Assembly (NCBI GenBank): GCA_035317445.1
Contig: DATHGW010000153.1
Coordinates: 1-49,886, forward strand
Reading direction: 5' to 3'
Origin: Puia sp.
GTDB taxonomy: Bacteria > Bacteroidota > Bacteroidia > Chitinophagales > Chitinophagaceae
DNA length: 49,886 nucleotides
Positions 1 to 49,886 of this stretch are shown one piece after another. Under the pieces are notes generated by a model. That model did not search any database. It worked only from the letters and a program-made list of their open reading frames with translations, and was not told the origin of the DNA. Within the stretch, counting starts at the first letter, position 1, and each line of letters opens with the position of its first letter. The position numbers and the translations under genes were made by a program.

Positions 1-53
1 CCTCCAAGTCAGCCGAAAAAGAAAGTAAGCAAGAAGATGATCTCCCATTTTAA
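1..53 (+). CDS. ssb: 3' end of a single-stranded DNA-binding protein gene (partial)
   Basis: Frame from nt 3 reads SKSAEKESKQEDDLPF-stop (TAA 51-53); the acidic DDLPF tail is the SSB C-terminal signature. Not in the ORF track. Confidence 0.7.
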   Translation, partial: SKSAEKESKQEDDLPF

Positions 54-100
54 AAACTAACCCTCCCAGCCGTCCGGGACAAAAGAAGGAGGCATCTATT

Positions 101-577
101 ATGATTTACTTTAAAGAGTGTAATACCATAGAAGAAGTAAAAGCCACTTATAAGAAGCTGGCAAAACAGCATCACCCGGACGCAGGCGGGGACACGGCCA
201 CCATGCAGGCCATTAACACGGAATATGCTTATGCCTGCGCCCATATCATCAAAGGAGCAAAACTGTCAACGGAGGAAACGGAAGAAGCCTTACGGATGTC
301 GGAAGAATACCGTACCGCCATTCAGCAGATTATTCACCTACCCGGAATTGTTATTGAAGTTGTTGGGCATTGGATATGGGTAACAGGAAACACTTATCCG
401 CTTCGGACAGAACTCAAGGCTGCCAACTTCTTTTTCGCCTCTAAAAAACTTGCTTGGTACTTCCGAGCGACAGAATACAAAACAAGAGGAGGAAAAAAAT
501 CCCTTGATGAAATCCGAAGGAAATATGGCAGCGAGGTAGTTAGTCAGGATTCGAAATCAAAATTTATCCATCACTAA
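101..577 (+). CDS. Small J-domain (DnaJ-like) protein
   Basis: N-terminal EEVKATYKKLAKQHHPDAGG with HPD motif, then a C-terminal domain (GHWIWVTGNT). Confidence 0.85.
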   Translation: MIYFKECNTIEEVKATYKKLAKQHHPDAGGDTATMQAINTEYAYACAHIIKGAKLSTEETEEALRMSEEYRTAIQQIIHLPGIVIEVVGHWIWVTGNTYPLRTELKAANFFFASKKLAWYFRATEYKTRGGKKSLDEIRRKYGSEVVSQDSKSKFIHH

Positions 578-588
578 AAATCTTTGAT

Positions 589-1023
589 ATGAAAAAGATC
601 AGTACAGAAGCCACAAGAATATTCTGCCGCCTGCTTGATAAGCTAAAGAGGCATGAGCATATTAAATTAGCCGCGGAGGGTTTTATGCCACTCACTGTAG
701 AGCGTCTGGAAGGTGATATTTTAACGCCATACGGAACCGGAACACTTTACAGTATTGCGCATTATTATTTCCAAAACGGCGATATAATGAGCGATCCGCA
801 AATGGTATTTATCGTAGTGGATAACCGGAAGGATGAAAACGACTTTGCAGCCGTCGGCATTTTTCCTCAAATGTACCAGCAGGATAATCTGGGCCTATAT
901 GAAGAAAGCGCACAGATTGAGAGCGGAAAATTAACCACCTACAACAAGTTATGGCAGCCCGGCCATTGCAGATTTGCCAACCTATGGCTCAGGAACATTA
1001 AGCAACAGGGATTCCTAAAGTAA
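589..1023 (+). CDS. Conserved mobile-element protein (DUF6908-like)
   Basis: FMPLTVE...YSIAHYYFQNGDIMSDPQM motif recalled from this family; operonic with its neighbours. Confidence 0.6.
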   Translation: MKKISTEATRIFCRLLDKLKRHEHIKLAAEGFMPLTVERLEGDILTPYGTGTLYSIAHYYFQNGDIMSDPQMVFIVVDNRKDENDFAAVGIFPQMYQQDNLGLYEESAQIESGKLTTYNKLWQPGHCRFANLWLRNIKQQGFLK

Positions 1024-1053
1024 AAACGATTCCAAAAATTTTAAAAGTATTAT

Positions 1054-2883
1054 ATGTCAACCAAAGTAGTTAAAAACAAATCAATCAAAGCGAAAACGCA
1101 GAAATCTGTTAATAGCTCCCCTTCTTTAATCCAAGAGGGGGAACTTAAAAACGTGGCTATTACCGATATTGATTTTAGCCCGCTCAATTACAGGAAGTTT
1201 TTCTCTAAAAAAGCACTTGAAGATTTTGCCACAGAGATTGCCCTGCATGGTATTATTTCACCATTGATGCTCCGAAGTATGCCGTCAGGCCGTTATGAAC
1301 TGGTGGCAGGTGAACGCAGGCTCCGGGCGGCGATGATTGCAAAACTTTCGGAAGTACCGGCAGTAGCAAAAATTTTGACAGACGAGGATGTGATTGAAAT
1401 CCAGCTTTCCGAAAACCTTCAACGGGAAGACCCGCACCCGATGCATGAAGCGCAAGGAATCGGTCAAATGCAGAAAGCGCGAAAGACGATTGATGAAATC
1501 GCAGCACGCCTCGGTAAGTCCAAAGTCTTTGTATATAGCCGCCTCAAACTTTTGACCCTTATTGATGCTTTACAGGAAATGTTTCTTGCGGATAAAATCA
1601 ACCTTACCGAAGCAGTTGAAATTGCGAGTATTTCCGCAGCATCCCAACAGGAATTTTATGACGAATATTGTTCGGATTGGAAGGAACAGGAAAATTTTGA
1701 ACTGGATAATATCATGTATGCGCTTTCACGGTTCAAGTACGATCTTAAAGAAGCTCCCTTTAATCCCAAAGATAAAGGGCTGCTACCATCGGCAGGAGCC
1801 TGTACAGCTTGCCCCTCCAATTCCGCAACGCTTAAAACTTTATTCCCTGAATATGCTAAACATGCGGTTTGCACAAATAAGGAGTGCTACCGGAAAAAAT
1901 GCGATGCCCATTTCAGCTTTTCTTTGGTAAGCGCTTTTCAGGAACACAAACCGGACGCGCTACTGTTTCATGGATCGGATTCAGGTATAATCGAAGAGGT
2001 AGTCCGCTTAGTGCCGAGCGCAGGTGATTTGCTGAAATATAACCGGTATGAAGTAAGCATTTTGTCTGCCCCGCAGATGCCGGAAAAAGAAGATTTCAGC
2101 GAGGAATGGGAGACAGAAGAAGGGGAAGAACCTGAATCTGACGAGGACGGATTCGCCCAGGCAATGGAGGAATACAACGCAGACCTTGAAGCCTATAATT
2201 TGTTCATTCAAAGCGGGAAAGCCTTAAAAGGACTGCTCGTAACCAAAAGCAAGACTGAATTAATATTGTTCAGCCCGGAAGCCCTTGAACAATATGGCTC
2301 CAAATCCAAAGTAACAGCAAAGGAGGTGCAGGACGCTATTAAAGCCGGGAAAGCTACCCCCGAACTATTACAGGCGGAAATTGGCCGTATTAGTGCCAGA
2401 GAAGAAAGGGCAAAGGAAATTGACCGTGAGAAAGTGCAGGTCTTAGTGCATAGCAGGTTCAATAATCATATCGCTGAAGTTGAAACGGGTGTAACACCTA
2501 CCGAGGCTGACAAGGTAGGTGCAAGGCTACTCATTTTTCAATCACTTGATTATACTACCCGTAGCAAAGTATCCGCTGTTTTATTTGGAGGAAGTGAAGA
2601 TTCTGATGAACAAGAAAAGGAAAATCTATACGAATCACTCCGTAAGCTAACAGATCACGAGTACAGCTACCTGATACGGACGGCCGTTGCCTCAAAACCA
2701 GAGAGCAAATTTCCGAATAACGACACCGGATACGTTCTCTATCAAATGGCTGAAAGTTCTGGTTTGGATATAGCAACTATTGAAGAAGAACAGGAGAAAA
2801 AATCGAAGAACAGAGAGGCTAAACAAAATGACCGGATTAAGGAGTTGGAAAAGAAGATCAGTAAAATGAATCCAGCCATATAG
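1054..2883 (+). CDS. ParB/RepB/Spo0J-family protein with long C-terminal extension
   Basis: GIISPLMLR, ELVAGERRLRA, ENLQRED, HTH (IDEIAARLGKS), Cys cluster CTAC...CTNKEC and an acidic linker. Confidence 0.9.
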   Translation: MSTKVVKNKSIKAKTQKSVNSSPSLIQEGELKNVAITDIDFSPLNYRKFFSKKALEDFATEIALHGIISPLMLRSMPSGRYELVAGERRLRAAMIAKLSEVPAVAKILTDEDVIEIQLSENLQREDPHPMHEAQGIGQMQKARKTIDEIAARLGKSKVFVYSRLKLLTLIDALQEMFLADKINLTEAVEIASISAASQQEFYDEYCSDWKEQENFELDNIMYALSRFKYDLKEAPFNPKDKGLLPSAGACTACPSNSATLKTLFPEYAKHAVCTNKECYRKKCDAHFSFSLVSAFQEHKPDALLFHGSDSGIIEEVVRLVPSAGDLLKYNRYEVSILSAPQMPEKEDFSEEWETEEGEEPESDEDGFAQAMEEYNADLEAYNLFIQSGKALKGLLVTKSKTELILFSPEALEQYGSKSKVTAKEVQDAIKAGKATPELLQAEIGRISAREERAKEIDREKVQVLVHSRFNNHIAEVETGVTPTEADKVGARLLIFQSLDYTTRSKVSAVLFGGSEDSDEQEKENLYESLRKLTDHEYSYLIRTAVASKPESKFPNNDTGYVLYQMAESSGLDIATIEEEQEKKSKNREAKQNDRIKELEKKISKMNPAI

Positions 2884-2891
2884 CCATTTCT

Positions 2892-2927
2892 TAAAGGGGG
2901 GTCGCTAAAATATCGAGCTCCCCTTTA
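2892..2927 (+). terminator. Imperfect hairpin after parB, probable terminator
   Basis: TAAAGGGGGGTCG ... CGAGCTCCCCTTTA, starting 9 nt after the stop codon. Confidence 0.5.
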
Positions 2928-2939
2928 TGTCTATCTATT

Positions 2940-2998
2940 AAAAAAACCGGCTGCCGCCCTGCTCTTGAGTAAGAACCAAGGGCTTCGGACGGCAGCCG
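2940..2998 (-). terminator. Intrinsic terminator on the minus strand
   Basis: CGGCTGCCG (2948-2956) pairs with CGGCAGCCG (2990-2998), with an inner stem; A7 at 2940-2946 gives a U-tract on the minus strand. Lies directly after the 3002-3349 pseudogene. Confidence 0.65.
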
Positions 2999-3001
2999 TT
3001 A

Positions 3002-3349
3002 TTATTTCTCAGGACCCATTTCTGCTTTTGACAATTTAATTCTTCCCCTTATCATCCTTACTGACTTCAATATGGTAAGTAACGCCAGTGGCCGAATCAG
3101 AAAAATTAACCTTTTAGCCTGACACTTCAAACTGTCCTTTCTCGTTGCAATAGACTGTTACCACGAATTTTATGCCGTACTGATCTGCGTAAAATAACAG
3201 TTGATGGCGATAATTCTTTTTGACCAGGCTTTAAAATCAAGGATTGCTTCAAATTCACCAAGCGGTACTAGTGCATCATCATAGGTGTACAGGCGGGGCT
3301 CATGACCCTTTGAAATAGCTGCCCAACATTTCATATGACGCGTTATCAT
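3002..3349 (-). pseudogene. Frameshifted ~115-codon hypothetical gene
   Basis: ATG 3349 gives MITRHMKCW...LDFKAWSKRIIAINCYFTQIST, stop at 3170-3172. It continues in another frame (GIKFVVTVYCNEKGQFEVSG*KVNFSD...) and returns to the first frame ending ...KAEMGPEK-TAA (3002-3004), followed by a terminator. Confidence 0.6.
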
Positions 3350-3377
3350 TTTTCTTATTATTCATTTTGCCAAGTTA

Positions 3378-3486
3378 GGCCTTTGCCTAGGATATGCCAG
3401 CAAGGAACTTCGGCATAAACTCAAAATTGCCAGTGCCCAGGGCCTTCCTTTATTCCGATCCTCCTTGCGCAAATCCGGCAAAGGCC
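3378..3486 (+). promoter_or_regulatory. 109-nt long-range hairpin upstream of radC (candidate ssDNA promoter, Frpo/ssi-like)
   Basis: GGCCTTTGCC 3378-3387 / GGCAAAGGCC 3477-3486; GGAT/ATCC; GCAAGGA 3400-3406 / TCCTTGC 3462-3468. Function is inferred. Confidence 0.55.
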
Positions 3487-3530
3487 AGTGATCGCTCCAT
3501 AATTAATTTTTAACTATTTAAAAGATTTTT

Positions 3531-4001
3531 ATGGAAAAGGAATTGAAGGAATTAATAAGAAGCAAAGTCGCAGAAGTAGAACTGGTTTACAAATCCAAAG
3601 TAAAGTCATCCGAGAGAATCCAGATTACTGGGTCAAAAGACTCATATGAAGTTTTCTCAGCCCTTTGGAATGATGATGAACTGGAACTAAGGGAACAATT
3701 CAAAACGATTTATCTAAACAGGGCCAATAAGATAGTAGGTTTCTATGAAGTGTCATCCGGCGGAATTACTGCTACGATCGCCGATACCAGACTAATTCTC
3801 AAAGCAGCTTTAGATGTGCTAGCCTGCAGCATGCTGCTTGCCCATAACCACCCCTCCGGAAATCTCAAGCCAAGTAAGGCCGACGAAGAACTTACTCAGA
3901 AAATAAAATTTGCGGCAGAATTTCATGATATAAAATTGCTTGATCATATTATCCTGAGCGATGAAGGTTATTATTCATTTGCAGATGAAGGGATGTTGTA
4001 A
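3531..4001 (+). CDS. radC: RadC-family JAB/MPN domain protein
   Basis: LREQF, SGGIT, AHNHPSGNLKPSKAD, LLDHII, YYSFADEG. Confidence 0.93.
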   Translation: MEKELKELIRSKVAEVELVYKSKVKSSERIQITGSKDSYEVFSALWNDDELELREQFKTIYLNRANKIVGFYEVSSGGITATIADTRLILKAALDVLACSMLLAHNHPSGNLKPSKADEELTQKIKFAAEFHDIKLLDHIILSDEGYYSFADEGML

Positions 4002-4088
4002 CCCGATTTGGGACACAGCTCTTAAGTGACTAAGTCCACATCCTGTAGCGATCTCTACAATTAAGGCGAGCATTTTATTCTGAACTGC

Positions 4089-4376
4089 TTACTTTTCGGA
4101 TAAAGAATTTAATTTGTCGTTCATTTCTGTAAGTCCTGCTTTAAGCAGTAGATCGCTTGGTATGGTTTCTATTTCACCCATTGTCTCTTTTCCAACAGCG
4201 TTGAGCAACCCACTTTCAGTGCCTCCATTCATGGTAGATAGTCCCCACTCAATTAATTTCACTAAGACGAGTACATTTCTTCGAGATATACGAAGATCAA
4301 TTTTTACAGAATCATTCATTCCTGGAGAAGTCAAAATGGTTTCATAAACGAGAGCCGAGTCTTTGGCGGAAAGCAT
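4089..4376 (-). CDS. Conserved hypothetical protein of Bacteroidota conjugative elements
   Basis: VYETILTSPGMNDSVKIDLRISRRNVL...LLLKAGL pattern; divergent from the primase-like gene. Confidence 0.7.
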   Translation of the reverse strand: MLSAKDSALVYETILTSPGMNDSVKIDLRISRRNVLVLVKLIEWGLSTMNGGTESGLLNAVGKETMGEIETIPSDLLLKAGLTEMNDKLNSLSEK

Positions 4377-4453
4377 ACAAAAAAGTTTATTTGTTAAAAA
4401 TAATTTCTGATTCAGGTAAAATTATCTTTCATTCTCGATGAAAACCTGATTTG

Positions 4454-4531
4454 ACCCCTTCAAAAAATGAAGGGGTATTTTATTCTTTGGATTGCAGTTC
4501 TAATTTCACAATTGTAATGACGAATTGTGAA
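4454..4531. promoter_or_regulatory. Two perfect 9-bp inverted repeats in a divergent intergenic region
   Basis: ACCCCTTCA-N5-TGAAGGGGT (4454-4476) and TTCACAATT-N9-AATTGTGAA (4505-4531). Confidence 0.5.
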
Positions 4532-4548
4532 CAAGAAAATGTGATTGT

Positions 4549-5439
4549 ATGACGATCAACCAGGCAAAAGAAATGGATATGGTGGACTACCTTTCCGGTC
4601 TCGGTTATAAACCGGAGAGGATCTCCGGGAAAAGTTATTGGTACCTCTCTCCGCTCCATGATGAAAAGACGGCTTCTTTCAAAATAAACCGGCAGTTAAA
4701 CAGGTGGTATGATTTTGCTGAGGGTAAAGGAGGTAACCTTGTAGATTTTGGAATTTTATTTTATCATTGCTCTGTAATAGATTTTCTACAGAGAGTGAAC
4801 GGGCAATCGATTTTCATTCAGCAGAATCAAAAATTTATCAGGCAAGAGGAATCAAAACCTGAAGTAGAAAATAACCTTCGGATTCTATCTACCCATAAAC
4901 TCAGTTCCTACCCTTTAATGAAATACTTGCAGAATCGAAGAATCGATAACAAAATAGCGGATAAATATTGCCAGGAAATAGGGTATCAGGTTGCTGGTAA
5001 AGTCTATTATGCCATAGGTTTTAAAAATGACAGCGGAGGCTATGAGCTTCGAAATCCAAATTTCAAGGGAAGCAGTTCTCCAAAAGGCATCACTTTTATA
5101 GATATTGGGTCAAGTGATATTGCCGTTTTTGAGGGCTTTTTCAACTTCCTTTCTTATCACTCAATTTTTGATAAACTGGAACAGCCTTCAAGCAATTTTC
5201 TGATTTTAAATTCCGCCTCCTTTTTTGAGAAGAGCCTGCCAAAAATGCAGGAACACAGGCGGGTGCATTTATTTCTTGACAATGATAAGACGGGGCAAAG
5301 ATACACCCTGCTAGCTCTTAGTTTGAACCGGGAAAAATTCATCGATGAACGTCGTTTATATCAGCAGTACAATGATCTCAACGACTGGATCATGCATATT
5401 GGAATGTCCCCAAAGCATGAATTCAGACATAAATTCTAG
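4549..5439 (+). CDS. CHC2-like zinc finger + Toprim primase-like protein (Bacteroidota ICE type)
   Basis: YLSPLHDEKTASFK, WYDFAEGKGG, GGYELRN, VFEGFFNFLS, LFLDNDKTG, DLND. Confidence 0.88.
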   Translation: MTINQAKEMDMVDYLSGLGYKPERISGKSYWYLSPLHDEKTASFKINRQLNRWYDFAEGKGGNLVDFGILFYHCSVIDFLQRVNGQSIFIQQNQKFIRQEESKPEVENNLRILSTHKLSSYPLMKYLQNRRIDNKIADKYCQEIGYQVAGKVYYAIGFKNDSGGYELRNPNFKGSSSPKGITFIDIGSSDIAVFEGFFNFLSYHSIFDKLEQPSSNFLILNSASFFEKSLPKMQEHRRVHLFLDNDKTGQRYTLLALSLNREKFIDERRLYQQYNDLNDWIMHIGMSPKHEFRHKF

Positions 5440-5526
5440 TTTTTTCTTGGCCAGCAGGACTGGAATTTATTGAATTGATGATAGCTGTGAAAAAGATATG
5501 AGGTAGCCTGCCAGGCCGCTACCGGC

Positions 5527-5585
5527 TAGATGTACCGTTGTGCGACAACGGTGATCTAAATGCTCTTCCTCCAAAGTCGGGAGCA
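5527..5585 (+). other. Candidate oriT
   Basis: TAGAT..ACCGTTGT-GCG-ACAACGGT..ATCTA hairpin (5527-5558), then TGCTC...CCAAAGTCGG..GAGCA, directly upstream of mobA-relaxase. Confidence 0.65.
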
Positions 5586-5640
5586 GTGAGATAGCGGCTA
5601 TTTGAACGACAATTTTCAAACGTGTGAAAATGAATCAGTG

Positions 5641-6030
5641 ATGAAAGAACAGAAAATAAACCGGTCGTTCGACCTTCATGTGCGACTTACGCAGAAAGAG
5701 CGAACGCGAATCAATGAAAAATTTTCAAAAAGTACTGACCGGAAGATGAGCGAATACGTCCGAAAAGTTCTGCTGGATAAGGCTATTATCATAAACCAGC
5801 GCAACCAATCATTCGACGACTTTATGGCAGAAATGATTGTGCTTAGAAAAGAGTTAAATGCAATTGGAATAAACTTTAACCAGGCAGTAAAAAAGCTCAA
5901 CGCTTTGGAGCAAATAACTGAGATAAAAATCTGGCTTGAGAATTTCAATTTGAGCGGCCAAATACTAGTTAATAAAATCACGGAAATCAAATCGAAAATC
6001 AATCAAATAAATGACCAATGGTTGCGGTAA
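5641..6030 (+). CDS. Relaxosome accessory ribbon-helix-helix protein (MobA/MobC type)
   Basis: LHVRLTQKE...MSEYVRKVLL...ELNAIGINFNQAVKKLN; overlaps the relaxase start. ATG 5641 preferred to TTG 5602. Confidence 0.85.
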   Translation: MKEQKINRSFDLHVRLTQKERTRINEKFSKSTDRKMSEYVRKVLLDKAIIINQRNQSFDDFMAEMIVLRKELNAIGINFNQAVKKLNALEQITEIKIWLENFNLSGQILVNKITEIKSKINQINDQWLR

Positions 6031-7265
6031 TAAATCTCGGCAGGAGCATCCGAAAATCGCTCAATTATAATGAGCAAAAACTAAAAGTGGATAAAGCGGA
6101 ATTCATCCATTCGGCAAACTATGCGAAGGATACGGAAGAACTTGGATTTTCAGACAAAATCAATCGCCTCGAAAGGCTCGCCAAATTAAATGAAAAGACA
6201 GAACTAAACAGCGTCCACATTTCTTTAAATTTTGATCCGTCTGAGAAGCTTTCTAACGAAAAATTACGAGCTATTGCAGAAAACTATATAGAAAAAATTG
6301 GCTTTGGGAACCAACCCTATCTGGTCTATAAGCATAATGATTCCGGTCATCCACATATTCATTTATTGACAACAAACATTCAGGCTGATGGCTCACGGAT
6401 TAAGATGCACAATATTGGCAGGAATCAATCTGAAAAGGCCCGCAAAGAAATTGAAATAGAATTTAAGTTGGTGCAGGCACAACGACATCAGCTAAAACAA
6501 GCTTATGAATTAAAACCTGTCATGGTTCAAAAAGTTCAGTATGGGAAGGCCGAAACAAAGCGGGCAATTACAAATGTCCTGGACTCTGTCCTTCCTACCT
6601 ACAAATACAGCTCACTCCCTGAATTAAATGCTGTGCTAAAGCTATACAATATTGCGGCCGACAGGGGAAGCGAAGATTCCAGGACTTACAAAAGCAATGG
6701 ACTTGTTTACCGGGTGCTTGATGACAAGGGTCAAAAGATCGGGTCACCAATTAAAGCAAGCACAATTTATAGCAAGCCGACATTGAGATCTTTGGAAGCC
6801 AGGTTTAACCAGAATCTGCAGGACAAACAAATTCATAGAAAGCGGCTTAAAAATCAGGTTGACCTGGCTTTTATGAAATGCGCATCCCTTCCATTACCGG
6901 AATTGATAAGGATGTTGCAGAAGGAACAGATCCATGTAGTACTCAGGGAGAATAAAAACAAAATAATTTACGGGATAACCTACGTCGATCATAAAACTAA
7001 ATGTGTGTTCAATGGGAGTGAACTCGGAAAAGACTATAGCGCCAATGGACTTCAGATTAGATGCAAGCCAGACACAAGGGAAAACTCCGCGGTCAATCAA
7101 GACCAAAATCAGGTGCAATCATTTGACAATGCTGCAACGATAATAGGAGACGCCACCATAACCTTAACGGAGTTGCTCTTATCGAAGCAGCAGAACACTA
7201 CTATACCATGTGAATTGAGGGAAGAGTACCGGCGCCGAAGGAAACGAAAAAGATTACACCTATGA
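6018..7265 (+). CDS. Relaxase (Bacteroidota MobB, MOBP-like)
   Basis: LNYNEQK catalytic Tyr, HISLNF, HNDSGHPHIH (HUH motif), FNGSELGKDYS. Confidence 0.93.
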   Translation: MVAVINLGRSIRKSLNYNEQKLKVDKAEFIHSANYAKDTEELGFSDKINRLERLAKLNEKTELNSVHISLNFDPSEKLSNEKLRAIAENYIEKIGFGNQPYLVYKHNDSGHPHIHLLTTNIQADGSRIKMHNIGRNQSEKARKEIEIEFKLVQAQRHQLKQAYELKPVMVQKVQYGKAETKRAITNVLDSVLPTYKYSSLPELNAVLKLYNIAADRGSEDSRTYKSNGLVYRVLDDKGQKIGSPIKASTIYSKPTLRSLEARFNQNLQDKQIHRKRLKNQVDLAFMKCASLPLPELIRMLQKEQIHVVLRENKNKIIYGITYVDHKTKCVFNGSELGKDYSANGLQIRCKPDTRENSAVNQDQNQVQSFDNAATIIGDATITLTELLLSKQQNTTIPCELREEYRRRRKRKRLHL

Positions 7266-7278
7266 AATAAAAAGAGCA

Positions 7279-9264
7279 ATGACTATAAATACCGGTGAAA
7301 ACGATCAGGGGTTAAGAAAAATCATGGATATGACCAGGGCCATGAGTATACTGCTTCTTTGTCTGCACTTTTATTACTATTGCCACTCAGCTTTCAAGCT
7401 TTGGAATCTAACCACTTCGGTAGGCGATCGGGTATTATTTAATGTAGAAGGCACCCGTCTTTTCGCCGGTTTTAATAAGGCCAAATTGCTTGCAATAATT
7501 ATGCTCTCTCTTTCGCTGATCGGTGCAAAGGGAAAGAAAGATGAAAAGCTGGGATATCAAACTGCAGGAATTTACGTCTATGCTGGCTTGCTTCTTTATT
7601 TTTCGAGTTGGGGATTACTATTCTTGGACATACCTGTGGCTCAACGCACGATTTTATACATCGCAATTACTGTTACAGGGTACCTTTTATTTTTGAAAGG
7701 CGGAGCACTCCTATCAAGGATTATCAAACTCAAGCAGAATAGTAACGTTTTCAATACCGAAAATGAAACCTTCCCGCAGGAGGAGCGGTTAATCGAAAAC
7801 GAATATTCCATCAACCTGTCGGCAATATATAGGCTACGGAACGAAGTACGAAATAGCTGGATCAATTTCATTAATCCCCGGAGAGGTCTTTTAATTCTGG
7901 GCAGCCCAGGTTCCGGGAAATCTTATTTTATCATTGAGAATATAATAAGACAGCAGATCAAAAAAGGATTCGCTCAATTTATTTATGATTTCAAATACCC
8001 TGATCTCTCAACCATAGCTTACAATTATTTTCTGCGATATAAAAATGTTTATCCGGTTTGTCCCTCGTTTTATGCAGTAAACTTTAGTGATCCGGAGTAC
8101 TCTCACCGGTGTAATCCTTTAAATCCAGCTCTTATGAATGAAATCCTGGATGCGATGGAAGCCAGTAAAACGATGCTGCTCAGTATTAACCGCACTTGGG
8201 CGAATAAGCAGGGTGATTTTTTCGTGGAATCCCCGATAAATTTTCTGGCTGCAGTATTTTGGTTTCTACGAAAGTTTAAAGATGGAATATATTGTACTCT
8301 GCCGCATGCTATAGAGCTCATGCAACTAGACTATGAACAGTTATTTACTGTTCTGAGGACGGAACCCGAAATCCAAACCCTTGTAAAACCGTTTATCAGC
8401 GCCTATTTGGAAAACAATATGGAAACAGTGGACAGCCAGATGGCTTCCGTTCGCATCCCGCTCGGCAGACTTGCTTCCCCACAGCTCTATTATATTTTAT
8501 CTGGCAATGACTTCAGCCTGGATATTAACAACCCCCAAGCCCCCAAGATCGTTTGTCTTGGAAATGATCCTGTCAAATCGGAGGCATTAGCGCCTGTTAT
8601 TTCGCTTATTTGCGATCGGCTGAACAAGATCATTAACCAGCGAGGAAAAGCCAAATGTAGCACCATTTATGACGAATTTGGCACCATCCGGGTGAGCAGC
8701 ATACAAACGATTATTGCAACCGGCCGATCAAATAATATAGTTCCTATAATCACTATTCAGGACTATAGCCAACTTAAGAAGGTTTATTCCAAAGAGGAGG
8801 CCGAAACCATATTCAACATGACAGGAAATATCATCAGCGGCCAGGTTAGTGGAGAAACGGCTGAATCTCTTTCCAAAAGATTTCCGAAGATCATGCAGGA
8901 GAGGGAAAGCCTTTCTATCAATAGCTCAGATACTTCAATTAGTAAGTCCCAGCAGTTGGAAATCTCGGTCCCCGCATCAACCATAACAAGCCTTTCTTCG
9001 GGGGAATTTGTTGGCATGGTAGCTGATAATCCAGATGAGGTTATTGAGCACAAGACTTTTCATGCGAAGATTTTAAATGATCACCCAGGCCTAAAACTGG
9101 AAAGTGATTCGTTCCGGCCATTGCCATTTATTCGAAGGATAAATCCTAAAGACATTTTGAACATTTATCAGAAGGTAAAGGCGGAAATCCAAAATATTGC
9201 GGATAATATAATGGATGAGGTTCTAAATGATCCCGGAAAGGTTCACCTCCTGGTGCGAAAATGA
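7279..9264 (+). CDS. Type IV coupling protein (YWFCY-domain conjugal transfer protein MobC, VirD4-like)
   Basis: HFYYYC, TM helices, Walker A GSPGSGKS, YDFKYPDL, IYDEF, ATGRSN, QDYSQL. Confidence 0.92.
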   Translation: MTINTGENDQGLRKIMDMTRAMSILLLCLHFYYYCHSAFKLWNLTTSVGDRVLFNVEGTRLFAGFNKAKLLAIIMLSLSLIGAKGKKDEKLGYQTAGIYVYAGLLLYFSSWGLLFLDIPVAQRTILYIAITVTGYLLFLKGGALLSRIIKLKQNSNVFNTENETFPQEERLIENEYSINLSAIYRLRNEVRNSWINFINPRRGLLILGSPGSGKSYFIIENIIRQQIKKGFAQFIYDFKYPDLSTIAYNYFLRYKNVYPVCPSFYAVNFSDPEYSHRCNPLNPALMNEILDAMEASKTMLLSINRTWANKQGDFFVESPINFLAAVFWFLRKFKDGIYCTLPHAIELMQLDYEQLFTVLRTEPEIQTLVKPFISAYLENNMETVDSQMASVRIPLGRLASPQLYYILSGNDFSLDINNPQAPKIVCLGNDPVKSEALAPVISLICDRLNKIINQRGKAKCSTIYDEFGTIRVSSIQTIIATGRSNNIVPIITIQDYSQLKKVYSKEEAETIFNMTGNIISGQVSGETAESLSKRFPKIMQERESLSINSSDTSISKSQQLEISVPASTITSLSSGEFVGMVADNPDEVIEHKTFHAKILNDHPGLKLESDSFRPLPFIRRINPKDILNIYQKVKAEIQNIADNIMDEVLNDPGKVHLLVRK

Positions 9265-9460
9265 GGGGCGCTCCATAAGCTGATAACAACCTGCTTTTTT
9301 GGGGCACCATAATTTTTTGAATCCATCCAATATTTTGGCAAATTCTTTCTTTTGAGTATTTTCAAAGCCGTCCAGATAATTTTCAGTTTGTTTTCAAGTA
9401 CGCATACCCCAAAGCCTATTAAGTAAAAAGAAGTTAAAATGCATTAGCCAACGGGGCAAG

Positions 9461-9503
9461 CTGTTAGTCTGAGGGTCGTTGGTTCAAGTCCAATGTGCGG
9501 AGC
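9461..9503 (+). pseudogene. Degenerate 3' half of tRNA-Asn(GTT), probable att scar
   Basis: CTGTTAG anticodon-loop-like, GAGGGTC variable loop, T-arm TTGG-TTCAAGT-CCAA, then TGCGGAGC. No D-arm or 5' acceptor strand. Confidence 0.6.
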
Positions 9504-9513
9504 TACTACCAGC

Positions 9514-9545
9514 AAGGGTTTTAGCCAAATACCTAAGACCTTTTT
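9514..9545 (+). terminator. Hairpin plus T-tract after the tRNA fragment
   Basis: AAGGGTTTTAG-N8-CTAAGACCTTT followed by Ts. Confidence 0.5.
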
Positions 9546-9649
9546 ACTTTCATGCATTGACAAAAGACATACAATGAAGGATTATATGCTGTAACCCTGT
9601 TCTAGCTCCAGACGCGCAGCATTTCGAAAGTACTGTTAATCTAAAAACG

Positions 9650-10687
9650 CTATAACGCGCTGATCATCTGCCAGCTTTTAAGATAGCCTTCCGTTATCGT
9701 TTCGCATTCAAATCCATGCAATTGCTCAATATACAACTGTGTAGTTCCGGCGCTTGCTAAGGCTGCATCAATTCGTCCTAAATCAGACCACCCATTTGTT
9801 GTCGGGTTGGGAACCAGAACGGACGCAAGAATTCTGCACCCACTCTCCTTATCGGTAAGAACCATGTTTACAAAATAAGTGCGAAGATCCAAGGGAGTTT
9901 TTATATAGCAGAGTCCGAGCGGGATTTTTTGATCCTGTGTAAACTTTAGGCCGTCGCCAATAAAATGAATTGCATTGGTTACCGGGTATTCAATTTCCCC
10001 AGTAATAACCTTATGCATTAACCGCGCGTTCTCATTAAATGCAAAATCATATCCCCAGTAGTCAAAACAAAAAAGGAATGCTGATTTTACCAGTGCACGA
10101 ATGACATCCTTTTCTGACGCATTCGGTATTGTTACTGTCATTGTCCAGTTTGGATTTGGATCATCTTTGCTTTCTTCAATCCATTCGTCCAAAGGTTTAG
10201 CCTTTACCTGGTCATTCGCCTTGAGTTGTATTTCCAGCTTCCCGTCTTTATCAATGATAAACTTGCCTCCTTTGTATGTACCGGCAACACCTGAGATGCT
10301 TGACCTAATATTCCTGGACGCGGAGGGCGTGCCCTTATCAAAAGCTACCTGGCGAACCTTTTCTTTAAGAGCATTTTCGAATTCATGCCCTGCCGTGCTG
10401 TTGCATTTTTCGCATGTATGGACGGAGAATTTCAACGCGCTGCCTACCGATTGCTGTGGAAAATGATCGGGAGTAAAATTCATACTCGCTGGCTTGCCGA
10501 TACCAGGCATTAGTAAGATCAACTCTTTTAAGCAAAGAGGACAAATGTATAAAAAGTATGGGGGTTTGTTTACTGGATCGATGCCTAGAACGGGTAAATA
10601 CTCCGGTTCATACTTGACCAATGAAGGAAAGAATCTTTTAACATGGTGAGCGATTACATGATCGCTGACATTGGATTGTGTTAACAT
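9650..10687 (-). CDS. HNH-like endonuclease domain protein
   Basis: ICPLC...DHFPQQSVG...TCEKCNSTAG zinc/HNH pattern. ATG 10687 preferred to TTG 10756. Confidence 0.7.
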   Translation of the reverse strand: MLTQSNVSDHVIAHHVKRFFPSLVKYEPEYLPVLGIDPVNKPPYFLYICPLCLKELILLMPGIGKPASMNFTPDHFPQQSVGSALKFSVHTCEKCNSTAGHEFENALKEKVRQVAFDKGTPSASRNIRSSISGVAGTYKGGKFIIDKDGKLEIQLKANDQVKAKPLDEWIEESKDDPNPNWTMTVTIPNASEKDVIRALVKSAFLFCFDYWGYDFAFNENARLMHKVITGEIEYPVTNAIHFIGDGLKFTQDQKIPLGLCYIKTPLDLRTYFVNMVLTDKESGCRILASVLVPNPTTNGWSDLGRIDAALASAGTTQLYIEQLHGFECETITEGYLKSWQMISAL

Positions 10688-10733
10688 TATGGGTGGATTT
10701 TTGTTAGTGCAAATTACTGAAAAAGGGATTTCG

Positions 10734-11182
10734 TTACTTAAACATCTTATTAACAATGGCCGTGATTATCACACCCAGGATGAAACTTATGGCTGCTCAG
10801 TGCCGCTTTGGTTTTGTCTCTCGTGATACAGCTCGGTGAGAATGGCTTGCGCGTTCTTAAGGTCTTTATCTAAGTCTTTATTGTTAACCTACTTCCTAAG
10901 TAAATTGTTTTGTAGTTCTACATTCTCCATTTTAAGAATCGCTAATGCAGATTTAGATGCAAAGAATTTTCGGATTCACATTTTAGCAACGATGCGCCCA
11001 GCTTCTGTTAGGTCGGTGATTGAATTTATCCCGCCCCAACATTTAATTAATCCATGATTTTCCAATATCTGTAACGCATATCAGGCATAGTGGAGAGAAT
11101 GTAAAACATTGAGATTCTTTTTCTTAGGCAACTAAAATTGTGTTATTTTGTTTAGAATGTCTTGCAAAATGTCCTTTTTTTC
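10734..11182 (-). pseudogene. Decayed gene (wHTH-like, coiled coil, C-terminal TM) cut by the IS
   Basis: KKDILQDILNKITQF*...ALQILENHGLIK...DLTEAGRIVAKM*...LQNNLLRK*... then frameshifted AAISFILGVIITAIVNKMFK-stop. A possible ATG lies at 15638, beyond the IS. Confidence 0.4.
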
Positions 11183-11201
11183 GGGAGTGTCTCAGTTTGA
11201 A
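11183..11201 (+). repeat. Left terminal inverted repeat of the IS1-family element
   Basis: GGGAGTGTCTCAGTTTGAA, preceded by TSD TTTTTTTC. Confidence 0.9.
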
Positions 11202-11204
11202 ATT

Positions 11205-11459
11205 TTATTTAATCGGAATAGGGAAGAGGCCATTGAAATGGCAGTAATCAATAAATTCAGTAATTAATTTATCCATTCCTAATGCGTCTTTTCTATTTGT
11301 GACACGGAATGTAAGAAGCCATGACCCTACTCTCATGCATAATTCTCCCCCGGTAGAACTGGCTAATACCTCATTATGAAGTGATTGTAATTCAATGGTA
11401 AGATTATTTTCAGATAGAAAATCCTGAAGATCTTTCAATATATCTAAATGATAGCGCAT
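11205..11459 (-). CDS. Hypothetical protein, third gene of the Panacea operon
   Basis: 84 aa; 1 nt from the upstream stop; ends 3 nt from the TIR. Confidence 0.65.
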   Translation of the reverse strand: MRYHLDILKDLQDFLSENNLTIELQSLHNEVLASSTGGELCMRVGSWLLTFRVTNRKDALGMDKLITEFIDYCHFNGLFPIPIK

Positions 11460-11460
11460 A

Positions 11461-11862
11461 TTAGATTATTCCAAACTTTTTCTTATCGGCAGGTGGAATC
11501 GTTTTTGCTCTTCTAATAATATCCAAAATAGATTCAATTCTTTCGGCAGTAAGAGGTGGTTTTTGTATTCTACCTGGCTCTTTTTGTAAAAGAGTGTTAA
11601 GATCACTCTTAGGCCTTTCAAATATTTCAGAGCAATCGGCATAGGACTCATCTTCGTCCAAATATGGGCATTCAGTATGAACTATCGGGTAGTGGAGAGC
11701 CTGAAGATTAGCAGAATTTAGATGATTTGGATTGACTTCGCTATTAATAAATATAAAGCCCACCGAATCACTGCTGCTTCCCACAATAATTACATATTTA
11801 ACCTTGGGGTTTGGGCGCGCTTCCTCCGCAAAAATCCTTATGACAGTACCAACCTTAAACAA
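11461..11862 (-). CDS. Putative toxin (PemK/MazF-like fold) paired with a Panacea antitoxin
   Basis: KVGTV..., KVKYVIIVG, FIFINSE, YLDEDESYADCSEI layout resembles PemK-like proteins; 6 nt downstream of the DUF4065 gene. Confidence 0.55.
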   Translation of the reverse strand: MFKVGTVIRIFAEEARPNPKVKYVIIVGSSSDSVGFIFINSEVNPNHLNSANLQALHYPIVHTECPYLDEDESYADCSEIFERPKSDLNTLLQKEPGRIQKPPLTAERIESILDIIRRAKTIPPADKKKFGII

Positions 11863-11868
11863 GCGAGT

Positions 11869-12447
11869 CTATTTTAAATCAAGTCTTCTATTTTCCATGC
11901 GTGTTGAAATATACTTTAGCAACTCTTCGTTAGCCCCTCCTGCTTTCGCAATTTCAAAGATGGAAATTGTATCTTCCTTATCTGCTGATTTCCATGCTTC
12001 GTCGTGAGACTTTTCTTTCAAAATACCGAATGTTAGATTTTTATTTTCTGCTATTGAAAATTTTAAGCATTCAATTTCTGATTCTGAAAATATATCATAA
12101 TCATATTTTGGCTCAAGCAAATGAACATAGTGATTATTACTAACTTCAAAATCCTTGGATAAATCTACATCTATACTAAATAAAGAATCCCCCCTTAAAA
12201 CTTTCAATAAATCATAAGTATTCGATGGAACTGGGCCAGCTTGCATTGCGACATACCTGTCCCCTAAAATTGATCTCCCATAAAGAGCTAAATGCTTTTT
12301 TTCAGCGAAATAAAGAATCTTGAAAAGTTTGTGGAATCCGGCAGTGTGGGTTTCCATGTCCAGCAAGATTAATTTTATGGCTGAAATAGCTTTATCAATA
12401 TTGAACGATGATTTTCTTAACATTTTAGCTTTGAGGCGATTGTGCAT
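11869..12447 (-). CDS. Panacea-domain (DUF4065/SocA-family) antitoxin
   Basis: KLFKILYFAEKKHLALYGRSILGDRYVAMQAGPVPS, FSESE, LKEKSHDEAW. Start could be 12423. Confidence 0.88.
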   Translation of the reverse strand: MHNRLKAKMLRKSSFNIDKAISAIKLILLDMETHTAGFHKLFKILYFAEKKHLALYGRSILGDRYVAMQAGPVPSNTYDLLKVLRGDSLFSIDVDLSKDFEVSNNHYVHLLEPKYDYDIFSESEIECLKFSIAENKNLTFGILKEKSHDEAWKSADKEDTISIFEIAKAGGANEELLKYISTRMENRRLDLK

Positions 12448-12506
12448 TCAAAACTAAGCAAAAAATACCATTACTCTAAATTTCACAATATATCAGATAG
12501 TTATTT

Positions 12507-13331
12507 TCAACATAGATTAACAATGTCTTCAATAGTCATTAACTTCTTAATCAAGCCAGCTTCCATTGCGGGAGGCACTCTTAACGTTTTATGAATCTTT
12601 ACGAAATTGTAATAGACAAAGTGCAGCGCAATAGCATAACAATGGTTCTCTATTTTTTTTGAAAAGGCATTGGTAAGCCGGGTAAAACGGCGCATGTGCA
12701 TCCGCATCGTCAGGTTTTGCCTTTCCACGTAAGAGGTAGAAATATGCTTAGGATCGGGATTGCCTGAAATAACCGTTTTGTCACAGCCTATACATTCAGC
12801 GGGGCTGTATTTCTTTTCCGCGTTGCCCCCGCCCCCCGGTTTACCGTATATCTTTTGCAACGTGGCGTAATCAATATAGCTACCGAACGCTTCCGTAACG
12901 GCTTCTAAATAGGCATAATGCCCATCGGAGGTTAACTGTACCCTGTTCTTTAACCGGGATGCCACATCGTTCATAAAACATACGGCGGTGTCTACACTAC
13001 GATCCCCAACCAGCCATGACATTACGAGCTTGGTATCTGCATCAATGGCCGTCCATGTCCAGACGTCCCCTGCTTCATCTTCCATGCCTTGCGGGACATT
13101 CTTTTGCTTGCTGTAGACAAACGACCAAATTTCATCACACTGCACCCTCTTAGCGGAAATCCCCCGGACTGTTTCCTCATGGAATTTCTGACAGGCCCGG
13201 CCAACATCAACAAGGAGCTTTGTAACCGTATTGATTGAAACGTCTGCGATCCGGGAACAGGATCTAAGGCTGTTTCCTTCTACTAATAAATTAATTATTT
13301 GCACTCTTTTATCTATTGGCAGCTTGTTCAT
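12507..13331 (-). CDS. IS1-family DDE transposase (single ORF, N-terminal HTH)
   Basis: EGNSLRSCSRIADVSINTV HTH; QCDEIWSFV, WTWTAIDADTKL, TSDG, VERQNLTMR, RLTNAFSKK. Start ATG 13331 (MNKLP) preferred. Confidence 0.9.
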   Translation of the reverse strand: MNKLPIDKRVQIINLLVEGNSLRSCSRIADVSINTVTKLLVDVGRACQKFHEETVRGISAKRVQCDEIWSFVYSKQKNVPQGMEDEAGDVWTWTAIDADTKLVMSWLVGDRSVDTAVCFMNDVASRLKNRVQLTSDGHYAYLEAVTEAFGSYIDYATLQKIYGKPGGGGNAEKKYSPAECIGCDKTVISGNPDPKHISTSYVERQNLTMRMHMRRFTRLTNAFSKKIENHCYAIALHFVYYNFVKIHKTLRVPPAMEAGLIKKLMTIEDIVNLC

Positions 13332-13351
13332 AGAGTAAAGGTAAGTGATAT

Positions 13352-13369
13352 TTCTTGAACGGTCAAGCA
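13352..13369 (-). promoter_or_regulatory. 18-bp palindromic operator/promoter upstream of the transposase
   Basis: TTCTTGAACGGTCAAGCA, 20 nt from the ATG; sister copy at 15576-15593. Confidence 0.6.
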
Positions 13370-13476
13370 TTTAGTTCAGTTTATTTTATTACAGTGTAAA
13401 CTTACATTTTTTTTGTTACATACGTTGTAAATTAGTACCTTAGCTTCGCCATCAAAAATGCAGGCATACATTTCTT

Positions 13477-14670
13477 ATGTCCGACAACCTTTTTAATATA
13501 GACGATTTACTAAATAACGCCCTTAAGCGGGAAGAACTTAAGGATTTGTTTGACAAGAAGTTACTGGAATTAAAACTCAACAAAACCAATGTCCAAGCGA
13601 TATTGGGTATATCCTACCGCACCCTCGATGGGATATTAGATGGTACGCAAAAATTAGTTGATGTCACAAACCTTGTCAAGCTTTCAGACTTTCTTCAGAT
13701 ACCAAAAGAAAAAGTCTTCCAGCTTTATTTAGATTCTTTGCAAAAAAAATTTCATACTTCTAATTCATCCCCGCAAAAAATAAAATATATCAAAGATAAC
13801 TTCAACCTGCCAGTCCTAAAAAAAGCGGGGCTAATTCATAGCTTGACAAATTTTGATCACATTGAAAAGCGAATTAATGCAAGGTTGGGTTTCAAATCAA
13901 TATATGAGTATAAAAAGCCAAATGTGGATGTAGCTTTTAGCTCTGGATTATTTAAGCCAAAAAATTTGGACACACGGTTATTCTGGATAAGAACTGCTAT
14001 CTGCACGTTTGAGGAACTTGACAATCCACATGAATATAAAAGGGAAGCATTAATAAAATATTTTCCTCAAATTCGGTGGCATACTTTGAACGAGGAACGT
14101 GGATTATCAGAAGTCATTAAGGCGTTATATAAAATAGGTATTACGGTAATTTATCAGCCTCCACTTCAGGGACTTCAGCTAAGAGGTGCAACGTTTAATA
14201 TTAATAATAAACCTTGTATTGTATTAACAAATTATCAGAATTACTATTCTACACTTTGGTTTTGTTTGTTGCACGAGCTTTATCATATACTCTTTGACCT
14301 TGATGACATAAAAAACAACTCCTACCACTTAACTGACGACGATAACGAAGAGCTCACAGTACAAGAAAGGGAAAAATATGCAGATGATTTTGCTAGGGGC
14401 TACTTGTTTTCATCGGAAAAATTAGCGGCTGTCAAATCTTATATGAATGATCCCATTTATTTGCAGGAAATCGCCAATGAAAATCATGTTCACCGAAGCA
14501 TAATCTATGCATTCAATGCTTTCACATCTAAGGATCGCAAGGCCTGGGCAAGAGCAAAAAGGTATTCACCACCTGTTGAGAAAACTGTCCGTGACATTGA
14601 TTATAGTTGGGCAGAAGAAAGACCGTTTGAGGAAATGATTAGTGAACAAAAACAACTAACTTACAATTAA
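13477..14670 (+). CDS. XRE-HTH + ImmA/IrrE metallopeptidase protein
   Basis: N-terminal HTH (KTNVQAILGISYRTLDGIL); LRGATF, LWFCLLHELYH (HExxH), EKYADDFA. Confidence 0.85.
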   Translation: MSDNLFNIDDLLNNALKREELKDLFDKKLLELKLNKTNVQAILGISYRTLDGILDGTQKLVDVTNLVKLSDFLQIPKEKVFQLYLDSLQKKFHTSNSSPQKIKYIKDNFNLPVLKKAGLIHSLTNFDHIEKRINARLGFKSIYEYKKPNVDVAFSSGLFKPKNLDTRLFWIRTAICTFEELDNPHEYKREALIKYFPQIRWHTLNEERGLSEVIKALYKIGITVIYQPPLQGLQLRGATFNINNKPCIVLTNYQNYYSTLWFCLLHELYHILFDLDDIKNNSYHLTDDDNEELTVQEREKYADDFARGYLFSSEKLAAVKSYMNDPIYLQEIANENHVHRSIIYAFNAFTSKDRKAWARAKRYSPPVEKTVRDIDYSWAEERPFEEMISEQKQLTYN

Positions 14671-14675
14671 TAAAA

Positions 14676-15314
14676 ATGAAAGAGCCAGACGTTACAAAAA
14701 AAGTGGATGAAAATTCCAAACCTTCAGTTAATCCTAAAAAGATTGTTGAAATCAGTCCTGAATCTGCCGAGGAAAGAAGATTACTTACCGATTTTCTACT
14801 TGATGACGTAGAACAATTAACAAAAGAAAGAAATAGAAGAAAAGAACAGTTTGAAGAAGAACCATTTGAATTGCGCGGCGGTACAGTAGTAACGAGATTA
14901 GGTATTAAACTCTTTGTACAATCTCTTAAACGTCCATATACAGCTATTTTCCCAAATAAAAATCGGTTTTTCAAAAATATGTTTCGATTACATCCCCATC
15001 TTATGAAACACGACTATGAGAAATATGAAAAGCCATATCTCGCGGGCAAGTTGTTGAAAAAACTCACATACGATCGCTTCTCCACAGATTTTTCACAAGA
15101 GGTTTTAGCCACTTTAATTGTTTTTGCGATGCCTGATGGCATAAGGCTGTTTAAATGCCATGAGTTTTTAACAAAAGATGGTGTAAAAGCAATAACTAAG
15201 TTTAGAAACCAAGCTAATAGGATGATGGATAAATATAAAGATGGCCAATGGTATGAATTTTTGAAAGAATTTTCAGAGAAGTACAAGAAAGTTTTTCAAC
15301 CGGAAATATTTTAA
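14676..15314 (+). CDS. P63C-like domain protein
   Basis: YTAIFP..FFKNMFRL...KPYLAGKLLKKLTYDRF...EVL..L...CHEFLT follows the P63C pattern as recalled. Confidence 0.55.
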   Translation: MKEPDVTKKVDENSKPSVNPKKIVEISPESAEERRLLTDFLLDDVEQLTKERNRRKEQFEEEPFELRGGTVVTRLGIKLFVQSLKRPYTAIFPNKNRFFKNMFRLHPHLMKHDYEKYEKPYLAGKLLKKLTYDRFSTDFSQEVLATLIVFAMPDGIRLFKCHEFLTKDGVKAITKFRNQANRMMDKYKDGQWYEFLKEFSEKYKKVFQPEIF

Positions 15315-15553
15315 CTGTTTTTATTCCATCTTGCAGCAGCAGCTTTTTTAGCTATTTCTGATCGCCGCTTTGCCGTTAATGATTTTGCTCTTGCTTTCCC
15401 TCCCTTCAGGCCGCCTTTTCGCCCTAATGCAGCCGCAGCCGCCTTAATTCCATCTTGTTCGCTAACTTTACTATTAGCTTCGCCGGTAACAATATCGAGG
15501 ATTGATTTTGCCCGCTTGTTAACGTCAGCTGGTAATTTTGCTTTCTTTGCCAT
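15311..15553 (-). CDS. Small basic (histone H1-like) protein typical of this IS1 subgroup
   Basis: LPADVNKRAKSILD, AAAALGRKGGLKGGKARAKSLTAKRRSEIAKKAAAARW; next to the TIR. Confidence 0.8.
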   Translation of the reverse strand: MAKKAKLPADVNKRAKSILDIVTGEANSKVSEQDGIKAAAAALGRKGGLKGGKARAKSLTAKRRSEIAKKAAAARWNKNS

Positions 15554-15557
15554 ATAG

Positions 15558-15593
15558 CAAATATACAAAACGGATTGCTTATCCGGTCAAGCA
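15558..15593 (-). promoter_or_regulatory. Bacteroidota sigma-A promoter with overlapping palindrome
   Basis: Minus strand TGCTTGACCGGATAAGCA...TATATTTG (TAnnTTTG -7 box), 4 nt before ATG 15553. Confidence 0.6.
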
Positions 15594-15598
15594 TCAAA

Positions 15599-15617
15599 TT
15601 CAAACTGAGACACTACC
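15599..15617 (-). repeat. Right terminal inverted repeat of the IS1-family element
   Basis: Reverse complement GGTAGTGTCTCAGTTTGAA, followed by TSD TTTTTTTC. Confidence 0.9.
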
Positions 15618-15755
15618 TTTTTTTCGATAAAGGCTCATGCAGGTGTTTCACGAAAGTGCTTGGAAGTCTTGGATTATTTTGGTGGGAATAACGCACGAAC
15701 ACCTGAGTCGAATCCTAGAATACTTAGTAATTCTTTTATCAGGAAAAAATATAGA

Positions 15756-18629
15756 ATGACTTTTACGCCATACCATGCAAAATATATTGCTCATGAACTG
15801 ATAAAAAGAAGCGCTTCGGATACGATACAGAAGTTGGCTTCTACTTTGGTTGACGCTCAAGTTGACCTAAACCCACATCAGGTAGAAGCTGCGTTATTTG
15901 CATTCAGCTCGCCCCTGTCAAAAGGAGCCATTCTTGCTGATGAAGTGGGCCTTGGAAAAACCATTGAGGCTGGCTTAGTCATTGCACAAAAGTGGGCAGA
16001 GCGAAAACTCAAGATATTAATTATTGTTCCTGCCAACCTGAGACAGCAATGGAGTCAAGAACTCCTGGATAAATTCTTTCTTCCTTCATTTATTTTGGAG
16101 GCGAAATCCTTTAACGAGGCCATAAAAAAGCAGCAGCTAAACCCCTTTCACAAGACTGAAATTGTCATTTGTTCATATCAGTTTGCGAGAAGCAAGGAAT
16201 CCTATGTTAAGTTAATCGACTGGGACTTGGTTGTTATCGATGAAGCGCACCGCTTGCGAAATGTTTACAAAACTTCAAATAAGATCGCCCGGTCAATTAA
16301 AAACTCGGTTGATAAATCTCCCAAAATCCTACTCACAGCGACGCCTTTGCAAAATAGTCTTTTAGAATTATACGGATTAGTCAGCATCATAGATGACTAT
16401 GCCTTTGGAGATTTTAAAAGTTTCAAAGCACAATATAGCAAGGTGAACGGTTCGGCTGAGGAAAGCACATTCAACGAACTAAAAGAACGATTAAAGCCCA
16501 TCTGCAAGAGAACACTACGTCGGCAGGTTTTAGAATATATCCGCTACACGAATAGAATAGCATTAGTTGAAGAGTTTTTCCCAACAGATGAGGAACAAAA
16601 GCTTTACGACTTAGTCACGGAATATCTTCAAAGAGACACGCTTTATGCTTTGCCAGCCAGCCAAAGAAAACTGATGACACTTATACTGAGAAGATTATTG
16701 GCGTCTTCGACCTATGCAATTTCAGGAACACTGGAATCTCTGGTTAAAAAATTGAATCTTGTTGTTGAAGATGCAAAGGATAGCAATACTGATTCAGAAA
16801 TTGGAGAGAACTTTGAGACTTTTGACGAACTAAAAGATGAGTGGCTGGAAGATAGTGACGAGGCAGAAGAAACTGAAGTTTCCGATCATGATATTCAAAA
16901 TATCAAAAGGGAAATTATTGCGCTTAAAGAATTTGAGGCACTTGCGAAATCAATTCAAATAAACTCAAAAGGAGAAAAATTATTTACCGCCCTAGACAAA
17001 GGTTTTAGTGAGCTGGAAAGACTTGGCGCCGCTCGCAAGTCTATCATTTTTACTGAAAGCACTAGAACCCAGGAATATTTAAGAAAAATATTGGAGGAGC
17101 GTGGATATCAGGGAAGCGTTGTCTTGTTCAACGGCACAAATAGCGATCTTAAATCGAGAGAAATATACCGTGCATGGTCTGAGAAGTACCAAGGGACGGA
17201 TAGAATAACGGGATCACGTACTGCCGACATGAGAGCTGCCATTGTAGATTATTTCAGAGATGAAGCTACTATAATGATAGCGACAGAAGCAGCGGCAGAA
17301 GGAATAAACCTTCAATTTTGTTCACTGGTGATTAACTACGACCTGCCTTGGAACCCTCAAAGAATTGAGCAAAGAATTGGACGCTGCCATCGATATGGAC
17401 AGAAATTTGATGTTGTTGTTGTCAATTTCTTGAACAAAGCCAACGCCGCAGATGTTCGGGTGTATGAATTATTAGAACAGAAATTCAATTTATTTAGTGG
17501 TGTCTTTGGAGCAAGTGACGAAGTATTGGGGAGTATTGAAAGCGGCGTTGATTTTGAGAAACGAATCGCTTCAATTTATCAAAATTGTCGAACGACAGAT
17601 CAAATATCTGAAGCATTTAATCAACTGAAAGCCGAACTTGAAGGCAGCATTTCTGATAGTTTAAGTAGAACGCGTCAAAATCTGCTCGAAAATTTTGATG
17701 AAGAAGTACATGAAAAATTAAAAATTAATCTCCAAGAGAGCAAGGCGTATTTATCGAAGTATGAATCTTGGCTTTGGAATATTACAAAGTATTTCCTGGG
17801 TGAAAATGCAGAATTTGCACTCGATGAGCATTCATTCACCCTAAAGCGCAATCCATTTGAGGGCCAAATAATACATCCCGGCCCATACAGAATTGGCAAG
17901 CACATAGAGGAAGCAAATATTTATAGAATAAGCCACCCTCTTGCCCAAAAAATCATTGAGCAATGCATATCCCTTGAACTTCCCCCAAAAGAGTTGACCT
18001 TTAATCTGTCAGAATCGCCGGTGAAAATATCTATTCTTAATTCTTTGGTCAATAAATCAGGCTGGCTCTTAGCAAAAAATCTCACCGTCACGACATTCGA
18101 CACCGAAGATCATGTCATCCTTTCTGCGATCAACGATGACGGAGAGAAGCTGGATAGCGAGCAATGTATAAGACTTTTTTCTCTTCCCGCAACCTCGCCA
18201 GAAGATGAAATATCTCTGATAGAGGAGAAGAAAAATCTTATTGAAAAAATAAATGAAGAAAAAAAGCTGGAAATTCTTGAGGCCATCGGAATTAAAAATG
18301 CGGTATATTTTGAAACGGAAATTGAAAAACTAGATAAATGGGGCGAAGACAGACGAAATTCCTTAAAAATAACGCTAAAGGATCTTGATGAGGAAATTCG
18401 CCAGTTAAAAAAACAGGCGCGCCTTGCCCCGAACCTACCGGAAAAACTGAAACTTGAAAAGGACAGAAGGAAACTAGAATCTGAAAGGGACGACGCATGG
18501 CGAGAATATGATGGCGCGGCAAAGGAAATAGACCAAACGAAAGAGGCGTTATTAGATCAAATCGAAAAGCGCCTTGAACAACAAATGACCGAGAATACTC
18601 TTTTTATTATTCGATGGAATATAAAGTAA
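15756..18629 (+). CDS. SNF2-family helicase (RM-associated)
   Basis: LADEVGLGKT, DEAH, LTATPLQN, ATEAAAEGINLQ, YDLPWNPQRIEQRIGRCHRYGQ, C-terminal coiled coil. Start MTFTPYHAKY at 15756. Confidence 0.92.
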   Translation: MTFTPYHAKYIAHELIKRSASDTIQKLASTLVDAQVDLNPHQVEAALFAFSSPLSKGAILADEVGLGKTIEAGLVIAQKWAERKLKILIIVPANLRQQWSQELLDKFFLPSFILEAKSFNEAIKKQQLNPFHKTEIVICSYQFARSKESYVKLIDWDLVVIDEAHRLRNVYKTSNKIARSIKNSVDKSPKILLTATPLQNSLLELYGLVSIIDDYAFGDFKSFKAQYSKVNGSAEESTFNELKERLKPICKRTLRRQVLEYIRYTNRIALVEEFFPTDEEQKLYDLVTEYLQRDTLYALPASQRKLMTLILRRLLASSTYAISGTLESLVKKLNLVVEDAKDSNTDSEIGENFETFDELKDEWLEDSDEAEETEVSDHDIQNIKREIIALKEFEALAKSIQINSKGEKLFTALDKGFSELERLGAARKSIIFTESTRTQEYLRKILEERGYQGSVVLFNGTNSDLKSREIYRAWSEKYQGTDRITGSRTADMRAAIVDYFRDEATIMIATEAAAEGINLQFCSLVINYDLPWNPQRIEQRIGRCHRYGQKFDVVVVNFLNKANAADVRVYELLEQKFNLFSGVFGASDEVLGSIESGVDFEKRIASIYQNCRTTDQISEAFNQLKAELEGSISDSLSRTRQNLLENFDEEVHEKLKINLQESKAYLSKYESWLWNITKYFLGENAEFALDEHSFTLKRNPFEGQIIHPGPYRIGKHIEEANIYRISHPLAQKIIEQCISLELPPKELTFNLSESPVKISILNSLVNKSGWLLAKNLTVTTFDTEDHVILSAINDDGEKLDSEQCIRLFSLPATSPEDEISLIEEKKNLIEKINEEKKLEILEAIGIKNAVYFETEIEKLDKWGEDRRNSLKITLKDLDEEIRQLKKQARLAPNLPEKLKLEKDRRKLESERDDAWREYDGAAKEIDQTKEALLDQIEKRLEQQMTENTLFIIRWNIK

Positions 18630-18635
18630 AAGCTT

Positions 18636-18845
18636 ATGAGCACAACTAATCCAAATGACACTCTTGCCGAGCAGATTGCAAAAAAACTGCTTGAGGCAGG
18701 CCTAATTGATAAATCGTCCGAAAAGGCGTTTATCAAGGGAATTAGTCTGGGCAACTATAAAGAATCCGATTGGAAAACACTCCTTGAAGAAATCATCAAC
18801 AAACCAAAACCTTCAGCCGATGAAACTAAAAACGCTGCAAATTGA
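18636..18845 (+). CDS. Small helical hypothetical protein coupled to the ATPase
   Basis: 69 aa; 6 nt after the helicase stop; overlaps the ATPase ATG at 18820. Confidence 0.7.
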   Translation: MSTTNPNDTLAEQIAKKLLEAGLIDKSSEKAFIKGISLGNYKESDWKTLLEEIINKPKPSADETKNAAN

Positions 18846-21162
18846 CGCTTTTAGGGGCGCGAGCAAGCCGTTAGTAATTGAATTCGACGGTGAAAAAGGC
18901 ATTACCATGATCTTCGGCGAAAATGGCAATGGTAAATCCACAATTACTGATTCACTTGTTTGCCTTTGCACTGGTGAACATGGATCGCTTGATGATAAAT
19001 CTTCAATAAACAAATCTTTTTATACCTCCATTTCACGGAAACCTGAAGACGTGAAGATCGCATTAAGCACAGATGCCGGAAGTTTTCTAACGACGCTTTC
19101 ATCCACAGCGACATTCGTTAAAACGCCTAACGTCGGTCACCCTATCATAAGGCATCTTCGTAGAAGTCAAATTACTCAGTTCATCGAAGAGCAGCCGCAT
19201 AAACGATATGAACAGCTTCATTCATTTATTGATGTCGGTAATATTTCCAAAAGCGAAGATGCTTTGCGAAAATTGATGAAGGACACTGAGGACGATCAGC
19301 GTGTTGCGATTAGCACTTTGAACAGTGCCTCGACAACCTTAGAGCAAGCATGGATAAAAGAAGGGAAGCCGCTTACAAGCTGGGAAGCTTGGGCAAAGCA
19401 GGAGACAGGCAAGGTTATCGAAACAGAGGAAAAAAAACATTCCCAACTTCAAAACGTCATTACGAAATGGAACTCTATTAAAGAAACGGAAACAAAATAT
19501 AAATCTGACGGACTTGATGTCGAACAAGCGAAAATAGCACAGAACGATGCAGAAGCAAAGATGAAGGCGGCACAAGAGGGAAATGAAAGCGCAAATACCG
19601 ATCTTCTTGCGCTCTTACAATCTGCAAAAAAATTCATTGCAGAAAAAGATCAGTTAAAAAATTGCCCCGTTTGTGAAAATAAAATTGGGCGGGACGAAGT
19701 CGTAAAATCTCTTGATTCAAAAATTGAATCAATGAATTCTTTCAAAGAACTCGTTTTGGGCGTAAGGACAGCGCGACAAAAAACGGACGGGAAAATTAAA
19801 ATTCGTGAATCCACCGGCTCTGCACTGATTCAGAAAGTCCAAGAGATTGAAAAAATAATCTCTGCAATTTCGAATGAGCCGTTCATAAGTATTGCCGCAA
19901 AACTTTTTTTTATAAAATCCGCCGACACTTCCGAAGAAAAGCTAATATCCCTTTCAGGCGTATTCCCTGAAATAAGTGCTGAAATCATAAATCAACAAAC
20001 AGCGGCCACAAAAATAAAAACTGCTATTGATCAACATAATTTAATCAAAGGACAGTATAAGTCGATTTTAGACTCTCGTATAAAATCAGAGAATACCCAG
20101 GAATTGCTTACCGCTGTTAAAGCAGCCCTCACCCACGTTGAAGAAACGAGGAAAGACTTTATTCAGAACGAATTGCTGTCAATTTCTTCGGATGTCGATG
20201 CGCTATACCAAAAATTGCATCCAAAAGAAAACTTGGGCGGAATTGCTCTTACATTGAAGAAGGCGGCTAAAAACTCATTGGAATTAAATGCCGATTTCTA
20301 CAACAAATCAGGGATCACGCCGCAATCTGTTTACAGCGAATCTCACCTGGACACGCTCGGAATTTGTGTTTTTCTTGCGATGGCAAAGAAATATGGCGCG
20401 GCAAATTCAATCCTCATTCTTGATGACGTTGTAATGTCCGTAGATGAAAATCACCTGGATCGTTTTATCGGGCTTCTGCATGACGAAGCGGATAATTTTG
20501 CGCATATTATTATAACGACACACTATAGGCCGTGGAAAGACAGATACAGATACAACAGAGCGCCAAGTCAAAAGGTACATTTTGTAGAGCTGAGGCCTTG
20601 GTCGCTGGATAATGGAATTAGAATTCAAAATGGCAGGCTTGCCATTGACGAACTTCGCCATGCAATTAACGACACGAGGTATTTTGACCGGCAGAAAATA
20701 GTCAGCATCTCCGGCATCATTCTGGAAAACGTATTTGACTATCTTTCCATTCTTTTTGGATGCAGGGTTTCTAGAAAAGCGAAGAATGACTATCAGCTCC
20801 GCGAATTGCTTGATTCGATATCTAAAAAACTCATGGATGTTATAAAGGTTGAGCACATTGGGAAGGATGCGGCAGGCAAATACGATCAATCAATCATTGC
20901 GAAGACCACTGATTTGAAAACAATATTGAATAACATAAAACAGTTGGCTATCGTGAGAAACTGGGTCGGCGCACACTATAACTACGATGGCTCTATGGTT
21001 AGCGATACGGATGTCGCACAATTGGGCAAGCTGACACTAGAACTTACTGAACTAATCACATGCCCGGATTCCGGAAACTTTCCCGATAGGAACAAGTCGG
21101 GATCGTATTGGGAAACAAAAAACGGATCAATCAGATTGTATCCCTTGGAAGAACCTAAATGA
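18820..21162 (+). CDS. Rad50/SMC-like ABC ATPase with zinc hook and C-terminal HEPN-like motif (RloC-like)
   Basis: FRG, Walker A GENGNGKS, coiled coils with CPVC hook, signature YSESH, Walker B LILDDVVMSVD, TTH switch, C-terminal RNWVGAH (R-x5-H). Confidence 0.8.
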   Translation: MKLKTLQIDAFRGASKPLVIEFDGEKGITMIFGENGNGKSTITDSLVCLCTGEHGSLDDKSSINKSFYTSISRKPEDVKIALSTDAGSFLTTLSSTATFVKTPNVGHPIIRHLRRSQITQFIEEQPHKRYEQLHSFIDVGNISKSEDALRKLMKDTEDDQRVAISTLNSASTTLEQAWIKEGKPLTSWEAWAKQETGKVIETEEKKHSQLQNVITKWNSIKETETKYKSDGLDVEQAKIAQNDAEAKMKAAQEGNESANTDLLALLQSAKKFIAEKDQLKNCPVCENKIGRDEVVKSLDSKIESMNSFKELVLGVRTARQKTDGKIKIRESTGSALIQKVQEIEKIISAISNEPFISIAAKLFFIKSADTSEEKLISLSGVFPEISAEIINQQTAATKIKTAIDQHNLIKGQYKSILDSRIKSENTQELLTAVKAALTHVEETRKDFIQNELLSISSDVDALYQKLHPKENLGGIALTLKKAAKNSLELNADFYNKSGITPQSVYSESHLDTLGICVFLAMAKKYGAANSILILDDVVMSVDENHLDRFIGLLHDEADNFAHIIITTHYRPWKDRYRYNRAPSQKVHFVELRPWSLDNGIRIQNGRLAIDELRHAINDTRYFDRQKIVSISGIILENVFDYLSILFGCRVSRKAKNDYQLRELLDSISKKLMDVIKVEHIGKDAAGKYDQSIIAKTTDLKTILNNIKQLAIVRNWVGAHYNYDGSMVSDTDVAQLGKLTLELTELITCPDSGNFPDRNKSGSYWETKNGSIRLYPLEEPK

Positions 21163-23231
21163 CAAAACTTAACGCGACCATGCCTCATATAGAAAAAATG
21201 CCCCTTACGTCGATGGACTTGAAAGAGGCTCAAATTGAAAAATTGAAAGAGCTATTTCCTGAAGCATTCACCGAGGGAAATAAAATCGATTGGGAGAAAC
21301 TAAAACTGACTCTTGGAGAGAACGTAGAGGTCGGCAAAGAACGCTTTGGCATGAATTGGCCTGGGAAGGCGGATTGTTTTAAAACAATCCAGCAGCCAAG
21401 CATCGCGACGCTCGTTCCCGTCAGAGAAGAGAGTATTGATTTTGATCAGACGCAGAATCTTTTTATAGAGGGAGATAACCTAGAGGTCTTAAAACTTCTC
21501 CAGAAGAGTTACTTGGGTAAAATAAAAATTATTTACATCGACCCACCTTACAATACCGGAAAGGATTTTATTTATCCTGATAATTACGCAGAAAATCTTA
21601 GCACCTATTTGGAATATACCGGTCAAGTTGATAGTGAAGGAAGAAAGTTTTCGATAAATACAGAAACCGATGGCAGATTCCACAGCAAGTGGATGAACAT
21701 GATGTATCCGCGCTTATTTCTTGCAAAGAATTTACTAAGAGAAGACGGTGTGATTTTTATTTCCATCGATAACAACGAGGTTCAGAACCTAAAAGCTATA
21801 TGCAATGAGGTGTTTGGTGAAGAAAATTTCATAGAATGCATTACTTGGAATAAACGAGTTCCCAAAAACGATAAAGGTATAGGCAATATCCATGAATATA
21901 TTCTCTTATATGTGAAGGATAAAAATTACAAACATGAATTTAAGATGCCCAAAGAGGGGATGGAAGAAATCGAAGAAGTACTGATCAAAATAAAGAACAA
22001 AAAAATTCCAATCAAAGAAGCTGAAGCAGAGATTTCAAAGCTCTTTAACAAGAAGGGATATGATCGAGGGATAACGCTGTATAACTCCCTGGATGAAAAT
22101 TATCGCCTGTGGGGGAAAATTAATATGAGTTGGCCTAACGCGGAAACTTATGGGCCAAGATATACTGTATACCACCCAGAAACCGGTAAAGAAGTAAAAA
22201 TTCCCGATCGCGGGTGGAGGTGGAAGCAGGAAACATTCGATGATGCGGCTAAAATAGTCAATGGAAAATATACTGATATTAAACAACTCCATGACGGATC
22301 ATTTGTTTGTGGAAGAATTTGGTTTGATTCTAATGAAAATACGCAACCAAGCTCGATTAATTATTTAGATGAGTTAGACTCACTGTTGTTGCGCTCAATT
22401 CTCTCACTAAAGAGCGATGGGGGCATCGAAGTTGAAAATATTTTCGAGGGAAAGAACTATTTTTCTTACCCAAAGCCCACAACACTGCTTCGGCTGCTTT
22501 TGGGGTCTGTCAAGCAAACTGAGAAAAACGAAATCATTCTAGACTTTTTTGCCGGATCATCAACAACAGCAGAAGCAGTATTGCAATTAAATGCTCAAGA
22601 TCTGGGCAATCATAGTTTCATTTCTGTGCAACTTCCCGAGCCTACAGAACCCGACTCTGAGGCCTACAAATCAGGATACAAAACTTTGGCTGAAGTAAGC
22701 AAGGAGCGAGTCAGGCGCGCGATCAAAAAAATCATTAATGAGAAAGGCCAAGTTAGTACTTCTAGCAAAGGGACATTGTTCGATAATACCGATAACACCA
22801 AAGAGCGAAAGTTAGATTTAGGTTTTAAGACATTCAACTTGCAAAAATCTAATTTCAAAGCTTGGGATACTTCTATTTCTAAAAGTGAAACCGCGGTTCA
22901 AAGTGCGCTTGACCTTCATGTTAGTCACGTTTCGGTGGAAGCGAAGGAAGAAGCTATCCTATATGAAATCCTTCTGAAATCAGGGTTTACACTTTCGACT
23001 GATATTAAAAAATTGACAATTGAAAATAGTTCCGTGTTTAGCATTGAAGGTGGGGAATTATTAATTTGTCTGGAAAGAAGCCTAAATCGCGAGCTGATTA
23101 AGGCAATCGCTGAAAAAGAACCCACTCGAGTCATTTGTCTTGATGAGGGATTTCAGAATAATGATCAGCTAAAGACAAATGCTGTTCAAATAATGAAAAG
23201 TAAAAACGTCCTCAATTTTAGAACTGTTTAA
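21159..23231 (+). CDS. mod: Type III RM methyltransferase subunit
   Basis: IEGDNLEVLK, YIDPPYNTG, FSYPKP, LDFFAGSSTT (beta-class amino-MTase order); ATGA overlap with the upstream gene. Confidence 0.93.
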   Translation: MTKLNATMPHIEKMPLTSMDLKEAQIEKLKELFPEAFTEGNKIDWEKLKLTLGENVEVGKERFGMNWPGKADCFKTIQQPSIATLVPVREESIDFDQTQNLFIEGDNLEVLKLLQKSYLGKIKIIYIDPPYNTGKDFIYPDNYAENLSTYLEYTGQVDSEGRKFSINTETDGRFHSKWMNMMYPRLFLAKNLLREDGVIFISIDNNEVQNLKAICNEVFGEENFIECITWNKRVPKNDKGIGNIHEYILLYVKDKNYKHEFKMPKEGMEEIEEVLIKIKNKKIPIKEAEAEISKLFNKKGYDRGITLYNSLDENYRLWGKINMSWPNAETYGPRYTVYHPETGKEVKIPDRGWRWKQETFDDAAKIVNGKYTDIKQLHDGSFVCGRIWFDSNENTQPSSINYLDELDSLLLRSILSLKSDGGIEVENIFEGKNYFSYPKPTTLLRLLLGSVKQTEKNEIILDFFAGSSTTAEAVLQLNAQDLGNHSFISVQLPEPTEPDSEAYKSGYKTLAEVSKERVRRAIKKIINEKGQVSTSSKGTLFDNTDNTKERKLDLGFKTFNLQKSNFKAWDTSISKSETAVQSALDLHVSHVSVEAKEEAILYEILLKSGFTLSTDIKKLTIENSSVFSIEGGELLICLERSLNRELIKAIAEKEPTRVICLDEGFQNNDQLKTNAVQIMKSKNVLNFRTV

Positions 23232-23233
23232 CT

Positions 23234-26158
23234 ATGAAATTAAAGTTTGACAGCACACAGGGATATCAAATAGAAGCAGTTGCTTCTCTTGTGAATCTAT
23301 TTGAAGGACAAACTCTCAATCAGCAGGAATTCACCGTAGAAATAGACACCTCTGTTGAAACCGGACAAACAAGTTTTATTCAATCAGAACTCGGTATTGG
23401 AAATAATATAGTTATCAGCGAAAATGCCCTTTATAAAAACTTCGTTAAAATTCAAGATAAAAATGATCTTGATCCAATTCAAGAAGTCAGCTTCTTAAAA
23501 AATGGAATGAATTTCTCTGTTGAAATGGAGACAGGAACCGGAAAAACCTATGTCTATCTGCGAACAATTTTGGAGCTAACCCAGAAATTTGGCTTTAAGA
23601 AATTTATCATTGTTGTCCCAAGTGTTGCAATCCGCGAGGGAACTCTCAAAAACCTTGAAATCACAAAGGAACACTTTCGAGCACTCTACAATAACGTAGA
23701 GTTTGAATATTTCGTTTACGACAGTAAGAAAGCAAATAGACTCCGGCAATTTGCTACAAGTAATCAACTGCAGATAATGGTGATTAACATTGATTCTTTC
23801 AGGAAAGACTTTTCTGATAGTGAAGAAGATAAAAAAAGTAACGTCATCTTTAAAGAGAGCGATAAATTATCTGGTCGGAAACCAATTGAATTTGTTCAGG
23901 CCACATGTCCTTTCGTAATTATTGATGAACCCCAAAGTGTAGACAATACTCCTAAAGCCCAAGAGGCTATTAAATCGCTAAACCCGGCATGCATTTTCCG
24001 TTTTTCGGCTACGCACAAAAATCTTTATAATCTTGTTTATAAACTCGACCCAGTTAAAGCATATGAACTTCGCCTGGTAAAGCAGATCGTTGTTGCATCG
24101 GTTACTGGCGCAAATGCTCAGAACGACGCCTACGTTAAACTATTAGAAGTTGATAACAAGAAAGGCATCCGAGCGAGGGTAAGAATTCAGGTAGAAGGAA
24201 AAAGCAAGGTAACAGAAAAGGATTTTTGGGTTAATCAAAACAGCGACCTTTTCGCCATATCAAACGAAAGAGAAGTCTATAGAACTGGATTTGAAGTATT
24301 AGACATTAATGCTGAACCTGGTAATGAGTTCATAGATTTTACCGTTGGCAGGCTGTACAAAGGCCAAGAAAGAGGTGGTATAAAAGGCGACTTAGTAAAT
24401 GTTCAAATCCGCAATACCATCAAGAAACATCTTGATAAGGAATTACAGCTCCGTGGTCAGGGGATTAAGGTTTTAAGCTTATTCTTTATTGATAAGGTGG
24501 CAAACTACAGGTCATATTCAGAAGACGGAAAAGCGACACCGGGAAAATTTGCTGAATCGTTCGAGCAAAACTACCAAGAACTTATCAAGCTTCCTCAATA
24601 TGCTGCCCTCAATGTTTTTCCCATAGAAAAAATACATGATGGTTATTTTTCGCAAGACAAAAAAGGCATACTAAAAGATACTTCTGGCACTACACAAGCC
24701 GACGATGATACTTACGCTAAGATCATGCGTAATAAAGAACAGCTTTTGTCATTGGAAGAGCCTCTGAAATTTATATTCTCACATTCGGCGCTCAGAGAAG
24801 GCTGGGACAATCCAAACGTGTTTCAAATATGCACGCTGAATGAGAGTCGCTCTGCCATCAAAAAAAGACAGGAAATTGGACGCGGTTTGCGGCTGCCTGT
24901 AGATCAAAATGGTGATCGTGTATTCGATGATAATATTAATAAACTGACGATCATAGCGAATGAAAGCTACGATGAATTTGCGTCTAAGCTTCAAAGCGAA
25001 TATGAAGAAGATTGTGGGGTTACCTTCGGAAAAGTTCCTAAAATGGCTTTTAAGGGAATCGTTCAATGGGCGGACGACAAAGAAATTATTTTCACCAAAC
25101 TGCAATCTGAAGAAATTTGGAATGCACTTATGGGCAGCGGATTTATTGATAAAGGAGGCAAAATATTGCCCTCTTTCCGTCCTTCTGATGATGGATTTAC
25201 TTTAAACCTGCCAACGGCCTTTAGCTCGACAGAAGCAGAAGTAATTAGCGTGCTCCAAAATTACCAGTTGGAGAGACATATCAAGAAAGATGAAGAACCA
25301 AAACGCTTAAGAATAAACAAGCAAGTATTTATTGATCCCGAGTTTGAAGTTCTTTGGAACAAGATAAAGCACAGAACGACATACCAGGTTGAATACAGCA
25401 CCGACAAACTTATTCAAAACTGTGCGGATTCAATTAAAGCAATGGAAGCAATAGAACCAGTCACTGTTAACTATCGTGAAGCACAGTTAGGCGTGGAAGC
25501 CAAAGGCGTCACCAGCCAAGAAATTAAAGCAAATATTCACAAAGTTTCTTTCACCGGCGGTCTGCCTGATATTATCGCATACATTCAGAAGCAGACTGAA
25601 TTAACCAGGAAGACAATTGTAGAAATTATCAAAGGCAGCGGCAGGCTTTCTGATTTTCTTGTCAATCCACAAAAGTTCATGGATGAAGTATCAACAATCA
25701 TTAACCGTGAACTTCATCGGCTAATGATTGACGGAATCAAATACGAGAAACTTACTGTTGGCCATACTGAGTGGAGCATGCAGTTGTTTAGAGAAGATGA
25801 GCTTAAAAATTATTTTGAGCAATGTCTTGAAGTTCAAAAATCTGTTTTTGATAAAGTAATCTATGACAGCGACATCGAACGAAAATTTGCTGAGGAGTTG
25901 GAAAAAAGAACAGACATTAAGCTCTTTGTCAAACTTCCTTCATGGTTCAGAGTTGAAACACCAATTGGTGAATACAATCCGGATTGGGCTATTGTAAAAC
26001 ATGAAGAAGCTACAATCTATATGGTTAGGGAAACCAAGGGGACAAGGGATTTCGAAAAGTTACGCAACTCAGAATCTGATAAAATCAAATGTGGGCGAAA
26101 ACATTTCCAGGCAATTGGCGTTAATTTTGATGTTGTAGTGTCCTCGGATCAAGTATGA
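23234..26158 (+). CDS. res: Type III RM restriction subunit
   Basis: EMETGTGKT, IIDEPQ, FSAT, ALREGWDNPNVFQIC, QEIGRGLRL, nuclease YNPDW...ETKG. Confidence 0.93.
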   Translation: MKLKFDSTQGYQIEAVASLVNLFEGQTLNQQEFTVEIDTSVETGQTSFIQSELGIGNNIVISENALYKNFVKIQDKNDLDPIQEVSFLKNGMNFSVEMETGTGKTYVYLRTILELTQKFGFKKFIIVVPSVAIREGTLKNLEITKEHFRALYNNVEFEYFVYDSKKANRLRQFATSNQLQIMVINIDSFRKDFSDSEEDKKSNVIFKESDKLSGRKPIEFVQATCPFVIIDEPQSVDNTPKAQEAIKSLNPACIFRFSATHKNLYNLVYKLDPVKAYELRLVKQIVVASVTGANAQNDAYVKLLEVDNKKGIRARVRIQVEGKSKVTEKDFWVNQNSDLFAISNEREVYRTGFEVLDINAEPGNEFIDFTVGRLYKGQERGGIKGDLVNVQIRNTIKKHLDKELQLRGQGIKVLSLFFIDKVANYRSYSEDGKATPGKFAESFEQNYQELIKLPQYAALNVFPIEKIHDGYFSQDKKGILKDTSGTTQADDDTYAKIMRNKEQLLSLEEPLKFIFSHSALREGWDNPNVFQICTLNESRSAIKKRQEIGRGLRLPVDQNGDRVFDDNINKLTIIANESYDEFASKLQSEYEEDCGVTFGKVPKMAFKGIVQWADDKEIIFTKLQSEEIWNALMGSGFIDKGGKILPSFRPSDDGFTLNLPTAFSSTEAEVISVLQNYQLERHIKKDEEPKRLRINKQVFIDPEFEVLWNKIKHRTTYQVEYSTDKLIQNCADSIKAMEAIEPVTVNYREAQLGVEAKGVTSQEIKANIHKVSFTGGLPDIIAYIQKQTELTRKTIVEIIKGSGRLSDFLVNPQKFMDEVSTIINRELHRLMIDGIKYEKLTVGHTEWSMQLFREDELKNYFEQCLEVQKSVFDKVIYDSDIERKFAEELEKRTDIKLFVKLPSWFRVETPIGEYNPDWAIVKHEEATIYMVRETKGTRDFEKLRNSESDKIKCGRKHFQAIGVNFDVVVSSDQV

Positions 26159-26180
26159 TACGATAAGTAAAATGTAAAAA

Positions 26181-27440
26181 TCATTTTGATTTACCAGATT
26201 TTTCTATGACTTCTTCAATTAAGTTATCATCCATATATGGCAGCAATGCCTTCTGCCAAAAATTTAACATCAAAGTGTTTGCAAAAAGTCCCGAGTACCG
26301 CCATTTTGATTCATATTTCTTAATGAACGATGCAGACCAGGGAAGTGAATCATTCATGCCTAACCAACCCCAGTTCATACTAGATTCATACTTTTCTATG
26401 AAGGCCTCAGTCCAATCTAATTTTCTATTCATACATAACGCAAACCATGACCACCTTTCGTGGTATTTTTCAAAAAAGGATTTAGACCAGGGAAGCCGTT
26501 CGTTGTAACCCAAATGAAACCAGCTTAATTTGTCTTTATATTTCTCAATTAATTCTTCAGACCAGATTATTGATTCATTGTTGCTTAGCCCTGAGCCTCC
26601 ACCTGTCAAACATTTCCATAAAGAAGGGATATCTTGGTATTTTTCGATCAAGTGGTCTGACCAATTAATGCTTGGATTGCTTCCAAGATAGTCCCATCTC
26701 CAATATGATTTGTATTTTTCTATAAGATCATCTGTCCAAATAATTCCCGTGTTGCGACTAATGCCGTCCCAAAAACCATTTTTGTTTGAATACGAACTAA
26801 TAAGTAAGTCCGACCGATTTATGTCCGAGTTTGCAGTAAGAGACTCCCAGTTCCAACTTTCGTGATATTTCTTGATGAAATCTATTGAACAAAAGAATTT
26901 TTTATTCCTGCTTAGCCCCTTCCAAAGTTCCGTTCTCTTAAAATTTATTTCGACAAATTCCTCAGTCCAGTCAATAGATTCATTTCCTCCTAAATCATTC
27001 CAATTCCATTGATCTGAATAATTTGATATAAATTTTTCAGACCAGGTAATATTTTCATTTTTACTTAAGCCTTTAAAAATATCTTTAAATGTTTTATACT
27101 TTTCTATAAGGCCTTGAGACAATCTAATATTCTTGCCTATTCCCAAAGATTCCCAATTCCATTTATTTTTATACTTGTCTATAAAATCCCCATTGAGATT
27201 AATGTTTTTATTACTTCCGATTCCGCCCCAATCCCATAAATCCTTATATTTTTCAATTAAGAAAATATTCAAGGGGTAAATTTTTGAAATTCGCGTTTTA
27301 AAAAAGCCCGGATGGCTAACAAATAAGTCAACTATTATTTTCCGTTCATTTAAGGATAGTAATTTATTTGTTATAGTAATTGCATTCCCAACATGCTTAA
27401 CTAAGCCACCCTCATATTTTATTAAATTGTTTTCCTCCAT
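26181..27440 (-). CDS. Trp-rich ~25-aa repeat protein with the shared N-terminal leader
   Basis: About 13 repeats of [FL]IEKYxxxWxWxxLxxNxxIxWS; N-terminus MEENNLIKYEGGLVKHVGNAITITNKLLSL. Confidence 0.85.
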   Translation of the reverse strand: MEENNLIKYEGGLVKHVGNAITITNKLLSLNERKIIVDLFVSHPGFFKTRISKIYPLNIFLIEKYKDLWDWGGIGSNKNINLNGDFIDKYKNKWNWESLGIGKNIRLSQGLIEKYKTFKDIFKGLSKNENITWSEKFISNYSDQWNWNDLGGNESIDWTEEFVEINFKRTELWKGLSRNKKFFCSIDFIKKYHESWNWESLTANSDINRSDLLISSYSNKNGFWDGISRNTGIIWTDDLIEKYKSYWRWDYLGSNPSINWSDHLIEKYQDIPSLWKCLTGGGSGLSNNESIIWSEELIEKYKDKLSWFHLGYNERLPWSKSFFEKYHERWSWFALCMNRKLDWTEAFIEKYESSMNWGWLGMNDSLPWSASFIKKYESKWRYSGLFANTLMLNFWQKALLPYMDDNLIEEVIEKSGKSK

Positions 27441-27571
27441 TTTTCACCCGGTCTTATTTTATTTTGTTCTTAATATGTGATTGGAAAAGGCAGATAATTT
27501 GTTAGACTAATTTCAATAACTTCTAATAATTATTGTAAAGTTGTGTTGAATACTGCTTTTCAACAAACGGG

Positions 27572-28759
27572 TTAGTCCTCCCAATACTCCACACCTTGAC
27601 TGTTAATATAGAAACCAACATACCGATCCACAACCCTTACTTTGCATAACCCTTCAGAAAATTTGTACTCATTTTTGGAATCCTCCACATAAATACAAGG
27701 GATCTTCAAATCTCCTTGCCTATTTATGAAACCCCACCTGCCATGTAATCTTACTGCAGCCAACCCTTCTGAAAAATCACATAATGACTCATAAATTAAG
27801 GGGATGGCTACATTTCCAAGTTTATCAATAAATCCCCACAAACCTTTAACTTTTACACGTGCCAGACCCTCTGAAAATCCTATTGCCAGATCATATATGC
27901 ACGGAATAACTAAATTCCCTTGCTTATCAATAAATCCGTATCTATTTGATGATTTAACAGATGCTAATCCTTCTGAAAATATAGAGTGCCAAGGGTGATA
28001 CAGGTCAGTATCTGGAATTGCAATGTGACCTGTTTTATCAATAAAGACCCACCTCCACCTCCACTTGGGATCATCATTGAATTGAACTGATGCTAGTCCT
28101 TCCGAAAAGATAGTTGCTGATAGGTAAATTTGTGGGATAACATTATCACCTTGCGAGTTAATATATCCCCATTTATTATCATCTAACTCTACGGCTGCAA
28201 ATCCTTCTGAGAAATCCCTCGCATAACTATAAATAGCAGCCTTTATAATATCTCCTTGATTATTAACAAAGCCATATAATGAATATGTAGCAGATCCTGC
28301 CTGATAAGAAACATTATGTTCATTGCTAAACCTTGCTAAACCATCACAGAAGCTAAATATTTCATCACAATCTGAAAAGATAACGTCTCCTCGTTTGTCA
28401 ATAAATCCGCTTCTCCCAGGACCAAAAGGCGCCGAATTAAATTTTGCAATACCATTTGAAAAGCTTTCCGCTTTTCCAAATTTGAAGGGAAAGACAACAT
28501 TTCCCTTTTCGTCAATGAAGCCAAAAAAACCGTCACCATTACGGACTGGCGCCAATCCTTCAGAAAACCTCTTTGCCTCAAAATAAATACAATCAATAAC
28601 AATCTTTTTATCGGCGGTACAAAATCCCCATTTATCTTTTTTCCGATAAGGTATTAATTTTTGGTCCCCTAACTCCAATAATTTGTTTGCAATGTTTATA
28701 ACGTTTCCTACTCTTTTAACTAGATTGCTTTGATATTTTACTAATTCATTCTCTTCCAT
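27572..28759 (-). CDS. WG-repeat protein with the shared N-terminal leader
   Basis: Repeats FSEGLAxV...WGFIDKxGxxxIPxxY; N-terminus MEENELVKYQSNLVKRVGNVINIANKLLEL; ends GVEYWED. Confidence 0.9.
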   Translation of the reverse strand: MEENELVKYQSNLVKRVGNVINIANKLLELGDQKLIPYRKKDKWGFCTADKKIVIDCIYFEAKRFSEGLAPVRNGDGFFGFIDEKGNVVFPFKFGKAESFSNGIAKFNSAPFGPGRSGFIDKRGDVIFSDCDEIFSFCDGLARFSNEHNVSYQAGSATYSLYGFVNNQGDIIKAAIYSYARDFSEGFAAVELDDNKWGYINSQGDNVIPQIYLSATIFSEGLASVQFNDDPKWRWRWVFIDKTGHIAIPDTDLYHPWHSIFSEGLASVKSSNRYGFIDKQGNLVIPCIYDLAIGFSEGLARVKVKGLWGFIDKLGNVAIPLIYESLCDFSEGLAAVRLHGRWGFINRQGDLKIPCIYVEDSKNEYKFSEGLCKVRVVDRYVGFYINSQGVEYWED

Positions 28760-28813
28760 ATTCTAAATTAAATCTCTGATGCATATTGAACGCAACTATT
28801 AAGATATTATAGG

Positions 28814-29842
28814 TTAATCTTCCCAATATTGAACGCCTTCTCTATTGATATAACCATTATTTTCATTCATTGCAACACTTGCAATGCCATTAGCAAATGC
28901 ACCAACTTCATTATAAATAAATGGAACAATTTCATTACCCTTCGTATCAATAAATCCCCAATATTCGGTTCTTAAAACTCCTGCTAATCCATCAAAAAAA
29001 GGATGAACCTCATCATAAATGCAGGGAATAATTTGATGCCCATTTTTGTCTATAAAACCCCATTTTCCATTTAATTTAACATCAATTAATTCATTGGAAA
29101 ATCCAATTTCTTTGTTATCGATACACTCATACGGGGTCTTATTTATTGGTTCACCATCCTTGTCAACGATAAAATATTTATTGCCTGACTTAATTATCTT
29201 TGGGTAAATTGATTTTGCAGTTTCATGAGTTAGGCTATCAAGTTCTTCCAAAGAATTAATCTCCACAGGAACAATTGTTTTACCTGTTTTGTCAATAGTA
29301 CCCCATGCCTTTCCAATTCTAACATAAGAAAAGCCGTTATTAAAGCTATGAACGTTGTCATAAATAATTGGAATGATAACATTACCGTCCTTACCTATAA
29401 AGCCATATTTACCATTCCTTTGCACTCTGGCTAACCCCTCTGAAAATGAAGAAGAACCACCATAACCAAAAGGGATAACAACTTCGGATTTATTATTAAT
29501 AAAACCCCATTTCCCATCTTTCCTAACATTTGCTAATCCTTCTGAAAAAGAATTAATTCTAGTTTCATAAATACAAGGGATATTCAAATTACCATTCTTA
29601 TCAATAAGTCCCCATTTCCAAAATAGTCTAACATTAGCAAATTCATTGTTAAATGGTTCAGTTTCATCATATACACAATCAAGAACTATCTTTTTATCAG
29701 GTGTACAAAAACCCCACTTATTCTTTTTTCGATAAGGAATTAGTTGAAACTCAGTTAAAGCAAGTAATTTATTAGTTACAGCAATTGCATTGCCAACTTT
29801 CTGCAGTTGCCCAGCTTCATATTTTATAAGTTTAATTTCCAT
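28814..29842 (-). CDS. WG-repeat protein with the shared N-terminal leader
   Basis: Same WG repeats; start ATG 29842 MEIKLIKYEAGQLQKVGNAIAVTNKLLAL overlaps the J-protein stop; ends GVQYWED. Confidence 0.9.
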   Translation of the reverse strand: MEIKLIKYEAGQLQKVGNAIAVTNKLLALTEFQLIPYRKKNKWGFCTPDKKIVLDCVYDETEPFNNEFANVRLFWKWGLIDKNGNLNIPCIYETRINSFSEGLANVRKDGKWGFINNKSEVVIPFGYGGSSSFSEGLARVQRNGKYGFIGKDGNVIIPIIYDNVHSFNNGFSYVRIGKAWGTIDKTGKTIVPVEINSLEELDSLTHETAKSIYPKIIKSGNKYFIVDKDGEPINKTPYECIDNKEIGFSNELIDVKLNGKWGFIDKNGHQIIPCIYDEVHPFFDGLAGVLRTEYWGFIDTKGNEIVPFIYNEVGAFANGIASVAMNENNGYINREGVQYWED

Positions 29843-30734
29843 CACCTTCAAACTCATTTAATTGTGCTCTCAATTTTTCTTTTGTGGAAGAAAAGTAATC
29901 ATCCCAACTTTCAATATTGCTGATAGTTTTATAGGCCTGGCTTTCTTTAATTGTTTCTAATTGTTCCTTTAGTTCTTTAATCCTTAAACGCATTTTTTCA
30001 ATTTCAACTTTCAATAATTGCTTTTCGTTAATAGCTTCCGACTTATTTACAAAGAAATTTCCGGTTACGAGGTTTGCCAGAATTTCAGAGACTTTTATTA
30101 GATCATTTTTTTCGTACGCGGCATTGAGTTCTGCAAACAATCTATCTGCTAATTCTTTTTGGTCTTCATTTACCACATCTGGGTGACATAGCTTGCTAGC
30201 TTTTCGGTATTTCTGTTTTAATTCATTTTTTTCTTCATCAGAAAGCTCAATGATAGATTCTGTTTTGCCTATTTCATATTGATCGTTATATTCATTATAT
30301 TCTTTTTCAGTCTCCTTTTGTTGTGGTGTACCCTTTGCTTTTTCTTTACGATGATACAAAATTTTATTTAGTAGTTCTCCTAATTCCTGGTTATGCTTTA
30401 CTCCAAACTCATGAATGAGCTTTTCAATATCAGCTTTCTCGTTGGACAATTTATTTAATTCTGCTTCCAATGATTTTACTTCAAGCTTTAATCCTTGTAT
30501 TTCAGGATTAGTATAATATTGTAGTTGATTGAATTTGTTTATATAAGTTTCTATAGCTATCATCGCTTTACTATAACTTTTATCTTCTAGTAGCGTCAAA
30601 ATAATTTCCAGATCCTGATCCAATTCAAATTCTTTAATCCTGGAAATATGTGTCACAATACCATTTTCTTCTTCTAAGAGAACTAAGTTTTTTATCAGCT
30701 CCAAGCGTTTAATGATCTTTGACTGGTCTATCAT
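29832..30734 (-). CDS. Coiled-coil protein with internal J domain
   Basis: ELKQKYRKASKLCHPD...LFAELNAAY, flanked by heptad-rich segments on both sides. Confidence 0.88.
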   Translation of the reverse strand: MIDQSKIIKRLELIKNLVLLEEENGIVTHISRIKEFELDQDLEIILTLLEDKSYSKAMIAIETYINKFNQLQYYTNPEIQGLKLEVKSLEAELNKLSNEKADIEKLIHEFGVKHNQELGELLNKILYHRKEKAKGTPQQKETEKEYNEYNDQYEIGKTESIIELSDEEKNELKQKYRKASKLCHPDVVNEDQKELADRLFAELNAAYEKNDLIKVSEILANLVTGNFFVNKSEAINEKQLLKVEIEKMRLRIKELKEQLETIKESQAYKTISNIESWDDYFSSTKEKLRAQLNEFEGDGN

Positions 30735-30877
30735 TGTTCATTTTTTAGTAATTGGCACCTATGGCTATTTTTTGATCTTGAATAGCAAATGCAACGTTTA
30801 TATTTTAGCGTTTTACGAAGGGAACGAAATATGAGCGAATATGAAAGTTTATCAATGGGTGCAATAGTAACGCTACA

Positions 30878-31240
30878 TTAGGGTTTTTTTCTCCGGATAA
30901 AAAGGATTGTTAGATCGTACACTGTCCAGACTAGCAGTCCTATTGCAATAATCAAGTCGATCTGATTCCACACTGTTCGAGTAAAGTGAATTCGGAAAAT
31001 AGGATTGAAAAGAATAGCACAACCTATTAAGACAAACCCGAAAATAAATGTCTTTTTCTTGAATTGTTCATATGCGAAATATCCCAAGCTTAGACAGCCC
31101 ATAAGTCTAATAAATTGATAGTACCCATAAGGCATTTTCAAAAGGCACAGTAAAAGTAAAAGTGCCAGGGAACTTCTAAGAAAGATGGTTGGTTGGGCGT
31201 TCATTTGGCTAACAGGTCTAAGTGGTTGTCTGGTTTCCAA
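30878..31240 (-). CDS. Small membrane protein (DUF6804-like)
   Basis: MPYGYYQFIRL, ILFNPIFRIHFTRTVWNQIDL; about four hydrophobic segments. Start may be 31204. Confidence 0.75.
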   Translation of the reverse strand: METRQPLRPVSQMNAQPTIFLRSSLALLLLLCLLKMPYGYYQFIRLMGCLSLGYFAYEQFKKKTFIFGFVLIGCAILFNPIFRIHFTRTVWNQIDLIIAIGLLVWTVYDLTILFIRRKKP

Positions 31241-31645
31241 AGTTAAAGTAATGGAAGTTTTGTTTTATTAATGAATATTTATCAAATATTTCAATTCTGA
31301 TTTAGGTATCTGATCTGTCGATATATCCGGTTAAAATAGGTAGATTTAAGGAAGGAGATCGACTTAATGAACAATGAAATGGCAACAAAAGCCGAAGCTA
31401 AAAGCCATCATCATTTAGAGCCAAATTCAGTAACATCGATGGTCTCAAATACCCATTATTTCATTTGTAGATCAGCGTTTCAAGCCCCTAGAATAGGTAA
31501 GTTGTAAGTTATATTGTGCAAGGCGATGTAAGATATAAAGTTACTTATATTGCTTCTTTTATTAAGAACATGTGCACTGGGCTTTACATCGAATGCTGAT
31601 GAAGGTTTAAAAATTTCAGTTCTGGCGGATTATTCCATTTGGATG

Positions 31646-32020
31646 CTAATTCAATCCTCCCACACAATTGAATTTTAAAAGCAATTTTTCTTCCTGACCT
31701 AAAATGAGAAAAAGATATGAATTTGTTCCTATAACAAGATCCTTAAACAATGATTGAATTTCGGAAATCGGAATCGGCATGTCTGAGTTAAGATAAATCA
31801 AGATATGACCAGTTATTTTACCTTTCGTCCTATTAAGCTCTGAAGCATAGTAAATAGAGGCAGTGAACTTGGGAAATTTTATCTCAACAACCTCTTCTCC
31901 TAAATAAACGACATCAAAACACTCTTGTACTATATGCAAAAAGTCTTGAGTGTCCCCCCAAATGTAATTTTTAAGTGATAGAATGCTGTTCTTTGATAAT
32001 ACCAGAAAGGAGTTTTCCAT
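31646..32020 (-). CDS. Hypothetical protein
   Basis: 124-aa ATG ORF, 34 nt downstream of the DUF262 gene, same strand. Confidence 0.55.
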   Translation of the reverse strand: MENSFLVLSKNSILSLKNYIWGDTQDFLHIVQECFDVVYLGEEVVEIKFPKFTASIYYASELNRTKGKITGHILIYLNSDMPIPISEIQSLFKDLVIGTNSYLFLILGQEEKLLLKFNCVGGLN

Positions 32021-32054
32021 TTTTAGAATCAGGATGACTTAATACAAGTCAATC

Positions 32055-33848
32055 TTACCAAATTTTCATAATGTCATTAGCTAAACTGGAAGTTCTTTGA
32101 TTTATCTTTACTTCGTTCCAAACTTTGTCATCATTGTCATAGTTGTCTAATATGTCGAACTTTGTAATGCCTAAATCAGCATAATGTCTTATTCCCCTTT
32201 TTCTTCCTTCTCCTTCTATTTTCTTGGTGAATTCATAATTTCGAAGAGAAGTGTTTAACGAACTGTTCAACAATGTCATATTGCCAATAGAGTAGATCTT
32301 AGAATACCTTTCTTTTTTAGCAGCTTCCCTATCAATGATAATATTCGAATTCATATCGTATACATCCACGTTACTCCAATATTCTTCCCATTTCTGGGGC
32401 ATCAAGTGTTCCAACGAGTAGTTATATTTCAATTCTTTTACAGACTGTTTGCTGTCTTGGGATCTTCGGTACAGCTCAACCCAAAAAAGTAAAAGATTTG
32501 CATTTTTGTTTGAAATGTTTGAAAGTCCATTAATTATGTCATTATCAGATTGTTCGGCCAATTTTTGATCAATTGCTGCATTCTTGTTAATAAACTCCTT
32601 ACACATTTTATTGTAGCTCTTTGTTTCAGATTTTGTAATCATTCTATTTATTATCAATGATTCTACTTTATGAAGCTCTTCATTAAGTTTGATTTCATTA
32701 TTGTCATATTTATAAAATAATGATAAGATATATGGATGAAAGGTTGAAATCTCATTAACGCTTAAAATATGGAACAGCCTTGAGTAATTATCTTGATAAT
32801 TAAATAATGTACTACTATTAAAAACAAGTATTTTATCCCTGAATAATTTTGCATATTTAGAAATCTCAAGTATAAACGATTTCAAATTATCCTTTGTAAT
32901 TTTCGCTATGTAAATCTTATACAAATTCGATAAGTCAGAAAGTGTGTTTTTATCAGGATCGAAAAAGCCTTTTATGACTGATATTGAATGTAAGAGTATT
33001 TCGATGTTATCCCTCATTAATCTTCCCGTAGCTCTCGGTGTATCCCAAAATATTTCAGCATCATCATCAACTGAAAAAATGCCTTCCCAATTTTCCTTAT
33101 ACAATGTTTCTACGTCCTCCTGCTTATCAAATAGGTCTAATGCCTTTTGAAAAAGTGCGTTTTTAATTATATCAGCACTGCTTAACCTGACACCTGCGCT
33201 ATTAATAGTATCAAAAATTGCTTGCTCATCCTCCTTTTCAGACAAGTCAATCATTACTAATATCTTGTTCTCCTGATCTAAGAGCCTATTAAATAAGTCC
33301 AACCTATAGTCTAAAGCAATATCCTGCATTTTTTCAGTAAAATATTTGAAACACTGCATGACTCTGTTTGACTTTGAAGTTGTTTTTGTTGTTGGATTTT
33401 CAACTGATATCGCATCATATTCTGCCTCTGAAATTTCATTCTTTATTACATTTTGAAAATATTTCTTATCTATTTTGGAATGCGATATTTTTACAAAATA
33501 TTCTTTGTCTGTTGTGTTTTGCTTATAGAAAAGATAGTTATGAAGTGATGCCTCACAATTTATCTTTATCTCCTTGTCAAAACTATTGAATAAAGCTCTT
33601 AGCAAAATGCTCAGCGTTGTGAGCCTTTGCTGTCCATCAATAACTAAGACTTCTTTTGGTTTTCCTGTCTGCCTTTCCAGTTGCTTTAATATTAAGGATC
33701 CTAAGAAGTGACTTTTTTGAAAGTCCAATAAATCACTTAAAATATCTTCCCAATTTTCAATGGTCCAAACATATCCTCGTTGAAAGAATGGAATCCTAAC
33801 TTGCCCTTCATTACCTAAGAAAGTCAACGACATTGCTTCTGCTTTCAT
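32055..33848 (-). CDS. DUF262 + DUF1524 (GmrSD-family) modification-dependent nuclease
   Basis: IPFFQRGYVW, IDGQQRLTT, IFDTINSAG, SLEHLMPQ, IGNMTLL..LN. Confidence 0.9.
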   Translation of the reverse strand: MKAEAMSLTFLGNEGQVRIPFFQRGYVWTIENWEDILSDLLDFQKSHFLGSLILKQLERQTGKPKEVLVIDGQQRLTTLSILLRALFNSFDKEIKINCEASLHNYLFYKQNTTDKEYFVKISHSKIDKKYFQNVIKNEISEAEYDAISVENPTTKTTSKSNRVMQCFKYFTEKMQDIALDYRLDLFNRLLDQENKILVMIDLSEKEDEQAIFDTINSAGVRLSSADIIKNALFQKALDLFDKQEDVETLYKENWEGIFSVDDDAEIFWDTPRATGRLMRDNIEILLHSISVIKGFFDPDKNTLSDLSNLYKIYIAKITKDNLKSFILEISKYAKLFRDKILVFNSSTLFNYQDNYSRLFHILSVNEISTFHPYILSLFYKYDNNEIKLNEELHKVESLIINRMITKSETKSYNKMCKEFINKNAAIDQKLAEQSDNDIINGLSNISNKNANLLLFWVELYRRSQDSKQSVKELKYNYSLEHLMPQKWEEYWSNVDVYDMNSNIIIDREAAKKERYSKIYSIGNMTLLNSSLNTSLRNYEFTKKIEGEGRKRGIRHYADLGITKFDILDNYDNDDKVWNEVKINQRTSSLANDIMKIW

Positions 33849-33989
33849 CTCATTTTAATTTTTTCTTCCGAATTGCTGTCAATAAAGATAGTGAACGAGA
33901 ATCACATTTATTTGATTATTACTCCTGTATCGGAATGATAATATGTTTTATTAAAAAGTTCTAGCTGTACTAGGGTTAGAAAGGAACCT

Positions 33990-35333
33990 TCATGCATCTT
34001 TTTTGAAGTCATCAAGTATTTTGGCAAACTCCTTCTTCTGTTCGTTCTCGAAACCGGCTAGATAGTTTTCGGTTGTTTTCAAGCTGGTGTGTCCCAAAGA
34101 CTCTTTTATATAATGGGGAGATATCCCAGCATTTTTCATTAAGGTCGATGCTGAGTGACGTGTTTCCATCGTTCTTACTTTTTTTTCTATTGACGCTTGG
34201 TCGCTTACTTTTGCCATGTTTTTGTTTATGAACTTGATAAAATTCTGTTTGAGCTCAAACTCCCGGATAGGGGAAAGCCCTGGAGTAAGTATTGGAAAAA
34301 TATAATTCTCGGGTACCTTATCTTTATTGCCCCATTTTTCAATGATACCCTTCATATCTTCATTAATAAAACAGGAAATAACTATTGGTTCACCTCCCCT
34401 GGTAGTCAGCGTTGTTTTGGCCCGTTCAAAAACGAGGAATTCTCCTTTGATATTTTTGTATTTGAGATATAAAATGTCTTTCACGTTCATACCATTTCCG
34501 TAGAAGCTGAAAAACCAAAAGTCTCTGGCCTTCTGCTGGTTCTCATTTTCTATCCTTGAATAGTATAGTTTTGAAATAATGGTCTTGTCTAAGGCTTTTT
34601 TGATATTTCGACCAGTAGGAATGTTATAGCGTCGTCTGCCGAAAGGATAATCTTCTCGGTTCATCAATTTTGATTCGATCGCTTCATTTACAATCGCTCT
34701 AGTCGCCCGGGTATATATCCCAACCGTTGTTCTGGTGTTTCCCTGGATATTTATCATCCAGCCTTCATATTCCTTCAAAAATTGCGGTGTGATTGCTGAA
34801 ACCCGGACATTTCCCCTGAATGATTTGAGCGAATTGTAACTTAATTGGTAGGAACGGGCGGAGCCAATTCGCCCCTGATAAAGGAGGCTTCGAATTACAC
34901 TATGATAGACTACCGAGATATAATCAGCGTTTATCGAGGGCTCACTAAAGATGCTGAATTTCTTCTTCCATTCATCTGGAATATCATTTGCAGACGTTTG
35001 GAGCTTCGAAGCGGTTGTAGTGGATTTTGCTCGTTTGCGAAAATAAATATTGTTGCCGACGAAAGCTTTGCGGAACTCACCAAAATCAAAGGGTACTATT
35101 TTGTTCGCTGCAACCTTTGCTTGTAGCACTATACGGTTGACTTTTTCCCTGATTTCAGAAAGGGAATCGCTAACTCTTTTTGCGCCCAATTTCTCATAGT
35201 CAGCTTTGGAAAGATCATAGATTAGCGGATGCAAAACGGCTTTGCCGTTAAAATAAACTCTCAATTTAATTGGATACAAACCTTTCCTTTTTTCCCGGCG
35301 TGTGTCCTGCAGAATAGATACCTGTGCTTCCAT
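33990..35333 (-). CDS. Tyrosine integrase (Bacteroidota type; arm-binding, SAM-like and catalytic domains)
   Basis: DTRREK...YPIKLRV, FERAKT, RHSAST, LGHTSLKTTENY. Start ATG 35333. Confidence 0.92.
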   Translation of the reverse strand: MEAQVSILQDTRREKRKGLYPIKLRVYFNGKAVLHPLIYDLSKADYEKLGAKRVSDSLSEIREKVNRIVLQAKVAANKIVPFDFGEFRKAFVGNNIYFRKRAKSTTTASKLQTSANDIPDEWKKKFSIFSEPSINADYISVVYHSVIRSLLYQGRIGSARSYQLSYNSLKSFRGNVRVSAITPQFLKEYEGWMINIQGNTRTTVGIYTRATRAIVNEAIESKLMNREDYPFGRRRYNIPTGRNIKKALDKTIISKLYYSRIENENQQKARDFWFFSFYGNGMNVKDILYLKYKNIKGEFLVFERAKTTLTTRGGEPIVISCFINEDMKGIIEKWGNKDKVPENYIFPILTPGLSPIREFELKQNFIKFINKNMAKVSDQASIEKKVRTMETRHSASTLMKNAGISPHYIKESLGHTSLKTTENYLAGFENEQKKEFAKILDDFKKDA

Positions 35334-35371
35334 AAATTGTACATTTTCCTCTTCACTAATTGGTCTTCGAC

Positions 35372-35394
35372 ATTTGCACAAATATTTGCACAAA
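35372..35394. repeat. Tandem 11-bp direct repeat, probable integrase arm-type sites
   Basis: ATTTGCACAAA at 35372-35382 and 35384-35394, 38 nt upstream of the integrase ATG. Confidence 0.65.
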
Positions 35395-35697
35395 AACACT
35401 TGCTAAACGAAAAACAGAATCATAAACCAATAATAAGAAAAAATCGCAAATTTCTGATTAACAGCCATTTAGTTAAAAATGAGAAAATCAAGGCAAAAAA
35501 AGCTTTAAAGGCTATTTCTTCTCACTTAAATAACCCTCACTTGTACCTGGTTTAATCCTTGTTGTGAAACTGACTGAGTCTAAATGTTTGTTAATAATAG
35601 ATTTGGAAGACAAAACAAGATTTCAATGGAGAGTAAAATCTCTATCCAAATACTAAAATCGATTCAACTTGATAAGAACAAGCCAATTAATTTCGCA

Positions 35698-35756
35698 GAT
35701 TCGTAATCAGCAGGTCGCGGGTTCGAATCCCGTGGGAGGCTCTTTGAAGATCAGGA
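35698..35756 (+). repeat. tRNA-Thr(CGT) 3'-half direct repeat, copy 1 (att site)
   Basis: GATTCGTAATCAGCAGGTCGCGGGTTCGAATCCCGTGGGAGGCTC+TTTGAAGATCAGGA; anticodon loop TTCGTAA and intact T-arm; no D-arm or 5' half. Confidence 0.85.
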
Positions 35757-35910
35757 TCTTAGATCTGGAATAATCCAAATAGTTTTTTGCATTTGCATAC
35801 ACATTGAATACAATTTTGAAAGCGTTTTGTAATCATTTGCAAAGAACGGCAAATTATAGAGTGCTAGGCCTTCGCCATAATGTTGCATCTGCCTGTTTTA
35901 TTTTTTGAAA

Positions 35911-36789
35911 CTAACTGAACTTATTCTTAAACTCCAACGGAGTAAGCTTTGTTTTCTTCTTGAAAAGCCTGAAAAAATAGGAACTATCTGTATATCCCAA
36001 TTCGGAAATAATTTCTGAAACACTCTCTTTTGAAAATACCAGCATTCTTTTAGCCTCAAGAATTATCCTTTCTGTAATGAGCTCTGTTATGGTCTTATTT
36101 AAACTGATCTTGCATAGCCTGTTCAGGTGTCTCTCACTTATGAACATCATCTTTGCATATTCTTTCGGGGATTTAACTGTCTTGAAATTCGTATCAACTA
36201 AATCTTCGAACTTTTTCACTTTCGCTAAAAAATATAAGTTTTGTTTTTCTCTTAATTGCTGCGGTAAATATTTTCTTGCTAATGCGATATACAAAACATT
36301 CACAAGAGAAGCTATCTTTTGAAACTTCATCAATTCATTTTGCCGGTATTCTTCAACTACCTCTTTAAAAACAGGTTCGAGTTTTTTTTGATCCGTTCTA
36401 TTCAGGGCGATCAAAGGCGAGTTACGCAAACTGCTGAAAAAAGGATAGTTTTCTACCTTATCAAAAGTAAAATTAAAATCATAAAACTCCCTGGTATGAA
36501 AGAAGATATAGCCATCAATATCTTTTGATAATTGCCAGGTATGCACTTTACCTGGACCTAACATAAAAATTCTCCCTGGTTTAATATCAAAGCGATCGAA
36601 TTCGATTTCATGAATACCGCTTCCTCTTGTAAATAATACGCTCAGGTAAAAGTTGTGCTTGTGGGGTGCGAGAATAAAATTATGGTGCTGATTTAAATGG
36701 GACCGGAAATCATTTGCATAAAAATCATCTTTTGTCCCCAGGTACTGGAAATCGCTTATATCAAAGACAGGAAGAATCTTCTTTTTCAC
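35911..36789 (-). CDS. AraC-family transcriptional regulator
   Basis: Cupin PHKHNFY; ILEAKRML, LGYTDSSYFFRLFKKKTKLTP. Confidence 0.93.
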   Translation of the reverse strand: MKKKILPVFDISDFQYLGTKDDFYANDFRSHLNQHHNFILAPHKHNFYLSVLFTRGSGIHEIEFDRFDIKPGRIFMLGPGKVHTWQLSKDIDGYIFFHTREFYDFNFTFDKVENYPFFSSLRNSPLIALNRTDQKKLEPVFKEVVEEYRQNELMKFQKIASLVNVLYIALARKYLPQQLREKQNLYFLAKVKKFEDLVDTNFKTVKSPKEYAKMMFISERHLNRLCKISLNKTITELITERIILEAKRMLVFSKESVSEIISELGYTDSSYFFRLFKKKTKLTPLEFKNKFS

Positions 36790-36877
36790 ATAAATGAATT
36801 CAAAAATGTCCTAATTGTCCAGTATAATGAGTATTTTCTTGTTGTCCGGTTAAAATAACTATGCCAGCTTTGCAAAT

Positions 36878-38755
36878 GTGAAACTACTCATTTTCAGAAT
36901 GGTTTCGCTATATAAATTAATTTTCTCAAACATTCACAATGAGATGGTTTCCGGAGCAGGTAAATTAGGTAAAAAAGAAAATCAACCGCATGGCAAGGAA
37001 AATGAAGACGAATTCAGGATATTGGTAAGAAGTGTAAAAGACTATGCCATATACATGATCGATCCGGAGGGCTATATACAGACCTGGAATGAAGGCGCCC
37101 GGAATATTAAAGGATATGAATCACGTGAAATAATTGGAAGACATATCTCCGTTTTTTACAACCAGGAGGATATTGAAAAGGGAATTGTTGAGGAGAATTT
37201 ACAATTGACCAAGAAAAGAGGATCATTTGAGTGTGAAGGCTGGAGGGTTCGCAAAGATGGAACCGTGTTTTGGGCTAATGTAATTTTTACAGCCATTGAT
37301 GACAGTCGGAAACGGTTGACAGGATATGCAATAGTTACAAAAGACATTTCTGAAAATCAAAAAACAAAGAAAAACCTGATACGATTAGTCCATGAAAAAA
37401 CCAAAGAGTTGACAAATGTTTTTGAAAGGATTACCGATGGTTTCGTCGCTTTTGATACCAATTGGAATTATATCTATGTAAATAAAAAAGCTTCTGAAAT
37501 CATCGGTCGCAATCCCCAAGAATTGATTGGGAAAAACTTGTGCAATGAATTCCCGGAAATGGAATATTCTTTTTATCACAATTTCTACAGGGCTATGAAT
37601 GAGCAGCGAACCATTCAGATAGAAGATTATTATCCCCCTTTACAAATGTCCTTTAAGGCAATTCTGTATCCTTCTCCGGAGGGGCTCTCCGTTTATTTAC
37701 AAGACATATCTGCTAAGAGAAAAGCCGAAAAAAATCTTGATGAATCCCGGGAAAAGTATCGTCAAATTGTGGAAACGGCACAGGAAGGCATATGGATGAT
37801 TGATGAGAATAACAGAACCATCTTCGTTAACAAGAAGATGTGCGACATACTTGAATATTCAGAGGAAGAAATGATGGGAAAAGAGATTTCTTATTTTATG
37901 GATGAAGAAGGCAAAAAGCAGGCGTCAATAGGAATCGGCAGGAGAAGAAGAGGAATAATAGAAAATAGGGATATAAAATACATTACCAAAAGCGGAAAGC
38001 AAATTTGGGCGAATATATCTGCCAACCCAATCATTGACGAAGCTGGAAAATATAATGGCGCGTTGGCGATGGTTTCAGATATTACCGAGAAGATAAAATT
38101 GCAGCGACAACTGGTGGATGAACAGTTGAATAACCAAAAGAAAATTACAAAAGCGGCAATAGATGCCCAGGAAAAAGAACGTGCTGAAATCGGAGAAGAA
38201 CTGCATGATAACATTAATCAATTGCTTACGGCTTGTAACTTGTTTCTCAGTTACAGCCTAACGCAGGATGATTACAAGCCATTCATTTTAAAAAGCAAAG
38301 ACATCGTAAGCGAAGCCATTGAAGAGATAAGAAAATTATCAAAGGAACTGGTAGGTCCCGTAAAAGCGGAAGAAAAGGGCCTTATAACTTCGATAGAGGA
38401 CATGATCGCAGACATATCTCAGGTAAAAAAAATAAAAATTAATTTGAATTATTCTTCTTATAAAGAAGAACTAACGGATGTTGATCTAAAAGTGGTTATT
38501 TTTAGAATAATACAGGAGCAATTGAATAATATCTTAAAACACGCGGAGGCTTCTGAAGCCGAAATAGAATTGAAAAACGGGAAAGATGGTTTGATATTAT
38601 CAATAAACGACAATGGAAAAGGATTTAATACCACAGAAATACGGAAGGGGATAGGTCTTAAAAACATTGAACACAGAGTCAAAACATATAATGGTAATGT
38701 TGAGATTTTTTCTTCTCCCGGAAACGGATGTAAAATGGAGATCAGCTTTAAATAG
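36878..38755 (+). CDS. Cytoplasmic three-PAS sensor histidine kinase (HisKA_3)
   Basis: Three PAS domains; ELHDNINQLL, QEQLNNILKHA, DNGKGF, GIGLKNI. Exact start uncertain. Confidence 0.92.
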   Translation: MKLLIFRMVSLYKLIFSNIHNEMVSGAGKLGKKENQPHGKENEDEFRILVRSVKDYAIYMIDPEGYIQTWNEGARNIKGYESREIIGRHISVFYNQEDIEKGIVEENLQLTKKRGSFECEGWRVRKDGTVFWANVIFTAIDDSRKRLTGYAIVTKDISENQKTKKNLIRLVHEKTKELTNVFERITDGFVAFDTNWNYIYVNKKASEIIGRNPQELIGKNLCNEFPEMEYSFYHNFYRAMNEQRTIQIEDYYPPLQMSFKAILYPSPEGLSVYLQDISAKRKAEKNLDESREKYRQIVETAQEGIWMIDENNRTIFVNKKMCDILEYSEEEMMGKEISYFMDEEGKKQASIGIGRRRRGIIENRDIKYITKSGKQIWANISANPIIDEAGKYNGALAMVSDITEKIKLQRQLVDEQLNNQKKITKAAIDAQEKERAEIGEELHDNINQLLTACNLFLSYSLTQDDYKPFILKSKDIVSEAIEEIRKLSKELVGPVKAEEKGLITSIEDMIADISQVKKIKINLNYSSYKEELTDVDLKVVIFRIIQEQLNNILKHAEASEAEIELKNGKDGLILSINDNGKGFNTTEIRKGIGLKNIEHRVKTYNGNVEIFSSPGNGCKMEISFK

Positions 38756-38813
38756 GGCTAATTTTCCTGCCGTATAGGAAAAAAAGGAAAATTAAGAAAA
38801 CAAATAAATTTCT

Positions 38814-38872
38814 GATTCGTAATCAGCAGGTCGCGGGTTCGAATCCCGTGGGAGGCTCTTTGAAGATCAGGA
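38814..38872 (+). repeat. tRNA-Thr(CGT) 3'-half direct repeat, copy 2 (att site)
   Basis: 59 bp identical to 35698-35756; also lacks the 5' half. Confidence 0.85.
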
Positions 38873-38877
38873 ATTTT

Positions 38878-40434
38878 TTATCTGATCACATAGTTCGAGA
38901 AAGAAAAGTCGCCTTTTTTTGGGAGACTGATTTTGGTATTTTTTAAAAGGCTGGGCAGGCTTTTTGGGCTATTCACATCGTAGATGTAGACAAATTCATG
39001 AATGCCTTGTTGTTTTAGTAAGGGGAGGAGTCTGTTAAGACTCGAATCGCTGTCGGCAAGGAAAAAATATTTTTCCTGAAACAGATAGCCCAGTTCCATA
39101 GCAATGTATCCTGCGCCAAGAACTACAACATTTCCTTTTTGTTGTGTGACAAAATCCAGTGAAGGTTTTATGCGATAGTAATTTTCATCCCGCAATTTCT
39201 TTATTCCGCCTTTGTAAGTATTCAAATAAAACGAGAACCCGACACATGCAATCATAGCAGCTATGAACCATTTCATGTACGCCCCGGCTTGCATATATTT
39301 CCATTGCTTTTCAATGAGCAACAGGACCACCACAACGATAGGCACTATGGGTAGAAAATAACGCGCGGCCCATTGTCTTCCACCGGCATTAGGCAGAAAA
39401 AAAGGCGCCAGTATGCAATACGCGATCACGATCCAGAGCAGCAGCCTGGTGCGAAGATCAAGAACGCGTTTGAATCTATACAACCCGAACAACACGGGAA
39501 TGAGCAACAATTCAAAAGGGAAGAAATGAATGGATCGGATATTAATTTCAATCAGGTTGTTCAATCCTTTCAACATTTTATTACCTGTGCCGTCTTCGTT
39601 TAATACCTGGTAGCCGTGCACACCAAAAAAGGAACCGTATTCCATCTTATTATACAAGAAAAAGCCGGCAACGGACAAGAACATGCCTGCTAAAAAAGCC
39701 GGATATACAGATTGTTTTCCTTTAAAATAAAGCAGTATCGCTGCCAAGGCATACAACATGTCCATGATCAATGCTTCCGGCCTTAGCCAGACCGCTGCGC
39801 CACAAATTAGTCCTGAAGGCATAGCTGCCCATAGTCCTGTTGGCGGTTTGAGTATGAAAGCAATACCAAAGAACAAAAGCAACACGGCAGGCAAATGCTC
39901 CCAATAAGTTGCTCCGTAAACGGTCAGGGGTGAACAAAAAACCATTACGAAAAGCGCGATAGCGACCTGGTTGCCGGAGAGATGGCAGTACTTCAACAAA
40001 ATGATCATAAACAGCCACAACAGCACCGCACTCAATGCTGGCAGGATGTATAATCCTCCATATCCAAACCTCGAGTAAAAAAATGCATTGATCCATTGAA
40101 ATGCCATGGGAAATGAATAGAGGTATCCCTGAGGAGTAGCGTATACAAAGGGGTCTTTTAAAGGGAAATATCCTGCATTCCATATTTCGTGAACAAAGGG
40201 GGGCTGGGGAAGCCACATATATTTAAAGCCGTGCCCCTGGCTTATTTGTTTTACAATCATGAATTTCATTCCTCCATCCGATGAAAAGAAAACGCCACGC
40301 TGGGTTGAGGACGCAAGGAATGCAAGATATCCAATAGCAATAAAGAAGATAATCAACACGAATGCATTCCTTCTGATAAAGGTTAAAAAGGAGGCTGTCT
40401 TCACTATTAATTTTTTATCTTTGTTTTTTTTCAC
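38878..40434 (-). CDS. Polytopic membrane protein, putative GT-C glycosyltransferase
   Basis: More than 10 hydrophobic segments; SSDGGMK, YWEH, WLRPE, GGRQWAARYFLP. Confidence 0.65.
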   Translation of the reverse strand: MKKNKDKKLIVKTASFLTFIRRNAFVLIIFFIAIGYLAFLASSTQRGVFFSSDGGMKFMIVKQISQGHGFKYMWLPQPPFVHEIWNAGYFPLKDPFVYATPQGYLYSFPMAFQWINAFFYSRFGYGGLYILPALSAVLLWLFMIILLKYCHLSGNQVAIALFVMVFCSPLTVYGATYWEHLPAVLLLFFGIAFILKPPTGLWAAMPSGLICGAAVWLRPEALIMDMLYALAAILLYFKGKQSVYPAFLAGMFLSVAGFFLYNKMEYGSFFGVHGYQVLNEDGTGNKMLKGLNNLIEINIRSIHFFPFELLLIPVLFGLYRFKRVLDLRTRLLLWIVIAYCILAPFFLPNAGGRQWAARYFLPIVPIVVVVLLLIEKQWKYMQAGAYMKWFIAAMIACVGFSFYLNTYKGGIKKLRDENYYRIKPSLDFVTQQKGNVVVLGAGYIAMELGYLFQEKYFFLADSDSSLNRLLPLLKQQGIHEFVYIYDVNSPKSLPSLLKNTKISLPKKGDFSFSNYVIR

Positions 40435-40443
40435 CTAGCCATA

Positions 40444-42297
40444 ATGAATTTCATTCCGCGTACAATTATATTTTTATTGATCTTATGCCTGGGTGTTTTT
40501 GTATTGCCTTTTTATATACCCACTCTCACCAAAACCCTCTCTTCTTCGTACGATTATCATTTTAACAATATCGTCTCGGTTGTTGGACTTTGGCTAGGCC
40601 TGTTATCATTCATTATTTTGTTTCATAAACAAGTTAAAGAAAAAATTAGCCGGATATCCTTTAGCGGGTGGATAAAAACAGATCTTTCCACGAGCCTGGA
40701 AAAAAAACACCTCTATTTTCCCATTTTATTTTATTCACTCATTATTTTTCTGCTTTATATCCTGGGCGCAAATTACGGATATGGCGAAGGCGCTTATTTC
40801 CTGAACAGAATAGACCGGCTCGCTTTGGGCCAAATCCCTTACCGGGATTTTGAATATGCATATGGGGTGTTGTTTATTTATTTCCCTTATTTTATTAACC
40901 GGCTCTTTGGCATTTCTTCTTCTATACCGGGTTACTCTATTACGCTGGTCCTTTTCTCCATATTGGGCTTGTATTTCTTCTTCCGGTTAGTCAATTCGTT
41001 TCATATCGGAAAAAAACAAAAACTATTTATATTCTATGGCTTTGTGTTTTGCTTTGTTCCTTACCATAACGGGTTAAACTATTCTTTGCTCAGGTACCTT
41101 GCTCCAATAATCAGTATCCTGCTGTTATTTAAATATCATGATTTTATAGCTCCGCGTGGTATAGGAAAGGCCTTATACCTTGCTTTATTGGCTACCCTTT
41201 TAATTTTAATTAATTTTTTGATCTCCGTCGAAATGGGGTTTGCCGTTTTCCTTTCGATCCTGGCTTACCTGGCTTTTGCCATCTGTTTTAAAGAAAGACT
41301 GTACTTAGTAACGATCATCTTCATCCTCATTCTTCTGGCTGGTTTAGTTTATCTCGCTGGCGGCCTGGATTTCTTTTTAGTCATGAAATCATTCACATCC
41401 GGCGCAATGAATTGGGTGATTATTCCTTCGCCTTCCATTTGCTTCTATATTGTTTCTTTTCTGTTCACAAATTTTATTTTGTCAATAAAGTTGTATGAGC
41501 AGAAAAACGCATCCTTGATTTGTTTACTGGTATTCAACCTTCTGATGGTTTCACCAGCATTCGGCAGATGCGATCCACCGCATGTATTGTACAATGGGCT
41601 AAGCGTATTTCTCTTTCCATGGCTTCTGCTCGCCTATTCAAATGGTAAATATTTCAAACGGTTTACCGTGTTATTCTTCCTGATTTTCGTGGTGGTTATG
41701 AATATATCAAACCTGTTAACTTATAAGGAAAGTATGGGCATTGTGGTCATGAAGAAATTTAGAGACAATCCGAAAATCGTGAGATTTGTGACCAGGACAG
41801 CAATGTTGCTGGATAAGGATATGGCAAAAAAGATTAATGGATTTATGCAGAAGGAGCAAATGAGGGCCGACACGGGTTTGTTGGAGAGATACGATAGAAT
41901 TGCTTTGCCATTTTATGTCGACAAGGATATTTATTTATACCTATTTAATAAAGGTTCTTATTCGCCGGAGTTTTATACAGATTTGTTAAATGTGGGCACC
42001 GAAAAACAAGTATATGAGAAATTGAAGATATTACAGGATCAGAACCACAGGTACATGATTGTTCCTGAAAGATACTTTGATTTAAACAGGCTGTATAGCA
42101 AATCAGAAAAAGAAGAAAAGCAATTTATTTCATTGCTTTTTGCTTTCCCTTACTCCTATCACAAGGTCAATGAATCAAGAGACATGCTGGAGCCGATATA
42201 TAGATATATTATTGAAAACTACGATCAGATCGCAATAGTTAAAAAAGGCTATATTTTAGTGAAGCGAAAAGGGGACGCCAATCCTGACCACAAATAG
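40444..42297 (+). CDS. Polytopic membrane protein, putative GT-C glycosyltransferase
   Basis: GEG..., GQIPYRDFEYAYG loop motif; many TM segments; soluble C-terminal domain. Confidence 0.65.
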   Translation: MNFIPRTIIFLLILCLGVFVLPFYIPTLTKTLSSSYDYHFNNIVSVVGLWLGLLSFIILFHKQVKEKISRISFSGWIKTDLSTSLEKKHLYFPILFYSLIIFLLYILGANYGYGEGAYFLNRIDRLALGQIPYRDFEYAYGVLFIYFPYFINRLFGISSSIPGYSITLVLFSILGLYFFFRLVNSFHIGKKQKLFIFYGFVFCFVPYHNGLNYSLLRYLAPIISILLLFKYHDFIAPRGIGKALYLALLATLLILINFLISVEMGFAVFLSILAYLAFAICFKERLYLVTIIFILILLAGLVYLAGGLDFFLVMKSFTSGAMNWVIIPSPSICFYIVSFLFTNFILSIKLYEQKNASLICLLVFNLLMVSPAFGRCDPPHVLYNGLSVFLFPWLLLAYSNGKYFKRFTVLFFLIFVVVMNISNLLTYKESMGIVVMKKFRDNPKIVRFVTRTAMLLDKDMAKKINGFMQKEQMRADTGLLERYDRIALPFYVDKDIYLYLFNKGSYSPEFYTDLLNVGTEKQVYEKLKILQDQNHRYMIVPERYFDLNRLYSKSEKEEKQFISLLFAFPYSYHKVNESRDMLEPIYRYIIENYDQIAIVKKGYILVKRKGDANPDHK

Positions 42298-42307
42298 GCC
42301 AGATCCG

Positions 42308-44644
42308 TCATTTATAATAATCATAACTCTGCTTATTTATTAAACCATTCGACGGACTTACGTCGTTCAGCACGACAATGATATTTTTTAGTAACCCTGG
42401 TTTAGCCAAATCGTTAATATATTCAATTTGATGGGTTGTGCTGTGCTTGAATTTCAAAAGATAAATGTTTACATCGGCGAGTTTTTCAATCAGCAGAGCA
42501 TCGCTGATTAGACCCGAAGGCGGGTTTTTAATGACGATATAGTCAAACTGTTTCCTGGCCTTTTCAAGTAGTATTTGCAGTTTGCCATTGTTAAGCCACT
42601 CAGATGGATATTCTGTGACCGGACCTGTTGTGATGACGGACAGGTTATTTATGTTGGTTTTGGTTATCACCTGATCAAAATCCGCTTCATTTTTCAAATA
42701 ATTACTCAATCCCAATTGATTCTGGGTACGGAAAGTATAATGCAGCGCAGGCCTTCTCAGGTCGGCATCAATCAGCAGGGTGGATTTATTATCAATTGCC
42801 AAAATAGCAGCTAAGTTGCTACTGACAAAAGCTTTGCCCTCTCCGCTTGTATTGGAATTGATGGAAAAGATCTTGCTGCCGGGCAAATGGTCATCCAGGA
42901 AGGACAATTTCATCCTCAAATCCCGGAATGATTCGGCAACATCAGAACCGGGTAGTTCGAAAGCCGGTAACCCGCTTTGGGATTTATTGTGTTTGATCAT
43001 CCCGCTTACCGGTAGATCGAGCGCATTTTCTACTTCCGAAATATTTTGGATGCTGTGGTCGAATTGATTTCTTATGAGGAAATATAAAAATGCCAATACT
43101 AATCCCGCAACCATCCCAATGATCAGGTTAATCAACCCGTAGTGTCCGATTAATTTTACCGAATCTGCCCTCGCCGGGTCTATGATCTGTGCTTCGGGTT
43201 CATGGGAAGCTTTCATGATCCCTGCTTCCACCCTTCTTTGTAACAGGAAATTATACAAGTCGTTGTTTAAGTCGAAACTTCTTTTGATGTTGATGTAGTT
43301 TTGCTCCTTTTTGGGTAAGGCAGACTGCTCAGCATATATATCGTTCTTCTGTTTGGTTAGATTACTTAATTCAAGTTGGGTGTTGCTTAACAGGTTATTG
43401 ATATTTTCAGATAGTTCATTCTGAGTATAGGCAATTTCTTTATCCAGCGCAATCAATTTTGGATTGTTCTCCTGTAAAGTATAGGATTGAACCTCCCGCT
43501 GGCTGGACAGATCGCTTAATTTCAGCACCAGGCTATTGAGTGCCGGGTCTGTTACGCCAACTACAGAGGGGGCCATCAGGGTTTTGATCTTATCTGGATT
43601 TCTCAGGTATTTTTTGAGGTTTGTATAATAGGCGAGCTTAATTTTAGCAATTGCTTCCTGGTCTCCAACATTCTTGGATTTCTCAATAACAAGGGAAGAT
43701 TCCTTACCGATATCCACAACCCTGTTTCTGGTTCTGAAGTCGGTAAACTCATTGCCTGCAATCTGCAACGAACTATCAATATTCGAAATTAAACTATCAA
43801 TAAATAGAACCGTATTGTCGGCAATTCTGTCCCTTTCACTCAATCCGAAAAGTATATATTCCTGTCCCAGGGCATTTAAATAATCCACTGTGCGACCGAC
43901 CTGCTCTCCATCCAGTTTAACATTGATCAGCTCGGCGTCCTTATCTACAAGTTTAATATCCAGTTTATCCTGGTATTCCAGTGCGAGTTGTGGGGTGTTG
44001 TTGAAGACCAGGATATATTCTGTTCCGGACTCCACGGGCCTTCCCTTCGGTTTAGATAATTTAAAATTGAAATACTCATTTACAAAAGCTTCTCCGAATT
44101 TTACCTCGCCCTTATATTTGAGTTTGTAGTTAAACCCCTTTACGAGGGCCGCTCCGTCATAACTCAATTGATAGCTTACATCCGAAATCGGCTTAATGTA
44201 AATCGGTACACCCTGAACCTGATCAAAATAGTCAGGATGCTCTACTTTAAAAGGCCCATTTTGATAGAGATCCGTTTTACTGAACAAGGAATTTTTATAC
44301 CAGGATACATCCCAATTTAAATTTTGCAGGGTTTTCAGATTTAAATTGTAGGAGGAGAGCACACCAACCTGATTTTGAATGCTCGTCACCTTTTCATTGA
44401 TCCCTAAATCCTTGTACAGTGATTTCAATGCCCCCGATTTATCATCGGTCTTGATCAGGATCGTCGTGCTGGCCTGGTAGGTAGGGTTGGTGTAGGCGTT
44501 ATACAATACGCCGCAAAACAAGCCCAGCAGAGCTGCTATGAGAAACCAATACCAGTTGGCCTTTAACCGGGACAACAATTGTTGTATCTCCATTCCCTTC
44601 GGTTTGTATCTCATTCTTGCTGAATTAATTTGATTTTCTTTCAT
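42308..44644 (-). CDS. wzc: Wzc-like polysaccharide co-polymerase / BY-kinase
   Basis: Two TMs around a periplasmic coiled coil; AESFR, GEGKA, LIDADLRRP, C-terminal YDYY. Confidence 0.88.
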   Translation of the reverse strand: MKENQINSARMRYKPKGMEIQQLLSRLKANWYWFLIAALLGLFCGVLYNAYTNPTYQASTTILIKTDDKSGALKSLYKDLGINEKVTSIQNQVGVLSSYNLNLKTLQNLNWDVSWYKNSLFSKTDLYQNGPFKVEHPDYFDQVQGVPIYIKPISDVSYQLSYDGAALVKGFNYKLKYKGEVKFGEAFVNEYFNFKLSKPKGRPVESGTEYILVFNNTPQLALEYQDKLDIKLVDKDAELINVKLDGEQVGRTVDYLNALGQEYILFGLSERDRIADNTVLFIDSLISNIDSSLQIAGNEFTDFRTRNRVVDIGKESSLVIEKSKNVGDQEAIAKIKLAYYTNLKKYLRNPDKIKTLMAPSVVGVTDPALNSLVLKLSDLSSQREVQSYTLQENNPKLIALDKEIAYTQNELSENINNLLSNTQLELSNLTKQKNDIYAEQSALPKKEQNYINIKRSFDLNNDLYNFLLQRRVEAGIMKASHEPEAQIIDPARADSVKLIGHYGLINLIIGMVAGLVLAFLYFLIRNQFDHSIQNISEVENALDLPVSGMIKHNKSQSGLPAFELPGSDVAESFRDLRMKLSFLDDHLPGSKIFSINSNTSGEGKAFVSSNLAAILAIDNKSTLLIDADLRRPALHYTFRTQNQLGLSNYLKNEADFDQVITKTNINNLSVITTGPVTEYPSEWLNNGKLQILLEKARKQFDYIVIKNPPSGLISDALLIEKLADVNIYLLKFKHSTTHQIEYINDLAKPGLLKNIIVVLNDVSPSNGLINKQSYDYYK

Positions 44645-44656
44645 ACGGGGTTGATA

Positions 44657-45460
44657 TTATTTTTTAAGAACACTGATTAGAAGTAAAATCGTGGAAAGCG
44701 CGACCAGTGAAGCAGTGAGGAGCGGGAGGCGTAATTCTACATTTTTATATTTGCCCGGCTCTACCATTACAACATCATTTGGCTGCAAAAAGTAAGCGTC
44801 AGACGTGAGAACCGATTTGCTTTTCAGGTCCAGCACGAAAGTCTGGCTGCCGTCCTTTGTTGGTCTCAGCACGACGACAGAATCCAATTGAGCATAATTG
44901 GTGATCCCACTGGCCATGGCAATCGCTTCGAACACGGTGAAATCGTATCCGTATTTATAATAGACTCCGGGGTTTTTGACCTCCCCTACTACCGTTACGC
45001 GATTGTTTAGCAATTTTACTTTAGCGGTAACTTCTTTCAGATAACGCCTTGCCGTGTCTTCGATTATTCTTTCGCTTTGGTTTATCGTTTTTCCAAGCAA
45101 ATTAATTTTACCGATCAACGGCAGGTTAATGTTGCCACTTGAATCCACTTCATATCCGAATACAAACTGGTTGGCGGGGTTTTCATACTCATTGTTTGTA
45201 GTTTGCGGAGAGCCGGCATGGGCAGGATTGTACAATTTGTTTACTTCCAGGTCGCCTGAAACAACGCTCACGAAGAGGTTATCCTTGACCCTGATTCGGT
45301 AAGGGGGGACTGCCTTTGGATAGCCCCTTAGCCGTTCCTGGTCTTTTGAGCCTTGCAGGTAGGTTAGGTTACGGTGCGAGATACATGAGCTATTGAACAA
45401 TATGTTTGTCAGGAGAAACATGTAACCCATTGTTCTTACCGTGATCATTTTTAGATTCAT
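44657..45460 (-). CDS. wza: Polysaccharide export lipoprotein
   Basis: SSC lipobox, GNINLPLIG, VVGEVKNPG, LQPNDVVMVEP. Confidence 0.9.
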   Translation of the reverse strand: MNLKMITVRTMGYMFLLTNILFNSSCISHRNLTYLQGSKDQERLRGYPKAVPPYRIRVKDNLFVSVVSGDLEVNKLYNPAHAGSPQTTNNEYENPANQFVFGYEVDSSGNINLPLIGKINLLGKTINQSERIIEDTARRYLKEVTAKVKLLNNRVTVVGEVKNPGVYYKYGYDFTVFEAIAMASGITNYAQLDSVVVLRPTKDGSQTFVLDLKSKSVLTSDAYFLQPNDVVMVEPGKYKNVELRLPLLTASLVALSTILLLISVLKK

Positions 45461-45481
45461 ACGATTTATTTATTGAGTTAA

Positions 45482-46852
45482 TTAAAATGCATTTTTATAC
45501 GCTTTTTTGCTGAAAACAGTGAGTAAGATGATATAGAGGTCGAACCAGAAATTCCAGTGCTCCAGGTACCATAAATCATGGAGGGTCCTGCCGGTATACT
45601 GGATCTTGCTATCAAGCGGACCCCTGTATCCATTCACCTGTGCCCAACCGGTTATTCCGGGTTTAACCAGGTGGCGGACTCTGTACGCTTTAATTTTATG
45701 CTGAAGTGATTGATTCAAACTGACGCGATGGGGCCGGGGACCGACAATTGACATCTCATTTTTCAGGACATTCATCAGTTGAGGTAATTCATCTAAATTA
45801 AGTTTTCTGAGGAACCTCCCTACTCTTGTGATCCTGGCATCTTTCTCAACGGTTGAAGAATCATCTCCGCCATTATCAATTGAATATTTCATCGTCCGGA
45901 ATTTAAACAAACTAAAGGGAAGACTATTCACTCCCAGCCGAATGGGTTTGTAAAAAACGGGTCCTTTGGAATCAAGTTTTATCATGATGGCGATGAGAAC
46001 GAGAAAGGGAGATATTAGTAATAGCGCAATGGAAGCAAATAAGATGTCAAAAGCCCTTTTCCAAAATCGATTTGGATACCTGTCCAGTGGTAAATTCCTG
46101 TATGAAAGGAAGGATACATTTCCTAAAGTTTGAACCTGGAAAGTCTTGTCAATAACGCCGAGGTAGTTCGGAACAATATGCGGCCGCACCCCATTTCTTT
46201 CGGCCAGATCAATGATCTTTTTAATATGCGCCTTTTCTGTGAGCGGCAAGGCAATCAGCACATCCTGAAAAAGCTGTTTGTCATAGGTCTCCTGAAAATC
46301 ATCAATTGTGCCGAGCAAATAGTGATTAGGTATTTTTGTCTGCTCTATATCCAAAATCCCTATTGGCTCCAAAGCCAGATAACTGTTTCTCAGAAAATAA
46401 TGATATAATTCAATCCCGATTGGATTATTTCCTACAATGATGGCGGCCCTCATATTGGGCTTGTTCCTTACAGAGGAAAAAAAGAATATCCAGAAATTGA
46501 CAAGAAGCTTAACTGCAAAAAACAATGCGATGGTTCCAAAAAGAAGCTGATTTGAAAAATGATTGAATCGCTTCAGAAGTATTCCGGAAAAGAGGGCGGC
46601 CATAAAAAAAAGAAACGTCCTGGCCATTTTTCCGATCATGTACTTAATTTTAGACTTAAAATAAGACAGATCGTCAATAAAAATGATGTAGCTGAATACC
46701 CAGGCTAAATTCATTAGGAGAAAAACCTTGCCCTCATAAACGAACAATGCAGGAATACCTTTTGCACTGGCCACGGCAACGATTACCGCAGACAGGTTGA
46801 GAAATATTAAATCAATGATCAATTGCAGGAGGATACGCTCTCTGGTTCTCAT
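45482..46852 (-). CDS. Undecaprenyl-phosphate sugar phosphotransferase (WcaJ-like priming enzyme)
   Basis: KRAFDI, FKFRTM, LDELPQ, SIVGPRP, KPGITGWAQVNG, DLWY. Start 46852 preferred. Confidence 0.92.
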   Translation of the reverse strand: MRTRERILLQLIIDLIFLNLSAVIVAVASAKGIPALFVYEGKVFLLMNLAWVFSYIIFIDDLSYFKSKIKYMIGKMARTFLFFMAALFSGILLKRFNHFSNQLLFGTIALFFAVKLLVNFWIFFFSSVRNKPNMRAAIIVGNNPIGIELYHYFLRNSYLALEPIGILDIEQTKIPNHYLLGTIDDFQETYDKQLFQDVLIALPLTEKAHIKKIIDLAERNGVRPHIVPNYLGVIDKTFQVQTLGNVSFLSYRNLPLDRYPNRFWKRAFDILFASIALLLISPFLVLIAIMIKLDSKGPVFYKPIRLGVNSLPFSLFKFRTMKYSIDNGGDDSSTVEKDARITRVGRFLRKLNLDELPQLMNVLKNEMSIVGPRPHRVSLNQSLQHKIKAYRVRHLVKPGITGWAQVNGYRGPLDSKIQYTGRTLHDLWYLEHWNFWFDLYIILLTVFSKKAYKNAF

Positions 46853-46875
46853 GGGTATTATTCGAATGAATTGAT

Positions 46876-47628
46876 TTAAATCGCCTTGACAATTTTCCTC
46901 CAAATCATGCGGAGGTAGAATTTAATCACTGTCCAATACTTGGGGCCAAGCCTTTTTGGTTCTTTTAATAACCTCCACAGCCAACGAAACCCTATTTGTT
47001 TCACCCATTCAGGACTCTTTTTTTGATCCTCTGATAAATAATCGAATACTGCACCTACGCCCAGCAAAACGCCATGGTTAAACCGGGACAGATTTGAATG
47101 AATCAGGTAGTCCTGTTTGGGGCTGCTAATTCCTATCCATATCAGATCAGGCTTAAGACGGTTAACTTCATTGATTTCTTCCTCAAGAAGGAAGCCCCTC
47201 TTATAGTATTCTACCTCATAAAATGGAAGAGATTGATATCCGAGAATTTTCGCGGCAGGATATTCCTTTTCGAGATTATGCTTAATTTTTCGGACAGTGT
47301 CCGCCGAGGAGCCTAAAAAATAATGAGAAAGACCAGAATTCAGTAAGCGATGGCACAACGAGAATCCGGACACTGTTGAGACATGTTTAAATCCTTTATG
47401 CCGGGCATATAAGGCAGAGGGCAGTCCATCCGGCAGGGTTAACAAAGACTGATTTAAAATCTTTCTGAGCGTTTCGTCTTTTTGCACATGCGCAACCACC
47501 GCGCTGTCGGGGAACAGCACATAATTTACTTTTTCATAATTATAGCGCAGCAAATAATCTACTGTTTCCTGGAGATTTGTGGCATTGATCTCAACCCCCA
47601 TATAATTGTACCGTTCAGGAGGAAGCAT
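46876..47628 (-). CDS. WecB/TagA/CpsF-family glycosyltransferase
   Basis: [34 protein letters not shown]. Start 47628 preferred. Confidence 0.9.
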
Positions 47629-48202
47629 GGTCTGAATTTTTTCCAGTGTATTTCGCCGGATTGCCCGCCCAAATTTCTCCGGCAGGTATATTTTTTGTGA
47701 CAACGCTTCCGGCGCCAATGATCGCACCATCTCCAATATTAACTCCTTTCAGTATAATGCTACTCCCTCCGATAAAAACACTGTTGCCTATGATGATTGG
47801 GCTTGTGCGGTAATTCATATTCGGATTATTTATCCGGTCGCCGGAGTTCATGGGATGGAAATCGCTGTCCCAGATCTTGCAATTTCCACCAATCATTACA
47901 TTATCACCGATGGAGATTTGCCGGGCACAATAAAGGGCCGAATTACTCATCCTGAAATTCCGCCCTATCTTCAGCTCTGCCCCCTTTTTTACAATGATCG
48001 TACTCCTGGTGTCGCCACCAATCATGTTTCTAAACCCTGAAGAATTAATGCGCGCAAATTCATCAATCACCAGCGTGCCTTTATTATTGACCAGCAAGAG
48101 GCCAAATATTTTTATTTTATGGTATTTGACCCCGTTTATTTTTAAAATAATGGGGTTGAGGATTCCGCTAAAAAAGAACAACAGGTTCCTCAGGAAATCC
48201 AC
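47615..48202 (-). CDS. Hexapeptide-repeat (LbH) O-acyltransferase
   Basis: [35 protein letters not shown]. Confidence 0.92.
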
Positions 48203-49326
48203 TATGCGATATTTTTATTTTTGACAATATGCTGCAATGTTGAGCCGATGGCCTGGGTTAAACATATTTCGAACTTTTCCAGGGTATAACTGGATTCATA
48301 TTTCTCCCGGGCATGTTTTCCCATGCGTTCAATAATTTCCGGATTCCTGATCAGATAACTCATTTTATCGGCAAGGGCCGGTACATCATCCTTATTGATC
48401 AGGAATCCCTGTACATCATTGTCGATCATGCTTGGAATTCCCCCTTCCCTGGTGCTGATGACAGGCAACGCAGATTGCATAGCCTCCAGGATGACCAATG
48501 GAAAAGACTCCCGCTCATATTTTGTTGGGAAAACAAAGAAATCGGATTTCTTCAGTAATTTGAATTTCTCCTCATTGTATTTTGGTCCTACGATCTTAAT
48601 GTGTGCTGTAAGGCCAAGGTCATGGATACGATCCATTATTTCATTTTCCGAAATGTCTTGTGCTTTACCCACCAATGCAACTTCGAAATCGAGGCCCTGA
48701 TCTTTTAATATTTTACAGGCCGCGATAACATCCAGTATTCCTTTATTGATAATGAAATTGGAAAGGTAAATGATTCTGCAAGCTGTTGTTTCCTTTTGAA
48801 TTTTATCAATTTGTAAGCCATCATCTCTTATGCCATTGGGGACAATATAGGGATCTGTTTTCAAATAAGGAGACAAGTCTGAAAGCAGTTCCTTCGAAAG
48901 ACAAATGTGGTAGCTGCCGGAGAACATCCGCCTGTAAAAAAAATCATAAAAACTGCTCTTTTTCCCCTGTAAGCTGACTCCCTTTCCGTGATGATGAAAA
49001 ACAACAGGAACCCGGTGCATTTTTATGATGCTATAAAAAATATAATCTTTGTAAAATGCAAGGCCAACCGGGGAAACGGCAAAATAGACCAATGTCGGTT
49101 TCACCTTTTTCAAAACACGGGACAGGCTAAAAAAATCGCCTATGGTCTTTTTTAGCTTATACCATTTTATCCTTCCTACATCATTCAACTCCCTGCTTAG
49201 TGACAAAGAAAAATAATGTGCATCAAACTGCTCTTTAATTAACCTGGAATTAAAGACATTCAGATTCATTAGCGTAGAGCCGTGTACGGGAGGCGGGAGT
49301 TTCAGTATGAATAAAATCTTTTCCAA
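48202..49326 (-). CDS. GT4-family glycosyltransferase
   Basis: [24 protein letters not shown] (Ex7E). Confidence 0.92.
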
Positions 49327-49329
49327 ATG

Positions 49330-49884
49330 TTAAAGCGCCTTCCCGTTTTGAAGATTCCATATTTTATATAGATCATCTTTCAGATGACTTGCAGAATATT
49401 GTCTCATTGTACTTTCCTGCACAAGCGGGTCAATGTTGAGCGTAATGGCCTTTAGCATAAAGTCGGCAAACGTGCGCGGGTCCCTGTCATTGACAACATA
49501 TCCGTCAACTCCCTGGTTAATGATGTCCTTTGCACTTGAAAAATTTGAGGTGCACATCGGCACGCAACATCCTTTGGCTTCAAGCAAGGCGGTGGACCAG
49601 CCCTCGCCATTGGGAAAAGATCCCATTACGTACAAGTCTGAAGCGTTTAAGAATTTAGCCAGTGTGTTCAATGGTTGAAATCCCGGAAGAAGCACCCGGT
49701 CTGTCAGCTTTTCTGCATCCACGTATGACTCAATATCATTTCTGGAATCCCCATCTCCCAGAAAATAAAAGTAACTGTCCGGCTTTACCTTTAAGAACTC
49801 TTTAAAAGCTTCCAGCATAAGTTTCCATCCCTTTAGCCAATGGAGTCTGCCAGTTGTGGTAATGATGCAAACATCAGGTGGCAA
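49330..49884 (-). CDS. GT4-family glycosyltransferase, C-terminal part (truncated by the window edge)
   Basis: GRLHWLKG, GDG, EGWSTALLEA. Confidence 0.85.
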   Translation of the reverse strand: MPPDVCIITTTGRLHWLKGWKLMLEAFKEFLKVKPDSYFYFLGDGDSRNDIESYVDAEKLTDRVLLPGFQPLNTLAKFLNASDLYVMGSFPNGEGWSTALLEAKGCCVPMCTSNFSSAKDIINQGVDGYVVNDRDPRTFADFMLKAITLNIDPLVQESTMRQYSASHLKDDLYKIWNLQNGKAL

Positions 49885-49886
49885 AT

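Follow-up and report, generated by a model that had tools for sequence, protein, structure and literature searches.

In this study, a four-gene module was analysed in which a coiled-coil J-domain protein is followed by proteins that share a short N-terminal leader, and the leader was found to be tightly linked to this J-protein family and to be carried on many unrelated domains. The explanation that we favour, and hold at about an even chance, is that the leader is a portable helix docking on the J scaffold, which would present swappable sensors or baits and bring DnaK (together with a nuclease in relatives) to the targets that they bind, probably in defence against phages or other invaders. 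It is based on the observed linkage, portability, selection and amphipathicity of the leader and on the HPD and long-form HKD motifs, together with a predicted binding between leader and coiled coil. Should the broader adaptor system outlined below exist, its leader of 30 residues could be used as a movable tag to direct DnaK, or a nuclease, towards a target of choice.

Organisation of the locus

The window is the whole analysed stretch of 49,886 nucleotides from Puia sp. (contig DATHGW010000153.1). The original prediction described four co-oriented genes headed by an HPD-containing J protein, the stop codon of which overlaps the next start by 11 nt, and this layout is confirmed, with all four genes on the minus strand. 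The scaffold J protein (29832..30734, 300 aa) consists of an N-terminal four-helix bundle (residues 1-72), a long coiled-coil hairpin, and an inserted J domain (residues 166-224). Cargo 1 (28814..29842, minus strand, 342 aa) begins at the overlapping ATG at 29842, with a second in-frame ATG five codons upstream, and its leader (leader 1, 29753..29842, minus strand, 30 codons) is the copy put into the complex model. Cargo 2 (27572..28759, minus strand, 395 aa; leader 2, 28667..28759, minus strand, 31 codons) carries WG repeats as cargo 1 does, while cargo 3 (26181..27440, minus strand, 419 aa; leader 3, 27348..27440, minus strand, 31 codons) carries Trp-rich repeats and belongs to no named family. 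The three leader sequences, and their fusion twice to WG repeats and once to a Trp-rich repeat, are exactly as first described. The Trp-rich units recur every 25-26 aa, with a Trp content of 6.7%, and no Pfam, PADLOC or NCBIfam family corresponds to them. Clusters of look-alikes come mostly from giant viruses, and one Bacteroidota cluster is fused to DarT.

The J domain itself (helix II, the HPD at 30177-30185, and helix III) is encoded at 30063..30239 on the minus strand. Pfam DnaJ matches residues 166-208 (E 5e-7, 30.1 bits against a cut-off of 27.8); the match runs over model positions 11-51 of 63 only, so that it leaves out the helix that normally opens a J domain and takes in helix II, the HPD, and helix III. 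In the structure model, the HPD is flanked by helices 166-182 and 190-208, and it is kept in 119/120 short-form homologues (as in the window) and in 119/120 long-form ones (described below). With its HPD between two helices, the protein is a class C J-domain protein and a predicted Hsp70 co-chaperone; the host genome, which is 79% complete, yielded a single Hsp70 gene. The J proteins of the different loci are 300-490 aa long, and their J domain is central. PADLOC 2.0 gave zero matches for the four window proteins, and NCBIfam 20 gave only weak DnaJ matches and one sub-threshold porin match. Foldseek with the short J model returned nothing at E<=0.001. VIA-align with the same model returned generic four-helix bundles only, the best being the mTOR FRB domain (Z 9.1, rmsd 1.8, 69 aligned), and homology was not accepted.

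The operon lies between a Type III restriction-modification system and GmrSD, as predicted. The Type III Mod/Res genes are on the opposite strand and end at 26158; two small genes, a DUF6804 membrane protein (30878..31240, minus strand) and one of no assigned family (31646-32020), separate the J gene from GmrSD (32055-33848). The window copy is surrounded by MobB, MobC, ParB and an integrase, and it is carried on a mobile element. Within the window no tRNA genes were found, and promoter and terminator scans stayed at chance level.

The leader is a conserved amphipathic helix

A profile of the three window leaders gave E 5e-20 to 1e-17 for its own copies and E 3.4 for the next best match; in a six-frame search of the host genome (88,705 segments), it found three copies only, all in the window. 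The leaders are under selection at the protein level (pN 0.29 vs pS 0.73, 1127 pairs). The hydrophobic-moment z is 1.87, so the leader is amphipathic as the original prediction proposed, and overall it is an N-terminal helix conserved as protein. None of 55 leaders matched a named EAD (effector-associated domain) profile or any other Pfam family at E<0.07, and the leader has no match in the PDB.

The original prediction named an export or loading tag as an alternative, to which a DNA-level recombination or translation signal may be added. The position of the leader (N-terminal in 148/150 best matches) and the exchange of cassettes agree with such a tag or signal. However, the leader lacks a hydrophobic core and so is not Sec- or lipoprotein-like, as had been noted, and the neighbour clusters show no recurrent genes for secretion. 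The residues are retained even though synonymous sites are close to saturation, which argues against a signal in the DNA. Receiver, LuxR and Hsp70, found among the cargo, are cytoplasmic domain types, which also counts against export. Overall, a tag or signal of this kind is very improbable.

Linkage between leader and J protein

Linkage to the J protein had been set by the original prediction as its own test, and it proved tight in both search directions. When searched from the J side, the leader was present at E<1e-3 in 48/80 genome loci; the 57 leader matches are all on the J strand and 56 are downstream of J, and in 39 of the 48 loci the leader gene begins inside or at the J stop region. 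Twenty-three divergent candidates were picked by hand, and 16 of them outscored all 1030 background N-termini in a leave-group-out test. Together with the 48 profile loci, these place the leader beside this J-protein family in 64/80 loci from Bacteroidota and Campylobacterota, which are partly redundant (L020/L021, L044/L045/L050 and L059/L064 are near-copies, and L089 is the contig of L012). The other seven candidates failed, including the sole Pseudomonadales one (L066). Since this candidate failed and a search for its relatives found none, the leader is not established for Pseudomonas-type loci. No leader candidate was found in the available DNA beside J in L022 and L079, nor beside a distant J in G256. 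From the leader side, J was upstream in 12/15 metagenome contigs, and the remaining three have at most 307 nt upstream; therefore, the J gene is present in 12/12 contigs with sufficient upstream DNA.

Cargo domains

Among 125 leader proteins scanned, the fused domains were WG in 40, TPR in 16, receiver in 12, Hsp70 substrate-binding in two, SiaC in two, and LRR, Fib_succ_major and Helicase_C in one each, with no domain in 50. Receiver-LuxR is also leader-borne, and at distant loci the leader is fused to PQQ, FGE and LRR. The C-terminal parts (126 sequences) fall into 30 clusters. Sister J proteins are accompanied by unlike cargo: WG in L002 vs receiver in L013, and Trp-rich repeats in L038 vs WG-TPR in L040. 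Therefore, the leader is not confined to WG-repeat proteins, and the claim that it is portable beyond mere paralogy stands.

A predicted leader-J complex

The original prediction proposed that the leader is a docking helix on the J protein, and the complex model agrees. Leader 1 was placed on the conserved coiled coil of the J protein, away from the J domain, with a score of 0.77, against 0.02 for the best of three controls; at least 91% of contacts agree between runs, and partner pLDDT is at least 66. The score mark was reached by 116/157 solved pairs and 2/215 mismatched pairs, a calibration that is only roughly valid for the alignments made here and is accompanied by three controls. Models readily place a helix along a coiled coil, which weighs against the prediction. 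The main predicted leader-binding helix is residues 104-126 (30357..30425, minus strand), with F110, L118, G119 and L126 nearly invariant, and a second portion of the predicted groove comprises residues 262-291 (29862..29951, minus strand). Positions in the predicted interface are more conserved than those in the remainder of the coiled coil, with 1.56 against 2.10 bits (p 0.0014). Covariation between J and leader over the predicted contacts did not reach significance (p 0.07), and the PDB, searched by sequence, contains no similar complex.

A private chaperone could also use the leader as a client tag, much as the chaperone-addiction tag of toxin-antitoxin-chaperone (TAC) systems, with J and DnaK folding or stabilising tagged proteins that are themselves the working parts. 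The hydrophobic residues of the leader have basic flanks, its conserved end may resemble a classic DnaK model peptide, and the cargo consists mostly of repeat proteins. However, the predicted single ordered site on a conserved surface argues against a client tag, and neither the nuclease fused on the chaperone side in relatives nor the leader-only open reading frames are accounted for, so that we regard it as distinctly improbable.

Long-form relatives carry a nuclease domain

In distant relatives, e.g. from Pseudomonas and Thauera, the J protein is fused to an intact single-HKD domain of the Nuc/Zucchini type. HxKxxxxD is kept in 118/120, and GSxN in 119/120, long-form homologues, and the fold of the N-terminal domain matches NucT, Nuc and Zucchini at E 4e-8. 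The motifs and fold of a single-HKD PLD nuclease are thus found in the long form only. Cultured hosts of the long form include Pseudomonas lundensis, P. fluorescens and Thauera aromatica. PADLOC gave weak PLD-only matches for this form, and scores were far under the NCBIfam cut-offs. In the short J family of the window, the HKD motif was found in 0/120 homologues, and this absence of an enzyme domain counts against the favoured explanation. A tree (55 rows, seven labelled PLD) has two changes and long branches, and does not tell nuclease gain from loss. The earlier reading of the module was supported, with the direction of DnaK to phage proteins as a putative part of it, and none of its refuting outcomes that could be checked was observed, but it had not seen the nuclease domain on the J protein of many relatives, which alters the possible output.

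The docked leader may instead silence a toxic J or nuclease-J, with the cargo as a bait whose DnaK-aided attack or degradation by an invader frees the effector. Complete leader-only open reading frames (39, 74, 83 and 86 aa) lie beside J genes; they favour such an inhibitor, and they cannot be sensors, which counts against docked sensors. It is also favoured by the frequency of the leader gene, often overlapping the J stop, by housekeeping-domain fragments among the cargo (Hsp70 substrate-binding, SiaC, Helicase_C), by the absence of the phospho-acceptor Asp from 8/18 receiver cargos, and by the intact nuclease motifs. However, one inhibitor would be enough, whereas the window encodes three cargos, whose leaders differ and whose repeat domains are long. 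Moreover, the short J is not known to contain a toxic domain, and no leader gene was found at L022 and L079 in the available DNA. An inhibitor is unlikely, if still a serious contender.

A proposed mechanism for the docking helix can be described as follows. Overlapping stop and start codons may give matched synthesis of J and cargo, and the cargo would bind or mimic the target of an invader. The HPD may then stimulate host DnaK on the complex, so that the target or complex is remodelled. Nuc and Zucchini cut nucleic acid as dimers; in the long form, single-HKD domains brought together could likewise become an active nuclease, while in the nuclease-less form of the window the action of DnaK itself would be the output. 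F-box proteins (on Skp1) and DCAF proteins (H-box on DDB1) join a constant N-terminal docking motif to a variable beta-propeller, LRR or TPR domain on one scaffold, and the design of the module resembles these eukaryotic adaptors by analogy. Unlike in those adaptors, to which no homology was found, the recruited machine would be Hsp70 or a nuclease and not a ubiquitin ligase. A full immune adaptor system on Hsp70, in which a coiled-coil J, a docking helix, and a library of sensors or decoys lead to DnaK-driven disassembly of invader proteins or activation of the fused nuclease, is plausible at somewhat less than an even chance. If the module works as the model implies, it would be a counterpart in bacteria of the eukaryotic adaptor ligases, with Hsp70 as the recruited machine, and a direct route to asking how chaperones serve anti-phage immunity.

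Comparison with known systems

The original prediction likened the leader to EADs of ternary conflict systems. Like EAD1-10, the leader is a small, non-enzymatic, helical, terminal module that genes lying side by side have in common while their repeat or enzyme domains vary, and both occur at sporadic conflict-type loci. According to Kaur et al. (2020, PMC7159879), the core protein bears an EAD copy too, homotypic pairing is proposed, and adjacent copies are most alike. The likeness fails on these points. The J protein carries no leader copy (comparison of the two profiles gave a probability of 0.9% and E 0.06, and no J protein had a leader match), and the predicted contact is heterotypic. Identity is 0.537 for leaders of the same locus, from just 11 pairs, against 0.540 for leaders of different loci (1117 pairs), and each window leader is nearer to some leader of another genome than to its neighbours. 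Moreover, no MoxR-vWA or GTPase core recurs at module loci.

The chaperone-addiction element of the TAC antitoxin is C-terminal and disordered. As is proposed for the leader, a short portable element couples a partner to a chaperone encoded alongside it, and TAC serves in phage defence (10.1101/2024.02.24.581848, PMC11618068). However, TAC has a SecB-like chaperone, an antitoxin element, and a separate toxin; no fixed toxin-antitoxin pair recurs at the module, and SecB was found neither among the window genes nor among the scanned neighbours. The Atc system of Shewanella (AtcJ-AtcA-AtcB-AtcC) has a C-terminal motif on the J protein, fixed partners, and a role in cold growth (PMC6715715; 10.64898/2026.09.07.749886). 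Both operons are headed by a dedicated J-domain protein with a partner that is bound, or in the module is predicted to be bound, through a short motif, and DnaK is recruited in Atc and would be in the module. Unlike in Atc, where J is short, the module has its motif on many swappable partners, a J domain inserted centrally in a coiled coil, and relatives with a nuclease. bNACHT25 needs host DnaJ/DnaK for phage sensing, and defence is not restored by H33Q and D35N mutants (PMC12169576), but it pairs a housekeeping DnaJ with a NACHT ATPase, and has neither a private J protein nor an adaptor leader. The long-form N-terminal domain shares fold and motifs with Nuc, NucT, Zucchini, and the defence PLD subunits DrmC, MkoB/C and DpdK; none of these is known as a fusion with a coiled-coil J protein, and the window copy is without the domain.

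No description of the module was found in the portions searched of the open-licence literature, PMC7159879, PMC3710099, PMC13581612, PMC12169576 and 10.1101/2022.02.28.482344 included, although a subscription review or source-data listing may contain it. As first suggested, no described family or paper matched it. The analysis defines an unnamed peptide domain with a predicted receptor, and connects a widespread, uncharacterised class of bacterial J proteins, those fused to PLD, with a system of modular partners.

Distribution and genomic neighbourhood

The module is rare and patchy: the J family was found in 2/300, 1/400 and 0/400 other sampled genomes. No full-length relative was found among 72,556 plasmids and 50,697 phages, which gave PLD-only matches, and E. 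coli genomes gave no DNA match. In IMG/VR the strict leader pattern had no match; three viral contigs (L105-L107) have a J gene beside a leader-like gene, as judged by eye. Therefore, the module is not a typical phage gene.

Defence-type genes are mildly enriched near the module (13/110 near vs 4/110 far, p 0.04), with classes fixed after the matches were seen and most neighbours housekeeping or unassigned. The low share of such genes among the nearest neighbours would suit a non-defence stress or signalling hub like the Atc operon, in which a dedicated J protein and a short motif direct DnaK to regulators, and so would the receiver, receiver-LuxR and SiaC cargos, with the Asp kept in 10/18 receivers. 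However, a very patchy spread, insertion sites that vary among loci, fast cargo swapping, the nuclease fusion, and the mobile element all speak against a hub, which we consider improbable, more so than a private chaperone. A DUF6804 gene is near the module in 11/80 other loci and is a possible loose companion of it.

Operon and genomic setting

The module headed by the J protein is real, conserved and modular, and it is apparently new. In the window it comprises four minus-strand genes, namely the J gene (29832-30734, 300 aa), which overlaps the next start by 11 nt, and three cargo genes (28814-29842, 27572-28759 and 26181-27440), each opening with the leader, a helix of about 30 residues; this arrangement, and the location between a Type III R-M pair on one side and GmrSD on the other, are as the original prediction described them. 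DnaJ was the Pfam match of the J protein and WG repeats that of two cargo genes; the third (26181-27440) had no Pfam match, and its Trp-rich repeat indeed has a period of 25-26 residues. PADLOC and NCBIfam gave no name to any of the four proteins. The block has 32-36% GC versus 45% in the genome. Genes for ParB, RadC, primase, MobB and MobC lie to one side of it and an integrase gene to the other, so it is cargo of a mobile element.

At 15660-26158, genes for an SNF2 helicase (DrmD-like, scoring below the cut-off), for an AAA/SMC-like protein of 818 aa and for Type III Mod/Res form one co-oriented block convergent with the module. The same element carries, at 11869-15314, SocA/Panacea antitoxin, IS1-like transposase, HTH-Peptidase_M78 and P63C genes. 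A DUF6804 membrane protein (30878-31240 in the window) recurs no more than a few genes away from the module, in 11 of the 80 loci.

The J protein family

The J protein belongs to a separate family of its own: of 5418 candidates, 728 are relatives at E<=0.001. HPD is conserved in 119 of the 120 best homologues. The structure model (pLDDT 84) consists of a four-helix bundle and a long coiled-coil hairpin with the J domain inserted at its turn, and no clear solved relative was found by fold and sequence searches of solved structures. In 13 of 80 fetched loci, the J protein is a distant member with a PLD domain at its N-terminus, whose fold matches those of NucT, Nuc and Zucchini. A Pseudomonadales query retrieved 343 such proteins at E<=1e-20, and 118 of the best 120 of them retain an intact HKD motif; this nuclease domain is absent from the window's own J family.

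Kindred coiled-coil J clusters from Pseudomonadota and Acidobacteriota in the ESM Atlas suggest a wider family. J genes broken by a stop or frameshift beside a retained leader gene (loci L020/L021, L033, L036, L041, L043, L087 and L091) represent either decay or assembly error. Two loci (L027:8432-9061; L008:8895-9329) have a further J protein of an unrelated kind (DnaJ + KTSC) and a KTSC gene immediately upstream of the module.

Linkage of leader and J protein

A profile of the three window leaders, run on the host genome, found only those three, the next match being 17 orders of magnitude weaker. Among the best 80 of 89 genome loci carrying the J family, an iterated profile seeded with these leaders (E<1e-3) matched 48 loci; all 57 matches were on the J strand and 56 were downstream of J, in agreement with the proposed linkage. 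In 39 loci the leader gene starts within or at the J stop region. At other loci, 23 adjacent genes were chosen by eye as divergent candidates and scored with a profile that excluded close kin; 16 scored above all 1030 background N-termini and seven failed. The total is thus 64 of 80 loci, including Arcobacter and Sulfurimonas; some of the loci nearly duplicate one another. The remaining 16 comprise the seven failed candidates, six loci with <400 nt downstream, one whose neighbour is cut and two without any candidate (L022, L079). In the reverse direction, a search by the leader pattern alone gave 15 metagenome contigs; this pattern was derived from J-linked leaders, which biases the test. In 12 of the contigs a same-strand J gene lies upstream, and three have no upstream DNA.

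The distribution is patchy. Of 300 other host-phylum genomes, none yielded the leader and two yielded the J family; judged by eye, a nearby vWA gene in one of these two has a leader-like start, and the second genome has no such start. The J family occurred in one of 400 other genomes from the phylum of the Pseudomonadales genome G301 and in none of 400 from its order.

J genes paired with leader-like genes occur on three IMG/VR contigs (L105:177-1698, L106 and L107), the first pair adjoining phage lysis and baseplate-like genes. Small toxin-antitoxin-like genes directly follow J in L009:1840-2474, L011:10924-11169, L022:3201-3446, L079:1404-2130 and L102:930-1500, where a Pfam match exists for the PIN gene of L009 alone and the others were assigned by eye.

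The leader as a predicted docking helix

The leader matched nothing in Pfam or among PDB sequences. Across 21 core codons of 48 leaders, pN was 0.29 versus a pS of 0.73; therefore, conservation acts on residues, not bases. The proposal of an amphipathic docking helix without a hydrophobic core was borne out in its physical features, as the last 16 residues have a mean hydrophobic-moment z of 1.87 and low mean hydrophobicity. In complex models with J, leader 1 (gene 28814-29842) scored 0.77 versus 0.02 for the best of three controls; runs agreed in at least 91% of contacts, with partner pLDDT of at least 66. The pass mark, which 116 of 157 solved pairs and 2 of 215 mismatched ones attain, is only rough for the alignments used here. 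In the model, the leader's conserved face (V16, A19, I20, V22, T23, L26 and L27) would contact J residues 104-126, 145-152, 262-271 and 284-291, and neither the J domain nor the N-terminal bundle. Conservation at these J positions exceeds that in the remaining coiled coil (p 0.0014, columns not being independent); covariation across the predicted contacts was not significant (p 0.07). Overall, modelling with good controls supports a predicted binding of the leader to J.

Cargo variety and known systems

The leader profile gave 229 matches among 1.84 billion representatives, and it is N-terminal in 148 of the best 150, the other two being repeat artefacts. The leader proved portable and not restricted to WG proteins: in the 125 of these 150 that were scanned for domains (leaving out the artefacts, the window's own proteins and the shortest ones), the fused domains were WG (40), TPR (16), receiver (12), Hsp70 substrate-binding fragment (2), SiaC (2), LRR, Fib_succ_major and Helicase_C (1 each), and 50 had none. 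The C-terminal parts of 126 leader proteins formed 30 clusters, in which 17 proteins group with the window's Trp-rich protein; PQQ propellers, receiver-LuxR, FGE and LRR were also seen at the loci. The first cargo differs between sister J proteins. Leaders that share a locus resemble each other no more closely than leaders from different loci do, and therefore the arrays look collected rather than duplicated in place.

The module works like an effector-associated domain system, as originally proposed, but two features described in PMC7159879 are absent, since J carries no leader copy (profile comparison) and same-locus leaders show no special likeness. Atc, TAC and bNACHT25 likewise link a chaperone with a short motif or with phage sensing, but their component parts differ. 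No description of the module was found in open-licence papers or in defence catalogues up to PADLOC 2023, and the main text of a J-protein survey does not mention PLD fusions. Judged by these results, neither the leader nor its predicted receptor nor the PLD-J pairing has been described before.

The Trp-rich 25-aa repeat (window 26181-27440) represents an unnamed family also present in L023, L031, L038, L039, L044, L053, L056, L066 and L067; most of the proteins that resemble it in the Atlas come from giant viruses, and in one Bacteroidota cluster it is fused to DarT.

Possible role

We infer a defence role from the module's context, from its patchy distribution and the fast exchange of its cargo, and from the repeat-type cargo and the fused nuclease. 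Of the 110 non-cargo genes that lie nearest in L001-L041, 13 have a defence or conflict-type Pfam match (DUF2971 twice, YhcG, Bro-N, PIN, ThsB-TIR, FRG, PDDEXK_4, AbiEii, Fic/RhuM, AbiEi, Schlafen and KilA-N) versus 4 of 110 genes >5 kb away (p 0.04), an enrichment that is weak because the classes were picked after the matches were seen. Two nuclease-bearing loci are flanked by AbiGi and AbiV.

The most likely mechanism, to which we give about even credence, is that J may serve as a scaffold for interchangeable leader-bearing cargo, bringing DnaK, or the nuclease in relatives, to the cargo's target. Complete ORFs of 39-86 aa that encode hardly more than the leader are better accounted for by the main rival, in which the leader would make the same contact as an inhibitor of J; the multi-cargo arrays are explained better by the scaffold, and inhibition appears rather unlikely. 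For scaffold and inhibitor alike, the weakest step is the output of the J form found in the window, which lacks the nuclease.

In P0226 and P0248 the leader is joined to an isolated Hsp70 substrate-binding fragment, possibly a decoy or DnaK mimic. FRG-domain genes follow the cargo in L012:4558-5370, L029:12547-13344, L040:5046-5873, L042:3266-4180 and L043:5744-6580, and in L004, L007, L017 and L024 the cargo is flanked by DUF2971 genes.
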